The position numbers and the translations under genes were made by a program. Positions 1 to 64,000 of a stretch of DNA of 64,000 nucleotides are shown piece after piece; positions within the stretch are counted from its first letter, which is position 1; the number at the start of each line of letters is the position of its first letter. This DNA is from Alphaproteobacteria bacterium. GTDB taxonomy: Bacteria > Pseudomonadota > Alphaproteobacteria > JAAEOK01. The stretch spans positions 29,320 through 93,319 of the forward strand of contig JAAEOK010000075.1 of NCBI GenBank assembly GCA_024244705.1, written 5' to 3'. The notes under the pieces are model-generated. The model did no database searches and was not told the DNA's origin. It saw only the letters and a program-made list of their open reading frames with translations.

Positions 1-235
1 CGTAAACGACCTCGGGCGAAACGCCGGCGGCGAAGGCCGCCCGGCTGGCGGCCAGTTCGTTAACCCTGAGGACACCATGGACGGGAATATCGTCACCGAT
101 CCGGACGACGAATTTCTCGCCGCGGTCAACGACGGTGAAGTTGGTGTTGGTAATGCCCCCGGTCAAAGGCTCCGGCTCGACCGTACCGCTCCAGATCGAT
201 AGCTTTGCGGCTCGCCCGCGCGCGTCGTCGTTCAT
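1..235 (-). CDS. Phosphotransferase-family protein (choline/ethanolamine-kinase-like), 5' part only; the gene runs off the window start
   Basis: Reverse-complement of 1-235 translates from an ATG at 235 as MNDDARGRAAKLSIWSGTVEPEPLTGGITNTNFTVVDRGEKFVVRIGDD... The LTGGxTNxNF..V...FVVRI motif is typical of the N-lobe of choline kinase/APH-fold kinases. GGTGAGG lies 6-12 nt upstream. It starts 11 nt downstream of the permease stop on the same strand. It is absent from the ORF track because no stop codon lies inside the window. Confidence 0.4.
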   Translation of the reverse strand, partial: MNDDARGRAAKLSIWSGTVEPEPLTGGITNTNFTVVDRGEKFVVRIGDDIPVHGVLRVNELAASRAAFAAGVSPEVVY

Positions 236-246
236 CGCCGCCTCAC

Positions 247-2250
247 CTACTCCATTCCCAATTCCGCCTTGCGGCGGTTGGCCCAGGCGCCGATCAATCG
301 ATCGGCGATAATGGCAATGAAGGCGACGCACAGGCCGGCGACGATACCGCGGCCGGTATCGGCCTTGGTCAACGCGATATAGACTTCTTGCCCGAGATCG
401 CGGGTCCCGACCAACGCGGTGATCACCAACATGCTGAGGCCCATCATGATGGTCTGGTTGACGCCCAGCATGATCTCCGGCAGGGCCAGCGGCATTTGCA
501 CTTTCCACAGGATCTGTCGGCGCGTGCAACCGGAGGTCTTCGCGGCCTCGATGAGATGCGTGGGTACCTTGCGAATGCCGTGGTCGGTATAGCGGATCGC
601 CGGTGCCAAGGCATAGGCGGTGACCGCCAGCATCGCCGAAAAATCGCCGACCCGGAACAGCATCACCGCGGGCATCAAATAGACGAACGAAGGCAGCGTT
701 TGAAGGGTATCGACCATGACCTGGACGATACGGTGGAGCCGCTCGTTGCGCGCCGCCATGATGCCGATGGGAATTCCGATCAGGCTGGCGATCACGACGG
801 CGATGCCGCACAGGTAGACGCTGATCATCGCCTTTTCCCACTGACCGACGACCGCGATGAAAAGCGCGAGCGCGCCGGTCAAAAGCGCCAGCCGCCAGCC
901 GCCGAGCTGGAGTCCGGCGAGCGCCACCAAGCCGACAACCGCCACCCAGGGCAACGTCAGGAGAAAGCGCTTGAACGGGATCATCACGTTCAGCAACAGG
1001 AAGCTCTTCACCGCATCGAGTTGCTCGAAGAAGTTGACGTTGATCCATTTGACGACGTCGCCCCAAAACGTTCCCGTGGTGATTTGCCACGCCTCTGGAT
1101 AGGTCGCCGTCGCCGCCGTGATCAGGCCCAGCAGCCAAGTCACGGCCATGACGGCCAACGCCGTTATGAGATACGGGTGTCGCCCCAAGAGGCCGGCACG
1201 TCGATCGTCGCGCTGCGGCTGGGGCCGGTTGGCAAACGCTTGGCTGAGGCGGTCGAGCGCGATGGCGAGCAAGGTAATCGCGACACCGGCCTCGATCCCC
1301 TCGCCGATCTTGAGCCGCTTGAGCGCCGTCAGGACGTCGAACCCGAGGCCGCCGGCGCCGATCATCGATGCGATGATGACCATGTTCAGGGACAGCATCA
1401 CGACCTGGTTGACACCGATCATGAGCGATCTCTTGGCCGACGGGATTTGTACCTTCCATAGCAATTGCCGGCGTGTGCAACCGGCCATGCGACCGGCCTC
1501 GACGACCTCTGGGGCGACCTGGCGCAAACCCAGCATGGTGACCCGCACCATCGGCGGGGTGGCATAGATTATGGTCGCGATCATTGCCGCGACCGGGCCG
1601 AAGCCGAACAGAATCAGCACCGGCACCAGATAGGCGAAGACCGGGACCGTCTGCATCAGGTCGAGAACCGGGGTTATGGCCGCTTCGAAGCGGCGCGAGC
1701 GAAATCCCAAGATGCCCAGGCCGAGGCCGCCGGCGACACCGAACGGCACCGCGATGACGATCGAGCTGAGGGTGACCATGGCGCTGTCCCATTGCCCGAA
1801 CACCGCGAGATAGAGGAAGCACAAGCCGACCATCAGCGACAGCTTCCAGTCGCGCGCGTAAAGCCCCATCAATGCGACGACGGCGATCAGCGCGAGCCAG
1901 GACAGACGCGGAAACACCTCCACCGCGTCGCTGCCGACGCCGATTCGGAACCCCTGCGCGAGCAAACTCTTGGCCACCCAATAGGGCTGCTCGATGACCC
2001 AGGCGATCGAGCGGGTGAATTCCTTGAACGTGAAGATGCCAAAGCTGGCATCGTTCAGCAGCCACTTCATGAAATCGCTGATCCAGAATCGAAGCGGCCA
2101 TTCCACGGACTTCGGATAGTCGAAGGCCCACGGGATCAGATCGCGGACGAGGTAGAGGGCGACAGTAGCGGCGAGCGCGACCAGCCACGTCAACAGGCGC
2201 GGATCGAAGCGCCGCGTCCGCCCGCCGGCTGCCACCGCGGCGGCGGTCAT
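247..2250 (-). CDS. Glycine betaine/choline/proline-betaine-type ABC transporter permease with two fused permease domains
   Basis: The 667 aa ORF has two tandem BPD-transporter (ProW/OpuAB-like) permease domains. Its start overlaps the upstream ATPase stop as ATGA (tcat at 2247-2250). Confidence 0.8.
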   Translation of the reverse strand: MTAAAVAAGGRTRRFDPRLLTWLVALAATVALYLVRDLIPWAFDYPKSVEWPLRFWISDFMKWLLNDASFGIFTFKEFTRSIAWVIEQPYWVAKSLLAQGFRIGVGSDAVEVFPRLSWLALIAVVALMGLYARDWKLSLMVGLCFLYLAVFGQWDSAMVTLSSIVIAVPFGVAGGLGLGILGFRSRRFEAAITPVLDLMQTVPVFAYLVPVLILFGFGPVAAMIATIIYATPPMVRVTMLGLRQVAPEVVEAGRMAGCTRRQLLWKVQIPSAKRSLMIGVNQVVMLSLNMVIIASMIGAGGLGFDVLTALKRLKIGEGIEAGVAITLLAIALDRLSQAFANRPQPQRDDRRAGLLGRHPYLITALAVMAVTWLLGLITAATATYPEAWQITTGTFWGDVVKWINVNFFEQLDAVKSFLLLNVMIPFKRFLLTLPWVAVVGLVALAGLQLGGWRLALLTGALALFIAVVGQWEKAMISVYLCGIAVVIASLIGIPIGIMAARNERLHRIVQVMVDTLQTLPSFVYLMPAVMLFRVGDFSAMLAVTAYALAPAIRYTDHGIRKVPTHLIEAAKTSGCTRRQILWKVQMPLALPEIMLGVNQTIMMGLSMLVITALVGTRDLGQEVYIALTKADTGRGIVAGLCVAFIAIIADRLIGAWANRRKAELGME

Positions 2251-3326
2251 GCCTCGCCGCCGCTGCCGACAAGCACCGCCAGGACTGCCTCTCCCGTGAT
2301 CTGGCCGACCACCTTGTCGGCTCCGTCAATCACCGCGAACGGTCCGTCGGCATCGACGATGCGGGCGGCCAGGGTCTCGATCTTGGTGTCGGCCGCGACC
2401 CGGCCGGCGAATTGCGAGGCGGTGGCGGGCGCCATGATCGCGCGGGCGGACAGCACCTTGGCGCGCGGGATGCCGCGGGTGAATTCGGCAACGTAATCGG
2501 TCGCCGGATTGAGAACCAGCGCCTCCGGCGTCCCGATCTGGATGACCGCGCCCTCGTACATGATCGCGATACGGTCGGCCAAGCGGATGGCCTCGTCGAA
2601 ATCATGGGTAATGAAGACGATGGTCTTGCGGAGGACGCTCTGGAGGCGCAGGAACTCATCCTGCATCTCACGGCGGATCAGCGGGTCGAGGGCCGAGAAG
2701 GGTTCATCGAGGAACCAGATATCGGGTTCGACCGCCAGGCTCCGCGCGATGCCGACTCGCTGCTGCTGGCCGCCCGATAGTTCGCGCGGATAGTAGGCCT
2801 CGCGTCCTTCGAGCCCGACCAGCTGAATGATCTCGCGCGCACGAAGCTCCCGGGTTCGGCGGTCGATGCCCTGAACCTCGAGGGGGAAGGCGACATTGCC
2901 CAAGACCGTCAGGTGCGGCAGCAGGGCAAAGTGCTGATAGACCATCCCCATCTTGTGGCGCCGAATTTCGATAAGCTCGCGCTCCGATGCCTTGAGCAGG
3001 TCCTGCCCCTCGAACAGGATTTCGCCGCTGGTCGGCTCGATGAGCCGGGTCATGCAGCGCACCACCGTCGATTTCCCCGAGCCCGACAATCCCATAATGA
3101 TGAAGATCTCGCCCTCGCGGATTTCGAGGTTGGCGTCGCGCACGGCGCCGACCAGGCCCGCATCGCGCAATTCTTCGACGGTCGGCGGGCGTTCTCGCGC
3201 CGCTAGGTAGCCGCGCGCATTTTCGCCGAAAATTTTCCACAGCTCACGGATGGCGAGATGAACCGGACGGTCGGCCGCCTCTGGGGTGCAAGACGCACCG
3301 GAAGGGCGCTGGTCGGGGCCCGGCAT
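2247..3326 (-). CDS. ABC transporter ATP-binding protein, ProV/OpuAA-like, with C-terminal CBS domains
   Basis: Walker A GLSGSGKST, LSGGQQQRV signature and FLDEPFSALD Walker B, plus a C-terminal CBS-like tail. The ELWKIFG motif is typical of the ProV N-terminus. The start is placed at the internal ATG (MPGPDQ...) with GGGAG 5 nt upstream; the ORF-track start at 3368 is probably an over-extension. Confidence 0.75.
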   Translation of the reverse strand: MPGPDQRPSGASCTPEAADRPVHLAIRELWKIFGENARGYLAARERPPTVEELRDAGLVGAVRDANLEIREGEIFIIMGLSGSGKSTVVRCMTRLIEPTSGEILFEGQDLLKASERELIEIRRHKMGMVYQHFALLPHLTVLGNVAFPLEVQGIDRRTRELRAREIIQLVGLEGREAYYPRELSGGQQQRVGIARSLAVEPDIWFLDEPFSALDPLIRREMQDEFLRLQSVLRKTIVFITHDFDEAIRLADRIAIMYEGAVIQIGTPEALVLNPATDYVAEFTRGIPRAKVLSARAIMAPATASQFAGRVAADTKIETLAARIVDADGPFAVIDGADKVVGQITGEAVLAVLVGSGGEA

Positions 3327-3469
3327 GCCAACTCCCGATCTCGAGTCGAGGGAAATCGCGTGTGCCACGTAAGACTAAAGAACCGCTGAGGCCGTGTGAA
3401 GGTGGTGGTCGATGAACGATGGCGCCGGGCGTCAAACGCCCGGCGCCGCCATTACCGTTCGTTCGCTCG

Positions 3470-4426
3470 CTATTCGATCCACTTGCTCCAGCGCGGCTCG
3501 TTGTTGTCGATCCATTCGGCAACAACCTCGTCGACGGAGCGCCCGTCGAGATCGACCTCGCCGATCATCAGACCGATCTCTTCGTTGTTGACGGAGAAGT
3601 TTCTGACCGCTTTGTAGGCGCCCGGCCATTTCTTCTCGCCGTCTTTCCAGCCGACCTTCTTGATCCAGCCTCGCGGTTTGCCGCAATCATAGGCCATATC
3701 GGGGTTCATGCCCCAACTCGGGTCATCATAGCAGGCGTCGGCATAGGGCGGGAAATCGACCCATTCGCCCTCGTATTTGATCGGCGCCCAGTGCGGCGTA
3801 TAGATCCACAGCAGGATCGGCGCCTTGCGTTGCATCGCCGACTCCAGTTCCGCGAACAGCGCGGCGTCGGTACCGGCGTGGACGACTTCGTAGTCGAGGG
3901 CCAACGCCTCGACGCGCTCGTCATCGAACCCGGCCCAGGTCACTGGACCGCCAAGGTAGCGTCCCTTGGGTGCGGTCTCCGGCGTTGAAAAGGCTTCGGC
4001 GCAGTCATTGAGCGCCTTCCAATCGGGCAGGCCGGGGCACTTCTCCTTCATGTAGAGCGGGTACCACCATTCCTCGATCGCCAGCATGCCCGTCTCGCCG
4101 AGATCGACCGTCTTGCCCGTCGCCAGGCTTTCTTCCATCGCCTGCTTGCCGGTCGTCTCCCACATTTCCATCGCAATATCGAGATCGCCGGATTCGAGGC
4201 CGGCGAACTGGGCGATGTAGTCCGCCTGGACATATTCGACGTTGTACCCGGCACGTTGCAGCACCTCGCCCATGATATGGGTGGTGATGTACTGGCCGGT
4301 CCAATCGTGAATCGTAAGCTTGATCGGATCCTTGGATTCCACGTCGGCGACCGCGGTCGACATGACCGCAGCAGACAAAGCCGCACTCGCGGCGAGCGTC
4401 GCAACGGCGCGCACAACTTTTCTCAT
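3470..4426 (-). CDS. Substrate-binding protein of the choline/glycine-betaine ABC transporter (OpuAC/ChoX-like), periplasmic with a signal peptide
   Basis: Starts MRKVVRAVATLAASAALSAAV (signal peptide) with AGGGAGG 6 nt upstream of the ATG at 4426. The Trp-rich mature domain is typical of the quaternary-amine binding cage. The ORF-track start at 4534 adds 36 codons of non-protein-like sequence. Confidence 0.75.
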   Translation of the reverse strand: MRKVVRAVATLAASAALSAAVMSTAVADVESKDPIKLTIHDWTGQYITTHIMGEVLQRAGYNVEYVQADYIAQFAGLESGDLDIAMEMWETTGKQAMEESLATGKTVDLGETGMLAIEEWWYPLYMKEKCPGLPDWKALNDCAEAFSTPETAPKGRYLGGPVTWAGFDDERVEALALDYEVVHAGTDAALFAELESAMQRKAPILLWIYTPHWAPIKYEGEWVDFPPYADACYDDPSWGMNPDMAYDCGKPRGWIKKVGWKDGEKKWPGAYKAVRNFSVNNEEIGLMIGEVDLDGRSVDEVVAEWIDNNEPRWSKWIE

Positions 4427-4547
4427 GAATACCTCCCTGAACAAAATCCGGCGGTCGCTGGTCGAACCGCTTTGGTGGATGCGTGATAAAATCATGATCC
4501 CAAACCGGAGCGGCGCCGTCAACGAATTACACAATCACTTCCACAAA

Positions 4548-4580
4548 GATACCACAATTCTTGACCGTTTTTGTGGTATC
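4548..4580. promoter_or_regulatory. Candidate operator: perfect 10-bp inverted repeat GATACCACAA-N13-TTGTGGTATC in the divergent promoter region
   Basis: Seen directly in the 257-bp gap between the divergently transcribed binding-protein gene (start 4426, minus) and the DeoR regulator (start 4684, plus). A TGATCGATCA palindrome lies about 15 bp downstream. Confidence 0.3.
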
Positions 4581-4683
4581 GGGGGATTGATGTGATCGAT
4601 CATGTGTCATATCCTTCCATTTGCGGCGTCCGAGGCGTGGCCAATCCGGCCCGGTTACGAGAAGCGCCGATTACGGACACCGG

Positions 4684-5442
4684 ATGCATCCCACCGAACG
4701 CCAATCACAGATCCTGAATTCGGTCATGGCCCGCGGGCAATGCGGCATCGGCGACCTCGCCGCGCAAATGACGGTGTCGCAGGAAACCATTCGCCGCGAT
4801 GTCCGGGCCCTGGCGTCGCAGGGATTCGTGGTCAAAGTCCACGGCGCGATCATGGTGCCGGAGCGGCTGCGCGAGCCGCCGTTCGAGCGCCGCATGCGCG
4901 CCAACATGGAGGCCAAGATGCGGATCGCCGCGCGTTGCGCCCAACTCATCGGCGACGGCGAATCGCTGATGATGGATACCGGCAGCACAACCTGCTACGT
5001 GGCAAAGGCCCTGCACGAGCATTCGAACCTGACCGTGGTGACCAATTCCGTCGAGATCGCCTGTGCCTTGGCCAAGAGGAACGGCAACCGAGTCTACATG
5101 GCCGGCGGCGAACTGCGCGGCGATGATGGGGCGGCCCTGGGAGCGGCGGCGGTCGAATTCATCCGGCAGTTTCAGGTCCGCTACGCCATCCTTTCGATCG
5201 GCGCCATCGACAAGGACAATGGGCTGATGGATGCCCACCTTGCCGAGGCCGAATACTCCCGCACGGTCATCGGTCAGGCGGAGTCGGCCATCGTCGTTTC
5301 CGACCACTCCAAGTTCGGCGCTACCGGCTTCGTCAAGGTCTGCGCCTTCGACGCCGTCGACACTCTGATCACCGACCAGGATCCGTCGCCGGCCTTCGTT
5401 CGCCGATTGGCCGAATCCGGCGTCACCCTGGATATTGCCTGA
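4684..5442 (+). CDS. DeoR-family transcriptional regulator (N-terminal HTH plus C-terminal sugar-phosphate-binding domain)
   Basis: MHPTERQSQILNSV...GIGDLAAQMTVSQETIRRDVRALASQGFVVKVHGAIM is a DeoR-type HTH, followed by the DeoR C-terminal effector domain. It is divergent from the ABC operon. Confidence 0.8.
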   Translation: MHPTERQSQILNSVMARGQCGIGDLAAQMTVSQETIRRDVRALASQGFVVKVHGAIMVPERLREPPFERRMRANMEAKMRIAARCAQLIGDGESLMMDTGSTTCYVAKALHEHSNLTVVTNSVEIACALAKRNGNRVYMAGGELRGDDGAALGAAAVEFIRQFQVRYAILSIGAIDKDNGLMDAHLAEAEYSRTVIGQAESAIVVSDHSKFGATGFVKVCAFDAVDTLITDQDPSPAFVRRLAESGVTLDIA

Positions 5443-5453
5443 GATAGGCCGGA

Positions 5454-6305
5454 CTACGCCCCGGCGAACGGCCCGATAAAGAGATTTCGCCGCCCGACCT
5501 GAAAGACGTTGTTGTAGAGGTTGGCGACCCACTGTTTGCCCTCGGTGGTCATCTCGAGATAGCGAATCGCGGGCTGGATATACGGCTCGACGTTACCCCA
5601 GAAGAATTCCGGGTACCTCTCGACCAGGTCCGCCGGGCTGTCGTAGCCGAGCACCTCGGTCATGCCGGTCTCGGCGAACTCGTAGTACAGCGCATTGATC
5701 TTGCGGTGATAGAAGGGATCGGCCATCTGCCCGATCAAGTCGGCGGCGCGCACCAGCGCCGCCTCCGATTCGGTGTTCGCGTAATCACCGCCCTCGGGTA
5801 CCGGGAAGCGGGTCAATTCGATCGAGTTGATGATCCGCTCCTCGTCGATATAGGAGGACGGGCCGAACCTTTCGCGGGCATAGATCTTGCCGCGCTCGAT
5901 GTGGTAGGGCGCCAAGAAGGCGTCGGAGGCGCCCCGCGGCGGCGTTGTCGTATTGCCGTCCTCGTCGATGACGACTTTGCCGACGCCATCGCCATTGCAG
6001 GCGCCGCGGGTATAGCCGATATCGTGGACCAGCAGGGCGCAGGTGTAATGAAGCCAGTCTTCCGGGGTCAGCGCCTGCGCCAACAGCCGGCCGCGGATGA
6101 TCTGCTGACCGACCATCGTCACCATCATGGTGTGCTCGACATTGTGGTAGAGGGCATCGGAATTGCCGATCCGTTCCAACACCAGCCGCGCCGCCCCGCT
6201 CATATAGGAGGCGTATTCCGGACGCCGGCTGGCAAAATACTGGAGGTAGAGGTCGCCCAGATAGTCGCCCAATTGGGCCGATATGATCGATGTCGGATTC
6301 AGCAC
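5454..6305 (-). CDS. HD-domain metal-dependent phosphohydrolase
   Basis: H..H...LLVHDIGY metal-binding motifs (HNVEHTMMVTMVG ... LLVHDIGYTRG). The first 33 codons of the ORF (to 6404) are Cys/Arg-rich and not protein-like. A GTG at 6305 (VLNPTSIISAQL...) is proposed as the start, but this is uncertain. Confidence 0.5.
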   Translation of the reverse strand: MLNPTSIISAQLGDYLGDLYLQYFASRRPEYASYMSGAARLVLERIGNSDALYHNVEHTMMVTMVGQQIIRGRLLAQALTPEDWLHYTCALLVHDIGYTRGACNGDGVGKVVIDEDGNTTTPPRGASDAFLAPYHIERGKIYARERFGPSSYIDEERIINSIELTRFPVPEGGDYANTESEAALVRAADLIGQMADPFYHRKINALYYEFAETGMTEVLGYDSPADLVERYPEFFWGNVEPYIQPAIRYLEMTTEGKQWVANLYNNVFQVGRRNLFIGPFAGA

Positions 6306-6587
6306 GCCGGACCCCCGCCTTCGACTCGGTGCCGGTTCAAGGTGACAGCATATCGCGCATGATGTCCACCCGTATCGACATTGCACGTTCGTCGCCGAGA
6401 CCATGTGAATCCGCCACCGCGAAGCCGCGTATACCCAGTTCGGAGCCCACTCGACCGCTCTAGCGGAGAACGATTCCGATCAAGGGCGCGGCGACCAAAA
6501 GCGCGCTCATCGACGATCTGAGAATGGCCGGACTGCCGTGAAAACTACCTAGCCATGTCTCGGGCATACTTTATTGGCGCACCGCGG

Positions 6588-6944
6588 CTAAAGTATCTTC
6601 CACTCTCCGTCTTCGGTCTTGCACCAGACGACGGTATATTGCCGGGGACTGGATTCGCCGTTCATGTTCAAGACGTACGAGATCTGCTGACAGGGATAGC
6701 CCTGGCGGACGAATTTCTGCATCAAGGTCACGACCCCGGAATTGCCGCTGTCGGGATTGCTCCACGACTCCGATGCGCCGGCGGCGCTGCGCTCGAAATC
6801 GTCGGTCTTTTCGCGGATCAGGGCGATGTCCTGTTTCGTAAGCGGCGGCAAGAAGCCGTAGTATTTCTGCTGGGCATCGCTGGGTCCGGGCGCTGCCAGG
6901 AAGAAGGCAAATGCGGCGGCGACGCCGATGGCATGTTTCCACAT
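6588..6944 (-). CDS. Small secreted protein (signal peptide), function unknown
   Basis: The internal start MWKHAIGVAAAFAFFLAAPGPSDAQQ is a classical signal peptide, and the two-Cys C-terminal domain suggests an exported fold. The ORF-track N-terminal extension is judged spurious. Confidence 0.5.
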   Translation of the reverse strand: MWKHAIGVAAAFAFFLAAPGPSDAQQKYYGFLPPLTKQDIALIREKTDDFERSAAGASESWSNPDSGNSGVVTLMQKFVRQGYPCQQISYVLNMNGESSPRQYTVVWCKTEDGEWKIL

Positions 6945-7033
6945 GGCCGTTAACCTCGTAAGTTGCGGATAAGGGGATGGCGATATTATCCGACCCGTGA
7001 CCAGAAACAAGCCCGGCCATTCGAAGCGGTCGC

Positions 7034-8062
7034 TTAGGCGTCGCGACCCAGGGTTTCCATCAGCTCGCGCCATTCACGGGCGCTGAGCCCGGTCGATCCG
7101 CGATCGACCTGTTCGCCGGCGAGCAGCCGCTTGACCACTTCGAGACCCGCCGCCGACAAGTGAGCGCCGCCCATGCGGTAATCGAGAAAGGCCTGGCCGG
7201 TCAGCGGCACCCAGCGTTTCATGGTCTCCAGCATGGCTTCGGCATAGGCGCGGATTTCGTACTGGGCATGGGGATCGGCGCGCAGCGACAAGAAGTGCAT
7301 GAGGTTGTGGAGATCGACCTTCCAGTACCACTGGGTATAGAAGTTGAGCGACAGGTTCATCCGCGCCAGCTCACGGGCCAAGCCCTGTCGGTCGGAGTCG
7401 ATGACGGTGCCGTCCTCGCGCTCGTTCAGCAATTCCTCGTAATGGTCGTAGGCGCGGGCGGCGTCGGCCTTGAGGATATCGAGCGCGGCCGCCGCCTCCT
7501 CGCCTTCGAGTACGTCGCCGCGGCCCTGACGGTTGGCGGTCGATTGCGCCGCCAGGTCCTCGGGCGCCGGCACATAGAACTCGTTGTCGAGGATCGAATA
7601 GCGGGCGGAGTACTCGTTGACGTTGGCGGTGCGGTGGCGGATCCATTGGCGGGCGACGAAGATCGGCAGCTTGACGTGGTACTTGATCTCGCACATCTCG
7701 AACGGCGTCGTGTGGCGGTGGCGCAGCAGATAGCGGATCAAACCCTCGTCCTCGCGCACCTTGCGCGTGCCCTTGCCGTAGGACACTCGGGCCGCTTGCA
7801 CCACCGCGCCGTCGTCGCCCATATAGTCGATGACCCGCACGAAGCCGCGATCGAGGACCGGGATCGGCTGGTAGAGAATGTCCTCGAGATCGGTGACGGT
7901 GACCCGCCGCGTCGTCGTGGTGGCGGCGCGCGCCTCGTCGATTTCGGCCAATTGGTCGCGGGTCAGCAGCCGGACCCGTTCGGCCGATTGGCGTTCATCG
8001 GTCGAAGCGGCGGTTTCGATGTCGTCGTCTTCGGTCGCGGAATTGGGATCCATGGGCTCCAT
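7034..8062 (-). CDS. thyX: Flavin-dependent thymidylate synthase ThyX
   Basis: ThyX signature RHRX7S ([17 protein letters not shown]) and conserved [17 protein letters not shown] roughly 60 aa acidic N-terminal extension is present. Start chosen at the [11 protein letters not shown]; the ORF-track start is a GTG 12 codons upstream. Confidence 0.85.
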
Positions 8063-8226
8063 GCGGCTACCATACGCCAAGCGACGGAAGTCGGCCACAG
8101 TTGAGCGCTGTGAGTCACGGGGATAGCGGGGAAAAGGCTGGCGTTTCGGCCGTCGCCAGGGGAGCGCTTTCTGTTATGGTTGCCACAACGACCGTTGCGA
8201 TGCCGTAAACTCAGGGATACTCGATC

Positions 8227-8754
8227 ATGCGAAAATATTCTCCTCTATTCCCCGTCTTCGCCGCCGTGGTGCTCCTCGGCGTCTCGAATGGTGCGCGCGC
8301 CGAGGATCCGGAATTGCCGGTCCATCACTGCGCCGCCGCGGTCGGCACCTATCTGGCGACGCATTACCGGACCGACGGCGACGAGCAGGAAGTGGCGAGC
8401 CGCGCGCTTCTCGCGCTGACCAACGGGGGCCACGTCATCCGCATCGATTCCGGTGAGGCGGGAGAACCCGGCTATTCGCCGTTCAGCGACAATCTGGGCC
8501 GGTGGCGGTGCCTATCGAAGGAAGGGGAAACGCCGAAACTATCGGGCACGTTCCTCAACTTTACCTTCCCCGTTGGCCGGCCCCAGCAGATCGCCCGTCT
8601 CGATTTCACCGCGACCTACGATGCCGAGATCATGGTTCTGGAAGGGCGGGTCGGCCTCTCCTTCGTCGGCCTGGAAGAGGACCCTTACGATCCGGCGATC
8701 GAACGGGAAGAAACCGTGTTCGGCCTCACCGCCAAGAAGATCGTCGCTCCCTAG
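8227..8754 (+). CDS. Secreted hypothetical protein (signal peptide)
   Basis: MRKYSPLFPVFAAVVLLGVSNGARAEDP is a signal peptide with an A-x-A cleavage site. No recognisable family. Confidence 0.5.
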   Translation: MRKYSPLFPVFAAVVLLGVSNGARAEDPELPVHHCAAAVGTYLATHYRTDGDEQEVASRALLALTNGGHVIRIDSGEAGEPGYSPFSDNLGRWRCLSKEGETPKLSGTFLNFTFPVGRPQQIARLDFTATYDAEIMVLEGRVGLSFVGLEEDPYDPAIEREETVFGLTAKKIVAP

Positions 8755-8796
8755 CGGTCGGCGACCGGCCGCCGCGACAACGAGCGGCCTGGAACG

Positions 8797-10383
8797 CTAT
8801 GCGCCCAGGTGACCGCTGTGCTCGGACGGTGAGCCGACCTCGTGCTTCTCGGCGGCGAGCCGCTTGAGCGCCAGGCGGTCGGTCTTGCCGGTCGGATTGA
8901 GCGGTATTTCGTCGAGGAACTCGATCTCCTCGGGCGCCTTGTAGCCGACCCGGTCGCGGGCAAAGCGGATCAATTCGTTGACCGGTGGCGGGGTGGCCCC
9001 GTCCTCGAGCGCCACATAGGCGCGCACGTTCTCGCCATGGAGCAGGTCGTAGACTCCGATCGCGCCGACAGCCGCCACGGCGGGATGCTCGAGCAAGGCC
9101 TCCTCGACCTCCTGGGGGCAAATATTCGAGCCGTCGTGAACGATGATCTGCTTCTTGCGGCCGCAGAACCAAAGGAAGCCGTCCTCGTCCGACTTCATCA
9201 CGTCGCCGGTATCGAGCCAACCCTCGCGGTAGACCTCTTGCGTGGCCTGCGGGTTGTCCCAATAGCCCACCGTGCTGGTCGGCGTCTTGGCCCACAAACG
9301 CCCCTCGACGCCGTGCGCGACTTCCCGGTCCTGTTCGTCGCGAATGGAAAAATGAAACCCATGGACGGGACGACCGACCGAACCCAATCTATAGTCGTCG
9401 GACGGCGGGCTAAGCGTGGCCAAGCCGATTTCCGTCATGCCATAGCCTTCATCGATGGGGAAACCCGTCAGCTCGGTAAATTCTTTCTCGAGCTCCGCCG
9501 GCACCTTGTCACCGCCCGAGCGCACCAGGCGGAGCGAGGCGAAGTCCTCACGGGTCGCCCGGTGCTCGCCGACAAAGCGCAACAGCGCCGCCGGCAGCAT
9601 GCACAGCACGGTTGGTCGCTCCGACCGCAACAAAGGGATGATTTCGTCGCCGTCGAAAGTACGGACCACGATGACGCGGGCACCGACCGACAAGGCCGCG
9701 AATGAAAACAGGAAGCCGCCGAGGTGGGATATCGACGAACCCGGCATCATGACGTCGCCGGCCGTGAGTTCGAAACCATGGGCGCAGGCGGCGAACATCC
9801 ATCCAAGCGTGTTGTGGGAATGGGTGACGCCCTTGGGTTTGCCGGTGCTGCCCGAGGTGAAAAAGATGACCGCAGGATCCTCCGCAAGCGGTGCCGCAAA
9901 CGTGGTGTCGGAGGCTTCGCGCGCGACCAATTCCTCGAAGGCCGGGCGGCGCCCGTCATCGGCGCCATAGGAGATCAAGCCGTGCGACAATTGGCCGGCC
10001 AACCGGCTGTCGGCGATGTCCGGGTCGCGCTCGGCATGGGCGAACAGGACGGCCGCGCCGCTGACCTCGAGCGCGTGATCGATCTCCGGCGCGGTGTAGC
10101 GGTAATTGAGCGGGGTCGCGACGAGGCCGGCGCGGAGACAGGCGAGGTAATGGATCAACAAGGCGTCCCGGTTGGGCATCAGCGAGGCGACCCGCGTCCC
10201 GGGGGTCAGGCCGAGGTCGCGCAGACCGGCGGCGACATTGGCCACCGCGTGGTCGAGTTCGCGCCAAGTCCAACGCCGTTCCGCTGAAACCAGCGCGGTC
10301 TCGTCGGGCTTGGCCTGCACTTCGGGACGCAGCAGACCGGCGATCTCGAAGGGTGCTTTCAGGGGATGTCCGGTGAGAGGCAT
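8797..10383 (-). CDS. AMP-dependent synthetase/ligase (acyl-CoA synthetase, fatty-acid-CoA ligase family)
   Basis: AMP-binding motif FTSGSTGKPKGV, an adenylation core and a C-terminal ligase domain. Confidence 0.8.
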   Translation of the reverse strand: MPLTGHPLKAPFEIAGLLRPEVQAKPDETALVSAERRWTWRELDHAVANVAAGLRDLGLTPGTRVASLMPNRDALLIHYLACLRAGLVATPLNYRYTAPEIDHALEVSGAAVLFAHAERDPDIADSRLAGQLSHGLISYGADDGRRPAFEELVAREASDTTFAAPLAEDPAVIFFTSGSTGKPKGVTHSHNTLGWMFAACAHGFELTAGDVMMPGSSISHLGGFLFSFAALSVGARVIVVRTFDGDEIIPLLRSERPTVLCMLPAALLRFVGEHRATREDFASLRLVRSGGDKVPAELEKEFTELTGFPIDEGYGMTEIGLATLSPPSDDYRLGSVGRPVHGFHFSIRDEQDREVAHGVEGRLWAKTPTSTVGYWDNPQATQEVYREGWLDTGDVMKSDEDGFLWFCGRKKQIIVHDGSNICPQEVEEALLEHPAVAAVGAIGVYDLLHGENVRAYVALEDGATPPPVNELIRFARDRVGYKAPEEIEFLDEIPLNPTGKTDRLALKRLAAEKHEVGSPSEHSGHLGA

Positions 10384-10554
10384 GGTTTACGCCCAATCGG
10401 AATGATCAAATCATGGCCGACAGGTCCTAATCGATCCCCGCCCCGAGCGAAAGGGTTTTCGGCGCGTCGTGGATTTCATCGGGGCGCATGGTGACCAAAG
10501 CGTGATTTCTTGGCCCTTTCGCGGAATGCGGAGAGCGCCTATATATAGGGCGTC

Positions 10555-10862
10555 GGGCAACCGACTATGGCGATAAACGATGTTCGCAATAAGCAATGCG
10601 GACCCGGGGGCGGTACCCGGCGCCTCCACCATCTACCGGTTTTCGTCGCGGCCTCGGCGCGGCGTCACGTTATGGGGGCGAAATAGGATCGACGCGTGTG
10701 TAAAGGTATATCTTTCGCTCGGCATGGTACCACCGTTATCGGGCCAAAACCAAAGATGCCAATGACAACGATTTGGCTCTCGCTGCTTAATAGCTAAGCA
10801 AGCGCGGTTCGGGGGGCACCGGGCAACAGAAGCCCCCCACTGTTTGGTGAATGCGAACGGGG
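10555..10862 (+). ncRNA. ssrA: Two-piece (circularly permuted) tmRNA gene ssrA, encoding tag ANDNDLALAA; ends about 3 nt before the sspB ATG
   Basis: - Acceptor piece: a 5-7-5 T-arm (CCGGG-GGCGGTA-CCCGG), a CGCCTCC 3' acceptor strand and discriminator A-CCA (10621-10631), i.e. the gene-level sequence ends GCCTCCACCA.
- Coding piece: after a 42-nt spacer, starts at 10674 with GGGGGCGAAATAGGATCGACG (tmRNA 5' consensus GGGGnnGAnnnnGGAUUCGACG), whose GGGGGCG pairs with CGCCTCC.
- Tag ORF: GCC AAT GAC AAC GAT TTG GCT CTC GCT GCT TAA TAG (10758-10793) gives ANDNDLALAA, a double stop inside the canonical stop hairpin, and an LAA ClpX degron.
- P2: the 3' tail GGTGAATGCGAACGGGG is complementary to GTTCGCA in the acceptor-piece 5' region.
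- Boundaries are approximate. Confidence 0.75.
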
Positions 10863-10864
10863 TC

Positions 10865-11350
10865 ATGACGCAGGCTGACTACAACTATAACCTTCTCGTT
10901 CACGACGCACTGACCGGCGTCGTGCGCGGCGTTTTGACCGACGCGGCGAAGAACGGGTTGCCCGGACAGCACCATTTCTACATTACCTTCTCGACCGGCC
11001 ACCCCGGCATCGAAATGCCCGACTATCTTCGCGTTCAATACCCGGAAGAGATGCCGCTGATATTGCAGCACCAGTTCTGGGGTTTGGACGTATTCGACGA
11101 TTCGTTCGAGGTGACACTCAGCTTCAAGGGCGTTCACGAACGCCTCCATGTCCCGTTCGAGGCGATCACGACCTTCGCCGACCCCTCCGTCAATTTCGTT
11201 CTTCGCCTCGGCCTCGTCGATTCCGACGAGATCGGTGACGGCGAAGAAACCGCGCCCGAAGGGGCGACGCTGCACCAGGACGACCTGCCCGTGATCGATG
11301 CGGACGACGGCGACAATGTCGTTTCCATCGATTCCTTCCGCAAAAGCTGA
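10865..11350 (+). CDS. sspB: ClpXP adaptor SspB (stringent starvation protein B), SspB-alpha type
   Basis: Strong similarity to alphaproteobacterial SspB: ...HHFYITFSTGHPGIEMP...YPEEMPLILQHQFWGL...FEVTLSF...LHVPFEAITTFADPS... and a C-terminal ClpX-binding tail VVSIDSFRKS. Start taken at the ATG MTQADYNYN (10865); alternative TTG/GTG codons lie at 10844/10847. Confidence 0.8.
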   Translation: MTQADYNYNLLVHDALTGVVRGVLTDAAKNGLPGQHHFYITFSTGHPGIEMPDYLRVQYPEEMPLILQHQFWGLDVFDDSFEVTLSFKGVHERLHVPFEAITTFADPSVNFVLRLGLVDSDEIGDGEETAPEGATLHQDDLPVIDADDGDNVVSIDSFRKS

Positions 11351-11483
11351 GCCACTCACCGGCCCTCTTCGGCTCGGGGCTCCCGGCATTGCATTGCCGC
11401 CGTTTTCATTTCAAGGTGTGAGGGACGTTCGGACTCTCTTCCGCCGCCGGATTTCAATGTGAGTCTCAACTGCCGACAATTTC

Positions 11484-13103
11484 ATGCCCGATAGCCCCAG
11501 CTTTTCCTATCACGAGATGTTTCCGCTCGGTGCGGACGATACCGCGTATCGCACGCTGACCGCCGATTTCGTCTCGGAGGCCGTTTTCGAGGGCGAACCG
11601 GTGCTGAAAATCGATGCGGAGGCGCTAACGCTGCTGACCCGCGAGGCCTTTCGCGATTGCTCGCATCTGTTGCGCAGCGGCCATTTGAGACAGTTGCGCG
11701 CCATCCTCGACGATCCCGAGGCATCGGACAACGACCGCTTCGTCGCCCTCGACCTTCTGAAGAATGCCAACATCGCGGCCGGCGGCGTCTTGCCGATGTG
11801 CCAGGATACCGGCACCGCCATCGTGATGGGCAAGAAGGGGCGCAACGTCTGGGTCACGGGCAGCGACGAGGAGGCGATCGCACGCGGCATCTTTCGCACC
11901 TATACCGAATCGCACCTCCGCTACAGCCAGGTGTCGCCGCTGTCCATGTTCGAGGAGAAGAACACCGGATCCAACCTGCCGGCTCAGATCGAGATCTATG
12001 CCACCGTGGGCGATGCCTACAAATTCCTCTTTATGGCCAAGGGCGGCGGTTCCGCCAACAAGACGTTCCTCTACCAGCAGACCCCGGCGGTCTTGAACGA
12101 AGACTCGCTGATCTCGTTCCTCGACGAGAAGATTCGCACCCTTGGGACATCCGCCTGCCCGCCTTACCACCTCGCGATCGCCATCGGCGGCACGTCGGCC
12201 GAGCTCAATCTCAAGACCGTCAAGCTGGCCAGTACGCGCTATCTCGATACGCTGCCGATCGCCGGCGGCGCCGAAGGTCAAGCCTTCCGTGATTTGGCGA
12301 TGGAGGAAAAGGTTCTCGACCTGACCCGGGCCATGGGTATCGGCGCCCAGTTCGGCGGCAAGTATTTCTGCCACGATGTCCGGGTTGTCCGCCTGCCCCG
12401 TCACGGTGCTTCGGTGCCGATCGGGCTTGGCGTCTCGTGCTCCGCCGACCGCCAGATACTCGGCAAGATTACCCGTGACGGCGTGTTCCTCGAGCAGCTC
12501 GAGGCCAATCCGGCACAATACCTGCCTGAAATCACCGGCGACATCCTCGGCAGCGACGTTGTTCGCCTCGACCTGACCCGACCGATGGCGGACATCCTCG
12601 GCGCGCTGACCAAGCACCCGGTCAAGACCCGCCTATCACTGACCGGTCCGATGATCGTCGCCCGCGACCTCGCCCACGCCAAGTTGAAGGCGCGGCTCGA
12701 CGCCGGCGAAGACCTGCCCGCCTACATCAAAGCCCATCCGGTCTATTACGCCGGCCCGGCCAAGACACCCGAAGGCTACGCCTCGGGTTCGTTTGGCCCG
12801 ACCACCGCGGGACGCATGGATTCCTATGTCGATCAGTTCCAGGCCGCCGGCGGCTCGTTGGTCATGCTGGCCAAGGGCAACCGCTCGCGCCAGGTCACCG
12901 AGGCCTGCAAATCCCACGGCGGCTTCTATCTCGGTTCGATCGGCGGCCCGGCGGCGCGACTGGCCCAGGATTGCATCAAGAATGTCGAGTGCATCGAGTA
13001 TCCGGAACTCGGCATGGAAGCGATCTGGCGTATCGACGTCGAGGATTTCCCCGCTTTCATCGTGACCGACGACAAGGGCAACGATTTCTTCGACGCAATC
13101 TAG
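11484..13103 (+). CDS. fumA: Fumarate hydratase class I (Fe-S dependent, FumA/FumB type)
   Basis: Full-length, near-colinear similarity to E. coli FumA ([73 protein letters not shown]...). The ATG at 11484 aligns with the FumA N-terminus. Confidence 0.9.
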
Positions 13104-13123
13104 AGCGGGCGCGGAGGCAGGAC

Positions 13124-13636
13124 ATGCGCCGGATATTGGGGGCAGTTGGACGAATCCTGATCGGCATATTCGTCGTCTACATCCTCGCCGCCGCGATCTT
13201 CGGGCGGACCGAATTGCTGGCCTTGTTTTTTGGCCCGGTGGACCAGAAGAGCATCGATTTCACGACCCTCGAATTGCCGGCAACGCCGAATACCTTCCTC
13301 GCCTGTCCGCCCGAGGTCTGCGCGGCGGCCGCCGATATCGAAAGCCCGATCTTCGCCATCCCGGTCGATGAATTGCGGGTCAAATTCCTCGAAATGGTGG
13401 CGGCGCTCCCCGCCATCACCCTGCTCGCCAGCGACCCGGTTGACGACCAGTACGACATCCGCGAAACCTCGGTGATATTCGCCTTCCCCGACACCATGAC
13501 CGTGCGCCTGTTCGAAAATCGCGACGGCACGTCGACGGTCGCGATCTATAGCCGTTCGCACTACGGAAACGACGATTTCGGTGTCAACGAACGGCGCGTG
13601 CGCTCATGGCTGCACAAGCTGGCCGCGGAACCATGA
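13124..13636 (+). CDS. DUF1499-family membrane-anchored protein
   Basis: Internal start MRRILGAVGRILIGIFVVYILAAAIFG (TM helix) with GGAGG 6 nt upstream. The C-terminal region (...AIYSRSHYGNDDFGVNERRVRSWL) resembles DUF1499. The ORF-track extension back to 12971 overlaps fumA and is rejected. Confidence 0.55.
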   Translation: MRRILGAVGRILIGIFVVYILAAAIFGRTELLALFFGPVDQKSIDFTTLELPATPNTFLACPPEVCAAAADIESPIFAIPVDELRVKFLEMVAALPAITLLASDPVDDQYDIRETSVIFAFPDTMTVRLFENRDGTSTVAIYSRSHYGNDDFGVNERRVRSWLHKLAAEP

Positions 13637-14253
13637 CCGAATTCGTCTTCGACGGTCCGGCCGGTGCCGGTTGGACGATCGCACTGGCTCATGGGGCCGG
13701 CGCGCCGATGGATTCGCCGTTCATGGAGCACGTCGCGAACCGTCTCGCCGAGGCCGGACTACGGGTCGCACGGTTCGAATTTCCCTATATGGCCGGGCGG
13801 CGACGGGACGGTCTCCGGCGCGGTCCCGATCGCGCGCCTGTCCTGATCGAGACCTGGCATTCCGTGATCGGCGCCTTGGGTCCGCAGCGGCTGGTCATCG
13901 GCGGCAAGTCGATGGGCGGGCGCATCGCCAGCATGGTCGCCGACTCGGCCGGCGTTTCGGGGTTGGTTTGCCTCGGCTATCCCTTCCACCCGCCTGGAAA
14001 GCCCGAACGGACACGGACCGATCACCTGGCGGCCCTGCGGACGCCGGCCCTGATCTGCCAGGGTGAACGCGATCCATTCGGCACCCCGGACGAGGTGGCC
14101 GGTTATCGGCTGGCCACCTCGATTCGCGTCTTCTGGTTGGCCGACGGCGACCACAGTTTCAAGCCGCGTAAGAAATCCGGCCGCACCGAGGGCCAAAACT
14201 GGGATGACGCGGCGGCGGCGATCCGCGGCTTCGTCGCCGGCCTCGGCGCATGA
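13633..14253 (+). CDS. Alpha/beta-fold hydrolase (predicted esterase)
   Basis: GGKSMGGR nucleophile-elbow motif (G-x-S-x-G). The start MTEFVFDG overlaps the upstream stop as ATGA. Confidence 0.65.
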   Translation: MTEFVFDGPAGAGWTIALAHGAGAPMDSPFMEHVANRLAEAGLRVARFEFPYMAGRRRDGLRRGPDRAPVLIETWHSVIGALGPQRLVIGGKSMGGRIASMVADSAGVSGLVCLGYPFHPPGKPERTRTDHLAALRTPALICQGERDPFGTPDEVAGYRLATSIRVFWLADGDHSFKPRKKSGRTEGQNWDDAAAAIRGFVAGLGA

Positions 14254-14282
14254 TCCGGTTGGCCTGAGGCAGCGCCGCCACG

Positions 14283-14918
14283 ATGCCCGTAGACACGGCC
14301 ACTCTTGCGGCCTTCATCGCCGCCTCGATACTCCTGGTCATGTCCCCGGGACCGGACACGTTGCTGATCCTGCGCAACACCATGATATCCGGGCATCGCA
14401 CCGGTTTGGCCACGGTGCTTGGCGTACAGCTCGGCTTGCTCGTTCACACCGCCGCGGCGGTGCTCGGGCTCTCGGTTCTGATCGCCTCGTCGCCGCCCTT
14501 GTTCGGCGCGGTCGCGCTTGCCGGCGCGGCCTATCTTGCCTGGCTCGGGGTTCAGTCGTTTCGTGGCGGTGTCGTGCCGGTCGACGCCGGCCGGGTCAAT
14601 GGGCATGCGATCACACCGTGGCGCGGATGCCGTGACGCCATCCTCACCAACGTCCTGAATCCGAAAGTCATCCTATTGTTCATCGCGCTGATGCCGAATT
14701 TCGTGGTCGTCGCGAATGGCAACGTGCCGCTCCAGCTCACCGTGCTCGCGATCACGCTGATCGGCGTCAATGTCATTTGGCAGGTGGCGATCTGGGCGGC
14801 CACCGAACAAGCGCGGCGCTGGCTCGGCGACCCGGCGATACAACGCGCCGTGTCGTGGGCGACGGGCCTCATTCTCATCGTATTCGCCATCGCGATCCTG
14901 ATCGAACACCTGTTGTAG
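14283..14918 (+). CDS. LysE/RhtB-family amino-acid exporter
   Basis: Six-TM protein with the LysE/RhtB N-terminal signature (...AASILLVMSPGPDTLLILRN...). Confidence 0.8.
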   Translation: MPVDTATLAAFIAASILLVMSPGPDTLLILRNTMISGHRTGLATVLGVQLGLLVHTAAAVLGLSVLIASSPPLFGAVALAGAAYLAWLGVQSFRGGVVPVDAGRVNGHAITPWRGCRDAILTNVLNPKVILLFIALMPNFVVVANGNVPLQLTVLAITLIGVNVIWQVAIWAATEQARRWLGDPAIQRAVSWATGLILIVFAIAILIEHLL

Positions 14919-14949
14919 GCTGGGGTGCCGTGCGGGTGGGCTCCCGGCA

Positions 14950-16716
14950 TCAAGGCCGAAGGCCGGCCTTCAACATGGCATCGCGGTGGTGCGCGCGATC
15001 TTCGTCTCGCTTGTAATGCTGGGTCTCGAGGTAGACATCGGTTGAAAATTTGGGGATCAGTTTGCGGATTTCATCGGCGTGCGCCGATGCCGACTCGGCA
15101 TCGCCGAGTTCGGCGAAGCTGGCGGCGAGGATGGCGTGGTGGGTTTCGTCGGGCGCGGTGATGTGCCGCAACGCATTGATCGCCTGATCGTATTGGCGCG
15201 CGACGAATTGTGCCCGGCCCAAATGAGCCCAGTAGCGCTCCGGATGGTAAGGGTTTCGGCGCATGGCCTTGCGGATCCATTCGATCCCTTCCTCCGGTTG
15301 CCCGATCCAGGTCAGGATCTCACCCTGCTGCACGACGACCAGATCGTCGTTGGGATTGAGGGCCAGGGCGCGGTCCTGGTGGTAGACCGCCTTGTCGTGC
15401 TCCTCGTGGGCCACGCATACCGCCGCCAAAATTCGATGCACGTCGCTGTCGTTGTCATCGAGCGCCAGGGCCAGTTTGAGCTCGGCCCCGATCTGCTCCC
15501 ATGTCTGGTCGCGGTCGGCGCACCAATTGTGGACCCAGGATTGTCCAAGCGTGCAGGCCCTCCAGGCGTGGGCATGGGCATATTTGGGGTCGAGCTCGAT
15601 GGCGCGGTCGAGTATCCGCAGCGCCTCCTCGTTTGTTTCCTTCGAGCTGCGGTGATGAAGGATCTTGCCGGTCAAGAGGCACTCGTAAGCGGCCATGTTA
15701 TCGGTCAATTTGCGTTTGACCCGGTCGTGGGTGGCGGCTTCGAGCCGGCCTGGCAATGTCGCCACGATCGTCGATGTAATCTCGTCCTGGATTTCGAAGA
15801 TATCCTTAAGTTCACGGTCGTAGCGTTCGGCCCAGATATGGCCATCGGTTTCGGCGTCGATGAGCTGCACCGTTACCCGCACCCGATCGCCCGCCTTGCG
15901 CACGCTGCCTTCGACGACGAATTGCACGCCGAGTGTTTTCGCGAATTCCGCGATATTCACCGGCTGGTTCTTGTACTTGAAGGCCGAGTTGCGCGAGATG
16001 ACGAAGAGCTCGCGAAACCGCGACAGCTCGGTAATGATGTCCTCGGTGATACCGTCAGCGAAGAATTCCTGATCGGGATCACCCGACATGTTGTTCAGCG
16101 GGAGCACCGCGATCGACGGTTTGTCGGACCGTCTCGGCCCACCGTCAATCTGAGGTGCGGGTGGACCGGTGTCGACGCCTTCGAGGCCCTCGGCGCGAAC
16201 CGCATAAACCCGCACCGGGGCCTGAATATTTTTCACCTGCTGCTCGCCGAGGTCGGCGAACTTCATATCGACCTTGTTGTGAACCTGGTCATAGGCCGTG
16301 CCGGAAATGCAAATACCGCCGGGTTCGGCGAGCGCCTCCAGGCGAGCAGCGACATTGACGCCGTCGCCGAGAATGTCGTCGCCATCGATGACAATATCGC
16401 CGACATTGATGCCGACCCGATACAGAATCCGACTCTCGGATGGAACAGCTGCTTCGCTTTCGGCAAGCCCTTGCTGAACTTCGACGGCACAATGAACCGC
16501 ATCGACGGCGCTACCGAATTCGACCAGCGCACCGTCCCCGGTCAACTTTACCACCCGCCCGGCATGCTCCGAGATGGATGGATTCATGATCGCCTCGAAA
16601 TGATTTTTCTGGCGCGTAATCGTGCCCGACTCGTCGCGCTCGATGTGGCGGCTGTAGCCAACCATGTCGGTTGCCAAAATGGCGGCCAGCCTACGAACTA
16701 CCTTCTTTGCGCGCAC
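14950..16716 (-). CDS. Class III adenylate/guanylate cyclase (CHD domain) fused to TolB-N-like and TPR repeat domains
   Basis: N-terminal CHD domain (RRLAAILATDMVGYSR...VKLTGDGALVEF...GINVGDIV...), then an sRFRELFVISRNS region and C-terminal TPR repeats. The ORF-track start is a TTG at 16764; a GTG at 16716 (GGTGG 7 nt upstream) is proposed but uncertain. Confidence 0.7.
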   Translation of the reverse strand: MRAKKVVRRLAAILATDMVGYSRHIERDESGTITRQKNHFEAIMNPSISEHAGRVVKLTGDGALVEFGSAVDAVHCAVEVQQGLAESEAAVPSESRILYRVGINVGDIVIDGDDILGDGVNVAARLEALAEPGGICISGTAYDQVHNKVDMKFADLGEQQVKNIQAPVRVYAVRAEGLEGVDTGPPAPQIDGGPRRSDKPSIAVLPLNNMSGDPDQEFFADGITEDIITELSRFRELFVISRNSAFKYKNQPVNIAEFAKTLGVQFVVEGSVRKAGDRVRVTVQLIDAETDGHIWAERYDRELKDIFEIQDEITSTIVATLPGRLEAATHDRVKRKLTDNMAAYECLLTGKILHHRSSKETNEEALRILDRAIELDPKYAHAHAWRACTLGQSWVHNWCADRDQTWEQIGAELKLALALDDNDSDVHRILAAVCVAHEEHDKAVYHQDRALALNPNDDLVVVQQGEILTWIGQPEEGIEWIRKAMRRNPYHPERYWAHLGRAQFVARQYDQAINALRHITAPDETHHAILAASFAELGDAESASAHADEIRKLIPKFSTDVYLETQHYKRDEDRAHHRDAMLKAGLRP

Positions 16717-16911
16717 GTCCTGCCACCCGCCCAACTCCGGAACACCACAGTATAGAGTACACAAACAGTTTGCGGTTTGGACTCTTTTCGCGACCCGGGC
16801 TGTCGATGGGAACCGGGATGCGTGGGCTCAAACAGCCAACCACGACGATTTGATTTGCCCGCTTTGAGCCAAGTGTTAGCCTATTTCCATGCAATGACGG
16901 AAACATCGGCC

Positions 16912-17271
16912 ATGGCGAAACCAAACGAATTCGTCGAATTCCTGCTTGAGCAGTTGGCCCCGCTCGGGCCGGTTACGGCGCGGGCCATGTTCGGCGGTCA
17001 CGGCATCTATCTCGACGGCGCGATGTTTGGTATCGTCGATGGTGACGGTTTCTACATCAAAGGCGATGACCTAAACCGCGCAAGCCTAGAAGATGCGGGC
17101 ATGGACCGCTTTGCCTATGAGTCCAAGGGACGGCCGATGACGATGTCCTACTACGCGGTCCCCGGCGACGCGCTCGACGAACCGGAAGTCCTCTTGCCGT
17201 GGGTCGAATCGGCGATCGCCGCGGCGCGGCGGGCCAAGGCAAAAAAGAAGCCTCGCAAGAAAGCCCGCTAG
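16912..17271 (+). CDS. TfoX/Sxy N-terminal-domain protein
   Basis: MAKPNEFVEFLLEQLAPLGPVTARAMFGGHGIYLDGAMFGIV...FAYESKGRPMTMSYYAVP matches the TfoX_N domain. A Lys-rich C-terminal tail follows. The N-terminal ORF extension is judged spurious. Confidence 0.6.
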   Translation: MAKPNEFVEFLLEQLAPLGPVTARAMFGGHGIYLDGAMFGIVDGDGFYIKGDDLNRASLEDAGMDRFAYESKGRPMTMSYYAVPGDALDEPEVLLPWVESAIAAARRAKAKKKPRKKAR

Positions 17272-17317
17272 CGCCGGGACGCCGTGAGGTTGGTCACAAA
17301 CGACGACCGCTCGCGCC

Positions 17318-17352
17318 GCTCATATTCGGCGCCGGGTGCATTGTTTTTTCAT
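17318..17352 (+). terminator. Candidate intrinsic terminator/attenuator hairpin (GCGCCG-N8-CGGCGC) followed by a T6 run, between the TfoX-like gene and fumC
   Basis: Seen in sequence: gcgccgctcatattcggcgccgggtgcattgttttttc. The stem is GC-rich and the T-run lies about 10 nt after the stem. Confidence 0.3.
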
Positions 17353-17396
17353 GAGGCCGAGAACATGTGCGCCCCCCGATGCCCGAACAAGTCACG

Positions 17397-18788
17397 ATGA
17401 AACACCGCATCGAAAGCGATTCGCTCGGCGAGATCGAGGTCCCGGCCGACCGCTACTGGGGTGCGCAGACCCAACGTTCCTTGCAGAACTTCAAGATCGG
17501 CGGCGAAAAAATGCCGATCCCGGTGATCCGCGCGCTCGGCTTACAAAAGCTCGCCGCCGCGACGGTCAACATGGCGGAGGGCCTGATCGATAAGCGGAAC
17601 GGGGAAGCGATCCAGAGAGCCGCACGCGAAGTCATGAACGGGGAACTCGACGAGCATTTTCCGCTCGTCGTCTGGCAGACCGGGTCCGGCACCCAGACCA
17701 ACATGAACGCCAACGAGGTCATCGCCAACCGCGCCATCGAAATTCTTGACGGACGCATGGGCTCGAAGGAGCCGGTGCACCCGAACGACGACGTCAACAT
17801 GGGCCAGTCGTCGAACGACACGTTTCCCACCGTCATGCACATTGCCACGGTGCGCGAATTGCACCAACTGCTGCTTCCGGCGCTGGGCCACCTCCACGGC
17901 GCGCTCACCGCCAAGGCGACCGCGTTCGCCGATATCATCAAGATCGGACGAACCCATCTCCAGGACGCAACGCCGCTGACGCTGGGCCAGGAGTTCTCGG
18001 CCTATGCCAAGCAGGTCGAGAACGCCATCTCGCGCATCGAATCGACCCTTCCGCGCCTCTATCCCCTGGCCCAGGGCGGCACCGCGGTCGGCACCGGTCT
18101 CAACACGCGACCCGGATTCGACAGCGCGATCGCGGACGAAATCGCACAGCTAACCGGCATTCCATTCACCTCGGCGGAGAACAAGTTCGAGGCGCTGGCC
18201 ACGCACGATGCACTAGTCGAACTCTCCGGAAATCTGAACGCATTCGCCGCCGCGTTGATGAAGATCGGCAACGATATCCGCCTGCTCGGATCGGGGCCTC
18301 GATCCGGGCTCGGCGAACTTGTCCTGCCCGCCAACGAGCCGGGGTCGTCGATCATGCCCGGCAAGGTCAACCCGACCCAGGCCGAGGCGGCGACCATGGT
18401 CGCGGCGCAAGTCATGGGCAATCACGTCGCGGTCACCGTCGCCGGCAGCCAGGGACATCTCGAACTCAATGTCTACAAGCCGGTGATCATCTACAATGTT
18501 CTGCAATCGATCCGGCTGCTCGCCGATGCCGCCCGCAGCCTGGCCGACCACTGCGTGCTGGGCATCGAAGCGGACCGCAAAAGGATCGCGCACCTCATGC
18601 ACCAATCGCTGATGCTGGTGACGGCGCTCAATCCCCATATCGGTTACGACAACGCGGCCAAGATCGCCAAGAAGGCCCATGCCGACGGCATTACGCTCAA
18701 AGCCGCCGGTGTCGCGCTCGGCCTGGTCACCGAAGAACAGTTCGACGCCTGGGTGCGGCCGGCCGACATGGTGAGACCCAACGAGTGA
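17397..18788 (+). CDS. fumC: Fumarate hydratase class II
   Basis: Colinear with E. coli FumC, including GSSxMPxKxN ([13 protein letters not shown]) and the lyase signature. The start [16 protein letters not shown] aligns with FumC MNTVRSEKDSMGAIDVP. Confidence 0.9.
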
Positions 18789-19015
18789 AAGGCGCGGTGC
18801 AGAAACGCTCGGTGATGATCGCCGGTCATCCGACCAGCGTTTCGCTCGAACAGGCGTTTTGGAGTGAACTCAAGGATATCGCCGCGGCGCGCGCGATTTC
18901 GGTGGCCACATTGATCGCCGAAATCGATGCCGACCGGACCGGCAACCTGTCCAGCGCCATCCGGGTCTACGTGCTGAACGAACTGCGCCGCCGCATCGAC
19001 CGCGGGAGCGGCTAA
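18785..19015 (+). CDS. Small ribbon-helix-helix (RHH)-domain protein, translationally coupled to fumC
   Basis: [42 protein letters not shown] matches the small RHH family commonly annotated as RHH_4. The GTG start overlaps the fumC stop (GTGA). Confidence 0.5.
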
Positions 19016-19302
19016 GCGTCCTCCCCTTGGGTATCGAGGCGGCGGAGGGCGGCCGCGGCAACGTCCCCCGAGGTCACGGGGATGATTTCGAACTCGATCA
19101 GATCGGACCATTGCGCGACCCACTCGTGAAGCAAAGCCACGTCACCGCACTCCATGAGCTGAAAGCAGCGGCCGAGATCGGCGGCAACCCAGCTGCCGCG
19201 ATATTCCAGCCCGGGCGGCATCAATCGGCCCTGTTCGTCGAACCGGCGATAGACCTCCCGCGCGCCGCGGTTACGGAAACTTTCGATGACCATGAACAGC
19301 AT
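19012..19302 (-). CDS. DUF3303-family protein
   Basis: MLFMVIESFRNRGAREVYRRF... is a typical DUF3303 N-terminus. Convergent with the RHH gene and overlaps its stop by 4 nt. Confidence 0.55.
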   Translation of the reverse strand: MLFMVIESFRNRGAREVYRRFDEQGRLMPPGLEYRGSWVAADLGRCFQLMECGDVALLHEWVAQWSDLIEFEIIPVTSGDVAAAALRRLDTQGEDA

Positions 19303-19349
19303 TGCGGGTCCCCCGCTTCCACCGCGAGCATTCGACCGGCGGCTGATCT

Positions 19350-22300
19350 CTAGTTGCCGAGGTTCTGGATGATGCTTTCGATGCTGAACCCGCCGCCCTG
19401 CGGGGCCGGCTGTGGCGCCGGCGCACCGGGCGCAGCACCCGGCGCATTCTGAGCCTCTGGCGCGGGCAGCGGGGCCGGCCGGATGACGTTGTCGATAATG
19501 GCTCCGAAAGTGCCCTGTGGCTGGGTCTCCGGCGGCGGTGTCGCGGCGGGAGCTGGAACGATCGTTGTCGTCTGCGGCTCGGCCGGCGCCGGAGCCGGGG
19601 TCAGCGGTACCGGCGTCAGCAGCGATGGGCTGCCCGGCAGTCCGGGCGAGGTCGACCCGTCGCCTTCGATGATAATCGTCTCCGGCACCGCCGTAACCGG
19701 CGCTTCGGGGGCCAGCGTCGGCGGTGGGGCGATGGGCAATGTGCCCTGGATAATATCGCCAATGCCGAGACCGGTTCCCGAGCCCGACCCGGTGCCGACG
19801 GCGGGCGTATTGCCGGTCACGCCGGGTAACGCCTGGATCAAACCGCCGACACCACCGGATTCGCCGGAAACGGCGCCCGGCAGCGCCTGGATGAGCCCGC
19901 CGGCGCCGGTTGTCGAGGCACCGGCACCGGGAATATTCTGCAACAATCCGCCGACACCGGTCCCCGCGCGCTCCAGCATATATTTCTGCAAGGCGGCGGT
20001 CTCATAAGAGTTTTGCGGATTGTCGATCGGCCCGGTCATGCTGACCCCGACCGGGACATCGGGAAGCGAAGCGAAATTGAATCTGGCGTTGGCGTTCATG
20101 ACCCATCGCGGCAAGTCCGCGGTGAGGGTGGCGACGCCGATGCCGCCATTGGCGATCAGGCTGACGTCGTCGCTGGTCACGACACCGTCGCGCACGGCGA
20201 AATTGCCCGACAGATTGGAAAAGGCGGTTTCGCCGCCGACGAAGGCCGACCCCACGAGGCCGACAAGCCCGGCCGTGCTCTGCAACGCCGCGATCAGGTT
20301 CTCGCCGCTGCCGCTGTTCAAGCCGGCGAGTTGCCGGTCGACCTTGGCGATATCGATGCCGTCGACGATACCATCGCCGACATGGAGCCGACCGGTGCCG
20401 TCGAGGCTCGAAATCAGGTCGAACTGGCTAATGCCGGCGCCGCTGAGATTGACATCGAGGTCGAGGACGCCGCGCTTGAGCAGCGCCTGTCCTTGCGCCT
20501 TGAGCGCACGCGCCAGATTGGCGTCACGAATGGTAAGATTGAGCGCGGTTTGAACCGGCGATTGCTGCGCCAAGCGCGCGACCATCGTCATGCGACCGCC
20601 GAAAAGGCCGCCGTTGAACTCCGGAATCGACAGCGTCCCGTTGTTGATGGTTACCAGAAGCGTCGGCTCATCGATCCGATAGGGTCCGAAGACCACCCCC
20701 TTCGGCGTCAGCGACAGTTCGCCGTCCACGGTCTTGAGGGCCGAAAAATCGAACGGTTCGCGCGACCAGCGTTCACCGCCGTCCGCAGAATCGTCACCGC
20801 CGGCGAACAAGTCGAGGGGAATTACCCCGGTCGCCAAATTGCCCGTCACCCGCGGCCGCGGCCCGGTCATGACGACCTCGATGGCGCCGTCGAAATCGAT
20901 CGGACCGAGGTTGCCTTTGAGTTGCGAAAGATCGATGACCTCGGCCGATGCGTCCGCGGTGAGGCCGAGGCCGAGCGTTCCAAGATCCTGCGCCGGCGAT
21001 TCGAAGCCGGGCGACAAGGCCGCCAATAGCGCGCGCAGGTCGGGGTGCCGCGCCGACAGATTACCGACATAGCGCGGGCTCGTATCGATCCCGGTTAGAC
21101 GCCCCTTGGCATCGAGACCGCCCTTGCCCAATTTGGCCGAGAGATCCATTTCGACGCCGCCATCGAGGCTCTTGACGGTACCGTCGAGGCCGAAGGCGCC
21201 CAGTGCGGCGGACGCGTCGGTGGTCTCGATGCCGGCGAGGCTCAACGGCAAGGTGGCGTCGGGCAGTGCGGTCGCGATGGCAAGATCGTATGCCGGCGTC
21301 CCCGTCAGGCCCGACACCGTGCCCTTGACCTTGGTGTTGCCGCCGCCGGCTGAAATGTCGACATCCAGCGCGACCTTGTCGGTACCGCCCTCGACCTTGC
21401 CGTCGACCGCGACCGCGCCCAAGTCGTTCACCGCCGGAGGCAGCGAAAGGGCCGCGAGAGCGGCGAGTCGGGCGAGGTCGGGATGCGACAGATCGAGACC
21501 CAAATCGTAAGTCGGCGAGGTACCCAGATTGGCCAACGTACCGGATATCTTCCACTTCCCGCCGGCGGTCGATATGTCGGCGTCGAGCGCAACCCCGTCG
21601 CCGGCGTAGTCGATGTTGCCCGCCGCGCTGGTCGGCCCGAGATCCTTGGGCGCCACCGGCAGGTCGAGCGCCGCAAGACGAGCCACGCCATCGAGTGACT
21701 GGGCTTCGAGATTGAACCGGCCCTTGGCTTGTGGCGCCTCCGGCAAGCCGACGATCTGGCCGTCGAACGCGGCGCGGGCACCGGCGACGTCCTTCGCTGC
21801 GATCTTGCTGACGGTAATCGCACCGTCGGCCAATCTCGCTTCGAGGTCGAGACCGCGCACCGCCGTCTTGTTGTAGGTCAGGCTGCCGACATTGAGCTTC
21901 ACGTTGGCGTCGAAGGCCGTCAGCGCCTCGCTGCCGGTGGCATCATCATCGTCGGCGGCCGCGGCCGCATCGTCGGTCGGCACCAAATAGTCGTCGATGT
22001 TGATCTTATCGACGTTCAGCGCCACGCCGATTCCGGGACGCGCGCCCAGGGCGGCATTGATGCCGCCGGTAATCGTGGTGGCGTCGACCCGCAGCTCGAT
22101 GTCCGATAGGCTGACCGTTTCGGTGCCGCCTTCGATGTCCGTCTTGAGCGCGAACGACCGCAGCCGGTTCGCCGGCACGCCGGTCACCGGCACTTCAAAC
22201 CAATCGGTGATACTGCGGAGATTGGTCGCCGAAGCGATCAGGCGCCCTTTGTATTGCGGTCCGCCGTCAGCGGTCGCAAGGCGCCCCGCGAACCGCAATT

Positions 22301-23618
22301 TGGAATCTCCGGGTCCGGCCGCGGACAGCTCGGATACGGTCACGGTTGCGTCGGCCAGTGTGGCGATCAGCTTGGCGTCGCGGAACTGTCCGCCGTTATA
22401 GCGCAGGGCGCCGACCGAAAGATCGATGGCGCCACTGATATTGGCGGGAAGCGCCAATGCCGCGGACGCTTCGGCCGGTTCTTCGTCTGCGGGCTGTCCG
22501 TCGGCGATCACGGCGACCCAGGAATCGGCGTCGAACGTGTTCAACCGCAGCGCGACCTCGGCGACCATGGTTTCGCCGAAGCCGACGGCGATCTGGCCGG
22601 TGCCGCGATCCTCGCCAAACTCGACGGTGAGGTCGGTCAGCCGAAAGGCGTCTTCGCCGACGCTGATATCGCCACGTACGGCGAACGGCTGCGCCAGCGC
22701 CGGTGTCGCACTACCGCCGACGGCGACAATCAGTTTGTCGAGGCTCTGCCCCGCGCCGTCGAACTTGCCACCAAGGTCAGGTCCGTCGGCGCCCATATCG
22801 AGGGTGCCGTTGAACCGCGCCGTGGCTTCCGAGCCGGGAACCTGGAGCGACAACGAGATCGGCACCGGACCCGCCCCGCTGACATCGCCGGTCTGCAGAT
22901 CGATGGCCAATGGCATTTCGCGGGCGGAGAGCGTTCCCTTGGCCTTGAACGGGCCGGTCAGGGATGCCGCGGATATCTCGGCGTTGAGATTCTCGATCGC
23001 TTCGATCGTGCCCGCCGCCGTGTCCTGATAGACGACCGTACCGTCCTCGATGGTAAAGCTGTCGAGCTTGAACGGGGGCAGGCTTGGTCCGCTCGCATCG
23101 TCGTCCGCGACACCGGGCGCGGGCTCGCCGAATGCCCAGTTGACCCGCCCATCGTGGAGTCGCTCCAGCTCGATCACCGGTTCGACCAAAGCAATCGATT
23201 CGACCTGGACCTCGCCCTGCAGCAACGGTGCCAGCGCGACCCGCACGCGGAGCGATTTCAAGGTCATCATATTGGCCGCCGAAGCGCCTTTCAAATTGGC
23301 CAGACGCACGTCCTCGACCGCCAGCGCCGGTGCCGGCAGCAGGTTCAGGGCGATGTTGCCGTCGATGACCATGCGCCGCCCGGTCTCCTTTTCGATCCGC
23401 GCGGTGATGACGTCCTTGTATTCGTTCCAGTCGATAAAGCTCGGCGCGACCAATGCTCCGATCGCGATCAGGATCAGCAGGCCGAGAAGGCCAAACAGCA
23501 CGCGAACCGCGCCGCCGGTCTTGCGCCGCCGCTCCCGGCGCGGACGCTTGGCACGCTTCTTCGGTTTCTTTTCTTCGGTGGTCTCGACGACCAACCTGTC
23601 GTTTGGGTCTACACGCAT
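19350..23618 (-). CDS. AsmA-family outer-membrane biogenesis protein, 1422 aa, with a low-complexity Pro/Gly/Ala-rich C-terminus
   Basis: N-terminus after the ATG at 23618: a basic stretch, then TM helix VLFGLLGLLILIAIGALVAP, then an AsmA N-domain (WNEYKDVITARIEKETGRRMVIDGNIALNLLPAPALAVEDVRL) and long beta-rich repeats. The C-terminal 200 aa contain GGLIQALPG repeats and PAPAP tracts. Confidence 0.75.
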   Translation of the reverse strand: MRVDPNDRLVVETTEEKKPKKRAKRPRRERRRKTGGAVRVLFGLLGLLILIAIGALVAPSFIDWNEYKDVITARIEKETGRRMVIDGNIALNLLPAPALAVEDVRLANLKGASAANMMTLKSLRVRVALAPLLQGEVQVESIALVEPVIELERLHDGRVNWAFGEPAPGVADDDASGPSLPPFKLDSFTIEDGTVVYQDTAAGTIEAIENLNAEISAASLTGPFKAKGTLSAREMPLAIDLQTGDVSGAGPVPISLSLQVPGSEATARFNGTLDMGADGPDLGGKFDGAGQSLDKLIVAVGGSATPALAQPFAVRGDISVGEDAFRLTDLTVEFGEDRGTGQIAVGFGETMVAEVALRLNTFDADSWVAVIADGQPADEEPAEASAALALPANISGAIDLSVGALRYNGGQFRDAKLIATLADATVTVSELSAAGPGDSKLRFAGRLATADGGPQYKGRLIASATNLRSITDWFEVPVTGVPANRLRSFALKTDIEGGTETVSLSDIELRVDATTITGGINAALGARPGIGVALNVDKINIDDYLVPTDDAAAAADDDDATGSEALTAFDANVKLNVGSLTYNKTAVRGLDLEARLADGAITVSKIAAKDVAGARAAFDGQIVGLPEAPQAKGRFNLEAQSLDGVARLAALDLPVAPKDLGPTSAAGNIDYAGDGVALDADISTAGGKWKISGTLANLGTSPTYDLGLDLSHPDLARLAALAALSLPPAVNDLGAVAVDGKVEGGTDKVALDVDISAGGGNTKVKGTVSGLTGTPAYDLAIATALPDATLPLSLAGIETTDASAALGAFGLDGTVKSLDGGVEMDLSAKLGKGGLDAKGRLTGIDTSPRYVGNLSARHPDLRALLAALSPGFESPAQDLGTLGLGLTADASAEVIDLSQLKGNLGPIDFDGAIEVVMTGPRPRVTGNLATGVIPLDLFAGGDDSADGGERWSREPFDFSALKTVDGELSLTPKGVVFGPYRIDEPTLLVTINNGTLSIPEFNGGLFGGRMTMVARLAQQSPVQTALNLTIRDANLARALKAQGQALLKRGVLDLDVNLSGAGISQFDLISSLDGTGRLHVGDGIVDGIDIAKVDRQLAGLNSGSGENLIAALQSTAGLVGLVGSAFVGGETAFSNLSGNFAVRDGVVTSDDVSLIANGGIGVATLTADLPRWVMNANARFNFASLPDVPVGVSMTGPIDNPQNSYETAALQKYMLERAGTGVGGLLQNIPGAGASTTGAGGLIQALPGAVSGESGGVGGLIQALPGVTGNTPAVGTGSGSGTGLGIGDIIQGTLPIAPPPTLAPEAPVTAVPETIIIEGDGSTSPGLPGSPSLLTPVPLTPAPAPAEPQTTTIVPAPAATPPPETQPQGTFGAIIDNVIRPAPLPAPEAQNAPGAAPGAPAPQPAPQGGGFSIESIIQNLGN

Positions 23619-23839
23619 TGAATCAAGCTCTGACCCCGCGGAGCGCCCCCGACGCGGCGAGGGAGGCACGATTTCGTCCTAAAGATAGGCTCATTATGTC
23701 TTTAGATAGGCATTCGAAGGCGTCTTACACAAGACGGATCGCCCTGGCAAAGCGCATCCGTGGGAAAATACCGACCTTAGCCGGCCAAAATGAACCGCGG
23801 CTGAACGAATCGGCGGGTGGAATCCCCCCGCCCGCCAGC

Positions 23840-25237
23840 CTAGACGCGGACGATCTTGCCGGGATTCATGATGTTGTCGGGGTCGAGCGCGCGTTTGATC
23901 GATCGCATGACGGTCACCGCTTCGCCGTGTTCGGCAACCAGGAAGTCCATCTTGCCGTAGCCGATGCCGTGCTCGCCGGTGCAGGTCCCGTCCATCGCCA
24001 AGGCCCGCATGATCATGCGCTCGTTGACCGCCTTGGCCCGCCGCACCTCGTCGGCATCGTTGTGATCGACGACGAAGACGAGGTGAAAGTTGCCGTCGCC
24101 GACATGACCGACCAGGGGCGCGATCAGATCGTTGTCGATGATGTCGCGCTTGGTCTCGACGATGCACTCGGCAAGGCGCGAAATCGGCACGCACACGTCG
24201 GTGGCCCAAACCGATCCTTCGGGGCGGAGGGCCTTGCACGCATAGGCGGCGTCGTGGCGGGCCTGCCACAGTTTGTTGCGCTCCTCGACACGGGTCGTCC
24301 ATTGGAAGTCGCCACCGCCGAATTCGGCGGCGATGGATTGCACGCTCTCCGCCTGTTCGGCGACGCTCGCGTCGCTGCCGTGAAACTCGAGAAACAGAGT
24401 CGTCTGGACCGGATAATCGAGGCCCGCGTACCGATTGATGGCGTCCATCTGGACGTCGTCGAGCAATTCGATGCGGGCGATCGGGATACCCGACTGGATG
24501 GTCAGGATGACCGCATTGACCGCATCTCCCAGATCGGGGAACGAGCAGACCGCGGACGAAATCGCCTCCGGTATCCCATAGAGCCGCAGGGTGACCTCGG
24601 TGATCACCCCGAGGGTTCCCTCGGAGCCGACGAAAAGCCGCGTCAGGTCGTACCCGGCCGACGACTTGCGGGCCCGATTCGAAGTCCGGATGACGCGTCC
24701 GTCGGCGAGCACCGCCTCCAGCGCCAGGACGTTTTCGCGCATGGTCCCGTAGCGCACGGCGTTGGTGCCCGAGGCGCGGGTCGCGGTCATGCCGCCGATC
24801 GACGCGTCGGCACCGGGATCGATCGGAAAGAACAGACCGGTATCACGAAGATATTCGTTGAGTTGCTTGCGCGTCACACCGGGTTGGACCGTGCAATCGA
24901 GGTCTTCCGCGCCGACCCGCAGTACCTCGTTCATCTGCGAAACGTCAAGCGAGACGCCGCCATGAAGGGCCGCGACATGGCCTTCGAGCGAGGTCCCGGT
25001 GCCGAAGGGAATGACCGGCACCATGTGCCGCGCGCAGACCTTTACGATCTCGCTCACCTCCTCGGTCGACCGGGCAAAGGCGACCGCGTCGGGGGCGACC
25101 GCCGCGTGGTAGGATTCGTCGCGGCCGTGTTGCTCGCGCACCGCCGCCGAGGTCGACAGCCGCTCGCCCAGCAACTGCTTCAAGATCTGGATCGTCTGTT
25201 CGAGCGCGGCAGGATTGCGCGCGGCGGCGGCGGTCAT
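23840..25237 (-). CDS. FAD-linked oxidase (GlcD/D-lactate dehydrogenase (cytochrome) family)
   Basis: FAD_binding_4 domain (VIPFGTGTSLEGH) plus a FAD-oxidase C-terminal domain. Start taken at MTAAAARNPAALEQ; the ORF-track TTG start 31 codons upstream is not protein-like. Confidence 0.75.
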   Translation of the reverse strand: MTAAAARNPAALEQTIQILKQLLGERLSTSAAVREQHGRDESYHAAVAPDAVAFARSTEEVSEIVKVCARHMVPVIPFGTGTSLEGHVAALHGGVSLDVSQMNEVLRVGAEDLDCTVQPGVTRKQLNEYLRDTGLFFPIDPGADASIGGMTATRASGTNAVRYGTMRENVLALEAVLADGRVIRTSNRARKSSAGYDLTRLFVGSEGTLGVITEVTLRLYGIPEAISSAVCSFPDLGDAVNAVILTIQSGIPIARIELLDDVQMDAINRYAGLDYPVQTTLFLEFHGSDASVAEQAESVQSIAAEFGGGDFQWTTRVEERNKLWQARHDAAYACKALRPEGSVWATDVCVPISRLAECIVETKRDIIDNDLIAPLVGHVGDGNFHLVFVVDHNDADEVRRAKAVNERMIMRALAMDGTCTGEHGIGYGKMDFLVAEHGEAVTVMRSIKRALDPDNIMNPGKIVRV

Positions 25238-25319
25238 GCCTCGGTTCCCTTGGACGCATGCGGATGCCTCAAAAGCTAGTCCCCGCGGCGGCGAAGGGCA
25301 AGGTCCGCAGAGCCAAGGG

Positions 25320-26594
25320 TTAGAGCCCAAACGGGATGAAAAGCGCGATATCGGGAAAGATCGTAATCAGGATCACGGCCATCAGCATCAACAGAACGAA
25401 CGGCCATACCCCGGCTACCACGGTGCCGAGTCGGGCGCGCGCGACCGATTGAATGACAAAGAGATTGAGACCAAGCGGCGGCGTGATCAGCGCGCATTCG
25501 ATCATGACGACGAAAAAGACACCGAACCAGATCGGGTCGATACCGAGCGGCGCAAGGCTTGGAAAGAGCACCGGCATCATCACGATCAGCATCGACAGCG
25601 CCTCGAGCACCAGACCGAGCAGCAGCAGCACCAGGCAGACCGCGGCAATGAAGTAAGCGGGCTCGCTGAGGTTGGTGACCAGGAAACCGGAGATATCCTG
25701 TGGCAGCCGGTACAGCGTAATCGCCTTGGCGAAGATCTTGGCGCCGGCCAAAATCAGAAAGATGGTCACGGTCGTGCGCAGGCTCTCCACCACCGCGTCC
25801 TTGAATCCCGCCCAACTGAGGCTGCGAAACAATCCGGCGGTGAGCAAAAGGGCGAGCGCAAACCCGACCGCGGATGCCTCGGTCGGTGTAAAGGCGCCGG
25901 TGTAGAGCCCGGCGATGACAATGACCGCGACGGCCAGAGTCGGCAGCGCGCGTAGGGTCCGGCGCCGGCGTTCTTCCCACGTTGCTCGTGCCGGTGACGT
26001 GAAGTCGGCGGTAAACCGTGCATGGATTACGGCGAACAAGATGAACAGGACGGTGAGAAGCAATCCCGGTCCAATACCGGCCAGGAACAGGTCAAGGACC
26101 GACTGCTCGGTCATGACCCCGTAAATGATCATCGGGATCGACGGCGGAATCAAAATGCCGAGGGTGCCGCCGGCCGCCAACAACCCGAAGACGAAGCGCT
26201 CGCGGTAGCCGCTCCGCAGCAATTCCGGAATCGCGACCGTGCCGATCGTCGCCGCGGTCGCGACCGAACTGCCGGAAATGGCCGCGAACAAGGCGCAGGA
26301 CACGATCGTCGCGACGGCGAGCCCACCCGGCCAGTGACCGACCCAGCTTTGGGCGGCGGTGAACACGTCGCGGCCGACCCCGCCTTTCAGCATCACGTTC
26401 GACATCAATAGAAACAGGGGCACGGCGAGGAGAATAAAGCTGTCGATCGCTCCGTGCAGGCTGTGACCCATCATCAGCGGCGAAAATCCGCCGGCGATCA
26501 GCAAGACCAGCCCGAGTCCGCCCAAGGCAAAGGCGACCGGGACGCCGGCGACCAGAAGCCCAAGCAGCGATGCGAAGACAAGGGCGCCGGACAT
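25320..26594 (-). CDS. dctM: TRAP transporter large permease DctM
   Basis: 12-TM DctM-family protein starting MSGALVFASLLGLLVAGVPVAFALG. The ATG at 26594 lies 1 nt after the dctQ stop. The ORF-track extension of 89 codons is Arg/Cys-rich junk overlapping dctQ. Confidence 0.85.
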   Translation of the reverse strand: MSGALVFASLLGLLVAGVPVAFALGGLGLVLLIAGGFSPLMMGHSLHGAIDSFILLAVPLFLLMSNVMLKGGVGRDVFTAAQSWVGHWPGGLAVATIVSCALFAAISGSSVATAATIGTVAIPELLRSGYRERFVFGLLAAGGTLGILIPPSIPMIIYGVMTEQSVLDLFLAGIGPGLLLTVLFILFAVIHARFTADFTSPARATWEERRRRTLRALPTLAVAVIVIAGLYTGAFTPTEASAVGFALALLLTAGLFRSLSWAGFKDAVVESLRTTVTIFLILAGAKIFAKAITLYRLPQDISGFLVTNLSEPAYFIAAVCLVLLLLGLVLEALSMLIVMMPVLFPSLAPLGIDPIWFGVFFVVMIECALITPPLGLNLFVIQSVARARLGTVVAGVWPFVLLMLMAVILITIFPDIALFIPFGL

Positions 26595-26595
26595 G

Positions 26596-27099
26596 TCAGC
26601 CGCCCGTCGCGTCGGCGTTGCCCGACTTGGCCGAATGGCGCAATCGCAAGAGCTCGGCGATGACTTGCAGCAGGAGAAGCGCGAACCCAACCGGTATGGC
26701 AATTTCACCGGCCCATTGCGGCAGCGCCAGCATCGTCGATTCGGCGCGCCCGACACGGATCGATTCGGCGGCGATCGCGATTCCATACCATATCGCGGCG
26801 GCGCTGAACGCGCCGATCCACGCCAAAGCAAGGACTTCCAGCCGGCGCTGACCGCGAGCACCGAGACGCTCCGTCAGTGCCGTGATTCGGATCAACCCAC
26901 GATCGCGGAGGAGAAACGCGGCGGCAAAATAGGTCGCCCACAGCTGGGCCAGGCGCGCGATCTCTCCGACCCAAATTGTCGGGGCGTTGAAGAGGTACCG
27001 CATCGCCACCTCAAAGGCGAGGATGGCACCGATGGCGACGAAGACCCATGCCGCGATATAGCCGCAGGTGCCGCTCAGCCGATCGATGATCCGGATCAT
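26596..27099 (-). CDS. dctQ: TRAP transporter small permease DctQ
   Basis: 4-TM, about 165 aa, DctQ-like, positioned between dctP and dctM. Confidence 0.75.
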   Translation of the reverse strand: MIRIIDRLSGTCGYIAAWVFVAIGAILAFEVAMRYLFNAPTIWVGEIARLAQLWATYFAAAFLLRDRGLIRITALTERLGARGQRRLEVLALAWIGAFSAAAIWYGIAIAAESIRVGRAESTMLALPQWAGEIAIPVGFALLLLQVIAELLRLRHSAKSGNADATGG

Positions 27100-27141
27100 T
27101 GGCGGGTCGTGGTTGGTGATGGGGGCGGTCCCATGGCGGAT

Positions 27142-28137
27142 CTATTGCAGCCGTCTCGCCTCGGTTAACAGCCGTTCACCCTCGGCACCGGCCTCCTGCA
27201 GATACAGCTGATAGATGGGTTCGGCCTGGGCGCGCCAATCGGCGATTTGGGCCGCGGTCAGATCGACGACCGTCATATCGGTGTCGGTGCGCAGCCAATC
27301 GAGAAGCTCGAGTTCCACCGCACCATAGCCGGCGCGCAGCTCGCGCTCGACGGCGACAGCGGCGGCGCCGATAATCTCGCGCTCGGCCTCGGACATGCCG
27401 CGCCACAGGTCGTCGTTGATCAACACGACAAAAACCGCCGCCGCCAGGTTGGTGTTGGAGAGGTAGTCCATGACTTCATAGAGGCGTCGCGATTCGACCG
27501 CCCCGACAGCGGTCATGCCATAATCGACGGTGCCGCGCTGATAGGCGAGAAACTGCTCGGAGCCCGACAACAGAACCGGTGCGGCACCGAGCTGCTTGAC
27601 GAATTCACCCAGCATACGCCCGTAGACGCGCACCTTCTTGCCCTTGAGGTCCGACGGCTCGACCAGCGCCTGCCTCTTTCCGACCGTGATCGCGAGGCCG
27701 AAGGGCTGCCACCACAGGGCGCGCGCACCGGTGGAGAGGATATCGGCATCGAGAATCCGGCGGACCGGGCTGTCCGGCGCGATCGCCTCGGCGACGGCGG
27801 CGTTGTCATTGAACAGGAAGGGCAGCGAAAACAACTCGACCGCCGGCCGGGTCCCAGCGAATCGCGTCAACGAAGCCAACCCCATATCGATGGCGCCGCT
27901 CGCAACCGCCTGTGGCACCGCTTTGTCCTTGTAGAGTTGGGCCGAGGGGTAGATCTCGACGCGAATATCACCGCCGGACGCGAGCTCGACGCGGTCCTTG
28001 AATGCCTGAATATTCTGGCCGAGCACATTGGCCAGGGGCAATTGCATGGTCAAGCGTAAAACCCGCTCTGCCCGTGCGTCGATCGGGCTCAGCACGGCGA
28101 CAGCGGACAACAACAGCAATACCGCGAACCTGGTCAT
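27142..28137 (-). CDS. dctP: TRAP transporter substrate-binding protein DctP (periplasmic)
   Basis: Signal peptide MTRFAVLLLLSAVAVLSPIDARA followed by a DctP-family fold. GGGAG lies about 10 nt upstream of the ATG at 28137. The ORF-track extension is rejected. Confidence 0.8.
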   Translation of the reverse strand: MTRFAVLLLLSAVAVLSPIDARAERVLRLTMQLPLANVLGQNIQAFKDRVELASGGDIRVEIYPSAQLYKDKAVPQAVASGAIDMGLASLTRFAGTRPAVELFSLPFLFNDNAAVAEAIAPDSPVRRILDADILSTGARALWWQPFGLAITVGKRQALVEPSDLKGKKVRVYGRMLGEFVKQLGAAPVLLSGSEQFLAYQRGTVDYGMTAVGAVESRRLYEVMDYLSNTNLAAAVFVVLINDDLWRGMSEAEREIIGAAAVAVERELRAGYGAVELELLDWLRTDTDMTVVDLTAAQIADWRAQAEPIYQLYLQEAGAEGERLLTEARRLQ

Positions 28138-28328
28138 TTCGATCTTGTCTCCCGCTTCAGGAAGGTCGTGAGGGATTGCACGATCGGGCAAATCAACGCC
28201 GGGACCGGGCAAACGCCCAACCGGGGTCATTCTATAAGAATTTCGCTGTCCCGTCTGGACATTGCGCCGGTCGGTCGTTCCGGCTACCATTTCAATCGGA
28301 GTCGATGGCAAATTCCGGGGACCGAACC

Positions 28329-28694
28329 ATGTCAGACGATACCACTCTGCCGACGGGGGACGACGCGCAGAAAGCGCGCAACCTGCTGCTCATTACCTAC
28401 GTTCTTTATGGTCTGAGCCTGATCAATGGCCTGACCGCGGTGGCCGGCGTCATCATCGCCCACATCAAGGTCAATGAGGTTACCGACGAGTTTCTCCAAA
28501 GCCACTACCGGTGGCTCATCCGCACCTTCTGGCTCGGCCTCATCGCCGGCATCATCGCCGGCGTGCTGACCGTTATCTTCATCGGCTTCCTGCTGCTGTT
28601 GGTTGTCTTCCTGTGGTACATCTATCGGCTGGTGAAGGGTTTTCTCCGCTTCAACGACGGCAAGCCGATCGAAGACCCGGGCGCCTGGCTCTAA
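28329..28694 (+). CDS. Small integral membrane protein (DUF4870-like, 2-3 TM)
   Basis: MSDDTTLPTGDDAQKARNLLLITYVLYGLSLINGLTAVAGVIIAHIK... The start at 28329 has GGGGA 7 nt upstream; an alternative ATG lies at 28305. Confidence 0.45.
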   Translation: MSDDTTLPTGDDAQKARNLLLITYVLYGLSLINGLTAVAGVIIAHIKVNEVTDEFLQSHYRWLIRTFWLGLIAGIIAGVLTVIFIGFLLLLVVFLWYIYRLVKGFLRFNDGKPIEDPGAWL

Positions 28695-28759
28695 CATAGG
28701 CGACCCGGCGCCGGAATCCGGTTAAGGCGTATCCCGGATATCCTGATCCGGCCAATTCA

Positions 28760-28856
28760 GTCGTCCCGGATGCGTTCAGCACGTCGTGCTGCTTCGCCGG
28801 TCCGGGATCCCGGGTCTGCAGCACACCGCTGCGCGCTGCGCTGCGCCCGGGATGAC
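28760..28856. repeat. Copy A of a roughly 100-bp palindromic MITE/REP-like intergenic repeat with terminal inverted repeats GTC(G/A)TCCCGG ... CCCGGGATGAC
   Basis: gtcgtcccggatgcgttcagcacgtcgtgctgcttcgccggtccgggatcccgggtctgcagcacaccgctgcgcgctgcgctgcgcccgggatgac is about 80% identical to the element at 42301-42402. The two halves are mutually complementary (long imperfect hairpin) with a central CCGGGATCCCGG palindrome. It lies in the convergent gap between the DUF4870 gene and the aryl-CoA ligase gene. Confidence 0.6.
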
Positions 28857-28907
28857 CATTCGGGGAATGCTTCCAGTTCAGCCGTACTTATCGAAGCTCT
28901 AGGATGG

Positions 28908-30545
28908 TCAGGATTCCAACGGCCGCGCCTTTAGCGCCTGGCGATCGATCTTGCCGGTTCCGGTCTTGGGCAACTCGTTGGTGTAGTCGATGATCCGCGG
29001 ATATTTGTACGGCAGCAGCGCGGCCTTGACATAGGCTTGCAGTTCCTTCGTCGTCGCCGCCGACTCCGCGCGGCCGGGTTCGAGGACGACGAAGGCCCGA
29101 ATCGTCATCCGCCGGTCCGCCAGCTCGACGCCGAAGACGGCGCATTCGCGCACGGCGGGATGTTCGGCCAGGCACAGCTCGATTTCGAGCGGATAGACCC
29201 ATTGACCGCTGACCTTGATGAGGTCGTCGGCGCGGCCGCGGAAAAAGTAGAACCCGTCCTCATCCTCGACGAAACGATCGCCGGTCCAGATCCAGTCGTC
29301 GCGCATGGTGTCGGCCGTTTTCTCCGACTGACCCCAATAGCACGGGGCGCTCGAATGACCACGGACGGAAAGGATCCCCTCCTCGCCGGCGGCGACCGGC
29401 GCACCGGCGCGGTCGGTCAGTCGGATCTCGTAACCGGGAACGCGCTTTCCCGCCGCGCCCAGCTTCTTTTGCTCGACCGTATTCGACAGGTACATGTGCA
29501 GCAATTCGGTCGACCCCAGCCCCTCGACGATCTCGAGGCCGAACAGTTCCTTCCAGCCATTGAAGATTTCCGCCGACAACACCTCGGCGGCCGAGACGCA
29601 AAGCCGCAGCGACGAAAGGTCCGCGGTTGCGCTTCGCGGATCCTTCAGCAGGGCCGTGAAGAGCGTCGGCAGGCCGTAGAACACGGTCGGGCGAAATCGC
29701 TCGATCGCGGTGAAAACGGCTTGCGGGTCGGGGCGCCCGGCGAGTAACACCGAGCCGCCGCCGGTGGCGAACGGAAAGGTGACCGAGTTTCCGAACCCGT
29801 AGGCGAAAAAGATCTTGGGCACCGAGAAGCTGATGTCGTCTTGGCCGAGAGCGATGACATGGCGGGCATAGGATTGGGCGGTGTAGAGCATGTCGTGCTG
29901 GAGATGGACGACTCCCTTCGGCCGGCCGGTGCTGCCGGAGCTGTACATCCAGAACGCCATGTCGTCGCGGTCGGTCCGCGCGGCATCGAGCCTGGTCTCC
30001 TGCCCGGCGAGCCAGGTCTCGGCGTCTTTGATCTCGAAGCGACCCGCGAGCGAAGCCAGCCCATTCACGATGACGGTTTCGAGGGCCGTGCCGTCGACCG
30101 TCTCCCCATCGAAACTGTCGGCATAGGCGGCGTCGACGATGGCGGCACGGGCCCGCGAATCCTGAAGATAGAAGCGGACCAACTCGACCGGCGACAGCGT
30201 ATTGATGAGGACCGGTACCAGGCCCGCCCGAATGGCGCCGAACAGGGCCGCCGGATAGACCGGCGTATCGTCGAGGAAGAGAAGCACGCGGTCGCCGCGC
30301 GCGAGGCCGAGTTCGCGGAACCCGTTGCCGAACCGCGCGGCCTGCTCGCAAAGCTGCCGATAGGTCCAATCACCGGTAGCGCCGTAGATCGCGATCTTGT
30401 CGCCGCGGCCGGTCTCAAGATTGCGGAAGAGGATCTCGCTCGCGTTGTAGCGATCAGGCACCGAGAACCCGATCTCGGCCGCACCGGGCGCATCGTCGGG
30501 CACGCGATCGACGATGGTGTCGTCGTCCGACGCGTCCGCGCTCAC
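28908..30545 (-). CDS. Aryl-CoA ligase of the benzoate-CoA ligase family (AMP-forming)
   Basis: YSSGSTGRPKGV AMP-binding motif, plus benzoate/4-hydroxybenzoate/2-aminobenzoate-CoA ligase-like N-terminal (FSVPDRYNASEILF) and C-terminal (GTGKIDRQALKA) regions. A GTG start at 30545 with AAGGAG 8 nt upstream is proposed. The ORF-track start at 30707 would overlap the upstream gene by 160 nt. Confidence 0.75.
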   Translation of the reverse strand: MSADASDDDTIVDRVPDDAPGAAEIGFSVPDRYNASEILFRNLETGRGDKIAIYGATGDWTYRQLCEQAARFGNGFRELGLARGDRVLLFLDDTPVYPAALFGAIRAGLVPVLINTLSPVELVRFYLQDSRARAAIVDAAYADSFDGETVDGTALETVIVNGLASLAGRFEIKDAETWLAGQETRLDAARTDRDDMAFWMYSSGSTGRPKGVVHLQHDMLYTAQSYARHVIALGQDDISFSVPKIFFAYGFGNSVTFPFATGGGSVLLAGRPDPQAVFTAIERFRPTVFYGLPTLFTALLKDPRSATADLSSLRLCVSAAEVLSAEIFNGWKELFGLEIVEGLGSTELLHMYLSNTVEQKKLGAAGKRVPGYEIRLTDRAGAPVAAGEEGILSVRGHSSAPCYWGQSEKTADTMRDDWIWTGDRFVEDEDGFYFFRGRADDLIKVSGQWVYPLEIELCLAEHPAVRECAVFGVELADRRMTIRAFVVLEPGRAESAATTKELQAYVKAALLPYKYPRIIDYTNELPKTGTGKIDRQALKARPLES

Positions 30546-31687
30546 GGGCTGATCTCCTTCGCCGACCGACGGTTCAGATATTCGCCCACGAAGCCTGGTG
30601 AATTCGCCCGCAGGCGCTCGGTGTCGACGCGGCCGCTGCGCTGGATATAGCGCCAGGCGAGGTTCCAGGCATCGAGTTCCATATGCCGACCGAAACTCTC
30701 GTACCACGCGCCGCTCGCATTGGCCGCGGCGACCAGCTTTTCGACGATCGGCCGCCGTTCTTTCTCATAACTTTCGAGCGCCCTGGGCACGTCATCGCCA
30801 TGCATCTCGAGCGCCTCCGCCAGGGCTATGGCATCCTCGAGGGCGAGCCGCGTCCCGGAGCCGATCGAGAAATGCGCGGTGTGCAGCGCGTCACCGACGA
30901 GCACGGCATTGCCGGCAGACCAGCGGCGGTTGGACACTCGGGGAAAATTCCGCCAAACCGACTTGTTGGAAACCAGGGAATGGCCATCGAGATCTTCGGC
31001 GAAAGTCTCCTCGCAATAGGATTTCGTCTCGGCTTCGGTCATTTCCGCAAAGCCCGCGCGCGCCCAGGTCTCGGCGTCGGTCTCGACGATGAATGTGCTC
31101 ATCCCCGGCGCGTAACGATAATGGTGCGCGTTGAAAACGCCGTCGGCGGTTCGGTGGAATGTCTGGGTAAGCGTCTCGAACGGCTTGGTCGTGCCGTACC
31201 ACACGAACTTGTTCGAGAAATAGGTAACCGACGCGCCGAAGGCATCCTGGTAGGTGCCGCGGACCAGCGAATTGACGCCGTCGGCGCCGATCACGAGATC
31301 GGCGTCGGCCAATTCATCGAGACTGTCAATTCGACGGCCGAAGTCCGGTCGGAGGTCGACCGAGGCGACCCGCGATTGGAGGAGGCGTAGCAGCTCCAAG
31401 CGGCCGATCGCCGAGAAGCCGATGCCGTCGATTGCGATGATCTCACCGTCATGGACAATGCGAAGGTCGTGCCAGGTTTCGAGGCTGGGCCGGATGAGGT
31501 CGTAGGTTTCGCCATCGTCGGCGCGCAGGAACTCGAGGGCGCGGTCGGAGAAAACGACACCGAAGCCGAAGGTCGCATCGGGCGGGTTCTGCTCGACCAG
31601 CCAGATTTCTGCATCGCCGCGACGCCGCTTGAAGAGATAACTGAAATAGAGACCCGCCGGCCCGCCGCCGATGACCGCCACCCGCAT
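30542..31687 (-). CDS. FAD-dependent aromatic-ring monooxygenase (UbiH/salicylate-hydroxylase-like flavoprotein)
   Basis: Rossmann dinucleotide motif VAVIGGGPAGL, a DG/GD FAD fingerprint (LVGDALHTAHFSIGSGTRLALEDA) and a C-terminal domain. Start taken at the second ATG (MRVAVIGGG), which has GAGGAG 6 nt upstream. Its stop overlaps the ligase GTG start (GTGA). Confidence 0.75.
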   Translation of the reverse strand: MRVAVIGGGPAGLYFSYLFKRRRGDAEIWLVEQNPPDATFGFGVVFSDRALEFLRADDGETYDLIRPSLETWHDLRIVHDGEIIAIDGIGFSAIGRLELLRLLQSRVASVDLRPDFGRRIDSLDELADADLVIGADGVNSLVRGTYQDAFGASVTYFSNKFVWYGTTKPFETLTQTFHRTADGVFNAHHYRYAPGMSTFIVETDAETWARAGFAEMTEAETKSYCEETFAEDLDGHSLVSNKSVWRNFPRVSNRRWSAGNAVLVGDALHTAHFSIGSGTRLALEDAIALAEALEMHGDDVPRALESYEKERRPIVEKLVAAANASGAWYESFGRHMELDAWNLAWRYIQRSGRVDTERLRANSPGFVGEYLNRRSAKEISP

Positions 31688-31759
31688 CGACATCTCCTCT
31701 CTGCATTCGCGTCCGTCCGCCGCTCGGCCGCAGGACGATGTGCCCTGCCGGAGGCAAAG

Positions 31760-34700
31760 CTACCCCGCCGCCTCCCTGGTCTCGCCGGCGCTGCCGAAGC
31801 CACCGCCGCCCGGCGTTTCGACGACAAAGACATCGTCCGGCCCGAGCTCGATCTTGTCGGTCGGCCCGAGCTCGACGATGGTACCGTCCGCGCGCTCGAC
31901 ATAGTTGTGTCCGAGCGCGCCGGTCTCGCCGCCGGCCATGCCATAGGGCGCGACGCGGCGATGGTTGGACAGGATCGCCGCCGTCATCGGTTCGAGGAAC
32001 TTGATCCGGCGCACCGCGCCATCGCCGCCGCGATGCACGCCGCCCCCACCCGAGCCGCGGCGAATGACGAAGGATTCGACCATCACCGGGAAGCGCCATT
32101 CGAGCACTTCGGGATCGGTCAGGCGCGAGTTGGTCATGTGTGTATGGACGGCGTCGCAGCCGTCGAAATCGGGCCCCGCGCCGGAGCCGCCGCAGATCGT
32201 CTCGTAATACTGGTACCTGTCGTCGCCGAAGGTCAGGTTGTTCATCGTGCCCTGGGACGCGCCCATGACGCCGAGCGCGCCATAGAGCGTGTCGGTGATC
32301 ATCTGGCTGGTCTCGACGTTGCCGGCAACGACGGCGGCCGGATATTGAGGGTTCAGCATCGAGCCTTCCGGGATGACGATACTGAGCGGCTTGAGGCAGC
32401 CCTCGTTCATCGGGATCTCGTCATCGACCAGGGTACGGAAGACATAGAGCACGGCCGCCCGGCAAACCGCCGACGGCGCGTTGAAATTATTGGGCAGCTG
32501 GTCCGAGGTGCCGGTGAAATCGATGGTCGCGCTGCGCGCCGCCTTGTCGATGGTGACGGCGACGTGGACCTCGCCACCCTCGTCCAGGGGATAGGTGAAT
32601 TCGCCGTCCTTGAGCACGTCGAGGACACGACGCACCTGTTCCTCCGCGTTGTCCTGGACGTGGCCCATATAGGCGTGGACGACATCGAGACCGAAATGGT
32701 CGACCATGCGGCGCAATTCCTGGACGCCCTTCTCGTTGGCGGCGATCTGGGCGCGCAGGTCGGCCACGTTTTGGTTGGGATTGCGTGCCGGATAAGCCCC
32801 CGAATCGAGCAATTCCCGCAACTCCGGTTCGCAGAACCGGCCGCGGTCGACCAAGGTGAAGTTGTCGATCAGGACGCCTTCCTCCTCGACCGTCGTGCTG
32901 TCCGGCGGCATCGAGCCCGGCGTGATACCCCCGATATCCGCATGGTGGCCGCGCGAGCCGACATAGAACAGGATGGTCGCGCCGGCGTCATCGAACACCG
33001 GAGTGATCACTGTGATGTCGGGCAGGTGCGTACCGCCGTTATAGGGTGCGTTGAGGACATAGACGTCGCCCGGCGCCATGGTGCCGCCGCGTTCGCGGAT
33101 GATGGCTCGCACGCTCTCGCTCATCGAGCCCAGATGGACCGGCATGTGGGGCGCGTTGGCGATCAGCTGCCCGTGCTGGTCGAAGATGGCGCAGGAGAAA
33201 TCGAGCCGTTCCTTGATGTTGACCGAATAGCTTGTGTTTTCGAGCGTCGCGCCCATCTGCTCGGCGATCGACATGAACAGGTTGTTGAAGATTTCCAGCA
33301 TCACCGGGTCGACTTTGGTGCCCACCGCGGAGGCCCGTTGTAGCGGCACCACGCGGGTCATGACGACATGGTTGCGCGGCGTGATCTCGCCCTGCCAGCC
33401 GGGCTCGATGACCGTCGTGCTGGTCGCCTCGATGAGCACGGCGGGACCGTCGATGCGGTGCCCGGGCCGAAGCGTCTCGCGGGCATAGACCGGGGTCTCG
33501 TAATTGCCGCCGCCGCTGACCATGGCGACCCGGGCCAGGGCGTCGGGCAACGCCGATGGCGCGCCCTGCTCGGCCACCACCGGATCTTCGACGGTTTCGG
33601 TCAGGCCGATGACCTCGACCGCCACCGCCTCGACGACATGGGGCTTGTCGGGGACGACGAAGCCGTAGCGCTGGCGATGGGCGTGCTCGAAGCTCGCGAT
33701 GATGACCTGGGTATCGCCGAAATCGACGATCAGCGGCGCATCGGTGCCGTCGTAGCGGAGGTGGATCGTGTGCTTGACGCGGATGTGGTCGTCGTCGATG
33801 CCCTGGGCGCGCATTTCGGCACGGCCTTCGGCCTCGAGCCGTTCGAGCACGGCTTTCAGGTCGGGTAAAATCTCGTCGCCGAGACGGGCCTCCACCGCCT
33901 GTTCGCGAATCACCCGCATATCCGCGAGACCCATGCCATAGGCCGACAGCACGCCGGCGAAGGGATGAAGGAAGACCCGTGTCATGCCGAGCGCGTCGGC
34001 GACCAGGCAGGCGTGCTGGCCGCCGGCGCCACCGAAGCAGCAAAGGGTGTATTCGGTGACGTCATAGCCGCGCTGGATCGAGATCTCCTTGATCGCATTC
34101 GCCATGTTATCGACGGCGATGCGGAGAAATCCCTCGGCGACTTCGACCGGCGTGCGGGCGTCTCCGGTGCGAGCCTTGATCTCGGCGGCCAACGCGGCGA
34201 ACTTGTCACGAACCACGTCGCCGTCGAGCGGCCGGTCCGCATTGGGCCCGAACACCTTGGGGAAGAATTCGGGCTGGATCTTGCCCAGCATCACATTGCA
34301 GTCGGTGACCGCCAACGGACCGCCCCGCCGGTAGCAGGCGGGACCAGGATTGGCGCCCGCCGATTCGGGACCAACGCGGTATTTCATGCCGTCGAAAACG
34401 AGGATCGAGCCGCCACCGGCGGCGACGGTGCGGATCTGCATCATCGGCGCGCGCATGCGGACGCCGGCGACCTGGGTCTCGAAGGCGCGCTCGTATTCCC
34501 CGTTGTAATGGGACACGTCGGTCGAGGTGCCGCCCATGTCGAAGCCGATGATCTCGCCGAACCCCGCCATCTCGGCGGTCCGCACCATACCCACCACGCC
34601 GCCGGCCGGACCCGACAGGATGCTGTCCTTGCCCTGGAAGAAGCGGGCGTCGGTCAGGCCGCCGTTGGATTGCATGAACATCAGCCGGACGTCGCCGAGC

Positions 34701-35395
34701 TCGGTCGCGACCCGATCGACATAGCGCCGCAGGATCGGCGATAGATAAGCGTCGACGACCGTCGTGTCGCCGCGGCTGACCAGCTTCATCAGCGGGCTCA
34801 CGCCGTGGGACACGGAGATCTGGGTGAAGCCGATCCGCTTCGCCAGCTCTGCCACCGCGCGCTCATGATCTGGATAGCGATAGCCGTGCATGAAGACGAT
34901 GGCCGTCGAACGGATGCCGTCGTCGTAGGCTTGCTGTAAGCTCTCACCGGCGGGGTCGAGATCGACCGCCACGATTTCTTGACCGTCGGCGCGCACACGC
35001 TCGTCGACCTCGATCACCCGCTCGTACAGCAGTTCGGGGAGTACGATGTGCCGGTCGAACAATCTGGGGCGGTTCTGGTAGGCGATGCGCAGGGCATCGG
35101 CGAAGCCTTTGGTGATGACCAGAACGGTACGGTCGCCCTTGCGCTCCAGCAATGCGTTGGTCGCCACCGTCGTGCCCATCTTGACGGCGTCGATATCGGC
35201 CTCCGGTATCGCATCGCCGCTGTCCAGGCCGAGCAGCTCACGGACCCCCTGAAGTGCCGCGTCGGCGTATTGTTCGGGATTTTCCGACAACAGTTTGTGG
35301 GTGACCACGGCGCCGTCCGGGCGCTTGGCGACGACGTCGGTGAAGGTGCCGCCGCGATCGATCCAGAACTGCCAGTGGCCGTCGGTCATCAACAT
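31760..35395 (-). CDS. 5-oxoprolinase (ATP-hydrolysing)/N-methylhydantoinase, fused HyuA-HyuB (1211 aa)
   Basis: N-terminus WQFWIDRGGTFTDVV (hydantoinase A) and a C-terminal hydantoinase B/oxoprolinase domain, colinear with fused OplAH-type 5-oxoprolinases. Confidence 0.85.
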   Translation of the reverse strand: MLMTDGHWQFWIDRGGTFTDVVAKRPDGAVVTHKLLSENPEQYADAALQGVRELLGLDSGDAIPEADIDAVKMGTTVATNALLERKGDRTVLVITKGFADALRIAYQNRPRLFDRHIVLPELLYERVIEVDERVRADGQEIVAVDLDPAGESLQQAYDDGIRSTAIVFMHGYRYPDHERAVAELAKRIGFTQISVSHGVSPLMKLVSRGDTTVVDAYLSPILRRYVDRVATELGDVRLMFMQSNGGLTDARFFQGKDSILSGPAGGVVGMVRTAEMAGFGEIIGFDMGGTSTDVSHYNGEYERAFETQVAGVRMRAPMMQIRTVAAGGGSILVFDGMKYRVGPESAGANPGPACYRRGGPLAVTDCNVMLGKIQPEFFPKVFGPNADRPLDGDVVRDKFAALAAEIKARTGDARTPVEVAEGFLRIAVDNMANAIKEISIQRGYDVTEYTLCCFGGAGGQHACLVADALGMTRVFLHPFAGVLSAYGMGLADMRVIREQAVEARLGDEILPDLKAVLERLEAEGRAEMRAQGIDDDHIRVKHTIHLRYDGTDAPLIVDFGDTQVIIASFEHAHRQRYGFVVPDKPHVVEAVAVEVIGLTETVEDPVVAEQGAPSALPDALARVAMVSGGGNYETPVYARETLRPGHRIDGPAVLIEATSTTVIEPGWQGEITPRNHVVMTRVVPLQRASAVGTKVDPVMLEIFNNLFMSIAEQMGATLENTSYSVNIKERLDFSCAIFDQHGQLIANAPHMPVHLGSMSESVRAIIRERGGTMAPGDVYVLNAPYNGGTHLPDITVITPVFDDAGATILFYVGSRGHHADIGGITPGSMPPDSTTVEEEGVLIDNFTLVDRGRFCEPELRELLDSGAYPARNPNQNVADLRAQIAANEKGVQELRRMVDHFGLDVVHAYMGHVQDNAEEQVRRVLDVLKDGEFTYPLDEGGEVHVAVTIDKAARSATIDFTGTSDQLPNNFNAPSAVCRAAVLYVFRTLVDDEIPMNEGCLKPLSIVIPEGSMLNPQYPAAVVAGNVETSQMITDTLYGALGVMGASQGTMNNLTFGDDRYQYYETICGGSGAGPDFDGCDAVHTHMTNSRLTDPEVLEWRFPVMVESFVIRRGSGGGGVHRGGDGAVRRIKFLEPMTAAILSNHRRVAPYGMAGGETGALGHNYVERADGTIVELGPTDKIELGPDDVFVVETPGGGGFGSAGETREAAG

Positions 35396-35444
35396 TTATC
35401 CCAGGTGCCGATTTCCGGCGAAGCTATCGTTTCCTGGGATCAGG

Positions 35445-36932
35445 TCAAGCCAGGTGTTTCTTGACCCCGCCCTTCGTCGCGGCGCGCAACGCCGCCCAGA
35501 CGAAATAGACTCCGAAAAGGAACGCCGGCAGGCCGGCGAAGTCGCGCACCCAGCGCGCCGGATCCTGCCGCATATGACCCTGAGACAGATAGAACAGAAC
35601 CGCGAACGCCGAGACCCAGCCGAGATAGAGGACCGTCGCGCGGCGCAAGCCGGCGGACTGGAAAAGGCCGCTTCGATCGGTGGCGTACCAATAGGCGATC
35701 AGCAAGAAGCAAATCGCGAAGAATTGGAAGTGGGCGAGCGGGTAGAACAGCAGCACGACGACCGGCGCCAGGGCGGCGCCGACCTCGGCGTCGATGTCCT
35801 TCCACACGCAATAGGCAAAGAGCGCGAGGCCGCAGAGGGCGGCGAGCGGTACGCCGAGCGCGCGCAACGAGAATTGCTGGCCGGTCAATGCCGCGACGAT
35901 GCGACCCTCGCCGACGCGAAGGATCGACAGATGGCGGGTGCGGCGATCGGCGGCATAGGCCACCGGGTCGAATATGGAATCGCCCCAGATCGCGAATGCG
36001 ACCGCGGTGCCGACCGCCACGACGAGGGCGCAGCCGAGCGCCGGACGCCAGTCGATCGCACGCCCGCGCACTATCAGGAACGGCAGCACGATGATCGGGT
36101 AGAACTTGGCCAGCACGCCGAGGCCCAGGATCGCCCCGGCGCCGAGCGGCCGCTTGGCGAGGGCCAAGTGGACCGCGAACAACGCGGCGGCGGCCGGCAC
36201 GATGTCGAAATGGGCGTAGAAGCCGAGCAGAACCCAGAAATAGGGGCCCATGACGAAGAGCACGGAAGCGAACAAAGCGGATTCGAACGGCCGTCCGCCC
36301 TGGTCGAGCAGCCGGCCGAGAATGAACAGCCAGCAGCCGAACCAGAGATAGAGGAACAGCGCCACCGGCCACAACGGATTCACCGCGAAGGCGACGGCGA
36401 ACACATTGAACAGGGGGCCGTAGGCATTGTTGCCGGCCGCCGGGTCGCGCCATGGATCGAGGCCGTCGAGCGTTGCCGACCATTGGATGGCATGGGCGGC
36501 GTAGTCGCGGAACAGGCCGGTGCCGAGGTGAGCGCCAAGGAACACCGTGAAGAGAACGGCGCAAAGCACCTGCAAGGCGCGCGGATCGGCCAGACGGGCA
36601 TAGGCGTCGGCGCCCATGATCCAGCGAACGAACCCGTCGCGCAGCGCCAGCAGCCAACCGAAACCGGCAGCCAAGATGAAGGCCTGGATGACGGCGACGA
36701 TCGCCTGCCACGTCATCACCGGCGGCAGGTCGGAGAACTTCCAGCGCAGGGCAAAGTGCCCGGCGATGAGCTCGAACAACGGGCCCGTTGCACCGGCGGC
36801 GACGTTGCCCGCGTATGCCGTCGCCAGAATTTCGACCGCGATCCACGCCAGCACCGTCGCCCCGGCGACCGACAATGAAAGGCGATTGGCGCTCAGCCGA
36901 TGGCTGACGGTCGAAGCTCGAGCGGCGGACAT
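35445..36932 (-). CDS. Polytopic integral membrane protein, putative GT-C-type glycosyltransferase (DUF2029/GT87-like)
   Basis: More than 10 predicted TM helices. GVLAKFYPIIVLPFLI and overall hydropathy resemble DUF2029-family mannosyltransferase-like proteins. Start taken at MSAARASTVSH (AGAGG 4-5 nt upstream); the ORF-track 111-codon extension is Arg-rich and rejected. Function assignment is weak. Confidence 0.45.
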   Translation of the reverse strand: MSAARASTVSHRLSANRLSLSVAGATVLAWIAVEILATAYAGNVAAGATGPLFELIAGHFALRWKFSDLPPVMTWQAIVAVIQAFILAAGFGWLLALRDGFVRWIMGADAYARLADPRALQVLCAVLFTVFLGAHLGTGLFRDYAAHAIQWSATLDGLDPWRDPAAGNNAYGPLFNVFAVAFAVNPLWPVALFLYLWFGCWLFILGRLLDQGGRPFESALFASVLFVMGPYFWVLLGFYAHFDIVPAAAALFAVHLALAKRPLGAGAILGLGVLAKFYPIIVLPFLIVRGRAIDWRPALGCALVVAVGTAVAFAIWGDSIFDPVAYAADRRTRHLSILRVGEGRIVAALTGQQFSLRALGVPLAALCGLALFAYCVWKDIDAEVGAALAPVVVLLFYPLAHFQFFAICFLLIAYWYATDRSGLFQSAGLRRATVLYLGWVSAFAVLFYLSQGHMRQDPARWVRDFAGLPAFLFGVYFVWAALRAATKGGVKKHLA

Positions 36933-37125
36933 CGCACCTCTTTCGCAATTGGCCCTGTCGCGGCCGCCGTAACCCGGGACCCCGGCGGGTCGAGCAGCCT
37001 GACGGCGCCTACCTTGCGCCGAGCCCCATTCGACCTGCAACAACCTCGTCGGCGCGGTATCGCGTTCGGCCGCGGTTTCGATCCACGCCTTGATCCGAAC
37101 GCAATCCACGGCTAGCGTCGGCACC

Positions 37126-37890
37126 ATGAGGATGGCGCGACGCTTGATGGTTTTGTTCCTCTGTCTCGTCCTACTGGTTCTGATGGGGCCCCTGGCCACA
37201 ATCGCGACCGGTGTCGCGCCGCTGCGCGGCGACTGGCGGACAGCGACCCATAATGTGACCGGCATCGCCCCCGATCCGACCGCAACCCAGGAGGCCCTGG
37301 TCCAAGTCTATGCCGCCCGTGCCTTTTCCTGGCGCGGCGCCTTCGGCATCCATACCTGGATCGCGGTCAAGCCGGCCAATGCCGCCACCTACACCACCTA
37401 TGAGGTGATCGGCTGGCGCCACTACCGAGGCCTACCGGCGGTAGCCATCCGCGATCGGCGGCCGGATACCGAATGGTTCGGCAGCGCCCCCGAGGTTCTC
37501 GCCGAGTTGCGCGGCACCGAGGCCGCCGCCGCGATCCCCGCGATCGAGCGTGCCGTCACCGCTTACCCGCACAACGATGCCTACCGCGTGTGGCCGGGAC
37601 CCAACAGCAATACCTTCACCGCCTTCGTCGCCCGGCTGGTGCCCGCGTTGCGCCTCGATCTGCCGCCGACCGCGGTCGGCAAGGATTACCTGGCCGGCGG
37701 CGCCATTGTCGCCCCGACGCCGAGCGGAACCGGCTATCAGCTGTCGCTCGGCGGGGTGTTCGGCATTCTGGCGGGGAGCGAGGAGGGAATCGAGTTGAGC
37801 GTGCTCGGCCTCGGCATCGGCATCGATCCGCTCGATCTCAAGTTGCGGCTGCCCGGTCTCGGTCTGATTGGCCCCGGCGGAGGCGGCTGA
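37126..37890 (+). CDS. DUF3750-family protein with N-terminal TM anchor
   Basis: MRMARRLMVLFLCLVLLVLMGPL (TM), then ...HTWIAVKPANAATYTTYEVIGW..., which is DUF3750-like. Start is uncertain (37126 or 37132). Confidence 0.55.
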   Translation: MRMARRLMVLFLCLVLLVLMGPLATIATGVAPLRGDWRTATHNVTGIAPDPTATQEALVQVYAARAFSWRGAFGIHTWIAVKPANAATYTTYEVIGWRHYRGLPAVAIRDRRPDTEWFGSAPEVLAELRGTEAAAAIPAIERAVTAYPHNDAYRVWPGPNSNTFTAFVARLVPALRLDLPPTAVGKDYLAGGAIVAPTPSGTGYQLSLGGVFGILAGSEEGIELSVLGLGIGIDPLDLKLRLPGLGLIGPGGGG

Positions 37891-37945
37891 TGTCCGCGCC
37901 CTCCCCAACGCCGGCCGCCGATCCAACGCGGCATGACCGCGCACG

Positions 37946-38683
37946 ATGAGCGTCTGGGGCAAGATTCTAGGCGGCGCGGCCGGCTTCGCGATGGGCGGGC
38001 CGTTGGGCGCGCTGGTCGGCGTGATCGCGGGACACGCGGTCGACCGATACCGAACGCAACAGAGCGATGACGTCGACCCCGACGCGGCGACCAAGCGCAT
38101 CGCCTTCACCATTGCGGTCATCGTCTTGGGCGCCAAGATGGCGAAGGCCGACGGCGTCGTCACCAAGGACGAAATCAACGCCTTCCGCGAAGTCTTCCAA
38201 GTTCCGGAGAACGAGATCAAGAACGTCTCCCGCGTCTTCAACCAGGCGCGGCAGGACGCACGCGGGTTCGAGCCCTACGCCGAGCAAGTCGCGCGCATGT
38301 TCCGCAATCATCCGCGGGTGCTCGAGGAACTGCTCAACGCGCTGTTCCACATCGCCCGCGCCGACGGCGTTTATCACGCCAAGGAAAAGGAATTCCTCCA
38401 TCGCGTTTCGGAAATCTTCGGCTTCGACGCGGCGACCTTCAGCCGTATCGAGGCCGAACAGATGGGGCCGCAGAAGGCCGATCCTTACGTCATCCTCGGG
38501 ATGACCCGGGAGGCCGGCGATGCGGAACTGAAATCGGCCTACCGCAAACTGGTGCGCGAGAACCACCCGGATACGTTGGTCGCCCAAGGCATGCCGCAGG
38601 AGTTCATCGATCTCGCCAACGATAAGCTGGCGACGATCAACGGTGCCTGGGACCGGGTCAGCAAGGAAAGGGGAATAAGCTGA
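37946..38683 (+). CDS. djlA: DjlA-like co-chaperone (N-terminal TM, TerB-like domain, C-terminal J domain)
   Basis: TM helix at the N-terminus and a C-terminal J-domain with HPD (DPYVILGMTREAGDAELKSAYRKLVRENHPDTL). Confidence 0.7.
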   Translation: MSVWGKILGGAAGFAMGGPLGALVGVIAGHAVDRYRTQQSDDVDPDAATKRIAFTIAVIVLGAKMAKADGVVTKDEINAFREVFQVPENEIKNVSRVFNQARQDARGFEPYAEQVARMFRNHPRVLEELLNALFHIARADGVYHAKEKEFLHRVSEIFGFDAATFSRIEAEQMGPQKADPYVILGMTREAGDAELKSAYRKLVRENHPDTLVAQGMPQEFIDLANDKLATINGAWDRVSKERGIS

Positions 38684-38694
38684 GCAGCGTCGAG

Positions 38695-39420
38695 GTGATG
38701 GTCCTGGGCTGTGGCGATGCGTTCGGCAATGGCGGCCGGTTCCAGACCTGTTTCATGGTCTCTCACGCCGGCGGCCGGGTTCTGATCGATTGCGGCGCAT
38801 CGTCGCTCATCGCGCTCAAGAAGCACGGCATCGACCCGGGCGAGATCGACGCGGTGCTGCTGACCCACCTGCACGGCGACCATTTCGGCGGATTGCCGTT
38901 CCTCATTATCGATGCCCAGTTCACGCGCCGCGAGCGGCCATTGATCGTGACCGGCCCGCCCGGCACGGCGACCCGCCTCGACAGCCTGATGGAGGTGATG
39001 TATCCGGGCTCGACCAAGGTCGAGAGACGGTTCGACGTCGACGTACGAGAGCTCGATGCCGAGGTCGCGGTCGAAGTCTGCGGCGTCGAAGTGATGCCGA
39101 TCGAGGTCGCCCATGCCTGCGGGTGTCCCCCCTACGGCCTGCGTGTCACCTGTGCCGGCCGCACGATCGCCTATTCGGGCGATACGGGATGGACCGAATC
39201 GCTGATCCCGCTCGGCCGCGATACCGATCTCTTCATTATCGAAGCGTCGATGTACGACAAGCCGGTCAAGCATCACCTCGATTACATGACCCTGAAGGAT
39301 CAATTGCCGCGGGTCGGTGCACACCGCGTCATGCTGACCCATATGGGAACCGAAATGCTGGCGCACCGCGACGACGCCGACTACGAGACCGCCGAGGACG
39401 GGTTGCGCATTACCCTGTAA
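38695..39420 (+). CDS. MBL-fold metallo-hydrolase (RNase Z/beta-lactamase superfamily)
   Basis: HxHxDH motif LLTHLHGDHFGGLP and downstream His/Asp ligands. Confidence 0.75.
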   Translation: MMVLGCGDAFGNGGRFQTCFMVSHAGGRVLIDCGASSLIALKKHGIDPGEIDAVLLTHLHGDHFGGLPFLIIDAQFTRRERPLIVTGPPGTATRLDSLMEVMYPGSTKVERRFDVDVRELDAEVAVEVCGVEVMPIEVAHACGCPPYGLRVTCAGRTIAYSGDTGWTESLIPLGRDTDLFIIEASMYDKPVKHHLDYMTLKDQLPRVGAHRVMLTHMGTEMLAHRDDADYETAEDGLRITL

Positions 39421-39563
39421 CCGCCGTCCGTCCCGCACGCGACGCAACGGTGGCCTGCGCGTTCGCCGGTGGTCAAAGCCGGGAAGCCCGTCTAGGATCG
39501 CCGCGCGTCGCCGGTAGGTTTTGCCTGCGATCATAGAAAAACATCATCATCCGGAACGACGGA

Positions 39564-41378
39564 ATGTCGGCACCGCCGCTCACGACCATCGCCGACATCC
39601 ACCTCAGGCTCGGCGATAATGTGCTTTTTGAAGGCGTCGATCTCCGCATCGGCGCCGGCGAAAGGGCGTGCTTGGTCGGCCGCAATGGCTCCGGCAAGAC
39701 GACATTGCTGCGAATGCTGGCGGGAGAAATCGAACCGGATAGCGGCGACACGTTCTTGCAACCGGGCACCCGGCTTGCCTACCTGCCCCAGGAGCCGGTC
39801 CTGGCACCGGATCAGACGGTGCTCGAGTATGTGTCCGCCGGCGGCGCCGCGAGCCACGAAGTTGACGCCGCGCTCGATCAGGTCGGTCTCGATGGCGCGC
39901 GCCCGCTACATTCGCTCTCCGGCGGCGAAGGTCGGCGTGCCGGTCTGGCGCGGGTCTTGTCCGGGCGGCCGGATATCCTGTTGCTCGACGAGCCGACCAA
40001 CCATCTCGACCTCGCGACAATCGAATGGCTCGAGCGGACTCTCCGCGACTATCCCGGCTCGGTGCTGGTCGTCAGCCACGACCGGACCTTTCTCGCCAAT
40101 GTGAGCAATCGGACCCTGTGGCTCGACCGCCGCCGCCTGCGGCGCCTCGACAAGGGGTTTGCAGCCTTCGATTCGTGGCAGGAAGATGTCTACGCCGCCG
40201 AGGCCCGAGCGGTCGAGAAACTCGACAGCAAGTTGGCCGCCGAAGCGCGTTGGCTGCATCGCGGCGTGACGGCGCGGCGGCGGCGCAATCAGGGTCGTCT
40301 GCGCCGCCTGCAGGATCTCCGCGCGGTCCGCGCAACCCTGATCGGTGAGAAAGCGCGCGCCAAGATCGCCGCCGAGGACGGCGAGTTGAAAAGCCGTGTC
40401 GTCATCGATGCCAAGGACCTGTCCAAGAGCTTTCCCGGCGCCGACCAGCCCCTATCGATCGTCAACGGTTTTTCGACCCGCATCCTGCGCGGCGACCGCA
40501 TCGGTATCCTCGGCCCCAACGGCGCCGGAAAGACGACATTGCTGCGGCTCTTGGTCGGAGATCTCGAGCCCGACGGCGGACGGGTGCGCTTGACAAAGAG
40601 CCTGACCGTGGCCTATTTCGACCAGCATCGTGCGATTCTCGACCGCGAGCAGACCCTGTGGCAGACCCTGTGCCCCGGCGGCGGCGACACGGTCTGGGTG
40701 CATGGCCGGCCGCGCCACGTGGTGGCCTACCTGAAGGATTTCCTATTCGATCCGAAGCAAGCCAAGAGTCCGGTCAGCAGTTTGTCCGGCGGCGAGCGCA
40801 ACCGCCTGCTGCTGGCTAAGATCCTGGCCCGGCCGAGCGAGCTGTTGGTGCTCGACGAACCGACCAACGACCTCGATATGGACACCCTCGAGCGGCTCGA
40901 GGACATGCTGAGCGACTATCCGGGAACGTTGCTGCTGGTCAGCCACGACCGAAATTTCCTCGATCGCATCGTCACCGGTACGATCGCCATGGAAGGGGAC
41001 GGCCGGGCCACCGAGTACGCCGGCGGCTACAGCGACTATCTAACCCAGCGCAAAGAAAACAGGCGCGGGGCGGTCGCGTTCAAGGCGCCCAAGAGCGAGG
41101 CGGCGCCACGGACCAGAGAGCGGCCGCGCCGGCAAACGAAGCTGAGCTACAAGGACCGGCGTCAGCTCGAAATCCTGCCCGGCCTGATCGAGGCGATCAG
41201 CGCCGAGATCGCCACGCTCGAGGACAAATTGTCCGATGGCGCCTTTTACACCACGGACCGCGAGGGCTTCGACGGCGCCACTAGGCGTCTCGAAGAAGCG
41301 ATCCAGGAGCGAACAAAGATGGAGGATCGCTGGCTCGAACTCGAGACACTGAGCGAGTCTCTGGAACCGACCGGCTAG
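39564..41378 (+). CDS. ABC-F family ATPase (two ABC domains, no TM; Uup/EttA-like)
   Basis: Tandem Walker A (GRNGSGKTT, GPNGAGKTT), two LSGGE signatures and an inter-domain linker. Confidence 0.85.
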   Translation: MSAPPLTTIADIHLRLGDNVLFEGVDLRIGAGERACLVGRNGSGKTTLLRMLAGEIEPDSGDTFLQPGTRLAYLPQEPVLAPDQTVLEYVSAGGAASHEVDAALDQVGLDGARPLHSLSGGEGRRAGLARVLSGRPDILLLDEPTNHLDLATIEWLERTLRDYPGSVLVVSHDRTFLANVSNRTLWLDRRRLRRLDKGFAAFDSWQEDVYAAEARAVEKLDSKLAAEARWLHRGVTARRRRNQGRLRRLQDLRAVRATLIGEKARAKIAAEDGELKSRVVIDAKDLSKSFPGADQPLSIVNGFSTRILRGDRIGILGPNGAGKTTLLRLLVGDLEPDGGRVRLTKSLTVAYFDQHRAILDREQTLWQTLCPGGGDTVWVHGRPRHVVAYLKDFLFDPKQAKSPVSSLSGGERNRLLLAKILARPSELLVLDEPTNDLDMDTLERLEDMLSDYPGTLLLVSHDRNFLDRIVTGTIAMEGDGRATEYAGGYSDYLTQRKENRRGAVAFKAPKSEAAPRTRERPRRQTKLSYKDRRQLEILPGLIEAISAEIATLEDKLSDGAFYTTDREGFDGATRRLEEAIQERTKMEDRWLELETLSESLEPTG

Positions 41379-41382
41379 CTCC

Positions 41383-42261
41383 ATGCGCCCCGTTCACATC
41401 GTGCTCGCGGTCGCCGTGATGGCGATTTGGGGATTGAATTTCGTCATCGCGAAGATCGGGTTGATGCATCTCGATCCATTGATGCTGACCGGTTCCCGTT
41501 TCGCTCTGGTCGCCGCGATGCTGCTGCCGTTCGTCGGCCGGCCCCGCGGCCAGTGGGGATCGATCATCGTGCTGTCGCTGGTCATGGGCAGTCTCCATTT
41601 CGGCTTCATGTTCTATGGCCTGCGCGGCATCGATGCTTCGGTCGCCTCCATCGCCATCCAAATGCAGGTCCCCTTCGCCGCTCTGCTCGCCGCCTTCTTC
41701 TTCAAGGATTATCTCGGCTGGCGACGTTTGTTGGGCATGGCAGCCGCCATCCTCGGCGTCGTCGTTCTGGCCGGAGAGCCGCGGTTCGACGGCAACCTTC
41801 TGCCGCTTGGCCTGGTCATCGCCGCATCGCTGATGTGGGCGTTCGGCAATATCGTGATCAAGCGCATGGGCCCGATCGACGGCTTCCAGCTCAACGCCTG
41901 GCTGTCGCTGTTTACCGCGCCCCAACTTCTGCTCGCCTCGTGGGCCTTCGAGCCCGGCGCGGCCATAGCGCTGGTCGATGCCCCATGGCAGGCCTATGCG
42001 GCCATCCTCTACATGGCGGTGATGGTCACCATCGTCGGCTATGGCGCGTGGTATTTCCTGATCCCGCGCTACGAGGTCAACCAGACCATGCCGTTCACCC
42101 TGTTGGTGCCGCTGTTCGGCGTGCTGTCCGGTGTCACCATGCTCGACGAAGCCCTGACCTGGCGGGTCCTGGTCGGCGGTACCGCGATATTGGCCGGTGT
42201 CGCGGTCATCATCATCCGCCGCCCGCGCATGATCGCGCCGGAAGCGCAGCCCGACCGCTAG
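41383..42261 (+). CDS. EamA/DMT-superfamily transporter
   Basis: 10-TM protein with two EamA repeats. Confidence 0.8.
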   Translation: MRPVHIVLAVAVMAIWGLNFVIAKIGLMHLDPLMLTGSRFALVAAMLLPFVGRPRGQWGSIIVLSLVMGSLHFGFMFYGLRGIDASVASIAIQMQVPFAALLAAFFFKDYLGWRRLLGMAAAILGVVVLAGEPRFDGNLLPLGLVIAASLMWAFGNIVIKRMGPIDGFQLNAWLSLFTAPQLLLASWAFEPGAAIALVDAPWQAYAAILYMAVMVTIVGYGAWYFLIPRYEVNQTMPFTLLVPLFGVLSGVTMLDEALTWRVLVGGTAILAGVAVIIIRRPRMIAPEAQPDR

Positions 42262-42300
42262 GTCCAATCAGCGTTTGATTGATTCGACCTTCGCCCCTTC

Positions 42301-42402
42301 GTCGTCCCGGATGCGATGCGGCACGAAGTGCTGCTTTGCTAATCCGGGATCGATCCCGGTTCTGCGGTGCACCGCTTCGCGCTGCGCCGCGCCCGGGATG
42401 AC
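42301..42402. repeat. Copy B of the roughly 100-bp palindromic MITE/REP-like repeat (see 28760-28856)
   Basis: gtcgtcccggatgcgatgcggcacgaagtgctgctttgctaatccgggatcgatcccggttctgcggtgcaccgcttcgcgctgcgccgcgcccgggatgac. Same termini GTCGTCCCGG/CCCGGGATGAC and the same internal CCGGGATC(GA)TCCCGG palindrome. It lies in the convergent gap between the EamA gene and the GT2-GtrA gene. Confidence 0.6.
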
Positions 42403-42482
42403 GGAAATGAGACCGCCACGTCGCTCTCTCCCCATTTAGAATCGGAGCGATGCAATCAAAAACTGAAATTCTCTAGCCCTTC

Positions 42483-43571
42483 CTAGCGCTTGCGCCAGGT
42501 GAAGGTGGCGTTCATGCCGTAGTTCCACACCGCGCCGACGACGGCACCGCTGAACCCGGCGAGGAACCAGATCACACCCCGATCGAAGAGAAACTGAGCG
42601 ACGGTCACGTTGATCACGGCGCCGATGCTGCACGCGGCGTAGAAGGTTGCCAGGCCGCGCAGCGCGAGCCAGCCGCCGAGCCGTCGTTCGCGGAACGTGA
42701 TGATGTTGTTGAGGTGAAAGTTGACGGTCATCGCAACGATGGTGGCGATCGCCTGCGACCACATGAACGGAAACTCGCCGATCCGGAACAGCAAGCCGAG
42801 CAAGGTCAGATGCACGGCGAGGCCGCCCAACCCGACCATTACGTAAAGCATGAACCCGACCGGGATCCAGCCGCGAAACAGCTTGTCGAGGACCAGCATG
42901 AGGAATTCGAGCGAGACCAGAACGTCGAGCTTGCTCTTGCCCGAATGGCGCGCGCGGAAGTGGAACGGCAGTTCCCGCACCGGCACCGGGCGGCGCACCG
43001 TGGCGAGAATGTCGAGCAGGATCTTGTAGCCGCGCGCGGTCAATCCGTGGGCCGCCTCATCGAACAGTTCGCGCCGCAACATGAAGAAGCCGCTCATCGG
43101 GTCGGTGAGCGGCATGCGCGTCACGATCCGGCTGATACGGCGCGCCAGCAGGCTCATCCGCTCGCGTGTCGATGACGACAACCCTTCGGCGCTGCCGCCT
43201 TCCAGGAAGCGGCTGCCAACAACGATCTCGACATCCTCGCTCTTCAGCACCTCCAACATCGTCGGCAACAAGGTCTCGTCATGCTGGAGATCGGCGTCGA
43301 TGACGGCAACGAAGGGCGTTTCGGTTGCCAGGATGCCTTCGATGCAGGCCGAGGACAATCCGGATCGGCCGATGCGGTGGATCACCCGGACCCGGTCATT
43401 CTCTCGCGCCAGCCGTCGCAGTTCATCGCCCGTTCCGTCGATCGAATCGTCGTCGACATAGACGATTTCCCAGGCGTCGCTATCGAATGCGCGGCCGATG
43501 CGTTCGAACAGCGGCCGGACGTTGCCGACCTCGTTGAGGGTCGGCACGATGATGGCGAGTTCCACGGTCAC
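42483..43571 (-). CDS. Family-2 glycosyltransferase fused to a C-terminal GtrA-like 4-TM domain (polyprenyl-phosphate sugar transferase type)
   Basis: GT2 DXD context (IVYVDDDSIDGT, VIDADLQHD), then a GtrA-like membrane domain. Confidence 0.8.
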   Translation of the reverse strand: MTVELAIIVPTLNEVGNVRPLFERIGRAFDSDAWEIVYVDDDSIDGTGDELRRLARENDRVRVIHRIGRSGLSSACIEGILATETPFVAVIDADLQHDETLLPTMLEVLKSEDVEIVVGSRFLEGGSAEGLSSSTRERMSLLARRISRIVTRMPLTDPMSGFFMLRRELFDEAAHGLTARGYKILLDILATVRRPVPVRELPFHFRARHSGKSKLDVLVSLEFLMLVLDKLFRGWIPVGFMLYVMVGLGGLAVHLTLLGLLFRIGEFPFMWSQAIATIVAMTVNFHLNNIITFRERRLGGWLALRGLATFYAACSIGAVINVTVAQFLFDRGVIWFLAGFSGAVVGAVWNYGMNATFTWRKR

Positions 43572-43820
43572 GGTGCGTTGCAGACGCTAACGGGCGACGG
43601 CGACACCGCCTGTCGCGCCCAGCGGGAATGCTTCGATCTATGCGCCATGGCAATTCGGGAAAGGTTTGGAACGGGCCGGAACCGGTGTGGATGGGCGCAG
43701 CAATACAGGTCGGCGGCGGCCATTTCAACTCTTTGCGGCGCGACGTCGATCGGGTCTATTGCCGAACGCCGCGACCGTTTATCGTCGGGCCGGACACAAT
43801 CGCAGGCGGCGCACGACGGC

Positions 43821-44531
43821 ATGTCTCGAACCGGGGCAAAAAAAATCGACCGCTGGTCACCCAACCACGGGCCGCGGGTAAGCAACCCGGTGGATATTCT
43901 GTTGCTCCATTACACCGGAATGGAACGGGCGGCCGACGCCCTCGATCGGCTGACCGATGCCGAAACGGGGGTCAGTGCCCACTACATGATCGACGAGGAT
44001 GGGACGGTCTATCGTCTGGTTGCCGAAGAGCGGCGCGCCTGGCACGCCGGCCGCAGCTGTTGGGCGGGAGAAGCCGATATCAACAGCCGCTCGATCGGTA
44101 TCGAGTTGGTCAATCCCGGCCACGAATTCGGCTACCGTCCGTTTCCGCAAGCGCAAATCGCGGCCCTCATCGATCTCGCCGGCGAAATCATCGCCCGCCA
44201 CCCGATCCCGCGATGGCGAGTCCTCGGACACTCGGACGTCGCGCCGTCGCGCAAGCTCGACCCTGGAGAGATGTTCGATTGGCCCGGTCTCGCGGCCGCC
44301 GGCATCGGCGTTTGGCCACAGGACGTCGACACGTCGGCAGTCGATCTTGCCGCGGCGGCGGACGACCTCGCGGCGTTTGGCTATTGCATGTCGGGTGGTG
44401 GCGACCGCGCGCAGACCGTGACGGACAGCGTGGTCGCGTTTCAACGTCATTACCGGCCACGGCGGATCGACGGCGAGATCGACGGTGAAACGGCTGCCCT
44501 TGCGAGGGCCGTGGTCGGCATGATGGATTGA
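43821..44531 (+). CDS. ampD: N-acetylmuramoyl-L-alanine amidase, AmpD-like (amidase_2 family)
   Basis: ...VDILLLHYTGME...AHYMIDEDGTVYRLVAEERRAWHAGRSCWAGEADINSRSIGIELVNPG...GHSDVAPSRKLDPGEMFDW. Start at ATG 43821; the ORF-track extension to 43281 overlaps the divergent GT2 gene. Confidence 0.75.
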   Translation: MSRTGAKKIDRWSPNHGPRVSNPVDILLLHYTGMERAADALDRLTDAETGVSAHYMIDEDGTVYRLVAEERRAWHAGRSCWAGEADINSRSIGIELVNPGHEFGYRPFPQAQIAALIDLAGEIIARHPIPRWRVLGHSDVAPSRKLDPGEMFDWPGLAAAGIGVWPQDVDTSAVDLAAAADDLAAFGYCMSGGGDRAQTVTDSVVAFQRHYRPRRIDGEIDGETAALARAVVGMMD

Positions 44532-44562
44532 CGGCAAGCCCACCAGTCGCTACCTACGGAAA

Positions 44563-44962
<400 letters not shown>

Positions 44963-45333
44963 TTTTTCAACGCCTTGGGCGACCGGACGTGGCTCGGTCG
45001 ACGGCCCCGGCCGGTCATTGCCGTCGCCCCGATGGGGTCCGCCTTTGACACCATTCGCTCACGCGCCACCGACGGCCAAATCGCTACCTTACAAAGGTTT
45101 GGTCTCGATAATTCAGCTTTGGAGTAAGGTCAAATCACCAACTTCCTTAATCTATTGTAATAGAACATAACAAGAACATTTGAATGAAGGAGAATAAATC
45201 GGGCAATCGGCGACGAGTCTTCTGGCATTCCCGGTATTGATGCCGTCGCAATACATCAAGCTCTCAAATTGCACCTGGAAAGCCTTGGTTTTAACCATAT
45301 ATTTACTTTACATTTCCATTGACGCCCAGTTTT

Positions 45334-45360
45334 CCCCATGATATCCCATATTGTCCCATA
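45334..45360. promoter_or_regulatory. Predicted MraZ operator: three direct repeats TCCCATA (ATGGGA on the other strand) with exact 10-bp periodicity, about 78 bp upstream of mraZ
   Basis: ttTCCCCATgataTCCCATattgTCCCATataaaac. The arrangement matches the known MraZ binding architecture of direct TGGGN repeats at 10-bp spacing in the Pmra region. Confidence 0.5.
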
Positions 45361-45437
45361 TAAAACGGGTGGGAGCCCGGTGGGGCGTCGGGCCTTCGCT
45401 GTATTCGGGTTGGCGAAGGATGGTCTGGGGGAGATCG

Positions 45438-45902
45438 GTGACGCTTTTTCTGTCGACATATGTCAACAAAGTGGATCGGAAGGGCCGCGTGTCCGTTCCG
45501 GCCAGCTTTCGCGCCGCGCTCCAGGGCCAGAGTTTCCACGGAATCGTCGCATTCCGATCCTATAAGGATTCGGCCATCATCGGCTGCGGCATGGATTTCA
45601 TGGAGCGATTGTCGACCAGCGTAACCGACCTCGATCTCTTTTCCGACGCCCAGGACGACCTGTCGGCGACGATCTTCGCCGACGCGCATCAGCTCTCGCT
45701 CGATGGCGATGGCCGCATCCTGCTAGCCCAGAATTTGGCCGACCATGCCGAGATTACCGACCAGGCCGCGTTTGTCGGCCGCGGCGAAACCTTCGAAATT
45801 TGGCAACCGGAGGCGTTCAACCAGCGTCTGGCGGCGGCGCGAGGGCGCGCCAAATCCCAGGGTGCAACGCTGAGTCTAAGGCCGCGGGGGAACGGCGAAT
45901 GA
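45438..45902 (+). CDS. mraZ: Transcriptional regulator MraZ
   Basis: GTG start (GGGGAG 4 nt upstream) giving [25 protein letters not shown], a canonical MraZ N-terminus, with two DXXXR-type repeats. The ORF-track start at 45351 runs through the operator and is rejected. Confidence 0.85.
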
Positions 45903-46870
45903 CCGCGGCGGCGCGAAATATTTCGGGCGGCGGACACGTGCCCGTCATGATCGACCAAGTGGTCGCCCTTCTGCAACCCCGCGACGGCGCCATCATCGTT
46001 GACGGCACCTTCGGTGGCGGCGGTTATAGCCGCGCCTTCCTCGGCGCCGCCGACTGCCGGGTCTGGGCCATTGACCGCGACCCCGACGCGATCGCGCGCG
46101 GGGCCGCGATGGAAGAAGAATTCGGCGATCGCCTTAAGTTGGTCGCGGGTCGCTTCGGCGACATGGCGCGACTGCTCGATATACGCGACGTCGCCGGCGT
46201 CGCGCTCGATCTCGGCCTGTCCTCGCCGCAACTCGACGACGCACACCGTGGCTTTTCGTTTCAACACGACGGCCCGCTGGATATGCGCATGTCCCAGGAC
46301 GGGCCAAGCGCCGCCGACGTTGTCAACTCGATGGCCGAGAATGAACTCGCGGACATTATCTATAAGTATGGCGAAGAACGCCGTTCGCGGCGGGTTGCCC
46401 ATGCCATCGGCGAGGCCCGGCGCAACCGGCCGATCACCCGCACGGCCGAGCTTTCCGAAATCGTCGCCCACGCCGTACCGCGCGCCAAGGATGGCCTGCA
46501 TCCGGCGACACGGACGTTTCAGGCGCTCCGCATCTACGTCAACGACGAGATGGGCGAGTTGCGCCGCGGCCTCGAGGCGGCGGAGGCCCTGTTGGCCGCC
46601 GGCGGCCGTCTCGCCGTCGTCGCGTTCCACTCGCTGGAGGATCGCGCCGTTAAGGACTTTCTGAAGCTGCGCAGCGGCCGCGCGCCGCGGCCGTCGCGCC
46701 ATCTGCCAGAGGGCGCAAACGGGCGCGAGGCCACCTTCCGCCTCCTCGGCGGCAAACCGATTCGCCCCGAAACGTCGGAAATCAGCGCCAACCCGCGCGC
46801 CCGCTCGGCCCGGTTACGGGCCGCCGAGCGAACCCCGGCGCCGGCCTGGCCGCAGGAGATCCCTCAATGA
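45899..46870 (+). CDS. rsmH: 16S rRNA (cytosine1402-N4)-methyltransferase RsmH (MraW)
   Basis: [10 protein letters not shown]...[10 protein letters not shown]... SAM-binding motifs. The start overlaps the mraZ stop (ATGA). Confidence 0.9.
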
Positions 46871-47223
46871 TGCGGCGGTCGACCCTGATCTGGTTCGCGC
46901 TCGCCGCGGTGACCGGATATTCGATGTACCAGCTCAAGTACGACGTGGTCGCGCTGGAGGAAGACCTTGCCAAGCGCAATGGCGAGATCATCGCCTATCA
47001 GGAGGCGATCCATGTCCTCAAGGCGGAATGGGCCTTTTTGAATCGGCCTGGCCGGCTCCAGGATCTGGCCGAACGCCACTTGGATCTGGAGCCCGAGACG
47101 CAGCGCCACGAAGTTCAAGTTTCGGCCCTGACTTCGAACGACCAACAAGTGGCGCCGGTTGCCGCGATTCCGACGCCGCGCATCAAGCCGACCCTCGCCG
47201 CGGGCGGCAGAGGTTCGCAGTGA
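46867..47223 (+). CDS. ftsL: Cell division protein FtsL
   Basis: 118 aa with a single N-terminal TM ([15 protein letters not shown]) followed by a coiled coil. Position between rsmH and ftsI. ATGA overlap with rsmH. Confidence 0.65.
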
Positions 47224-48968
47224 TGTTCCGGCGCCGAGCAGCCCCCCAAGCGCCGACGAGCGCGGCACACGATGGCGGCCGCATCCGTTTCGACGGCGCC
47301 ACGAAGCTGGTGCTCGAACGAGGCCGGACGCGGATGTTGATGGGCGGGCTGATGTTCGCCATCGCGTTCACCGTCATCGGCTTGCGGCTCGTCGACATGG
47401 CGATGATCGAGGGCGGCGCCGAACCGCGATTGTCCCAGGCACCGGTCAATCAGACCTACCGCATGGAGCGCGCCGACATCGTCGACCGCAACGGCGTGAT
47501 CGTGGCGACCAGCCTCCCGACGGCGTCGCTTTATGCTGATCCGAAACTGGTCATCGATGCTCGCGACGCTGCCCGGCGGCTGGTCCGCGTCTTGCCCGAG
47601 CTGTCGGAAAGCGAACTGGTTGCGCGGCTCGAAAGCGAACGCCGCTTCGTTTGGATCCGCCGACATCTTACGCCGCAGCAAAAATACGCGGTCAATCGTC
47701 TCGGCATTCCGGGCCTCTATTTCCAACGCGAAGAGCGCAGGGTCTATCCGCAGGGCCGGCTTGCCGCGCATGTCTTGGGCCTCACCGATGTCGACAACAA
47801 GGGCCTCGGTGGCGTCGAACGCTATTTCGAAGACATCCTGACCAGCACCTCGGCTTCGGTTCAGCTATCGATCGACACCCGCGTTCAGCACACACTGCGG
47901 CGCGAACTCCAGGCCGCGATCGGCGAATTCAAGGCGCTCGGCGCCGCCGGCATCATCATCGACGTGCATAGCGGCGAAATCCTGGCGATGGCTTCGCTGC
48001 CCGACTACGACGCCAATACGCCGACCGACGGCGATCGCGCCGGTCGTTTCAATCGCGCCACCCTCGGCGTCTACGAAATGGGGTCAACGTTCAAGATATT
48101 CACCACCGCGATGGCGTTGGAGAGCGGCGTGGTCGCTCTCGACGGCGGCTATGACGCCACCCGGCCGATTCGCCTCGCCGGCTTTACTATCGACGACTAC
48201 AAGCCGAAGCGCCGTTGGCTTTCGGTGCCCGAGATCTTCATCTATTCGTCGAACATCGGTGCCGCCAAGATGGCGCTCGACGTCGGCATTGACGGTCAGC
48301 GCCGGTTTCTCCAGGACCTCGATTTGTTGCGCCCGGCCTCGATCGAGTTGCCCGAGTCCGGACATCCCCTTTCCCCGGCGCGATGGCGGGAGATCAACAC
48401 CGCGACGGTCGCCTTCGGGCACGGCATATCGATCAGCCCGCTGCAACTCGCCAGCGCCACCGCCGCGGTGGTCAACGGAGGCGTGCTCCGCCCCGCCACA
48501 TTGCTGAAGCGGCTGGGCGACGAGCATCCCATCGGCCGCCAAGTGATATCGCCACGCACCTCGGCGGCAATGCAGTGGTTGCTCCGGCTCGCGGTCACTC
48601 ACGGCACCGGCAAACGGGCGGACGTTCCCGGGCTGATGGTCGGCGGCAAGACCGGCACCGCCGAGAAAATCGGCGATCGCGGTTATGTCCACAACAAGTT
48701 GCTGTCGTCCTTTGTCGGCGCATTCCCGATGAACGATCCACGCTACGTCGTGGTCGTTCTGGTCGACGAGCCGAAGGGCAATGAGAAGACACATGGCTAC
48801 GCCACCGGCGGGATGGTGGCGGCGCCCATCGTCGGCCGCGTCATCGAGCGGGTCGCGCCGATGCTCGACATTCCGCGGTCCTTCGACATCGCGGCGTCAC
48901 AGGAAAACTCTACGTCGGCCGCATTCAAGCAGGCGGCGGCAAAAGGAAAGGTCCGTGCGGCTGAGTGA
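47223..48968 (+). CDS. ftsI: Peptidoglycan D,D-transpeptidase FtsI (PBP3)
   Basis: PBP dimerisation domain plus transpeptidase motifs (STFK, SSN, KTGT). The ATG overlaps the ftsL stop (TGATG). Confidence 0.85.
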   Translation: MFRRRAAPQAPTSAAHDGGRIRFDGATKLVLERGRTRMLMGGLMFAIAFTVIGLRLVDMAMIEGGAEPRLSQAPVNQTYRMERADIVDRNGVIVATSLPTASLYADPKLVIDARDAARRLVRVLPELSESELVARLESERRFVWIRRHLTPQQKYAVNRLGIPGLYFQREERRVYPQGRLAAHVLGLTDVDNKGLGGVERYFEDILTSTSASVQLSIDTRVQHTLRRELQAAIGEFKALGAAGIIIDVHSGEILAMASLPDYDANTPTDGDRAGRFNRATLGVYEMGSTFKIFTTAMALESGVVALDGGYDATRPIRLAGFTIDDYKPKRRWLSVPEIFIYSSNIGAAKMALDVGIDGQRRFLQDLDLLRPASIELPESGHPLSPARWREINTATVAFGHGISISPLQLASATAAVVNGGVLRPATLLKRLGDEHPIGRQVISPRTSAAMQWLLRLAVTHGTGKRADVPGLMVGGKTGTAEKIGDRGYVHNKLLSSFVGAFPMNDPRYVVVVLVDEPKGNEKTHGYATGGMVAAPIVGRVIERVAPMLDIPRSFDIAASQENSTSAAFKQAAAKGKVRAAE

Positions 48969-50430
48969 ATTGATGGAAGCGAGTGGAATGGAAAACCGAC
49001 CGACGGCGGCGATGGAGAACACGGAAATCCATGGTTTGACCATGGATTCGCGCCGCGTCGAGCCCGGTTTTCTCTTCGCCGCCGTTCCCGGATCGCATGC
49101 CGACGGTCGAGATTATATCGCCCAGGCCGTCGCCCACGGCGCGGCCGCGGTTCTGGCGCCGCTCGATACGCCGCAAGAAATTCTACCGGAGGAAATTCCA
49201 CACCTTCTCGATTTGAACCCGCGCCGCCGCCTCGCCTTGATGGTAGCGGCCTTCTATGGACGGCAGCCGCAGCACGTCGCCGCCGTCACAGGCACCAACG
49301 GCAAGACTTCGGTCGTCAGTTTCACGCGCCAGATTTGGGCGCATCTCGGTTACCCGGCGGCGAGCCTTGGCACTCTTGGTATTGAGGCCTCGCATTATTG
49401 CGAAACCCTCTCCCTGACCACACCCGACCCAGTGGCCTTGATCCAGGAGATTGCCAAGCTCGCCGACCGGGGCGTTACCCACCTCGCCTTCGAGGCCTCG
49501 AGCCACGGATTGGAGCAATTCCGCATCGACGGGGTTCGCGTCACCACCGCCGCGTTCACCAACCTGTCGCGCGATCATCTCGACTATCACGGCTCGATGG
49601 AGACCTATCTGGCCGCCAAGGCGCGCCTGTTCCGCGAGGTCATGGCGCCCGGCGGCGCCGCGATTCTGAATGCGGACGCGCCCGAGTTCGAAAGCCTCGC
49701 CGCGCTGTGCCGCGACCACGGCCACGGCGTTATCGAGTACGGCCGCGCGGGACGGGAGCTGCGACTCGTTCGCCAAGACCTGGACCCGGGCGGCCAGGAT
49801 CTGACGATTGCGATCGATGGCGCGGTCCACCATATCCGGCTGCCGTTGACCGGCGCCTTCCAGGCGATGAACGCCCTCGCCGCGCTCGGCCTCGTCATCG
49901 CCGAAGGCGGCGAACCGAATGCCGCCGTCGCGGCGCTGGCGAAACTTCAGGGTGTGCGCGGCCGGCTCGAGCCGGTCACCGGCCATCCCCGTGGCGCGGC
50001 TATTTTCGTCGATTACGCGCACACGCCCGGTGCCCTTCAAACGGTCCTGGAATCGCTGCGGCCCCACACCCGGGGGCGACTGTTCTGCGTCTTCGGCGCC
50101 GGCGGCGACCGCGATCGCGGCAAGCGTCCCGCGATGGGCGCCGCCGCGGCCCGCAGCGCGGACGTGGTTTTCGTAACCGACGACAATCCTAGAACCGAAG
50201 ACCCGGCAGCCATCCGCGCCGAAGTCCTCGCCGGCTGCCCCGGCTGCGAAGAGATCGGCGACCGCGCCCGTGCGATCGCCCGCGCCGTCGCCGAACTAAG
50301 GCCCGGCGATACCCTTCTGATCGCCGGCAAGGGTCACGAGCAGGGCCAGACGGTCGGCAACCGGGTTATTCCTTTCGATGACGTGACGGTCGCGCGCGAT
50401 GCTGTGGTTGCGCTTGAGGATGAGCCGTGA
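48955..50430 (+). CDS. murE: UDP-N-acetylmuramoyl-L-alanyl-D-glutamate--2,6-diaminopimelate ligase MurE
   Basis: Mur ligase domains (GTNGKTS, and a DNPR motif in the C-terminal domain). GTG start at 48955 with AAGGAAAGG upstream; alternative ATG at 48973. Confidence 0.8.
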   Translation: MRLSELMEASGMENRPTAAMENTEIHGLTMDSRRVEPGFLFAAVPGSHADGRDYIAQAVAHGAAAVLAPLDTPQEILPEEIPHLLDLNPRRRLALMVAAFYGRQPQHVAAVTGTNGKTSVVSFTRQIWAHLGYPAASLGTLGIEASHYCETLSLTTPDPVALIQEIAKLADRGVTHLAFEASSHGLEQFRIDGVRVTTAAFTNLSRDHLDYHGSMETYLAAKARLFREVMAPGGAAILNADAPEFESLAALCRDHGHGVIEYGRAGRELRLVRQDLDPGGQDLTIAIDGAVHHIRLPLTGAFQAMNALAALGLVIAEGGEPNAAVAALAKLQGVRGRLEPVTGHPRGAAIFVDYAHTPGALQTVLESLRPHTRGRLFCVFGAGGDRDRGKRPAMGAAAARSADVVFVTDDNPRTEDPAAIRAEVLAGCPGCEEIGDRARAIARAVAELRPGDTLLIAGKGHEQGQTVGNRVIPFDDVTVARDAVVALEDEP

Positions 50431-51857
50431 TCGCGGCTCCCCCATTGTGGACCGCAATTGATGTCGCCGGTGCTGTCGGCGCCCCGGTAGCGGGCGAATG
50501 GACGGCGACCGGCGTCTCCATAGATAGCCGCTCGCTACGCCCCGGCGACCTGTTCGTGGCCCTCCGAGGACCTAATTTCGATGGCCACGCATTTATTGCC
50601 GATGCCGTCGCCAAGGGTGCCGTGGCGGCGGTCGTCGACCGAGTTCCCGACGGAATGTCTTGCGATGTGCCGCTTATCGAAGTCGGCGACACGCTGGTCG
50701 CGCTGACCGCACTCGGACGCGCCTCGGTCGAACGGGCGACCGCCCGCATCGCCGCCATCACCGGCAGCGTCGGCAAGACCGGAACCAAAGAAGCGCTGCG
50801 CCACTGCCTGGAACGGCAGGCGCCGACCGTCGCCAACATCGGCAACCTGAACAACCATATCGGCGTGCCGCTCTCCCTCGCCCGCATGCCGGCTGACGCG
50901 ACCTACGGCGTGTTCGAAATCGGCATGAACAGCCCGGGCGAGATCGGCGCTCTATCGCGGCTCGTGCGGCCGAACGTCGCGGTGATAACTACCGTCGCCG
51001 CCGTCCACGTCGCCGCGTTCGATTCGATCCACGATGTGGCCGAGGAAAAAAGCGCGATTTTCGAAGGCATCAGGCCCGACGGGGTGGCCATCCTCAATCG
51101 CGAAAACGCGTTCTTCCCGTACCTCAACGATGTCGCCCGCAGTCACGGCGTACGTACGGTGATTGGCTTTGGCGCCCATCCGGAAGCCGATGCCCGTTTA
51201 GTCGATTGTACCGTCGAGCCGACCTCGACCGCGGTTTCCGCGATCATCGACGGCAGCGCGATCTGCTATCGCATCGGTCTGTCCGGCCGTCATCACGCGC
51301 TCAACAGCTTGGCCGTATTGGCGGCGGCAAAGGCGATCGGCGCGGATATCGGCGCGGCGGCGGTGGCGCTCGGTGATCTGACGGCGTGTATCGGCCGCGG
51401 ACGCCGGCACATCGTTCCCGTCGCCGGCGGCGCCGTGACGGTGATCGACGACAGCTACAACGCCAGCCCGGTCTCGATGCGCGCCGCCCTGTCGACGCTC
51501 AACGCGACCCAGCCCGGCGCCGGCGGACGGCGGATCGCGGCACTCGGCGACATGCTCGAGCTTGGCTCGGATTCGGCGCGTCTGCACGTTGCGCTCGCCG
51601 AATCGCTGACCGAAAACGAGGTCGACCTGGTGTTCGCGGCGGGGACCGAAATGGCGCACCTTTACGGCAGCCTGCCGCAAGCCATGAAGGGCGGCTACGC
51701 CAAGGACTCCAGCGCGCTGGTCGACGACCTCGTCTCTTCCTTGGCCGGCGGCGACGTCATAATCGTCAAAGGGTCACATGGCAGCCGGATGGACATCGTC
51801 GTCGACGCGCTCACGGCCCTGGCCAGCCCCGGCGCCCGAATCGCCAATGGGCGATAG
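50427..51857 (+). CDS. murF: UDP-N-acetylmuramoyl-tripeptide--D-alanyl-D-alanine ligase MurF
   Basis: Mur ligase fold ([10 protein letters not shown]). GTGA overlap with murE. Confidence 0.85.
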
Positions 51858-51871
51858 GGATAGGCCGGACC

Positions 51872-52960
51872 ATGCTCTTCAACCTGCTCTCCCCACTGGC
51901 CGACCAAATTAGCGTCTTCAACCTTTTTCGATACCTGACCTTTCGAACCGGCGGCGCCGTTGTCATGGCCATGCTCATCAGCTTTGCGCTCGGACCTTTG
52001 GTCATTCGCTGGCTGCGTGCACGACAACGCGAAGGCCAACCGATCAGGGAGGACGGCCCGGAGGATCACATCATCCGCAAGGCCGGGACTCCAACGATGG
52101 GAGGGATCCTGATCCTTCTCGCCGTCACCCTGTCGACCCTTTTGTGGGCGGATTTGACCAATCCATTCGTCTGGATCGTGCTGACGGTGACGGTCGGTTT
52201 CGGGGCGATCGGATTTGCCGACGACTATCTCAAGGTAACCCGAAGCAGCAGCCGGGGCGTACCCGCTAGGATCAAATTTTCGTGTGAAATCGCGATCGCG
52301 ACGTTCGCCGCCTTGCTGGTGCTCTTTCTCAGCGCCGAACCGATGGCCGGTGTGCTCACGGTCCCGTTCTTCAAGAACGTCGTCGTCAACCTCGGCTGGT
52401 TCTTCATCCCCTTCGCCGTGTTCGTCATGGTCGGCGCATCCAACGCCGTCAACCTGACCGACGGCCTCGACGGCCTCGCCATCGTGCCGGTGATGATCGT
52501 CGCCACCTGCCTGGCGTTGATCGCCTACCTCAGCGGCAACACCGTGTTCGCCAACTACCTCCAAATTCACTACATCCCCGGCGCCGGCGAGCTGGCCGTC
52601 TTTTGCGGCGCCATGGCCGGCGCCGGCCTCGGCTTCCTGTGGTACAACGCGCCGCCGGCGATGGTCTTCATGGGCGACACCGGATCGTTGTCGCTCGGCG
52701 GCGCCCTCGGCACCATTAGCGTCATCGTCAAGCACGAATTGGTTCTCGCCATCATCGGCGGATTGTTCGTGCTCGAGACGGTTTCGGTCATCGTTCAGGT
52801 GGTTTCATTCAGGCTCACCGGCAAGCGCGTCTTCCGCATGGCGCCGCTGCACCACCATTTCGAAAAAAAGGGATGGGCCGAGCCGACCATCGTCATCCGG
52901 TTCTGGATCATCGCCTCCATCCTGGCCCTGGCCGGGCTGGCAACGTTGAAGCTGAGGTGA
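51872..52960 (+). CDS. mraY: Phospho-N-acetylmuramoyl-pentapeptide transferase MraY
   Basis: [26 protein letters not shown]-terminus, [13 protein letters not shown] and the HHHFE motif. Confidence 0.9.
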
Positions 52961-52964
52961 GCCG

Positions 52965-54359
52965 ATGATCGACGTCGCCAGCTTCAGGGATCGCGCGATC
53001 GCCGTCATGGGCCTCGGCCGGTCGGGGCTGGCGGCGGCGGAATCACTGATCGCGAGCGGGGCGGACGTTTCGGCTTGGGACGATACCACGTCACAGCGCG
53101 AGGCGGCGGCGGGACGCGGCGTTCCATTGCGCGACCTCCAGAAGGTCGATTGGCGGCCCTCGGATACGCTGGTCTTGAGCCCCGGCATAGCCGACACGCA
53201 CCCGGCGCCCCACCCGGTCGCCGCCGCGGCGCGTGACGCCGGCGCCGCGGTCATCTGCGATATCGAACTGTTGTATCGCAGCCAGCCCAAGGCCGCCTAC
53301 GTGGGTGTTACCGGAACCAACGGCAAGTCGACGACGACGGCGCTGATCGGCCATATCCTCAAGGCGGACGGCCGCAATATCGAAGTCGGCGGCAACCTCG
53401 GCCCACCGGCGTTAGCCATGCGCGCCCTCGGCGATGGCGATTGCTATGTTCTGGAGCTTTCCTCGTATCAGCTGGAACGTATTCCGTCGGTCGTATTCGA
53501 TGTCGCCATACTGCTGAACATCACGCCCGACCATCTCGACCGGCACGGCGGCATGGACGGATATGTCGCCGCCAAGGCGCGCATCTTCAACGGCCAAGGT
53601 CGGGGCCAGACCGCGATCGTCGGTGTCGACGACGGTGCCTCCCGTTCGATCTACGACAAGCTGCGCGCGCGGCGCACGAACGACGTGGTGCCGATCGCCG
53701 TTGGCAAGCCGATCGCCGGCGGCGTCTATGTTCTGGACGGCATATTGACCGATACCGGCGGCGCCAATCCCACCGAAGTCGCCGACCTCCGCGACTTGAA
53801 CGGCTTGCCCGGTGCCCACAATTGGCAAAATGCCGCTGCCGCCTATGCCGCCTGCCGTGCCATCGGCATCGCCCCAAACATCATCGTGGATGGTCTTATA
53901 AGTTTCCCCGGCCTCCCGCACCGGCAGGAATTGGTCGTTGTCGTCGACGGCATCACATTCATAAACGACAGCAAGGCGACCAATGCCGACGCGGCCGAAA
54001 AAGCACTACTTTGCTATGACAATATCTATTGGATCGCCGGCGGCCGGGCCAAAAGCGGCGGCATCGCCGACCTCAAACGCCACATCGACCGCATCGCCCA
54101 CGTCTTTTTGATCGGCGAATGCGCGGACGATTTCGCCGTCCAGTTGGATGGCGGCGTCGCCCACACGATTTCGGGAACCCTGCCAGCCGCCGTCGACGAT
54201 GCCTACAGCGCGGCGCGGTCCGATGGCCGCCCGGGCGCGGTGGTATTGTTGTCGCCGGCCGCCGCGTCGTTCGACCAATTCGCCAATTTCGAAGCGCGCG
54301 GAGAGGCTTTCCGCCGCAGCGCAGAGGCCATTGCCGCGCGCCAGGGGACGGCATCATGA
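52965..54359 (+). CDS. murD: UDP-N-acetylmuramoylalanine--D-glutamate ligase MurD
   Basis: GLGRSG Rossmann motif, GTNGKSTTT. Confidence 0.9.
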   Translation: MIDVASFRDRAIAVMGLGRSGLAAAESLIASGADVSAWDDTTSQREAAAGRGVPLRDLQKVDWRPSDTLVLSPGIADTHPAPHPVAAAARDAGAAVICDIELLYRSQPKAAYVGVTGTNGKSTTTALIGHILKADGRNIEVGGNLGPPALAMRALGDGDCYVLELSSYQLERIPSVVFDVAILLNITPDHLDRHGGMDGYVAAKARIFNGQGRGQTAIVGVDDGASRSIYDKLRARRTNDVVPIAVGKPIAGGVYVLDGILTDTGGANPTEVADLRDLNGLPGAHNWQNAAAAYAACRAIGIAPNIIVDGLISFPGLPHRQELVVVVDGITFINDSKATNADAAEKALLCYDNIYWIAGGRAKSGGIADLKRHIDRIAHVFLIGECADDFAVQLDGGVAHTISGTLPAAVDDAYSAARSDGRPGAVVLLSPAAASFDQFANFEARGEAFRRSAEAIAARQGTAS

Positions 54360-55483
54360 CGATCGTCGTCCCGCGCACCGATACCAGTCGGTTGGGCCAA
54401 TGGTGGTGGACCGTGGACCGTTGGACGCTGGCCGCGCTGGCAGCGCTCGTCGCCTTCGGCGCGCTCTTGGTTATGGCCGCCAGCCCGGCGATCGCCGAAC
54501 GCCTCGACCTGCCGACGTTTTACTTCGTCAAGCGCCAGTTCCTGTTGGTGCCGTTCGCGCTCGCCATACTGATCGGCGTCTCGCTGCTGTCGCCGCGTGC
54601 CATCCGCAGGCTTGCCGCCATCGTGTTTCTCGTCAGCCTGGCGCTGCTGGTGTCGACATTGGTGGTCGGCGCCGAGATCAAAGGTGCACAGCGATGGATC
54701 GCGATTGGCGGCTTTTCAATGCAGCCGTCGGAGTTCGTCAAACCCGCATTCGCCGTGGTCGCGGCCTGGATGTTCGCCGAGCAGAACCTGTCCGACACCT
54801 TCCCCGGCAATATCATCGCGACGGCGATGTGCTTCCTGATCGTCGCCCTTTTGATCATGCAGCCCGATCTGGGAATGGCGGTCTTGATCTCGGTGATCTG
54901 GTTCGCCGAGTTTTTCCTCGCCGGGATGCCGATCTTCTGGGTTGTCCTGTTCTTCGCCGGCGGCGTGTTCGCTCTGATCGCGGCCTATCACAGCTTCGAC
55001 CACGTCGCCAATCGCATCGATACGTTTCTCGATCCGACGGCCGGCGACCGCTATCAATTGACACTGGCCCATGAGGCTTTCCTCAATGGCGGCCTGTTTG
55101 GGCGCGGCCCTGGCGAGGGCACCGTCAAGCAGGCGCTGCCCGACGCGCACAGCGATTTCATCTTCGCTGTCGCCGGCGAGGAATTGGGCCTTCTCGCGTG
55201 CCTGATCATCGTCACCCTGTTTGCCGTCGTATTGCTACGCGGCTTCGGCCGCATGCTTCAGGAGACGAACCTGTTCGTTCTCCTGGCGACGACCGGCTTG
55301 CTGGTGCAGTTCGGGCTGCAGGCGATCATCAACATGGCGTCGACCCTGCAGCTGATCCCGACCAAAGGCATGACCCTGCCGTTCATCAGTTATGGCGGCT
55401 CTTCCTACCTCGCCCTCGCGCTCGGCATGGGCATGGTGCTGGCCCTGACGCGCCGGCGGCCCGGTACCGGTGACAGTCTATGA
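54356..55483 (+). CDS. ftsW: Peptidoglycan glycosyltransferase/lipid II flippase FtsW
   Basis: SEDS-family 10-TM protein. ATG overlaps the murD stop (ATGA). The ORF-track extension to 54029 is rejected. Confidence 0.85.
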   Translation: MTIVVPRTDTSRLGQWWWTVDRWTLAALAALVAFGALLVMAASPAIAERLDLPTFYFVKRQFLLVPFALAILIGVSLLSPRAIRRLAAIVFLVSLALLVSTLVVGAEIKGAQRWIAIGGFSMQPSEFVKPAFAVVAAWMFAEQNLSDTFPGNIIATAMCFLIVALLIMQPDLGMAVLISVIWFAEFFLAGMPIFWVVLFFAGGVFALIAAYHSFDHVANRIDTFLDPTAGDRYQLTLAHEAFLNGGLFGRGPGEGTVKQALPDAHSDFIFAVAGEELGLLACLIIVTLFAVVLLRGFGRMLQETNLFVLLATTGLLVQFGLQAIINMASTLQLIPTKGMTLPFISYGGSSYLALALGMGMVLALTRRRPGTGDSL

Positions 55484-56607
55484 ACGGCGGCGCACAGGCG
55501 AAGCCCGTCGTGCTGGCTTCCGGCGGCACCGGCGGACATATGTTCCCGGCCGCGGCACTGGCCGGCGAATTGATCGATCGCGGATTTCGCCTGGCTTTAT
55601 TCTCCGACGATCGTGGCGTGCGCTACGACGCCATGCCCAACGCGGTCGAGACCTTCGAGATCGACTCTGCGTCGCCGTCCGGCCCGCTGGCGAAGAAGGT
55701 CAGCGCCGCCTGGCATTTGTTGCGGGGCACCTTTCAGGCCAACGGTTTGTTGAGCCGGCTATCCCCATCGGCCGTGGTCGGATTCGGCGGCTATGCCTCG
55801 GTCCCTGCCCTGACGGCGGCGGTGCTGACGAAGCGGCCAATCGTCATTCACGAACAGAACGCGGTCCTGGGCCGGGCCAATCGGCTTTGGGCCGGCGCGG
55901 CATCGGCGGTCGCAGCCTCGTTCGACGACGTCGTCGGTCTGCCCAAGAAACTGCAGCAGCACGATTCGGTCATCGTCACCGGAAATCCGGTCCGCGCCGC
56001 CGTCCGTCATGTCGGCGAGACGCCCTATGTGGCGCCGGAAGCCGACGGCAAGCTCCGAATTCTCGTCCTCGGCGGCAGTCAGGGTGCAACCGTCTTCAGT
56101 GACGTGCTGCCGGCCGCGCTGGCACAGCTGCCAGAAGAGTTGCGGCAGCGGATCGACCTCAACCAGCAGTGCCGGCCGGAGGATCTCGACCGCGTGCGCG
56201 CGGCCTATGACCGGATCGGCGTCAGCCCGGTCCTGGCAACGTTCTTCGACGACGTTCCCGAACGTTTGGCGGTTGCGCACCTGATCATATCTCGCGCCGG
56301 GGCGTCGACCGTCTCCGAGATCACCGCCGCCGGCCGCCCCGCCCTGCTCGTCCCCTACCCCCATGCGATGGACGATCACCAAACGTGGAACGCCGCCGCT
56401 CTCGAGGCCGCCGGCGCCGCCTGGGTCGCCGCCCACGAGGAGTTCACCCCCGATTTTGTCGCCCAGCGCTTGGTCGCCCTGCTCGACAGTCCGGACGAAC
56501 TCGCTTCGGCCGCGGCCAAGGCCCGCGCGCTCGGCCACGGCGACGCCGCCGCGCGTTTGGCCGACTTGGTGATCTCCGTCATCGGGCGTACGGAGGGTCA
56601 CGCGTGA
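55480..56607 (+). CDS. murG: UDP-GlcNAc:undecaprenyl-PP-MurNAc-pentapeptide GlcNAc transferase MurG
   Basis: [11 protein letters not shown]-terminal motif and GT28 fold. ATGA overlap with ftsW. Confidence 0.9.
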
Positions 56608-58043
56608 GAACACTACCCCTCACAATCGGCACGCTCCATTTCGTCGGCATCGGCGGCATCGGCATGAGCGGGATTGCCGAGATCCTGCGCAACCTCGGCT
56701 ATCGCGTTCAGGGCAGCGATATCGCGGCGAACGTCAACGTCAATCGCCTGCGCGCGCTGGGCATCGAGATCGCCACCGGTCACGCCGCCGAAAATCTCGG
56801 CGATGCCGAAGTCGTCGTCGTTTCGTCGGCCGTGAGCGCGGACAACCCGGAAGTGGCGGCGGCCCGGGCGCGGCATATCCCGGTCGTGCGACGCGCGGAA
56901 ATGCTGGCCGAATTGATGCGTTTGAAGGCGTCGATCGCGGTTGGCGGCACCCATGGCAAGACAACCACGACCTCGATGATCGCCGCCCTGCTCGATGCCG
57001 CTGGGCTCGATCCGACCGTCATCAACGGCGGCATCATCAACGCCTACGGCACGAATGCGCGGCTCGGCGACGGCGAATGGATGGTGGTCGAGGCCGACGA
57101 ATCCGACGGCACCTTCGTCAAGCTGCCGGCGGTGATCGCGGTAGTTACCAACATCGACCCCGAACACATGGACTTCTACGGTTCGTTCGACGCCTTGCGT
57201 GACGCTTTCGATTCCTTCGTCAGCAATATCCCGTTCTATGGCTACGCAACGCTGTGCATCGACCATCCCGAAGTTCAATCGATGATCCCTCGGGTCTCGG
57301 ACCGGCGCATCATCACCTATGGCACCAGCCCACAGGCTGATATCCGCGCCACCGATATAGGGCTCGATGCTGCGGGGTCGCGGTTCGATGTCACCATCGC
57401 CGATCGCGCAGGTGGCGGCGCCCGGCAGATCAAGGACCTGCGCTTGCCGATGCTCGGCGAGCACAACGTGCGCAACGCCTTGGCCACTGTCGCCATCGGC
57501 ATCGAAATGGGCATCGACGACGATCTCATTCGCACCGGGCTCGCCGGGTTCGAAGGCGTCAAGCGCCGGTTCACGCGGGTCGGCATCGTCGGCGGCGTCA
57601 CGATCATCGACGATTATGGTCATCACCCGGTCGAAATCGCCGCGGTGCTCAGCGCGGCACGCGCGGCGGCGGGCGACGGCCAGGTCATCGCCGTCGTCCA
57701 ACCGCACCGATTTACCCGGCTGGCCGCTCTGTTCGAGGAATTCTGCACCTGCTTCAACGATGCCGACGCGGTTATCGTCGCCGACGTCTATAGCGCCGGC
57801 GAAGAGCCGATCGAGGGCGCCGACCGCGATGCCCTGGTCGAAGGTCTGCGGCGTTATGGACATCGCAGCGTCGAACCGCTCGACGATCCGGCGGGCCTTG
57901 CCGGCCTGGTTCACGCCATAGCTCGGCCGGGCGACCTCGTCGTTTGTCTCGGCGCCGGCAGTATCACGACATGGGCAAACGCCCTGCCCGAGCAGCTGAC
58001 CGCGCTTGCGGCGGAAGCCCCACAGACGGGGACGGGTCGATGA
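56604..58043 (+). CDS. murC: UDP-N-acetylmuramate--L-alanine ligase MurC
   Basis: [18 protein letters not shown]-terminus, [12 protein letters not shown] start with GGAGGG 6 nt upstream; overlaps the murG stop (GTGA). Confidence 0.9.
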
Positions 58044-58987
58044 TGGCGGCGCCACGCACGGATCATCTGATCGATCGACTGCCCAAGGCGCGCGGACGGC
58101 TCATCGCCGACGCACCCCTTCACCGCTACGCCTGGTTCCGCGTCGGCGGCGCGGCGGAGGTCCTCTTCGAACCCGCCGACCGCGACGATCTGGCGGCGAT
58201 GCTGCGGAGCGTCCCGCCGGGCGTCCCGATAACCGTCATCGGCGCGGCATCCAACTTGTTGATCCGCGACGGCGGCGTCGCTGGCCTCGTTATTCGCCTG
58301 ACACGGGGTTTCGCGACGATCTCGGTCGACGGCGATACGGTCGTGGCCGGCGCCGGCGCCATGGATATCAATGTCGCGCGCCAAGCCGCCGCGGCGGGGC
58401 TTGGCGGATTGGAGTTCCTGTCCGGGGTTCCGGGTTCGGTGGGCGGCGCCCTGCGCATGAACGCCGGCGCCTATGGCCGCGAAATCGCCGACGTGTTGAT
58501 CGACGCGGAGGCGATTGGGCGCGATGGAAACGTGACCAAGACCACCGCGGCGGATATGGGATTTTCCTATCGCCATACGACCGTCGCGGAAGATCTGATC
58601 TTCGTTTCCGCACGGTTCCGCGGCGCGGCCGACGACCCTCGAAAAATCGCCGCGCGCATGGCCGAGATTCGCGCCGCCCGCGAAGACAGCCAACCGATTC
58701 GCAGCCGCACCGGCGGCAGCACGTTCAAGAACCCGCCGCGACAGAAGGCCTGGCAACTGATCGACCGGGCCGGTTGCAGGGGTCTTGTCCGCGGCGGCGC
58801 TCGGGTGTCCGAACAGCATTGCAACTTCCTGATCAACACCGGCAGCGCGACCGCGGCCGATTTGGAAGGCCTCGGCGAGGAAATTCGGCGCCGCGTCAAG
58901 GCCGCCACAGGTGTGGTTCTGGAGTGGGAGATTCGCCGCATCGGCGACGCCCCCGCGCACGGCCTCCGTGAGGTTGGCGATGAATAA
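58040..58987 (+). CDS. murB: UDP-N-acetylenolpyruvoylglucosamine reductase MurB
   Basis: FAD-binding PCMH domain ([10 protein letters not shown]...VIGAASNLL). ATGA overlap with murC. Confidence 0.85.
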
Positions 58988-59900
58988 GCGCGTGGTGGTC
59001 TTGATGGGCGGCTGGTCGGCCGAACGCGAAGTATCGCTGGCCAGCGGTGCCGCGGTCACGGACGCGCTGCTCGAGGCCGGCTACGAAGCGACCACGGTCG
59101 ACGTCACCCGTGACGTAGCGGCGATCATGGCCGCCCTGGAGCCAAGGCCCGACGCCATCTTCAACGCGCTCCATGGGCGCTGGGGTGAAGACGGCTGCAT
59201 CCAAGGGCTGCTCGACATTGTCGGCATTCCCTACACCCATTCCGGTTTGCTCGCCTCGGCGGTCGCGATGAACAAGCCGATGGCCAAGATCGTGCTCGAA
59301 GCGGCCGGCGTGCCCTGCACGCCGGGCGGGGTTCATGCGGCGGCGGAATTGTGGGTCGGCGACGTGATCGATCGTCCCTATGTCGTCAAGCCGGTCGACG
59401 AGGGCTCCAGCGTCCTGGTCCGCATCGTTACCGAAACCGACGAGGCGGTCCCATTCACCGAAGAGGAATGGGTTTATGGCGATATCGTGCTGGTCGAGCC
59501 CTACATCCCCGGCCGCGAGCTGACGGTCTCGGTGATGGGCGACCGTGCCCTCGAAGTCACCGAAATCCAGCCCCGCGAGGGCTTCTACGACTACACCGCC
59601 AAATACACCGACGGCAAAGCCGACCACATCGTGCCGGCGCAGATCCCGGCCGAGGTGCATGAGGAAGCCCGCCGCCTAGCAGTGGTCGCACACCGGGCGT
59701 TGGGCTGCCGCGGCGTCAGCCGGGCGGACTTCCGTTACGACGATACCGGCGGCGAACCGGGACAACTGCTTTGTCTGGAGGTCAACACCCAGCCGGGCAT
59801 GACCTCGCTGTCGCTGGTCCCCGAGCAGGCCCGGGCGATTGGCATATCGTTTCCCGATTTGTGCGCTTGGATGGTGGAGAACGCGCAATGCGACGTTTGA
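58980..59900 (+). CDS. ddl: D-alanine--D-alanine ligase
   Basis: [21 protein letters not shown]-terminus and ATP-grasp fold. 8-nt overlap with murB. Confidence 0.9.
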   Translation: MNKRVVVLMGGWSAEREVSLASGAAVTDALLEAGYEATTVDVTRDVAAIMAALEPRPDAIFNALHGRWGEDGCIQGLLDIVGIPYTHSGLLASAVAMNKPMAKIVLEAAGVPCTPGGVHAAAELWVGDVIDRPYVVKPVDEGSSVLVRIVTETDEAVPFTEEEWVYGDIVLVEPYIPGRELTVSVMGDRALEVTEIQPREGFYDYTAKYTDGKADHIVPAQIPAEVHEEARRLAVVAHRALGCRGVSRADFRYDDTGGEPGQLLCLEVNTQPGMTSLSLVPEQARAIGISFPDLCAWMVENAQCDV

Positions 59901-60736
59901 CAGGCCGCAACAATCTTGCGCCGGGCGAGCGCCGGCGGCCGCCGAACCGGGGGCTTCGCAACGGCGTCCAGGCGACCGCCGTCCTGGCGATCGGTACGAT
60001 CATGATCTGTGGCCCGGTCTGGCTGTGGCGGTCCGGAGTCATCGAAGACGGCGCTGCCAGATTGCAATTCGCCGCGATCGAGCGTCTGGCGGATTTCGGC
60101 CTCAGCGTTGAGAATATCGTCATCAGCGGACGGGTTGAAACCGAATCGGCGGAGGCCTTGGCCGCGCTCGGCGTCCGCCGCGGTTCGCCGATTTTCGCCG
60201 TCGAGCCCGAAGCGGCGCGGGAGCGTATTGAATTGCTGCCGTGGGTCGCGCGGGCGACCGTCGAGCGGCGGCTGCCGAACGAGCTCCGCGTCCAGATCGA
60301 AGAACATCTGCCGTTGGCTATTTGGCAGCACGAACGCCGCATCAGGATGATCAATGCCGAGGGTGGCGTTATCGACGTCGAGCCGCCGCGGCGATTTTCC
60401 CATCTTCCGGTGGTCGTCGGACCGGACGCACCCGATCACGCGCTCGGGCTGATACGGCTGCTCGGCACCGAACCGGATCTGGCGCGCCGCGTGGCGGCAG
60501 CGGTCCGGGTCGGCGGGCGACGCTGGAACCTTGAATTCGCCGACGGGATCAGCGTCAGCCTTCCCGAGCACGAGGCCGTCGCCGCTTGGCGCCGATTGGC
60601 GACCCTGGTTCGTGAAGATGACCTCTTCGACAAGAGCATCATCGCAATCGACCTCCGCCTATTTCCCGGCAAGCTGGTCATTCGACGGGCACCGGGCACC
60701 ACCATCGCGTCTGATCAAAAAGGCAAGGAGACTTAG
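59888..60736 (+). CDS. ftsQ: Cell division protein FtsQ
   Basis: N-terminal TM (AVLAIGTIMICGPVWLW), then POTRA and FtsQ beta domains. 13-nt overlap with ddl. Confidence 0.75.
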   Translation: MRRLTGRNNLAPGERRRPPNRGLRNGVQATAVLAIGTIMICGPVWLWRSGVIEDGAARLQFAAIERLADFGLSVENIVISGRVETESAEALAALGVRRGSPIFAVEPEAARERIELLPWVARATVERRLPNELRVQIEEHLPLAIWQHERRIRMINAEGGVIDVEPPRRFSHLPVVVGPDAPDHALGLIRLLGTEPDLARRVAAAVRVGGRRWNLEFADGISVSLPEHEAVAAWRRLATLVREDDLFDKSIIAIDLRLFPGKLVIRRAPGTTIASDQKGKET

Positions 60737-60739
60737 GAC

Positions 60740-61984
60740 GTGGCCAGAATACGACATGGCACGATCGCCGCGCTCGACATCGGCACCACCAAAGTATGCT
60801 GCTTCATCGCCCACACCGATGAGGACGACCGCCTCCATCTTCGCGGCTTCGGTCATCAGGTCTCGAAGGGCATGCGGGGAGGGACGATCATCGACATGGA
60901 CGCCGTTGAGCGCTCCGTCCTAGCCGCCGTGCACGCGGCGGAACAGATGGCCGGCGAGCAAATCCACGGCGTGGTCGTCAATATTTCTTGCGGCTACCCG
61001 GCGTCGCGAACAATCGGACTCGAGATCGCCATCGGCGGCCACGAGGTGAGCGAAACCGATATCTACCGCGCTCTGGATCGCGGTCGCGAATATCAGATCG
61101 ACAGCGATCGCAGCATCGTGCACTCGATCCCGATCGGCTACACGATCGACAACAGCCAGGGCATCCGCGACCCACGTGGCATGTACGGCGACCGGCTCGG
61201 CGTCGATATCCATCTCGTCACCGCCGGTGTCAGCGCGGTCCGCAACATCCGGACCTGCATCGACCGTACTCATCTGAGTGTCGATGCCATGGTCATCTCC
61301 CCCTATGCCTCCGCCCTCGCTTGCCTGGTCGACGATGAAACGCAACTCGGCGTGACATTGATCGACATGGGCGGCGGCACGACCACCATCGCCGTCTTCT
61401 ATGAAGGCGAGGTCGTCTTCACCGATTTCATCCCGGTCGGCGGCATCCACGTCACCAACGACATCGCCCATGGCTTGTCGACCCCGGTCGTTCACGCCGA
61501 GCGGATGAAAACCTTGTATGGCAGCGCCATAGCGTCCCCGGCCGACCAGCACGAGGTCATCGACGTTCCGCCGATCGGTGAATCGGATCACGCCGAACCC
61601 AACCATGTGCCGAAATCGCTGCTTACGGGCGTAATTCAGCCGCGCATCGAGGAAATATTCGAGCTAGTTCGATCCCGACTCGAGCTGAGCGGGTTCGGCA
61701 AGGTCGCCGGCAACAGGGTCGTCCTGACCGGCGGTACATCGCAGCTTTCAGGTGTCCGGGACCTCGCCGCGTTGATCCTGGACAAGCAGATCAGGATGGG
61801 CCGGCCGACGCGGCTGAACGGCCTTGCCGACGCTTCCAGCGGCCCCGCGTTTTCGACCTGCGCCGGGCTGCTGAACTACGGTGTCGAAAAACACGTCGCG
61901 CCCACCGCCTGGGCCGGCCTTAACCCCGAGGAGCCGAACGGCCTGATGGGCCGGCTCGGTGAATGGATCCGTGTCAACTTTTAA
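60740..61984 (+). CDS. ftsA: Cell division protein FtsA
   Basis: Actin-like fold (IAALDIGTTKVCCFIA...LIDMGGGTTTIAVF). GTG start with AAGGAG 9 nt upstream. Confidence 0.9.
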   Translation: MARIRHGTIAALDIGTTKVCCFIAHTDEDDRLHLRGFGHQVSKGMRGGTIIDMDAVERSVLAAVHAAEQMAGEQIHGVVVNISCGYPASRTIGLEIAIGGHEVSETDIYRALDRGREYQIDSDRSIVHSIPIGYTIDNSQGIRDPRGMYGDRLGVDIHLVTAGVSAVRNIRTCIDRTHLSVDAMVISPYASALACLVDDETQLGVTLIDMGGGTTTIAVFYEGEVVFTDFIPVGGIHVTNDIAHGLSTPVVHAERMKTLYGSAIASPADQHEVIDVPPIGESDHAEPNHVPKSLLTGVIQPRIEEIFELVRSRLELSGFGKVAGNRVVLTGGTSQLSGVRDLAALILDKQIRMGRPTRLNGLADASSGPAFSTCAGLLNYGVEKHVAPTAWAGLNPEEPNGLMGRLGEWIRVNF

Positions 61985-62046
61985 CCATACCGGAATCTCA
62001 CGCCTGATGGGGATCAGGCAACTGGTGCTACCAAGCGGAGGAAAAA

Positions 62047-63681
62047 ATGACCGTTAACCTTACCATCCCCGAGAAAGAGGCTGAAATGAAACCGCAGATA
62101 ATCGTATTCGGTGTCGGCGGTGCCGGAGGCAACGCCGTCAACAACATGATTCGTTCCAACCTTGAGGGCGTCGACTTCGTCGTCGCCAACACCGACGCAC
62201 AGGCCCTCGCCTTGTCGGAGTCCGAGCACAGAATTCAGCTCGGCGTATCGATCACCGAGGGCCTCGGTGCCGGCGCCCGGCCGGACATCGGGCGCGCGGC
62301 GGCCGAAGAGGGCATGGATCAGATCCTGGATGCGCTCGACCGCACCCATATGGCCTTCATCACCGCCGGCATGGGCGGTGGCACCGGAACCGGTGCCGCC
62401 CCGGTCATCGCGCGGGCGGCCCGGGAACGCGGCGTTCTGACCGTCGGCGTGGTCACCAAGCCGTTCCATTTCGAGGGCCAACACCGGATGAGGATCGCGG
62501 AGGAGGGAATCGAAGAACTCCAGCAGTTCGTCGACACCCTGATCATCATTCCGAACCAGAACCTGTTCCGCGTCGCCAACGAGAAGACAACCTTCGCCGA
62601 CGCCTTCAAGATGGCCGACGATGTGTTGAACTCGGGCGTCCGCGGGGTCACCGACCTGATGGTCATGCCCGGTCTGATCAATCTGGACTTCGCCGATATC
62701 CGCACCGTGATGAGCGAGATGGGCAAGGCGATGATGGGCACCGGCGAAGCCGAGGGCGAAAACCGCGCCGTTCAGGCGGCCGAAGCGGCGATCTCGAATC
62801 CGTTGCTCGACGAGATATCGATGAAGGGCGCACGCGGCGTTCTGATCAATATCACCGGCGGCCTCGATCTGACCTTGTTCGAGGTCGACGAGTCGGCCAA
62901 CCGCATTCGCGACGAAGTCGATCCGGCGGCCAATATCATCTTCGGCTCGACCTTCGACGAATCGTTGCAGGGCGTTATGCGCGTATCGGTGGTCGCGACC
63001 GGCATCGACGCCGATGTCACGGTCAAGCCGCGAACGACGACGATCAGTCTGGTCGCCGATAACGTCGCTCGGGAGATTCCCGAACCGCAGCCGGAGGCGG
63101 CGCCGGCCGCAGCCGAAACCGTTGCCGTCGCCGAGCAGGTCGACAGCGACGAGGAGGCGTTCGAAATGCCGCAACTGCCGGCGCGTTCCGACGCTGGCAA
63201 CGATGATGCGGTCGAGGAAATTGCCGCTTCCGAAGCCGACATTGTCGCCGGCGTCGCCGAGGAGAGCACCCCGGCCGATCCACCCTTCATCGCTCCGCCG
63301 CCGATCGAAACGGCACCGGTGGTGCAGTCGGAGGATCGTCCCGATGAGTTCGCGGCAGCGGCCTTGGCCAACGCCAGCCGTCCCGAGCCAGAGTCGGCAC
63401 CGGCACGGAAATCGGAAGGCGGACGAGCGGCCAGCTTGTTCAAGCGGGTCACGCGTGCGGCGCGCGATCTCGCCGAGGCGGTGGATGACGATCGGGCCCC
63501 CGACGCCGCCCGTAGCGAACCCAAGATCGCGACCGGTGCCGCGGCACGGCAGACGGAATCGGAGGTCAAGCCGATCCAGACCCACATCACCGGTCTGGAT
63601 CAGTCCGATCAGCGGACGGCATTGCAAAACGATGAGGAACTCCTAGAGATCCCCGCGTTTCTGCGTCGCCAGGCGAACTGA
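62047..63681 (+). CDS. ftsZ: Cell division GTPase FtsZ, with a long disordered linker and a conserved C-terminal peptide
   Basis: GGGTGTG tubulin signature and NTDAQAL. The C-terminus [16 protein letters not shown] is the FtsA-binding tail. GGAGG 5 nt upstream of the ATG. Confidence 0.95.
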
Positions 63682-63712
63682 CGGCGCGACTGATTGGTCG
63701 CACCTACTCTGC

Positions 63713-63748
63713 GGGCTCCGGGCACCTCCCCCCGGAGCCCCATTTTTT
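63713..63748 (+). terminator. Rho-independent terminator downstream of ftsZ
   Basis: GGGCTCCGG-gcacctcccc-CCGGAGCCC followed by ATTTTTTCC. Confidence 0.5.
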
Positions 63749-63830
63749 CCCCTCGATCGGCGCCGAGAGATCGGCTCTTTTCTCTTCGCCCTGCCAGGTC
63801 TAAGAATTGGCGGCGAAAGGAAATTTCACC

Positions 63831-64000
63831 ATGGTCAACGCTCCGGCCACCGCCGCCCTGGCCTACCGGGAGCAACACACCCTCGCCGGCGCGACGACAT
63901 TGGTCGGTACCGCATTGCATAGCGGCCTTCCGTCATCAATCGTTCTGCGCCCGGCGCGCGCGGACAGCGGCATAGGTTTCCGCCGCATCGACATCGCCGA
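63831..64000 (+). CDS. lpxC: UDP-3-O-acyl-N-acetylglucosamine deacetylase LpxC, N-terminal 56 codons only (truncated by the window end)
   Basis: MVNAPATAALAYREQHTLAGATTLVGTALHSGLPSSIVLRPARADSGIGFRRIDIA matches the LpxC N-terminus (TL...G.GLHSG......PA....GI.F.R.D). It follows ftsZ, the usual dcw position. Confidence 0.7.
   Translation, partial: MVNAPATAALAYREQHTLAGATTLVGTALHSGLPSSIVLRPARADSGIGFRRIDIA

Follow-up and report, generated by a model that had tools for sequence, protein, structure and literature searches.

The protein-free gap at positions 10384 to 10864 of the window (the whole 64,000-nucleotide stretch of alphaproteobacterial DNA analyzed here) almost certainly contains a working ssrA gene in the circularly permuted form typical of alphaproteobacteria; the predicted product of this gene is a two-piece tmRNA. 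This identity follows from the call of ARAGORN, from two Rfam covariance models matched far above their thresholds, and from the comparative structure of 41 genes. An earlier note on the same DNA had placed a two-piece permuted tmRNA gene in a 480-bp gap at this site; the gap measures 481 bp, and Infernal searches with the Rfam models (RF01849 and RF04321) and ARAGORN both return a permuted tmRNA, settling the identity of the gene.

Detection and setting of the gene

The sole gene reported by ARAGORN in the entire window is a permuted tmRNA (tmRNA*) at 10537-10881, with the tag ANDNDLALAA followed by two stops. The alpha_tmRNA model (RF01849; gathering threshold, 50 bits) matches 10513-10841 with 266.6 bits and an E value of 1.9e-76, covering model positions 1 to 355 of 355, and the tmRNA_permuted model (RF04321; gathering threshold, 47 bits) matches with 156.8 bits. 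At gathering thresholds, Rfam yields just one other match in the window, to RNase P RNA. Neither the Rfam start at 10513 nor the ARAGORN limits at 10537 and 10881 represent ends of the RNA. The permuted order of the gene is directly visible, since the encoded CCA (10629-31) lies upstream of GGGGGCG (10674-80), the 5' end of the coding piece.

On its upstream side, the gap is flanked by a minus-strand gene for an AMP-binding acyl-CoA synthetase (8797-10383; Pfam). Farther upstream is a minus-strand gene for the flavin-dependent thymidylate synthase ThyX (PF02511; 7034-8098), which has a long N-terminal extension, about 87 residues ahead of the domain; it is adjoined by a plus-strand open reading frame of 175 amino acids (8227-8754) with a signal-peptide-like start and no Pfam match. 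The ssrA gap had been taken for the largest noncoding gap in the window, but that distinction belongs to the gap of about 900 bp (44532 to approximately 45430) between an Amidase_2 gene (43281-44531) and mraZ, which contains a full-length class A RNase P RNA on the plus strand (RF00010; 44566-44962; 287 bits). The mraZ gene itself heads a dcw cell-division and cell-wall cluster that includes rsmH, ftsI, murE, murF, murD, and murG.

Two predicted RNA pieces and their conserved structure

All elements of the tmRNA gene lie on the plus strand. The gene is preceded by a promoter-like element, CTTTCG-N17-CTATAT (10516-10544), which falls within positions 1 to 39 of the RF01849 model, in its unstructured 5' portion. 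Upstream, conservation in the 41-gene alignment sets in with this element: the first hexamer retains its CTT, CTATAT is likewise retained, and the two hexamers stay 17 nt apart (consensus, CTTTAA-N17-CTATAT). The arrangement resembles the alphaproteobacterial sigma-70 consensus, CTTGAC-N17-CTATAT. From the position of this element, a transcript start is predicted near the 5' hairpin at 10552. A promoter and terminator scan built on E. coli-type consensus sequences found no site.

The acceptor piece, of about 80 nt (10552-10631), is delineated by the Rfam alignment, the pair list, and covariation. Its 3' end is the encoded CCA, and its 5' end is put at about 10552 by the position of the promoter-like element together with the onset of conservation. 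It opens with a hairpin (10552-56/10561-65) in which four of five pairs show compensatory changes, followed by the 3'-side strands of the long helix H2 (10569-73, 10579-85, and 10594-600), which are supported by the Rfam alignment and by covariation. The remainder can be read directly from the sequence: a T-arm with the stem CCGGG (10604-08), the loop GGCGGTA (10609-15), and CCCGG (10616-20), then the acceptor 3' strand CGCCTCC (10621-27), the discriminator A (10628), and CCA (10629-31). Each of these elements had been listed in the earlier note, and all are in place, with the CCA ending at 10631.

The coding piece, of about 168 nt (10674-10841; Rfam, alignment, and pair counts), opens with GGGGGCGAAATAGGATCGACG at 10674, the start assigned to it previously. 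Its first seven nucleotides, GGGGGCG (10674-80), form the acceptor 5' strand and pair with CGCCUCC at 7 of 7 positions, as had been proposed; the pair G10676:U10625 is the G3:U70 wobble, the alanine identity pair. All 41 genes keep this G:U as the third acceptor pair, and the T-arm (a 5-bp stem with a 7-nt loop) and the acceptor stem as a whole are invariant and 100% paired in the same 41 sequences.

The T-loop GGCGGUA had been suspected of being atypical because it lacks UUCGA, but it is the norm for the clade: the window loop equals the RF01849 consensus (GGCgGUA), and among the 41 genes 12 have GGCGGUA, 28 have GGCAGUA, and 1 has GGCAGUG. Judged from these sequences, the non-UUCGA T-loop is a trait of the whole alphaproteobacterial lineage and not of the window gene alone.

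Between the two pieces lies an intervening sequence (10632-10673), bounded by the encoded CCA and the first G of the coding piece and predicted to be excised in maturation; the marks of such excision visible in the sequence are this CCA and an RNase P-type junction. The 42-nt spacer reported earlier is thus exactly 42 nt. In the 41 relatives this segment is unconserved and ranges from 23 to 51 nt, and the hairpin that can be drawn within the window copy does not exceed shuffled sequence in stability (z = -0.39). In the 41-gene alignment, conservation ends after CCCCCCAC(U), at about 10841. From these limits, the mature pieces are predicted to span 10552-10631 (about 80 nt) and 10674-10841 (about 168 nt), with the 3' end of the latter placed where conservation stops. 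An extent of 10555-10862 with pieces of roughly 80 and 200 nt had been given before; the size of the acceptor piece stands, whereas conservation of the RNA extends from about 10552 to 10841 and the coding piece is correspondingly shorter.

To assess the structure, the window ssrA was aligned with 40 relatives, and pairings were taken from the Rfam alignment and from our own reading of the 3' part. Within the resulting 58-pair structure, 96.2% of the cells in the 41 sequences are standard pairs, compared with 40 to 47% when partners are slid by 1 to 3 columns. Two-sided changes occur in 23 pairs, as opposed to 2 to 5 in the slid controls, and none of 500 shuffles reaches 23. H2, the 5'-side strands of which lie at 10693-98, 10706-12, and 10715-19 (Rfam and pair counts), comprises 18 pairs in three segments, with compensatory changes in 12 and paired cells of 100%, 82%, and 90%. 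Hairpin H5 (10781-89/10795-10804), within which the stop codons of the tag are located, is 98% paired and has 2 compensatory pairs. Pseudoknot PK2 (10805-08/10818-21 plus 10811-16/10833-38; pair counts) is 100% paired, with compensatory changes in 5 of its 10 pairs. Its pairing of CGGU (10805-08) with ACCG (10818-21) covaries and was kept; a second PK2-like pairing, of AACAG (10825-29) with CUGUU (10840-44), was rejected, its 3' strand being unconserved in relatives.

The octamer CGGGCAAC lies at 10554-10561, within the 5' hairpin that opens the acceptor piece, and recurs at 10820-10827, within the invariant loop of PK2. The repeat looks coincidental, since the hairpin loop is different in most relatives (e.g., GGCTTGCC).

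PK1 is expected at 10720-57. Pairing in its first stem (10720-23/10732-35) reaches 96%, with hardly any variation in sequence, and an exhaustive helix search of 10720-10757 for a second stem returned several mutually exclusive alternatives, none with two-sided covariation. Because the region is nearly invariant across the 41 genes, the second stem is not assignable. One of the alternative helices pairs GGCAU (10721-25) with AUGCC (10756-60) and covers the resume codon. The layout of the coding piece, a PK1 region, the tag, H5, and PK2, is that of two-piece tmRNAs, which have PK1 and PK2 only (PMC3985003). Leaving PK1 aside, the features of the RF01849 family that can be checked by sequence all appear in the window gene.

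That the window carries a decaying or silent copy, with another ssrA elsewhere in the genome doing the work, is very improbable. The window spans 64 kb of the genome, which leaves room for a second copy, and its H2 contains two noncanonical pairs (A10596/G10696 and U10584/U10707), but such mismatches sit where relatives also pair poorly (alignment columns 83/226, 84/225, and 97/211). Against decay, G3:U70, the ACCA end, the T-arm, the resume codon, the LAA end of the tag, and the double stop are all intact; the RF01849 match spans the full model; every position that is invariant among the 41 relatives is kept; and the promoter-like element and the synteny with sspB are preserved. A chance resemblance, or the misreading of a different RNA (a piece of tRNA-Ala or a one-piece tmRNA of the standard kind, for example), has in its favor the general false-positive rate of tmRNA finders (PMC4131195) and is already refuted, with next to no residual probability, by the E value to a clade-specific model, the directly visible permutation, the lack of any tRNA called by ARAGORN at the locus, and the covarying structure among homologous genes.

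The tag and its expected use

The tag frame of this permuted ssrA gene occupies 10758-10793 and is identified both by ARAGORN, which places the coding part at 222-257 of the gene starting at 10537, and by direct reading. The codons GCC AAT GAC AAC GAT TTG GCT CTC GCT GCT (10758-10787), of which GCC is the resume codon, are followed by TAA TAG (10788-10793) and specify ANDNDLALAA, exactly as the earlier note had translated them.

Relatives were sought in one genome per species as any DNA encoding ANDNDLALAA and a stop. Forty-two loci were returned; every one belongs to an uncultured alphaproteobacterial genome, and many of these genomes are labeled Rhodospirillaceae. ARAGORN calls a permuted tmRNA with this tag in 40 of these 42 genomes, and of the remaining two one is truncated by the locus end. 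The peptide is identical in 42 other genomes despite synonymous differences. None of the 42 genomes is that of the window, ssrA being at most about 80% identical and the fumarase gene about 75%, and no identical SspB protein is on record. The tag string had no match in full-text literature or in the supplements of the tmRNA database.

What is observed for this gene is its sequence, how it matches the models, a structure that is conserved and covaries, a tag shared among relatives, and linkage to sspB; the course of processing, charging, tagging, and proteolysis set out below is what the established biology of the tmRNA family would predict. A single precursor, probably transcribed from CTTTCG-N17-CTATAT at 10516-10544, would contain the acceptor (3') half first and the coding (5') half second. 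RNase P would cut before G10674, and tRNA 3'-end enzymes would trim to the encoded CCA at 10631, in line with the processing proposed for two-piece precursors (PMC3985003). The RNA of the former enzyme is also encoded in the window. Loss of the 42-nt intervening sequence would leave two RNAs, of about 80 and 168 nt, which would stay joined by pairing along the acceptor stem (7 bp) and along H2.

The G3:U70 pair and the discriminator A in the tRNA-like domain point to charging with alanine, at the CCA end, by alanyl-tRNA synthetase. When a ribosome has stalled on a broken mRNA, the charged tmRNA would, together with SmpB, enter its vacant A site; translation would resume at GCC 10758, add (A)ANDNDLALAA, and stop at TAA. 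The tagged protein would then pass to ClpXP, with its C-terminal LAA read by ClpX and the ANDN part probably read by SspB, which is encoded directly downstream. A search of the six-frame translation of the 64-kb window for the SmpB motif G.E[VI]KS, the one means by which smpB was sought, was negative, as is to be expected given that smpB need not be linked to ssrA.

Permuted tmRNA was reportedly described by Keiler, Shapiro, and Williams in 2000 (PNAS 97:7778) and is said to be functional in Caulobacter. The window gene agrees with the two-piece tmRNA of Caulobacter crescentus and other alphaproteobacteria in its permuted order (acceptor piece, intervening sequence, and coding piece), in the tRNA-Ala-like domain formed in trans with an encoded CCA, in apparently possessing PK1 and PK2 only, and in its ANDN...LAA type of tag and GGCRGUA type of T-loop. 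Its 10-codon tag is presumably shorter than that of Caulobacter. The permuted tmRNAs of Betaproteobacteria and Cyanobacteria (RF01850 and RF01851, merged in RF04321; PMC11915505) share the permuted principle and the tRNA-like domain but have their own flanking structure and a T-loop of the UUCGA type (RF04321 consensus, GGGUUCGAUUCCC). The window gene is built on the alpha-specific pattern.

The window tmRNA is expected to function as does the standard one-piece SsrA of E. coli (RF00023), being charged with alanine, acting with SmpB, restarting translation at a resume codon, and adding a tag with an ALAA end that ClpXP and SspB recognize. [quoted passage not shown] Compared with known two-piece tmRNAs, nothing in the window ssrA is structurally new, and the differences are confined to the sequence level.

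Linkage of ssrA to sspB

Immediately downstream of ssrA, on the same strand, is sspB (10865-11350), encoding the ClpXP adaptor for tmRNA-tagged proteins. Its product matches the Pfam family SspB (PF04386) with 134 bits and the solved structures 2NYS (E = 6e-34), 2QAS (E = 4e-28), and 2QAZ (E = 2e-27), the last two of which are structures of SspB-alpha; the gene is a neighbor of the RNA gene and not part of it. SspB-alpha is said to have been presented by Lessner et al. in 2007 (J Bacteriol 189:272) as an alphaproteobacterial adaptor for tagged proteins. According to reviews, SspB hands tmRNA-tagged proteins to ClpX in Caulobacter as well as elsewhere. The SspB of the window probably serves as the adaptor for the ANDNDLALAA tag. 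The order ssrA, sspB, and class I fumarase on one strand recurs in 39 of the 40 same-tag loci with room for it. A literature search for the adjacency of ssrA and sspB retrieved optogenetics papers only.

The junction between the two genes is very tight in the window: the ATG of sspB at 10865 lies only 23 to 24 nt past the last conserved base of the tmRNA (10840 or 10841). In most relatives, the spacer between tmRNA and sspB is 70 to 105 nt long and contains a promoter-like motif (CTTGCG...), whereas the window spacer is without this motif. The E. coli-type scan found no terminator-like site between the tmRNA and sspB of the window. The spacer of about 24 nt, the missing CTTGCG motif, and the missing terminator-like site together raise the possibility of cotranscription in the window, such that sspB might be expressed from the ssrA primary transcript and not from a separate promoter; we regard this reading of the sequence as tentative and rather doubtful. 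Cotranscription of ssrA and sspB throughout the clade is unlikely, given the promoter-like motif in the spacers of most relatives.

The ssrA of the window is an already known kind of gene, found by routine annotation, and raises no new question. Understanding of permuted tmRNA dates from 2000, and thousands of examples are catalogued: the tmRNA database contains 11,946 unique permuted sequences, and Rfam models specific to them exist (PMC11915505). The practical yield is mainly one of annotation, in that the gap can be labeled ssrA (two-piece tmRNA with the tag ANDNDLALAA) and the gene after it sspB. The gene also assigns the window to an alphaproteobacterium with relatives among uncultured "Rhodospirillaceae"-type lineages. 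Of the features of the locus, only the closeness of ssrA to sspB is mildly interesting. If sspB is indeed made from the ssrA primary transcript, 3' processing of the coding piece would release the mRNA of the adaptor, thereby coupling the levels of the tag RNA and of the adaptor that acts on its products.

Follow-up and report, generated by a model that had tools for sequence, protein, structure and literature searches.

The questions raised by this locus are why a protein gene lies almost directly behind a tmRNA gene and how, at so short a distance, the protein gene is transcribed. SspB is the adaptor that hands tmRNA-tagged proteins to ClpXP, tag and adaptor acting in one pathway. In the window, by which we mean the whole stretch of 64,000 nucleotides that was analysed, the tmRNA gene (ssrA) is found directly upstream of sspB on one strand, as the sequence-only reading had said: RF01849, the Rfam model of the alphaproteobacterial two-piece tmRNA, matches 10513-10841, and an open reading frame carrying PF04386 spans 10865-11350. 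The parts of the locus and its flanks are given here by position, strand and the evidence that defines them.

8797-10383, minus strand (opposite to ssrA): gene for an AMP-binding enzyme, the upstream flank.
10513-10551, plus strand: ssrA promoter region, defined by the conserved 5' positions of RF01849, with a conserved -10-like CTATAT at 10539-10544.
About 10552, plus strand: predicted start of ssrA transcription, from the homologous CCCTATAT motif of Caulobacter-like loci aligned to a mapped transcription start site (TSS).
10552-10631, plus strand: acceptor (tRNA-like) piece; in the Rfam structure alignment a 5' hairpin, the P2 3' strands, the T-arm, the acceptor 3' strand and the CCA end at 10631.
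10632-10673, plus strand: intervening segment, which in the Rfam alignment separates the CCA end from the GGGGGCG of the coding piece and is predicted to be cut out of the permuted precursor.
10674-10841, plus strand: tmRNA coding piece, from the ARAGORN tag, the end of the Rfam model at 10841 and the covariation of its hairpin.
10758-10793, plus strand: tag reading frame, ANDNDLALAA plus two stops.
10811-10838, plus strand: terminal hairpin, GGGGGGC, a 14-nt loop ACCGGGCAACAGAA and GCCCCCC, with the conserved ACU next to it, to 10841.
10842-10864, plus strand: spacer GTTTGGTGAATGCGAACGGGGTC, its 5' part unconserved, with CGGGGTC directly before the start codon.
10859-10862, plus strand: Shine-Dalgarno-like (SD-like) GGGG, 2 nt from the AUG.
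10865-11350, plus strand: sspB, encoding SspB-alpha of 161 residues, from PF04386, relatives in the PDB and conserved termini.
11384-11409, plus strand: terminator-like hairpin and T run after sspB, CGGCATTGCATTGCCG followed by CCGTTTTCAT, from a consensus scan only.
11484-13103: class I fumarase gene, the downstream flank.

The identity of the upstream gene rests on agreeing calls. The plus-strand match to RF01849 scores 266.6 bits against a gathering score of 50 and takes in the full model (positions 1-355 of 355), and the same stretch also matches RF04321, tmRNA_permuted, with 156.8 bits. ARAGORN reports a permuted tmRNA with the tag ANDNDLALAA and two stops, and the order of parts is the permuted one, the acceptor piece with its CCA at 10629-10631 being followed by the intervening segment and then by the coding piece, which begins with GGGGGCG at 10674. 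The predicted start of transcription is based on the Caulobacter-like loci L089 and L081, in which the CCCTATAT motif aligns with the mapped tmRNA TSS at 2338502 and its promoter window (Zhou et al. 2015, PMC4287350). Besides that start, the 5'-end map of strain NA1000 contains an internal 5' end at +113 (Zhou et al. 2015, PMC4287350, S1 dataset), which fits the processed 5' end of the Caulobacter coding piece. The acceptor piece here has 80 nt, against the 82-nt pieces mapped in S. meliloti according to passages of PMC2873474. Processing into two stable RNAs and trans-translation are known only from experiments in Caulobacter and S. meliloti, as described in passages of PMC2873474 and PMC3985003.

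The downstream gene is equally well defined. Residues 11-130 of its product match the PF04386 profile with an E-value of 5.5e-39 (134 bits against a cut-off of 27), and phmmer finds relatives in the PDB from Agrobacterium (2NYS, E 6e-34) and from Caulobacter SspB (2QAS and 2QAZ, E 4e-28 and 2e-27). An NCBI MAG entered as 'Alphaproteobacteria bacterium' encodes a protein, GY791_13080, that is 100% identical to the product. M1 does not vary among 22 aligned homologues, and 21 of them agree in N-terminal length, the odd one out (P0003) having been called with an upstream extension of 6 residues; in addition, a close relative, locus L085, has no in-frame start codon upstream of the sspB ATG. These three observations together establish ATG 10865 as the real start of sspB, where the sequence-only reading had put it, and the invariant M1 and L085 rule out the upstream starts TTG 10844 and GTG 10847. 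Towards the other end of the protein the alignment passes through a variable acidic linker into the pattern V-V/I-S/A-L/I-D-x-F-R-K, in which F158, R159 and K160 are invariant in the 22 homologues. The C-terminal tail of SspB binds ClpX, and the C-terminal VVSIDSFRKS of the protein encoded here is, as judged from its sequence, the ClpX-binding tail. The encoded SspB-alpha is, by the same kind of prediction, a ClpXP adaptor for tmRNA-tagged proteins.

The distance between the two genes depends on where the tmRNA ends. In 66 loci we compared the stretch that separates the tag stop from the start of sspB, and in about 75-80 the terminal hairpin could be placed. Conservation of ssrA ends at ...GCCCCCCACU, which corresponds to 10841, after the ACU behind the stem, and the end of the Rfam model coincides with it. 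Across the compared loci the loop of the terminal hairpin, ACCNGGCAACAGAA, is nearly invariant, and its stem shows compensatory pairs (GGAGGC/GCCTCC, GTGGGCC/GGCCCAC, GAAGGC/GCCTTC, GCAGGC/GCCTGC, GGGCGGC/GCCGCCC, GGAGGGA/TCCCTCC and others). From locus to locus the coding piece measures 165-213 nt up to the hairpin; counted to the end of the hairpin it is 205 nt from the 5' G in Rhizobium loci and 211 nt in a Caulobacter-like locus. The coding piece of Caulobacter has a reported size of about 210 nt. The mRNA-like piece of S. meliloti was mapped at 214 nt (Ulvé et al. 2007, as summarised in a passage of PMC2873474). Because the end of conservation and covariation agrees with the mapped S. meliloti lengths, the mature 3' end of the tmRNA should lie at the hairpin or a few nucleotides after it, at about 10838-10847. 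Counted from the last conserved base of the tmRNA the gap to sspB is 23 nt (10842-10864), and if the tmRNA in its mature form extends a few nucleotides past the hairpin, as the S. meliloti end-mapping suggests, the gap would be about 17-23 nt. The gap of 3 nt that had been proposed earlier is therefore too short; it had been obtained by taking GGTGAATGCGAACGGGG (10846-10862) as a P2-forming 3' tail of the tmRNA, and in the 66 loci this stretch is unconserved spacer.

The same assignment had led to a regulatory proposal, in which a helix tail of the coding piece, reaching to about 10862, occludes or supplies the sspB ribosome-binding site and so ties the production of tag and adaptor together. 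The pairing it calls for can be drawn in this one sequence, GGTG at 10846-10849 with CACC at 10817-10820, and ARAGORN does place the gene end further downstream, at 10881, inside sspB. The ARAGORN end, however, always falls at a fixed offset of 88-91 nt past the tag stop, and the overlap of ssrA with sspB that it implies was rejected as an artefact of this offset. Nothing past the ACU is conserved in the 66 loci. Of 74 distinct loci, 2 have a sequence complementary to the loop further downstream, where chance alone would give 2.8, and on this comparative count the tail-to-loop pairing was rejected. The terminal helix itself ends at 10838, at a distance of 21 nt from the GGGG at 10859-10862. 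When 10806-10900 and 10842-10900 were folded, the z-scores against shuffled controls were -0.34 and +1.53, with no significant structure, and the GGGG/AUG region is weakly paired in the predicted folds; occlusion of the ribosome-binding site by structure was discarded on these values. Finally, spacers between the two genes range from 18 to more than 1000 nt, so that no fixed geometry between helix and ribosome-binding site is kept across lineages. We consider the helix-tail proposal very improbable.

The earlier reading had doubted that the linkage of ssrA and sspB is general and had named synteny in related genomes as the check. We made this comparison from both sides. A scan anchored on sspB, with one genome per species, yielded 80 loci, of which 2 had too little upstream sequence, leaving 78 informative. 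In 65 of the 80, ARAGORN called a permuted tmRNA as the immediate same-strand neighbour upstream of sspB; Rfam added 5 loci, 3 of them cut by contig ends, and a hairpin search added L018, so that ssrA stands directly 5' of sspB in 71 of the 78 informative loci (91%). The pairing spans Azospirillum, Rhodocista, Stella, Inquilinus, Asaia, Rhizobium, Methylobacterium, Microvirga, Xanthobacter, Camelimonas and many MAGs. All 9 of 9 extra loci fetched through single proteins, close relatives and Caulobacter-type sequences among them, also have ssrA upstream of sspB. The survey anchored on tmRNA used the pattern CACCNGGCAACAGAAGCC in metagenomes and retained 108 loci with at least 500 nt downstream; sspB follows on the same strand within 1.5 kb of the tmRNA in 84 of these, and in 4 more it lies 2-7 kb away, behind inserted genes. 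We had considered that the inserts might be integrase islands and rejected this, since their open reading frames resemble membrane transporters and a solute-binding protein. The order ssrA then sspB is the normal arrangement across Alphaproteobacteria, Caulobacter included, and the supposed lack of generality is contradicted by both surveys. Each of the two genes in the window is typical of its family, and the locus is a regular instance of the conserved pair that stands out by its extreme spacing of 23 nt.

It could still be argued that the adjacency is incidental, a matter of chance placement only. The pairing is absent from 7 of the 78 genome loci and from about 20 of the 108 metagenome loci, and other genes, such as a transporter-like open reading frame, can separate the two. 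Against this, the genes are direct neighbours on the same strand in 78-91% of loci from several orders, and it is established knowledge that both products serve the same pathway. We give chance placement hardly any credence, and we hold the identity of ssrA and sspB and their synteny to be practically certain.

Part of this is already on record: the two partners and what they do are known, and so, for Caulobacter at least, is the fact that they are neighbours. We take CC2102 of Caulobacter to be the SspB-alpha of Lessner et al. 2007. Independently, this protein of 162 residues has been counted among the signature proteins of Alphaproteobacteria, occurring in nearly every member of the class (PMC1182365, PMC2241609). 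In the literature outside Lessner 2007, Chien 2007, Keiler 2000, Keiler & Shapiro 2003 and Joshi & Chien 2016, text searches returned no statement of ssrA-sspB adjacency. The survey contributes two results, how often the pairing occurs across the class and where the tmRNA truly ends on its 3' side; the 23-nt spacing is specific to the window. Both results bear on annotation. The label 'hypothetical protein' is still attached to many sspB genes, among them the one for the identical NCBI protein and, in the Caulobacter TSS table, CCNA_02187, and the synteny of ssrA and sspB across the class helps to name them. The 3' limit of the two-piece tmRNA gene is likewise set by the survey, ARAGORN carrying this gene too far, into sspB.

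With 23 nt between the genes, the second question is where the sspB mRNA begins. The earlier statement that there is no promoter-sized gap is borne out by this spacer and by its closest relatives. After the ACU, loci L085, L087 and L086 have 23, 24 and 42 nt, respectively, and together with the window they share only CGG(G/A)GTC before the ATG, the rest of the spacer being unrelated. Because a spacer of 23-24 nt is unconserved apart from CGGRGTC, no conserved -10/-35 plus leader fits into it, and a leaderless start would need a -10 at GCGAAC, CAGTCG or GCGGTC, none of which is promoter-like.

We slightly favour the account in which sspB is read through from the ssrA promoter in this genome, with cleavage or trimming of the transcript after the terminal hairpin. 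RNA polymerase would start at the ssrA promoter, at about 10552, and would pass the terminal hairpin, whose U tract (ACUGUUUGG, 5 T in 10) is poor. The 3' cleavage or trimming that matures the coding piece would then free the sspB mRNA downstream, its leader about 20 nt long, and this mRNA would end at the terminator-like hairpin at 11384-11409, which precedes the fumarase gene and likely closes the ssrA-sspB unit on its 3' side. Leaky 3'-end formation of this kind would give much tmRNA and little adaptor mRNA. In support, short spacers recur, the closest relatives keep 23-24 nt, and the consensus scan called no terminator between ssrA and sspB, placing a terminator-like site after sspB instead. 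Several observations count against read-through. The hairpin and the ACUUU-rich sequence behind it are terminator-like in many loci and could halt most transcription, and the U tracts behind the hairpin are stronger in the other short-spacer loci L040 (ACUUUCUUUUUU) and L008. The GGGG almost touches the AUG, at about 1-2 nt, where the median gap in 164 loci is 6 nt; its anti-SD duplex, at -6.2 kcal/mol, is more stable than the median of -4.0 in the same loci. Moreover, in Caulobacter the gene after the tmRNA, CCNA_02187, has a separate primary TSS at 2339064 in NA1000 (Zhou et al. 2015, PMC4287350, S1 dataset), and independent transcription is thus the proven mode where it has been measured.

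The main alternative takes up this last point and places an sspB promoter inside the 3' part of ssrA, for example in the tag or post-tag region, with the adjacency reflecting shared function and genome compaction. Candidate promoter motifs before sspB occur in part of the class: the promoter window of the CCNA_02187 TSS (…GACGCGCTAGGCTT) equals a motif just 5' of sspB in the Caulobacter-type loci L081, L088 and L089, and a CGCGCTAG-type -10 motif lies 35-40 nt before the ATG in about 10 long-spacer, Xanthobacteraceae-like loci. Over all long spacers the search for motifs was negative overall: TTGNNN-N15-19-CTANNN occurs in 8 against 12.4 expected, CTAG, GCTA and related motifs show no enrichment, and TANNNT, found 60 times against 47.6 +/- 4.8, is weakly enriched and the sole enriched motif among those tested. 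As simple motifs are not enriched, the long spacers carry no general promoter signature. In the window, a scan of 10300-11600 for the sigma-70 consensus called no promoter-like site, which is weak evidence because alphaproteobacterial promoters fit that consensus poorly and the scan also misses the ssrA promoter; a promoter inside ssrA could be overlooked in the same way. Against such a promoter, the region in which it would have to lie is constrained tmRNA sequence, common to long-spacer species that have no need of it, and the leader of its transcript would hold the very stable terminal hairpin. We regard a promoter within ssrA as unlikely, yet as a contender to be taken seriously.

The range of spacer lengths sets the limits of the read-through account. 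In 164 loci the spacer varies continuously from 18 to 1108 nt, most being 80-200 nt with a median of about 100 nt, and only 21 of the 164 (13%) have 40 nt or less. Cultured species with short distances after the hairpin are Microvirga terricola (L040, 25 nt), Camelimonas lactis (L028, 26), Alsobacter metallidurans (L008, 30) and Azospirillum brasilense (L013, 34). Since spacers run from 18 to more than 1000 nt and the downstream gene of Caulobacter has its own primary TSS, co-transcription with processing is not a general mechanism; the suggestion that sspB is co-transcribed with ssrA and processed from its precursor stays plausible for this genome, with its 23 nt, and fails as a rule for the class. 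The transcriptome papers on Methylosinus, Zymomonas and S. meliloti contained nothing on ssrA-sspB transcription. For the loci with spacers of 40 nt or less, about 13% of all and including the window, we tentatively propose that sspB mRNA may lack a promoter of its own and be a 3' by-product of pre-tmRNA maturation, the synthesis of the adaptor being set by the frequency of read-through past the terminal hairpin. We give this wider proposal somewhat less than an even chance. If it were true, the level of adaptor would be tied directly to transcription of tmRNA, which is cell-cycle regulated in Caulobacter. Read-through would also mean that a tmRNA precursor plainly gives rise to the mRNA of a protein, and that the locus by its very layout matches the amount of tag-specific adaptor to that of the tagging RNA.

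The closest known system is that of Caulobacter crescentus, in which SspB-alpha is said to have been characterised in 2007 by Lessner, Venters and Keiler and by Chien and colleagues. SspB-alpha of that organism (CC2102 / CCNA_02187; 2QAS, 2QAZ) belongs to the same family as the protein encoded here and has the same C-terminal tail, and the gene order is also the same, ssrA (CCNA_R0049) then sspB on one strand. The difference lies in the spacer, which in Caulobacter measures about 180-440 nt and holds the mapped primary TSS at 2339064, whereas the 23 nt found here leave no room for one. Keiler, Shapiro and Williams reportedly described the two-piece, circularly permuted tmRNA of Alphaproteobacteria in 2000. 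The ssrA gene in the window resembles that type (RF01849) in having the acceptor piece first, then an excised segment and then a coding piece with an ANDN...LAA tag; at 168 nt its coding piece falls short of the roughly 207 nt found in most loci, and it has no extra hairpin between the tag and the terminal hairpin. E. coli has the same partners (ssrA tag, SspB adaptor and ClpXP), its SspB showing only distant sequence kinship to SspB-alpha, and there sspB is co-transcribed with sspA and is unlinked to ssrA, which lies in a separate smpB-ssrA locus. For the proposed mode of expression, the nearest parallel is the thrU-tyrU-glyT-thrT-tufB operon of E. coli, an experimentally established mixed operon of stable RNA and mRNA. 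The logic we propose is the same, with one promoter and with RNA processing separating the stable RNA from the mRNA; the differences are that co-transcription is here only proposed, from a 23-nt spacer, and that the upstream RNA is a tmRNA and not a tRNA.

The conservation in the spacer, the DNA between the tmRNA 3' end and the sspB ATG, is confined to its end, where the sequence CGG(G/A)GTC directly 5' of the start codon is kept in the window and in its close relatives L085, L086 and L087, while the remaining spacer is not conserved. In the window (10858-10869) this sequence supplies a Shine-Dalgarno-like element just 1-2 nt from the sspB start codon, and where it joins the first sspB codons the palindrome GTCATGAC arises (10862-10869).

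The tmRNA gene is called in the window as follows:

10537-10881, permuted tmRNA called by ARAGORN

The 3' coordinate that ARAGORN gives for permuted tmRNAs proved to be a fixed offset, placed 88-91 nt after the tag stop in 66 of 66 loci, and the call therefore overruns into the downstream gene where the spacer is short. This is a trap in the automated annotation of short-spacer permuted tmRNAs.

Between ssrA and sspB, the hairpin segment that closes the tmRNA 3' end (…GCC(T/A)GCCAACAGAA…CCAC) recurs as additional tandem copies at some loci, with three visible copies at a period of ~120 nt in the L057 spacer and two to four copies in the Caulobacter-type loci L081, L088 and L089; these copies may have been left behind when integrase attachment sites were duplicated at the 3' end of the tmRNA. 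Three metagenome loci (L141, L156 and L192) carry a membrane-protein ORF of ~450 aa (…FGGPAAQIALMH…GPLILVTQF…) between the tmRNA 3' end and sspB, and no integrase was seen in this interval. The ORF seems to resemble a chromate-transporter family protein. Upstream of sspB in L075, a Skermanella MAG, neither ARAGORN nor Rfam found a tmRNA; the sequence ~150 nt 5' of sspB nevertheless contains an acceptor 3' end (GCGCCTCCACCA), with …GGAAGCCTCCCACT ~70 nt further on. The locus has the look of a tmRNA that has lost most of its coding piece, or else of an assembly artefact. The gene upstream is thyX, the same as in the relatives of the window.

The enzyme expected to cut the tmRNA coding piece at its 5' end is RNase P, the RNA of which is encoded in the window:

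44566-44962, + strand, bacterial RNase P RNA, class A (RF00010, 287 bits, full length)

In the C. crescentus NA1000 map, two "internal TSSs" are listed within the tmRNA gene, at 2338615 and 2338692 (Zhou et al. 2015, PMC4287350, S1 dataset). The first of them (+113) is probably a processing site and not a promoter, because it falls where RNase P is expected to generate the 5' end of the coding piece.

The upstream neighbor of the pair differs, being thyX in the relatives whereas the window has an AMP-binding enzyme. The gene that follows sspB is common to the window and its relatives L082, L084 and L086:

11484-13103, class I fumarase, 3' of sspB

In Caulobacter, ssrA is followed at a distance of a few genes by one for fumarate hydratase, CCNA_02194 (TSS table of Zhou et al. 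2015, PMC4287350). The neighborhood is therefore wider than the ssrA-sspB pair.

Follow-up and report, generated by a model that had tools for sequence, protein, structure and literature searches.

Two hairpin dimers between convergent genes

The window, by which is meant the whole 64-kb stretch of DNA analysed here, carries two copies (A and B) of a palindromic repeat, each lying between two convergently transcribed genes. Both the coordinates and the convergent-gap placement had been given in the original prediction, and both are confirmed, the latter by the neighbouring ORFs. Each copy consists of a left and a right hairpin unit; the copies, their units and the adjacent genes are:

28305 to 28694, plus strand: small membrane protein of 129 aa, to the left of copy A; its stop lies 65 nt before the element
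28760 to 28856: copy A, 97 nt
28760 to 28809, plus strand: left unit of copy A, 50 nt; GTC tag, stem GTCCCGGA, structured loop, closing TCCGGGAT, tail C
28806 to 28856, minus strand: right unit of copy A, 51 nt; minus-strand reading GTCATCCCGGGCGC...CCCGGGATC
28908 to 30707, minus strand: AMP-binding enzyme of the acyl/aryl-CoA ligase family (PF00501, 1.6e-75; PF13193, 2.6e-17), to the right of copy A; stop codon 51 nt past the element
41383 to 42261, plus strand: EamA/DMT transporter (PF00892), to the left of copy B; its stop lies 39 nt before the element
42301 to 42402: copy B, 102 nt
42301 to 42351, plus strand: left unit of copy B, 51 nt; a preceding C makes its tag CGTC
42352 to 42402, minus strand: right unit of copy B, 51 nt; minus-strand tag CGTC
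42483 to 43571, minus strand: GT2 glycosyltransferase with a GtrA membrane domain (PF00535, 3.8e-29; PF04138, 1.5e-17), to the right of copy B; stop codon 80 nt past the element

The ORF to the left of copy A had been named a DUF4870 gene. A small membrane-protein ORF is indeed present there, but the label itself is weak: the Pfam matches, to Yip1 (E=1.7e-4) and DUF4870 (E=0.0023), both fall below the cut-offs. The listed start of the ligase ORF on the other side is probably over-extended. The EamA protein beside copy B is matched exactly by an NCBI protein that bears the name of the metagenome-assembled genome (MAG) “Alphaproteobacteria bacterium,” and a 1.7-kb contig of another assembly, reached through the exact-protein look-up, is identical to the window. 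The nearest named EamA homologues (Kiloniellaceae, Rhodovibrionaceae) are only ~55% identical to it.

Over their whole length the two copies are 81% identical (83/102 in a global alignment), the left halves agreeing at 82% and the right halves at 88%. If the flanking C and G are included, copy B spans 42300 to 42403 and the palindrome then reads CGTC...GACG. The termini described earlier, GTCGTCCCGG...CCGGGATGAC, are present and are conserved across the family treated below, and the central palindrome is there as well, as CCGGGATCCCGG in copy A and CCGGGATCGATCCCGG in copy B. In a blastn comparison of the two copies, each with 600 nt on either side, only 597–697 of the one aligned with 598–702 of the other, which is the element plus 3–4 nt; since the alignment ends at the element edges, the repeat is a discrete unit and not a segmental duplication. 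The bases immediately before and after the element are TTCA and CATT at copy A, and CTTC and GGAA at copy B. Five occurrences of the motif GTCRTCCCGG are found in the window against 1.07 expected, a count that none of 100 shuffles reached, and four of the five are ends of copies A and B. One conceivable reading is that these are chance palindromes, or a local duplication confined to the region, as the visibility of just two copies in the window might suggest: the unrelated flanks, a motif count above all shuffles, and hundreds of related copies in unrelated contexts have already refuted it, and its probability is negligible.

Both elements are very probably head-to-head dimers of a long-loop, CGTC- or YGTC-tagged, REP-like unit. 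Each is a pair, tags outward, of one ~51-nt unit that runs, from the outer end, through a (Y)GTC tag, the stem (A/G)TCCCGG, an insert of ~31 nt that forms a second, covarying helix of its own, the closing CCGGGAT and a tail C; all four units in the window read GTC-stem...stem-C. The right units have an 8-bp stem (ATCCCGGG/CCCGGGAT), and the left units have GTCCCGGA/TCCGGGAT with a G.T at the first position. The units of copy A overlap by a common GATC, and those of copy B abut without a spacer. The bases before the tags are atypical in copy A, with A on the left (AGTC) and G on the right (GGTC) instead of Y.

A covariance model (R1) built from 69 distinct 51-nt units, run over the 64 kb at full sensitivity with filters off, recovers exactly these four units, at 41–76 bits: 41.3 bits (E=2.4e-8) and 75.6 bits (E=4.9e-17) for the left and right units of copy A, and 61.0 bits (E=2.5e-13) and 74.8 bits (E=7.7e-17) for those of copy B. 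Elsewhere in the window the best score is a self-reverse match with E=0.014. The right unit of copy B differs by a single nucleotide from the right unit of an Inquilinus locus (L006). The hairpin potential claimed for the element also stands up to folding: on both strands the folds are far better than those of dinucleotide shuffles, with z between -3.9 and -8.5 as RNA and between -3.1 and -5.0 as single-stranded DNA (ssDNA). Folded alone with DNA parameters, each unit forms one hairpin with tag and tail unpaired (copy A left, a single hairpin with the tag unpaired, z=-3.9; copy A right, -22.4 kcal/mol, z=-5.0; copy B left, z=-4.9), and in the whole-element ssDNA fold two hairpins are closed by a short terminal GTC/GAC pairing.

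A dispersed family and its genomic setting

A strict right-arm pattern, searched in species-representative genomes and informative on spread across orders rather than on copy number per genome, has members in seven species genomes: Ferrovibrio, Inquilinus, three Xanthobacteraceae, one Hyphomicrobiales, and one uncultured alphaproteobacterium. A whole-element pattern has at least 120 matching stretches in metagenomes, and a half-unit pattern has members on viral or prophage contigs as well. The proposal of a dispersed, REP-like palindromic repeat, a large family in multiple copies, is thereby borne out: the flanks of the two copies are unrelated and many relatives lie in other DNA, so that a local duplication is out.

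From genomes, metagenomes and viral contigs, 134 distinct dimers were extracted. All 134 have three modules, a tagged hairpin, a spacer of 0–45 nt (often with a palindrome of its own) and an inverted tagged hairpin, the head-to-head layout being a requirement of the search pattern. The inner hairpins vary widely among copies, left and right units occur in many combinations, and short-loop members exist (for example CGTCATCCCGGCGAACGCCGGGATCCA, from locus L047). Dimer edges are sharp and coincide with the tags. A pyrimidine (Y) stands before GTC in 125/134 dimers and a purine (R) follows GAC in 123 of 133, implying that the true tag is YGTC. Pairing holds in 94.3% of cells across the 69 distinct 51-nt units, and compensatory change is seen in 13 of 19 pairs (125 cells); none of 500 shuffles reaches any of five pairing measures, and slid controls are 30–46% paired. 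Mismatches of the G-T kind number 35 and those of the A-C kind 21 (p=0.08), which does not single out a strand of action.

The original prediction had also called the repeat a MITE. A classical MITE, derived by deletion from a DDE-transposase insertion sequence (IS) and moved through its terminal inverted repeats, would likewise be ~100 bp long, intergenic and present in several dispersed copies with inverted termini. It would not account for the ends of these elements: a target-site duplication of at least 3 nt was found at 0/134 dimers, and 2-nt matches at dimer ends are below chance (4 vs. ~10). Nor was a source of transposition seen; a Pfam scan of 30 ORFs in 0–44 kb of the window found no transposase, integrase or Y1 transposase, and an IS with the element termini GTCATCCCGG was absent from the window and was not seen in the collected loci. 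Each half is, moreover, a hairpin unit in its own right, recombining with different partners and spacers, and what had been taken for terminal inverted repeats are the bases of the two hairpins. Without target-site duplication, and with no cognate IS in the window or seen in the loci, the MITE label fails, and this origin is highly improbable.

Where do the dimers lie? Among 76 with callable neighbours, 32 are in convergent, 37 in tandem and 7 in divergent gaps, compared with 40, 134 and 55, respectively, among the other gaps of the same loci (n=229). Convergent gaps are thus enriched (42% vs. 17%; odds ratio 3.4; Fisher p=3.5e-5) and divergent gaps depleted (p=0.005), and in tandem gaps 25 of the 37 dimers are nearer the 3' end of the upstream gene. 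The preference for gene 3' ends that had been suggested from the two window copies is therefore real across the family.

This placement is an argument for an alternative in which the repeat is a host-selected RNA element, acting as a bidirectional terminator or as a 3'-end stabiliser, with its repetition secondary. The very stable RNA hairpins fit such a role, as does a precedent in Bradyrhizobium, where Br-REP is transcribed in overlapping 3'-UTRs (PMC5082802). The location bias is, however, equally well explained by purifying selection against insertions in promoters, and the best-conserved features, the unpaired tag, the tail C and the strict orientation of the units, are irrelevant to termination. 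Mismatches show no clear bias of G-T over A-C, and Rfam has no family at the elements, either at the gathering threshold over the whole window or at a permissive E-value at both sites. The bidirectional terminator that had been proposed is not there in canonical form: the GC-rich hairpin is present, but no T/U tract follows it on either strand of either copy. As a primary explanation a selected RNA function seems unlikely, although it can be a true side effect of the repeat.

Site B offers a comparison with relatives. One of them, with an EamA 75% identical to that of the window, keeps the order ABC-F, EamA, GT2-GtrA, amidase, MraZ; its EamA/GT2 stop-to-stop gap is ~22–30 nt and holds no element, compared with 221 nt in the window. 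The element is also absent from this site in two other relatives. Presence or absence at site B thus varies among relatives, in genomes too diverged for intergenic alignment or for an exact junction.

Relation to known repeat systems

The elements had not been recognised as belonging to a named family. They do fit one, the CGTC-tagged REP superfamily (PMC3733652), and they resemble Br-REP1/2 (PMC5082802) and the design of the “Ssn-related motifs” (SRMs; PMC11893778). Among the members of the class to which they belong are Br-REP1/2 of Bradyrhizobium, the SRMs of Neisseria (NTS/dRS3) and the alphaproteobacterial CGTC REPs, and the window copies are a long-loop variant of this known class.

The CGTC-tagged REPs are mostly alphaproteobacterial and carry CGTC, TGTC or CCTC as an unpaired tag at one end (Di Nocera et al., 2013, PMC3733652). 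Their stems of 8–9 bp start with AT and are followed by a short tail, they occur mainly as head-to-head dimers with spacers of 20–100 bp, and Bradyrhizobium CGTC-1 includes members with odd loops; they “lack a dedicated transposase,” and the study found no tyrosine transposase gene flanked by them (PMC3733652). The elements studied here share the unpaired tag (CGTC on both strands in copy B, Y before GTC in 125/134 of the family), a stem within the 8–9 bp class (8 bp) that starts with AT in the right units, the short tail after the stem, and, in both window copies, the head-to-head dimer with tags outside. Spacers that often contain a palindrome, a mainly alphaproteobacterial distribution and the lack of an associated tyrosine transposase are further points in common. 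They differ in the structured window loop of ~31 nt instead of 4–5 nt, in window units that abut or overlap with no spacer, in the left units of the window, which begin with GT rather than AT, and in copy A, which lacks Y before GTC. Short-loop members of the family, such as CGTCATCCCGGCGAACGCCGGGATCCA, fit the description of CGTC REPs exactly, the window units being long-loop variants.

A second comparison is with Br-REP1 and Br-REP2 of Bradyrhizobium japonicum, three-palindrome elements that are transcribed where the 3'-UTRs of convergent genes overlap (Hahn et al., 2016, PMC5082802). Their central junction, CCGGAATCTCGAGATTCCGG, is the counterpart of CCGGGATCGATCCCGG in the window, and the Br-REP arm, ...GATTCCGGGTTCG[hairpin]CGCCCCGGAATGA, shares its skeleton with the window's GATCCCGGGTCTG[hairpin]GCGCCCGGGATGAC. 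The stems are not the same (ATTCCGGGG vs. ATCCCGGG, or ATTCCGG vs. ATCCCGG), the inner hairpins differ, and the window elements, compared by eye with the published consensus, do not have the Br-REP CCGGAATCTCGAGATTCCGG or CGAGATTCCGGGTTCGGCTCTTCGAGCCGCCCCGGAATGA. The host differs too, an unclassified alphaproteobacterial MAG rather than Bradyrhizobium.

The third comparison leads outside the Alphaproteobacteria. In Neisseria the 94-aa, single-domain GIY-YIG protein SsnA binds and cuts its target, the NTS, only as ssDNA (Chenal et al., 2025, PMC11893778). The NTS, CGTCATTCCCGCGMAVGCGGGAATCYRG, contains dRS3; the C after its palindrome is critical for binding by SsnA, and cutting, which takes place a few nucleotides upstream, depends critically on the 3 nt that precede the palindrome (PMC11893778). 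Bacterial ssn homologues are flanked by SRMs (PMC11893778), whose directional design, in which a hairpin is directly preceded by GTC and directly followed by C, is found in all four window units. The resemblance to the Ssn system extends to hundreds of copies per genome and, at the level of the family, to units on both sides of genes for ~95-aa single-domain GIY-YIG proteins. The published SRM string, HGTCWYN(0-2)YYVSBRHN(0-5)WNVSBRGN(0-2)RNCYNB, nevertheless matches none of the four window units, which have a loop of ~31 nt where the string has room for at most 5 plus a few; the single match in the window, at 38488–38517, is at chance level. Among the short units of the family (up to 30 nt), 16/31 match. 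Since the string misses long-loop units, SRM counts for Alphaproteobacteria are probably underestimates. The window differs from the Ssn system also in having no ssn gene and in its stem, ATCCCGG rather than ATTCCCGC.

The original prediction had suggested looking for a REP-associated tyrosine transposase (RAYT), and a REPIN-type doublet mobilised by a RAYT of the IS200/IS605 Y1 family is a further alternative. The architecture is similar, with an inverted pair of hairpins carrying a conserved 5' tetranucleotide, no target-site duplication and multiple extragenic copies; in the REPIN-RAYT system (Bertels and Rainey, 2011), too, two inverted REP hairpins make up the replicating unit, and a single-copy gene is flanked by repeats on which its product is thought to act. 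Here, however, the tag is YGTC, not GTAG, and the study of CGTC repeats found no tyrosine transposase gene flanked by them (PMC3733652). Searched by phmmer with E. coli RayT, 10,733 six-frame ORFs (the window and 164 loci, the related loci making up 1.2 Mb) gave no match at E≤10, and the Pfam scan of window ORFs from 0 to 44 kb has no Y1_Tnp. The genes actually embedded between units encode small GIY-YIG nucleases, not HUH/Y1 transposases. Given the YGTC tag and the lack of a RAYT, membership in the REPIN/RAYT group fails, although the architecture is analogous, with mobility putative in the present case; mobilisation by a RAYT, which the family-level results have already refuted in part, is very unlikely.

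Two further searches had little to add: a PLSDB blastn search with copy B, a query too short for BLAST to inform, gave one partial match, in Terrarubrum, and a literature search by terminal 10-mers returned primer coincidences only. For annotation purposes, both elements are REP-like repeats of the CGTC-tagged, Ssn-related-motif type, and not MITEs, terminators or sRNA genes.

Small GIY-YIG genes and a putative partner nuclease

The 1.2 Mb of DNA selected for the presence of the elements contains just three small GIY-YIG ORFs (PF01541, E from 1e-11 to 1e-16), and all three sit directly between or beside units. Coming from the protein side, a search found four homologues, 58–78% identical, every one of which is flanked by units on both sides. 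On IMG/VR contigs, GTC-tagged hairpins lie within 300 nt of 36 of 47 further homologues (on both sides in 21 cases), usually with the tag outward, and the density of such hairpins is 3.26 per kb near the gene compared with 0.57 per kb further off; many of these units are identical to the NTS core, CGTCATTCCCGCGAAGGCGGGAATCCA. The association has thus been reproduced, from the repeat side and from the protein side, on independent metagenomic and viral-contig data.

The proteins are 95–96 aa long and have Tyr6, Tyr17 and Glu64 at the positions that were mutated in the 94-aa N. meningitidis SsnA; the Pfam GIY-YIG match, the length and Y6/Y17/E64 agree with putative membership in cd10448. Among solved structures only distant UPF0213 GIY-YIG proteins match (E ~0.05). 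Caulobacter BapE had been considered as a member of this GIY-YIG family, and was dropped when a literature search gave no support. Within the 64-kb window itself, hmmsearch and tblastn found neither a GIY-YIG ORF nor a remnant of one. Long-loop units of the window's type do occur near such genes in other loci: at L110 they lie 2.3 kb from the ssn-like gene, and at L210 they come immediately after the gene. At locus L168 the gene lies inside a dimer, and the ends of the spacer there, ACCGG...CCGGT, equal those of the gene-less dimer by the L110 gene.

From these associations it seems reasonably probable that an Ssn-type GIY-YIG ssDNA nuclease is encoded elsewhere in the genome and that the window elements are its non-coding partners. 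In single-stranded form each unit may serve as a binding and cleavage site for this trans-encoded endonuclease, and as every dimer presents one correctly oriented unit per strand, either strand could be recognised. The gene-less dimers would be non-autonomous relatives of the arrangement unit - ssn gene - unit, spread or maintained through an ssDNA, hairpin-based process that leaves no duplication, and selection would keep them at harmless sites after genes. Once transcribed, the hairpins would probably act on the 3' ends of the two convergent mRNAs, stabilising or attenuating them; any such effect would be secondary. As an account of the whole, tagged stem-loop dimers that are cut by a trans-encoded Ssn, are non-autonomous and influence gene 3' ends as a side effect offer the best explanation available, and on balance a probable one.

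Of greater interest is the question of whether this nuclease is itself responsible for spreading the gene-less dimers. In this stronger and decidedly more tentative version, the dimers would be non-autonomous mobile elements, their autonomous form would be a tagged hairpin, an ssn gene and an inverted tagged hairpin, and the GIY-YIG ssDNA nuclease, cutting just outside the tags on each strand, would be the mobiliser, an analogue of REPIN/RAYT with a different catalytic fold. The equal spacer ends at L168 and L110, the element edges at the tags, the lack of target-site duplication and the variable presence of the element among syntenic relatives point in this direction. On the other side, the role demonstrated for the Ssn nuclease in Neisseria is that of limiting transformation, which counts against Ssn-driven spread of the repeats, and an IS-like architecture was raised by the authors of the Ssn paper as a hypothesis only (PMC11893778). 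If the nuclease does copy or excise dimers, this would explain the spread of CGTC-type REPs, a question dating from 2013 (PMC3733652).

A final observation concerns the nuclease gene. In one alphaproteobacterial clade its start codon is closely preceded by a GTTC-N7-GTTC motif, and for this reason it may be under SOS control there.

Gene-bearing and gene-less dimers

At one locus outside the window (L168:1911-2340), a head-to-head dimer encloses a gene resembling those for Ssn, a small single-domain GIY-YIG ssDNA endonuclease, in the layout unit-ACCGG-[gene]-CCGGT-unit. The same ACCGG...CCGGT spacer ends are found in a gene-less dimer of another contig (L110:1383-1488), and gene-less dimers look as if they were gene-deleted derivatives of gene-bearing ones.

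Other arrangements are mixed or clustered. At L108:400-1100, a different unit of CGTC type, CGTCGTCCTGAAYTCGATTCAGGACCCA, forms an inverted pair that closely brackets a GIY-YIG gene, and an ATCCCGG-type dimer lies farther upstream; two unit types are therefore present around one gene. Tandem arrays of short units with the end ...GCCCGGGATGAC are joined to one side of dimers, a BIME-like clustered organization, at the following loci:

L067:11500-12200, tandem array of short units
L039, L041, L044, L138 and L151, further arrays of this kind

A direct repeat upstream of ssn-like genes

Among the Ssn-like GIY-YIG genes, the three that are most closely related have GTTC-N7-GTTC just 5′ of them, 5-20 nt ahead of their start codons (approximate coordinates):

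L110:1528-1542, GTTCATGTTATGTTC
L166:1981-1995, GTTCGTGATACGTTC
L168:1980-1994, GTTCGTGATATGTTC

These are 3 of the 54 GIY-YIG loci, with an expectation of 0.004 per locus. The motif corresponds to the alphaproteobacterial LexA box in its direct-repeat form, and its placement hints that ssn-like genes in this clade may be under SOS control. LexA is not mentioned in the paper on Ssn (PMC11893778).

Counterparts of copy B

Only one base separates the right unit of copy B (window:42352-42402) from a unit of Inquilinus sp. YAF38 (L006:4085-4135), which it resembles more closely than it does its counterpart, the copy A right unit (88%). Across orders, consensus-like units come back nearly unchanged, while their partner units vary. 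A 1.7-kb contig from a very fragmented public assembly (L008; GCA_024449835.1, JAANTA010857215.1) is 100% identical to window 40865-42543, copy B included, and therefore represents the same organism in another data set.

Other palindromes and structural RNAs in the window

The window's only match to the published search string for the Ssn-related motif (SRM), CGTCATCCTCGGGATGACCCGGGAGGCCGG at 38488-38517 (+), falls within a TerB/DnaJ-like ORF (37946-38683); because about 0.8 matches are expected by chance in the window, it is probably fortuitous. Several small palindromes occupy the interval between the stop codon of the gene to the left of copy A and copy A itself (28698-28755): CCGGCGCCGG, CCGGAATCCGG and TATCCCGGATA. 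They are possibly remnants of decayed repeats or, alternatively, 3′ structure of the left gene itself.

Two structural RNA genes were also found:

10513-10841, permuted alphaproteobacterial tmRNA (Rfam, 266 bits)
44566-44962, class A RNase P RNA (287 bits)

The first is directly followed by the gene for SspB, the ClpXP adaptor for ssrA-tagged proteins (10844-11350). The second has the peptidoglycan amidase region on one side and, on the other, mraZ/rsmH, where the cell-division (dcw) cluster starts; this order (amidase region, RNase P RNA, mraZ-rsmH) is shared by the relatives represented by L159 and L164.

Follow-up and report, generated by a model that had tools for sequence, protein, structure and literature searches.

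Two intergenic palindromes of an alphaproteobacterial contig as probable head-head dimers of long-loop CGTC-tagged REP units linked to Ssn-type nucleases

Results

The locus and its two palindromic elements

The stretch of DNA analysed here, which we call the window, is 64 kb long and alphaproteobacterial, with an alpha-type tmRNA and an RNase P RNA (Table 1). It contains two similar palindromic elements, copies A and B. Copy B follows the stop codon of a gene for an EamA-family transporter by 38 nt and precedes by 79 nt the stop codon of a convergent gene for a GT2 + GtrA glycosyltransferase; both the Pfam matches and the strands agree with the position between these genes that a first-pass annotation had assigned to it. 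Copy A is placed in the same way, between a Yip1-like gene and a gene for an AMP-binding enzyme, so that both copies sit between convergent genes, 38-79 nt from stop codons. The sequence of copy B, GTC...GAC, was found where it had been reported, and extends over 42300-42403 once the flanking C and G that complete the CGTC tags are counted.

The second copy had been described as about 80% identical to the first, and a global alignment gives 83 of 102 positions (81%), or 86% over ungapped columns. The termini common to the two copies, also described earlier, are identical over 15 nt on the left and 14 nt on the right. At the dimer centre, B has CCGGGATCGATCCCGG and A has CCGGGATCCCGG; the centre of B is longer by 4 nt, or by 2 bp in each arm, a central loop longer by 2 bp having been noted before. 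Beyond their ends, copies A and B have unrelated flanks on either side. A search for the exact terminal 14-mers found them at only four sites in the 64 kb, all of them ends of copies A and B. Across the window, a covariance model of the repeat unit (model R1) finds exactly four units, which score between 52 and 73 bits (E from 5e-13 to 3.5e-19); below them, the first unrelated match reaches 13 bits. A candidate third copy at 32364-32377 was rejected, as it lies within coding sequence and has no hairpin partner. In Rfam, no family reached the gathering score for the element in a search of the whole window, nor did any appear at E values up to 10 around it, and a literature search with GTCATCCCGG as a literal string returned only unrelated primer matches.

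Other repeats were seen in the window. Three 32-nt repeats at 19822-19958, spaced by 54 and 51 nt (CCGGGTAACGCCTGGATCAAACCGCCGACACC and variants), probably represent a repeated peptide motif within a coding region. The gene for a 604-aa ABC protein contains direct repeats within 39676-40962 (39676-39745 versus 40510-40579, and 39945-40095 versus 40812-40962), which are expected from its two ABC domains (two ABC_tran stretches). A similarity of 72 nt links 49561-49632 with 53517-53588.

Table 1. Positions of the repeat elements, their parts and neighbouring genes in the window.
Feature	Position	Strand	Match or remark
tmRNA gene, alphaproteobacterial (permuted, two-piece)	10513-10841		Rfam
Yip1-like gene beside copy A	28002-28694	+	
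Copy A	28760-28856		Head-head dimer, tags outward
Copy A, left REP unit (A-type, tag AGTC)	28759-28809	+	Model R1, 52 bits, E 5e-13
Copy A, right REP unit (G-type, tag GGTC)	28806-28857	-	Model R1, 72.7 bits, E 3.5e-19
AMP-binding enzyme gene beside copy A	28908-30707	-	Convergent with Yip1-like gene
EamA-family transporter gene	41383-42261	+	PF00892, E 1.2e-33
Copy B	42301-42402		Head-head heterodimer of two units without spacer, tags outward
Copy B, left REP unit (A-type)	42300-42351	+	Model R1, 66.3 bits, E 2.8e-17
Copy B, left unit, CGTC tag	42300-42303	+	
Copy B, left unit, basal stem	42304-42311 with 42343-42350		
Copy B, left unit, inner helix	42313-42324 with 42328-42339		
Copy B, left unit, GAA triloop	42325-42327		Tail C at 42351
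Copy B, right REP unit (G-type)	42352-42403	-	Model R1, 72.8 bits, E 3.5e-19
GT2 + GtrA glycosyltransferase gene	42483-43571	-	PF00535, E 3.8e-29; PF04138, E 1.5e-17
RNase P RNA gene, bacterial class A	44566-44962		Rfam; about 1 kb beyond the GT2 gene bordering copy B

Anatomy and folding of the units

Instead of one long hairpin, each element comprises two units of about 52 nt that are inverted relative to each other, with the GTC tags pointing outward. Read from its tag, a unit consists of (C)GTC, a basal stem (A/G)TCCCGGR, an inner helix GC-RGYGCRGCRY, a 3-nt loop that is mostly GAA, the returning strands, YCCGGGAT, and a C. It folds alone into a two-helix hairpin, with an unpaired (C/T)GTC before it and the C after it. 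The basal stem (ATCCCGGR/YCCGGGAT) has 8-9 bp, the first pair being G-T in both left units, and the 33 nt between its halves form the second helix, of about 11 bp, which is capped by the 3-nt loop. What is conserved is this unit hairpin, and not a single long hairpin.

With DNA parameters, the left and right units of copy B fold at -15.8 kcal/mol (z = -5.0) and -19.1 kcal/mol (z = -3.7), and those of copy A at -14.9 kcal/mol (z = -5.2) and -22.4 kcal/mol (z = -4.8). On the minus strand, the right unit of copy B reads CGTCATCCCGGGCGC...GCGAAGC...CCGGGATC and adjoins the left unit tail to tail; the units of copy B abut exactly, and those of copy A overlap by a 4-nt GATC. Both copies appear under DNA parameters as two unit hairpins each, closed by a short tag-tag stem (4 bp in B). 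Under RNA parameters, copy B becomes one long hairpin (-73 kcal/mol, z = -7.8) and copy A two hairpins. Because the choice between one long and two shorter hairpins depends on the parameter set, energy alone is not decisive.

The window units score 52-73 bits with model R1 on the tag-sense strand versus 17-21 bits on the opposite strand (only 17.5 bits for the left unit of copy B), and this asymmetry shows that the units are oriented. Positions G2, T3 and C4 are invariant, GTC being present in 22/22 aligned units; among 69 units, the preceding base is C 40 times and T 19 times, and the tag of copy B is CGTC at both ends. A C stands directly after the stem in 65 of 69 units, and in 28/28 of a further count. 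Left units are 80% identical to each other and right units 84%, as against only 63-71% between left and right, which indicates that the dimer, an A-type plus G-type heterodimer, was copied as a whole.

In most units of this long class, the inner helix is interrupted at columns 22/34 of the unit alignment, where a G usually faces an A or a G in a conserved mismatch. The left unit of copy B has a G-C pair there (42321/42331). This mismatch may be a recognition feature rather than noise.

Covariation supports the unit hairpin

The first-pass annotation had taken compensatory changes between the arms of the two copies as a sign of structural constraint. Within the unit hairpin, a single two-sided change between A and B keeps the pairing (G-C to A-T, columns 16/40, right unit); an arm-to-arm model adds one more (A-T to T-G), which lies inside the unit loop, and the remaining changes are one-sided or disruptive. 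With A and B differing nearly without compensatory change, the two copies cannot carry that claim.

Across the family, covariation is strong, and it is covariation for two separate unit hairpins. In alignment A2, which comprises 22 long-class units from 10 genomes, including those of the window, 95% of the cells pair and 8 of 19 pairs have two-sided changes, over 42 cells; the covariation score was reached in none of 500 shuffles, and in slid controls 28-42% of the cells pair. The basal stem (columns 5-12 with 46-53) is 96.6% paired, pair 12/46 covarying between G-C and A-T, and is a helix that the extraction pattern partly imposes. The inner helix (columns 14-27 with 31-42), which that pattern does not impose, is 93.8% paired, with two-sided changes in 6 of its 11 pairs. 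A larger set, A3, consists of 121 matches of the model, in loci that had been retrieved with a protein and not with a DNA pattern, and shows 93.9% pairing (92.3% in the basal stem) and 13 pairs with two-sided changes, a score reached by 0/500 shuffles, in an alignment that was fitted to the model and so favours the structure.

Among 38 dimers, 19 mix A-type and G-type stems, and mixing in about half of the dimers weakens arm-to-arm pairing. The structure under constraint is the unit hairpin and not the arm-to-arm pairing. As for the broader claim of an old, dispersed, REP-like family under structural constraint, it is borne out by this covariation together with the distribution described below.

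Distribution and dispersal

Species-representative genomes were scanned for both termini, and only two-sided matches were used, one-sided chance matches being numerous in Actinobacteria. No copy beyond A and B exists in the 64-kb window; the additional copies that the annotation had led us to look for were found in other genomes, two-sided elements being present at a minimum of 36 loci (at least 36), mostly in Alphaproteobacteria (Hyphomicrobiales, Caulobacterales and others). The genome labels include Bosea, Pseudorhodoplanes, Xanthobacteraceae, Microvirga, Beijerinckiaceae, Ancylobacter, Caulobacterales, Vineibacter, Amphiplicatus, Usitatibacter, which is outside Alphaproteobacteria, and one Saccharopolyspora. 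Units fall into two classes, of about 37 nt and about 52 nt, and those of the window belong to the latter. The window holds four units in two dimers within 64 kb, and in related genomes several elements occur within one 8-kb locus. Four Bosea species carry one and the same dimer, spacer included, at non-homologous loci, and the likeness ends exactly at GTC...GAC; a single orthologous locus for these four elements was rejected, given that the flanks do not align.

The GT2 protein beside copy B has a 100% match in one MAG, its next relatives being 71-72% identical, and the source lineage is poorly sampled. One locus (L124), where the GT2 orthologue is 72% identical, still has EamA as its convergent neighbour, across a 36-nt spacer that lacks the element, from which it follows that the element is not an ancestral part of the EamA/GT2 pair. 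Another (L122), with a 71%-identical GT2 orthologue, has no EamA neighbour and a different downstream neighbour; downstream of its GT2 gene, at about 4180-4265 in the minus-strand view, is a tandem duplication of about 41 nt, with GCTGTTGACCCAGAGCGGACATTTGTCGTGCTAGCCT present twice.

Three further loci deserve mention for their arrangement. A 1.7-kb contig of a very fragmented NCBI assembly (L001; GCA_024449835.1, JAANTA010857215.1) has at 1437-1538 a sequence identical to copy B base for base, beside an identical EamA gene, and hence the same organism is present in a second dataset. In a Usitatibacter MAG (L045, about 1517-1658), five CCGGGAYGAC tag-stem motifs with an exact spacing of 33 nt lie beside a head-head dimer; this run is a tandem array of unit fragments. 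In Amphiplicatus metriothermophilus (L039, 255-375), two long-class units have their tags inward, forming a tail-tail dimer with a 17-nt spacer, an arrangement reported as rare for CGTC repeats.

Relationship to CGTC-tagged REPs

What kind of element is this? CGTC-tagged REPs are defined by an unpaired CGTC or TGTC tag (the variant CCTC being allowed), a stem of 8-9 bp that starts with A-T, T-A, a short tail and a loop of 4-5 nt, other loop lengths having been noted only for CGTC-1 of Bradyrhizobium (Di Nocera, De Gregorio and Rocco 2013, PMC3733652). They predominate in Alphaproteobacteria, mainly as head-head dimers with the tags outside and often as heterodimers, are located 3' of coding regions, between convergent or co-directional ORFs, and form families of tens to thousands of units per genome; no associated transposase was found for them, and no RAYT gene flanked by CGTC repeats (PMC3733652). 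The window units have the unpaired terminal tag, the 8-9-bp stem and a tail starting with C, and they form head-head heterodimers between convergent ORFs, a combination that is shared especially with the CGTC-1 head-head dimers. They differ in the loop: in place of 4-5 nt, an insert of 27 nt is found, in which a second helix with a conserved mismatch ends in a GAA-type triloop. Between the units of a dimer, the spacing is 0 or -4 nt, in contrast to the usual 20-100 nt, and the tags of copy A are AGTC and GGTC instead of CGTC or TGTC. Judged by its sequence, the window element belongs to the CGTC-tagged REP superfamily, as a long-loop subclass.

A close parallel is offered by Br-REP1 and Br-REP2 of Bradyrhizobium japonicum, which overlap the 3'-UTRs of convergent genes, are transcribed and yield small RNAs (Hahn et al. 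2016, PMC5082802). They share the three-palindrome composite with the window element: the CCGGGATCGATCCCGG junction of copy B has its counterpart in the Br-REP1 centre CCGGAATCTCGAGATTCCGG, and ...ATTCCGGG..TTCG..CCCGGAATGA in Br-REP2 equals a unit ending in a GAC tag. Differences are the basal stem, ATTCCGG in the Br-REPs versus ATCCCGG in the window, the short inner helices of the Br-REPs, and the transcription shown for them.

Association with Ssn-type GIY-YIG nucleases

One member of the CGTC superfamily, the Neisseria NTS (CGTCATTCCCGCGMAVGCGGGAATCYRG), is a substrate of SsnA, a GIY-YIG nuclease of 94 aa with a single domain, which binds and cuts it exclusively as ssDNA (Nat Commun 2025, PMC11893778). 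The cut falls upstream of the NTS hairpin; binding depends critically on the C that follows the palindrome, and cleavage on the 3 nt that precede it. Ssn-related motifs usually stand on the flanks of genes for Ssn homologues (PMC11893778). The role shown for the Neisseria enzyme is the restriction of incoming ssDNA, and no mechanism of transposition is known for Ssn. The NTS/dRS3 layout, CGTC-AT-palindrome-AT-C, is the layout of the window unit, and the positions critical for SsnA are the most conserved positions of the window unit class. The hairpin is oriented, with G2, T3 and C4 invariant, the 3' C conserved and the model scores strand-asymmetric.

No Ssn-like ORF was detected in the 64-kb window (best tblastn E value, 4.7). 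Such a gene was found at a locus (L077) whose units are rows of our unit alignment: a long-class unit ends 18 nt before a 94-aa GIY-YIG ORF (5556-5837; PF01541, E 7e-15), and 31 nt after the ORF a head-head dimer begins. The label Ssn-type, for a small single-domain GIY-YIG gene of putative cd10448 type, is based here on the Pfam GIY-YIG match, the length of 94 aa and an identity of 51-56% to homologues flanked by the NTS core. Using the L077 protein, 80 metagenome loci with homologues were fetched. A GTC-tagged hairpin lies within 250 nt of the gene at 76 of the 80, on both sides at 58, and the density of such hairpins is 6.5/kb near the gene versus 1.6/kb further away. At 13 of the 80 loci, the gene has long-class units of at least 40 bits on either side, no further than about 140 nt away; at most of these 13, the outermost units have distal tags, which places the gene inside a head-head arrangement. 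The exact Neisseria NTS core, CGTCATTCCCGCGCAGGCGGGAATC, stands at the flanks of some homologues (51-56% identical). Identity between nuclease proteins is higher when their genes have the same stem class at the flanks than when they do not (64.8% versus 58.3%, 0/2000 permutations), a co-variation of protein and stem class that may partly reflect shared phylogeny.

At one locus (L158, 2093-2943), at least eight long-class units in alternating orientation surround a GIY-YIG gene (2501-2773), in a layout resembling a BIME-like array.

The published SRM pattern, HGTCWYN(0-2)YYVSBRHN(0-5)WNVSBRGN(0-2)RNCYNB, matches none of the four window units, because their inner helix exceeds its loop of 0-5 nt; when the loop was relaxed to up to 35 nt, the pattern matched the right unit of copy B only. 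The only strict match of this pattern in the window, at 38488-38517 on the plus strand (CGTCATCCTCGGGATGACCCGGGAGGCCGG), is probably due to chance: it lies inside an ORF of 245 aa (37946-38683) and scores 9.7 bits with the unit model.

Discussion

We consider that the observations as a whole are best explained if copies A and B are head-head dimers of CGTC-tagged REP units tied to Ssn-type nucleases, and we give this reading a probability of about 0.68. How might such dimers have reached their present positions? By analogy with SsnA and the NTS of Neisseria (PMC11893778), a putative cognate Ssn nuclease would bind the hairpin of a single-stranded unit through the stem and the 3' C, and its nick would fall within the GTC tag region, immediately before the stem on the 5' side. 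If the same holds here, the geometry with the tags outward would put two nicks at the outer borders of the element. A dimer without a gene, as in the window, may then be the cargo-free counterpart of a 'REP-ssn-REP' module, and, on the same analogy, would be copied as a unit into intergenic DNA at gene ends and tolerated there. Once transcribed from either of the convergent genes, it would form a very stable 3'-UTR hairpin, which may protect the 3' ends of the mRNAs.

This last step leads to a rival in which the element acts primarily as RNA, as a bidirectional terminator or 3'-end stabiliser common to EamA and GT2 as convergent genes, or to the Yip1-like and AMP-binding genes in the case of copy A, and the link with nucleases is incidental. 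The place of both window copies, between convergent genes and close to their stop codons, the very stable RNA fold of copy B and the head-head symmetry, which offers the same structure to both transcripts, would all suit such a role; so would the Br-REPs, which have the same architecture, overlap convergent 3'-UTRs and yield small RNAs (PMC5082802), and the E. coli REPs, which stabilise mRNA 3' ends (cited in PMC5082802). However, no T/U run follows the hairpin on either strand of copy B, the flanks being GGAAATGAGACC on the plus strand and GAAGGGGCGAAGG on the minus strand, and a terminator scan of 41900-42900 gave no site at the element, which is not a canonical intrinsic terminator. An RNA hairpin also leaves unexplained why the GTC tag is unpaired and invariant, why the 3' C is conserved, why the units are oriented and why they flank GIY-YIG genes, and the orthologous gene pair of L124 does without the element. 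We regard a primary RNA role as rather unlikely, at about one chance in five, and as compatible with the nuclease-linked dimers that we favour, which it does not exclude.

Mobile elements of other kinds provide two further rivals. The design of the REPIN, in which two inverted, imperfectly palindromic REPs form a larger hairpin that is copied as a unit, is the same as that seen here, and in Pseudomonas and Enterobacteria REPINs are mobilised by RAYT, an IS200/IS605-like tyrosine transposase. The triloop stems of the present units, C-GAA-G and GCGAAGC, are of a type that is unusually stable in ssDNA, which would suit the recognition of ssDNA hairpins. REPIN-RAYT systems and E. coli BIMEs also resemble our elements in their inverted REP doublets and in the single-copy gene flanked by the same repeats. 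Nevertheless, the tag is (C/T)GTC and not GTAG, and the gene found between the present units encodes a GIY-YIG nuclease, unrelated to the HUH tyrosine transposase of the REPIN-RAYT systems. A motif scan of all fetched loci revealed one RAYT-like ORF, in an unrelated chance-match locus (L032), and the absence of RAYT genes flanked by CGTC repeats (PMC3733652) points in the same direction. Mobility has population-level support for REPINs (PMC3116915), and none of this kind for CGTC repeats. We therefore consider a RAYT-mobilised REPIN very improbable. Slightly less probable still is that a DDE insertion sequence gave rise to a classical MITE here, or that these are two chance or duplicated palindromes that belong to no family. 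Terminal inverted repeats, small size and intergenic position would fit either, and the first-pass annotation had spoken of a MITE/REP-like palindromic repeat; the REP-like part of that description stands, and the classical MITE part does not, since there is neither a target-site duplication nor a DDE-type parent. The bases flanking copy B are CCCCTTC and GGAAATG and those flanking copy A are CAATTCA and CATTCGG, and direct repeats are likewise lacking where the four Bosea elements begin and end. The termini are not shared with any IS, none of the loci examined showed a relative with a transposase, and the 'terminal repeats' are themselves conserved hairpins with covariation. Chance is excluded by the elements with both termini at no fewer than 36 loci of other genomes.

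For annotation, our reading of copies A and B as nuclease-linked dimers means that the two conspicuous intergenic palindromes would be entered as CGTC-type REP dimers, and not as terminators, small-RNA genes or MITEs. The element is of a known kind: its superfamily is known and the partner enzyme family has recently been identified, and the long-loop subclass to which it belongs is missed by current patterns. Since the SRM pattern misses the long two-helix class that flanks Ssn-type genes (13 metagenome contigs and L077), surveys may undercount both the repeats and the range of hairpins that the Ssn family may recognise. More tentatively, and with the odds against it, we speculate that the 52-nt two-helix unit could be an undescribed specificity class of Ssn-related motifs, that the gene-less head-head dimers could derive from an IS-like 'unit - ssn - unit' module and lack its cargo, and that Ssn-type nucleases could be the missing enzyme that spreads CGTC REPs, a GIY-YIG analogue of the RAYT/REPIN system. 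Each pair of repeat and enzyme is a candidate sequence-specific cutter of ssDNA.
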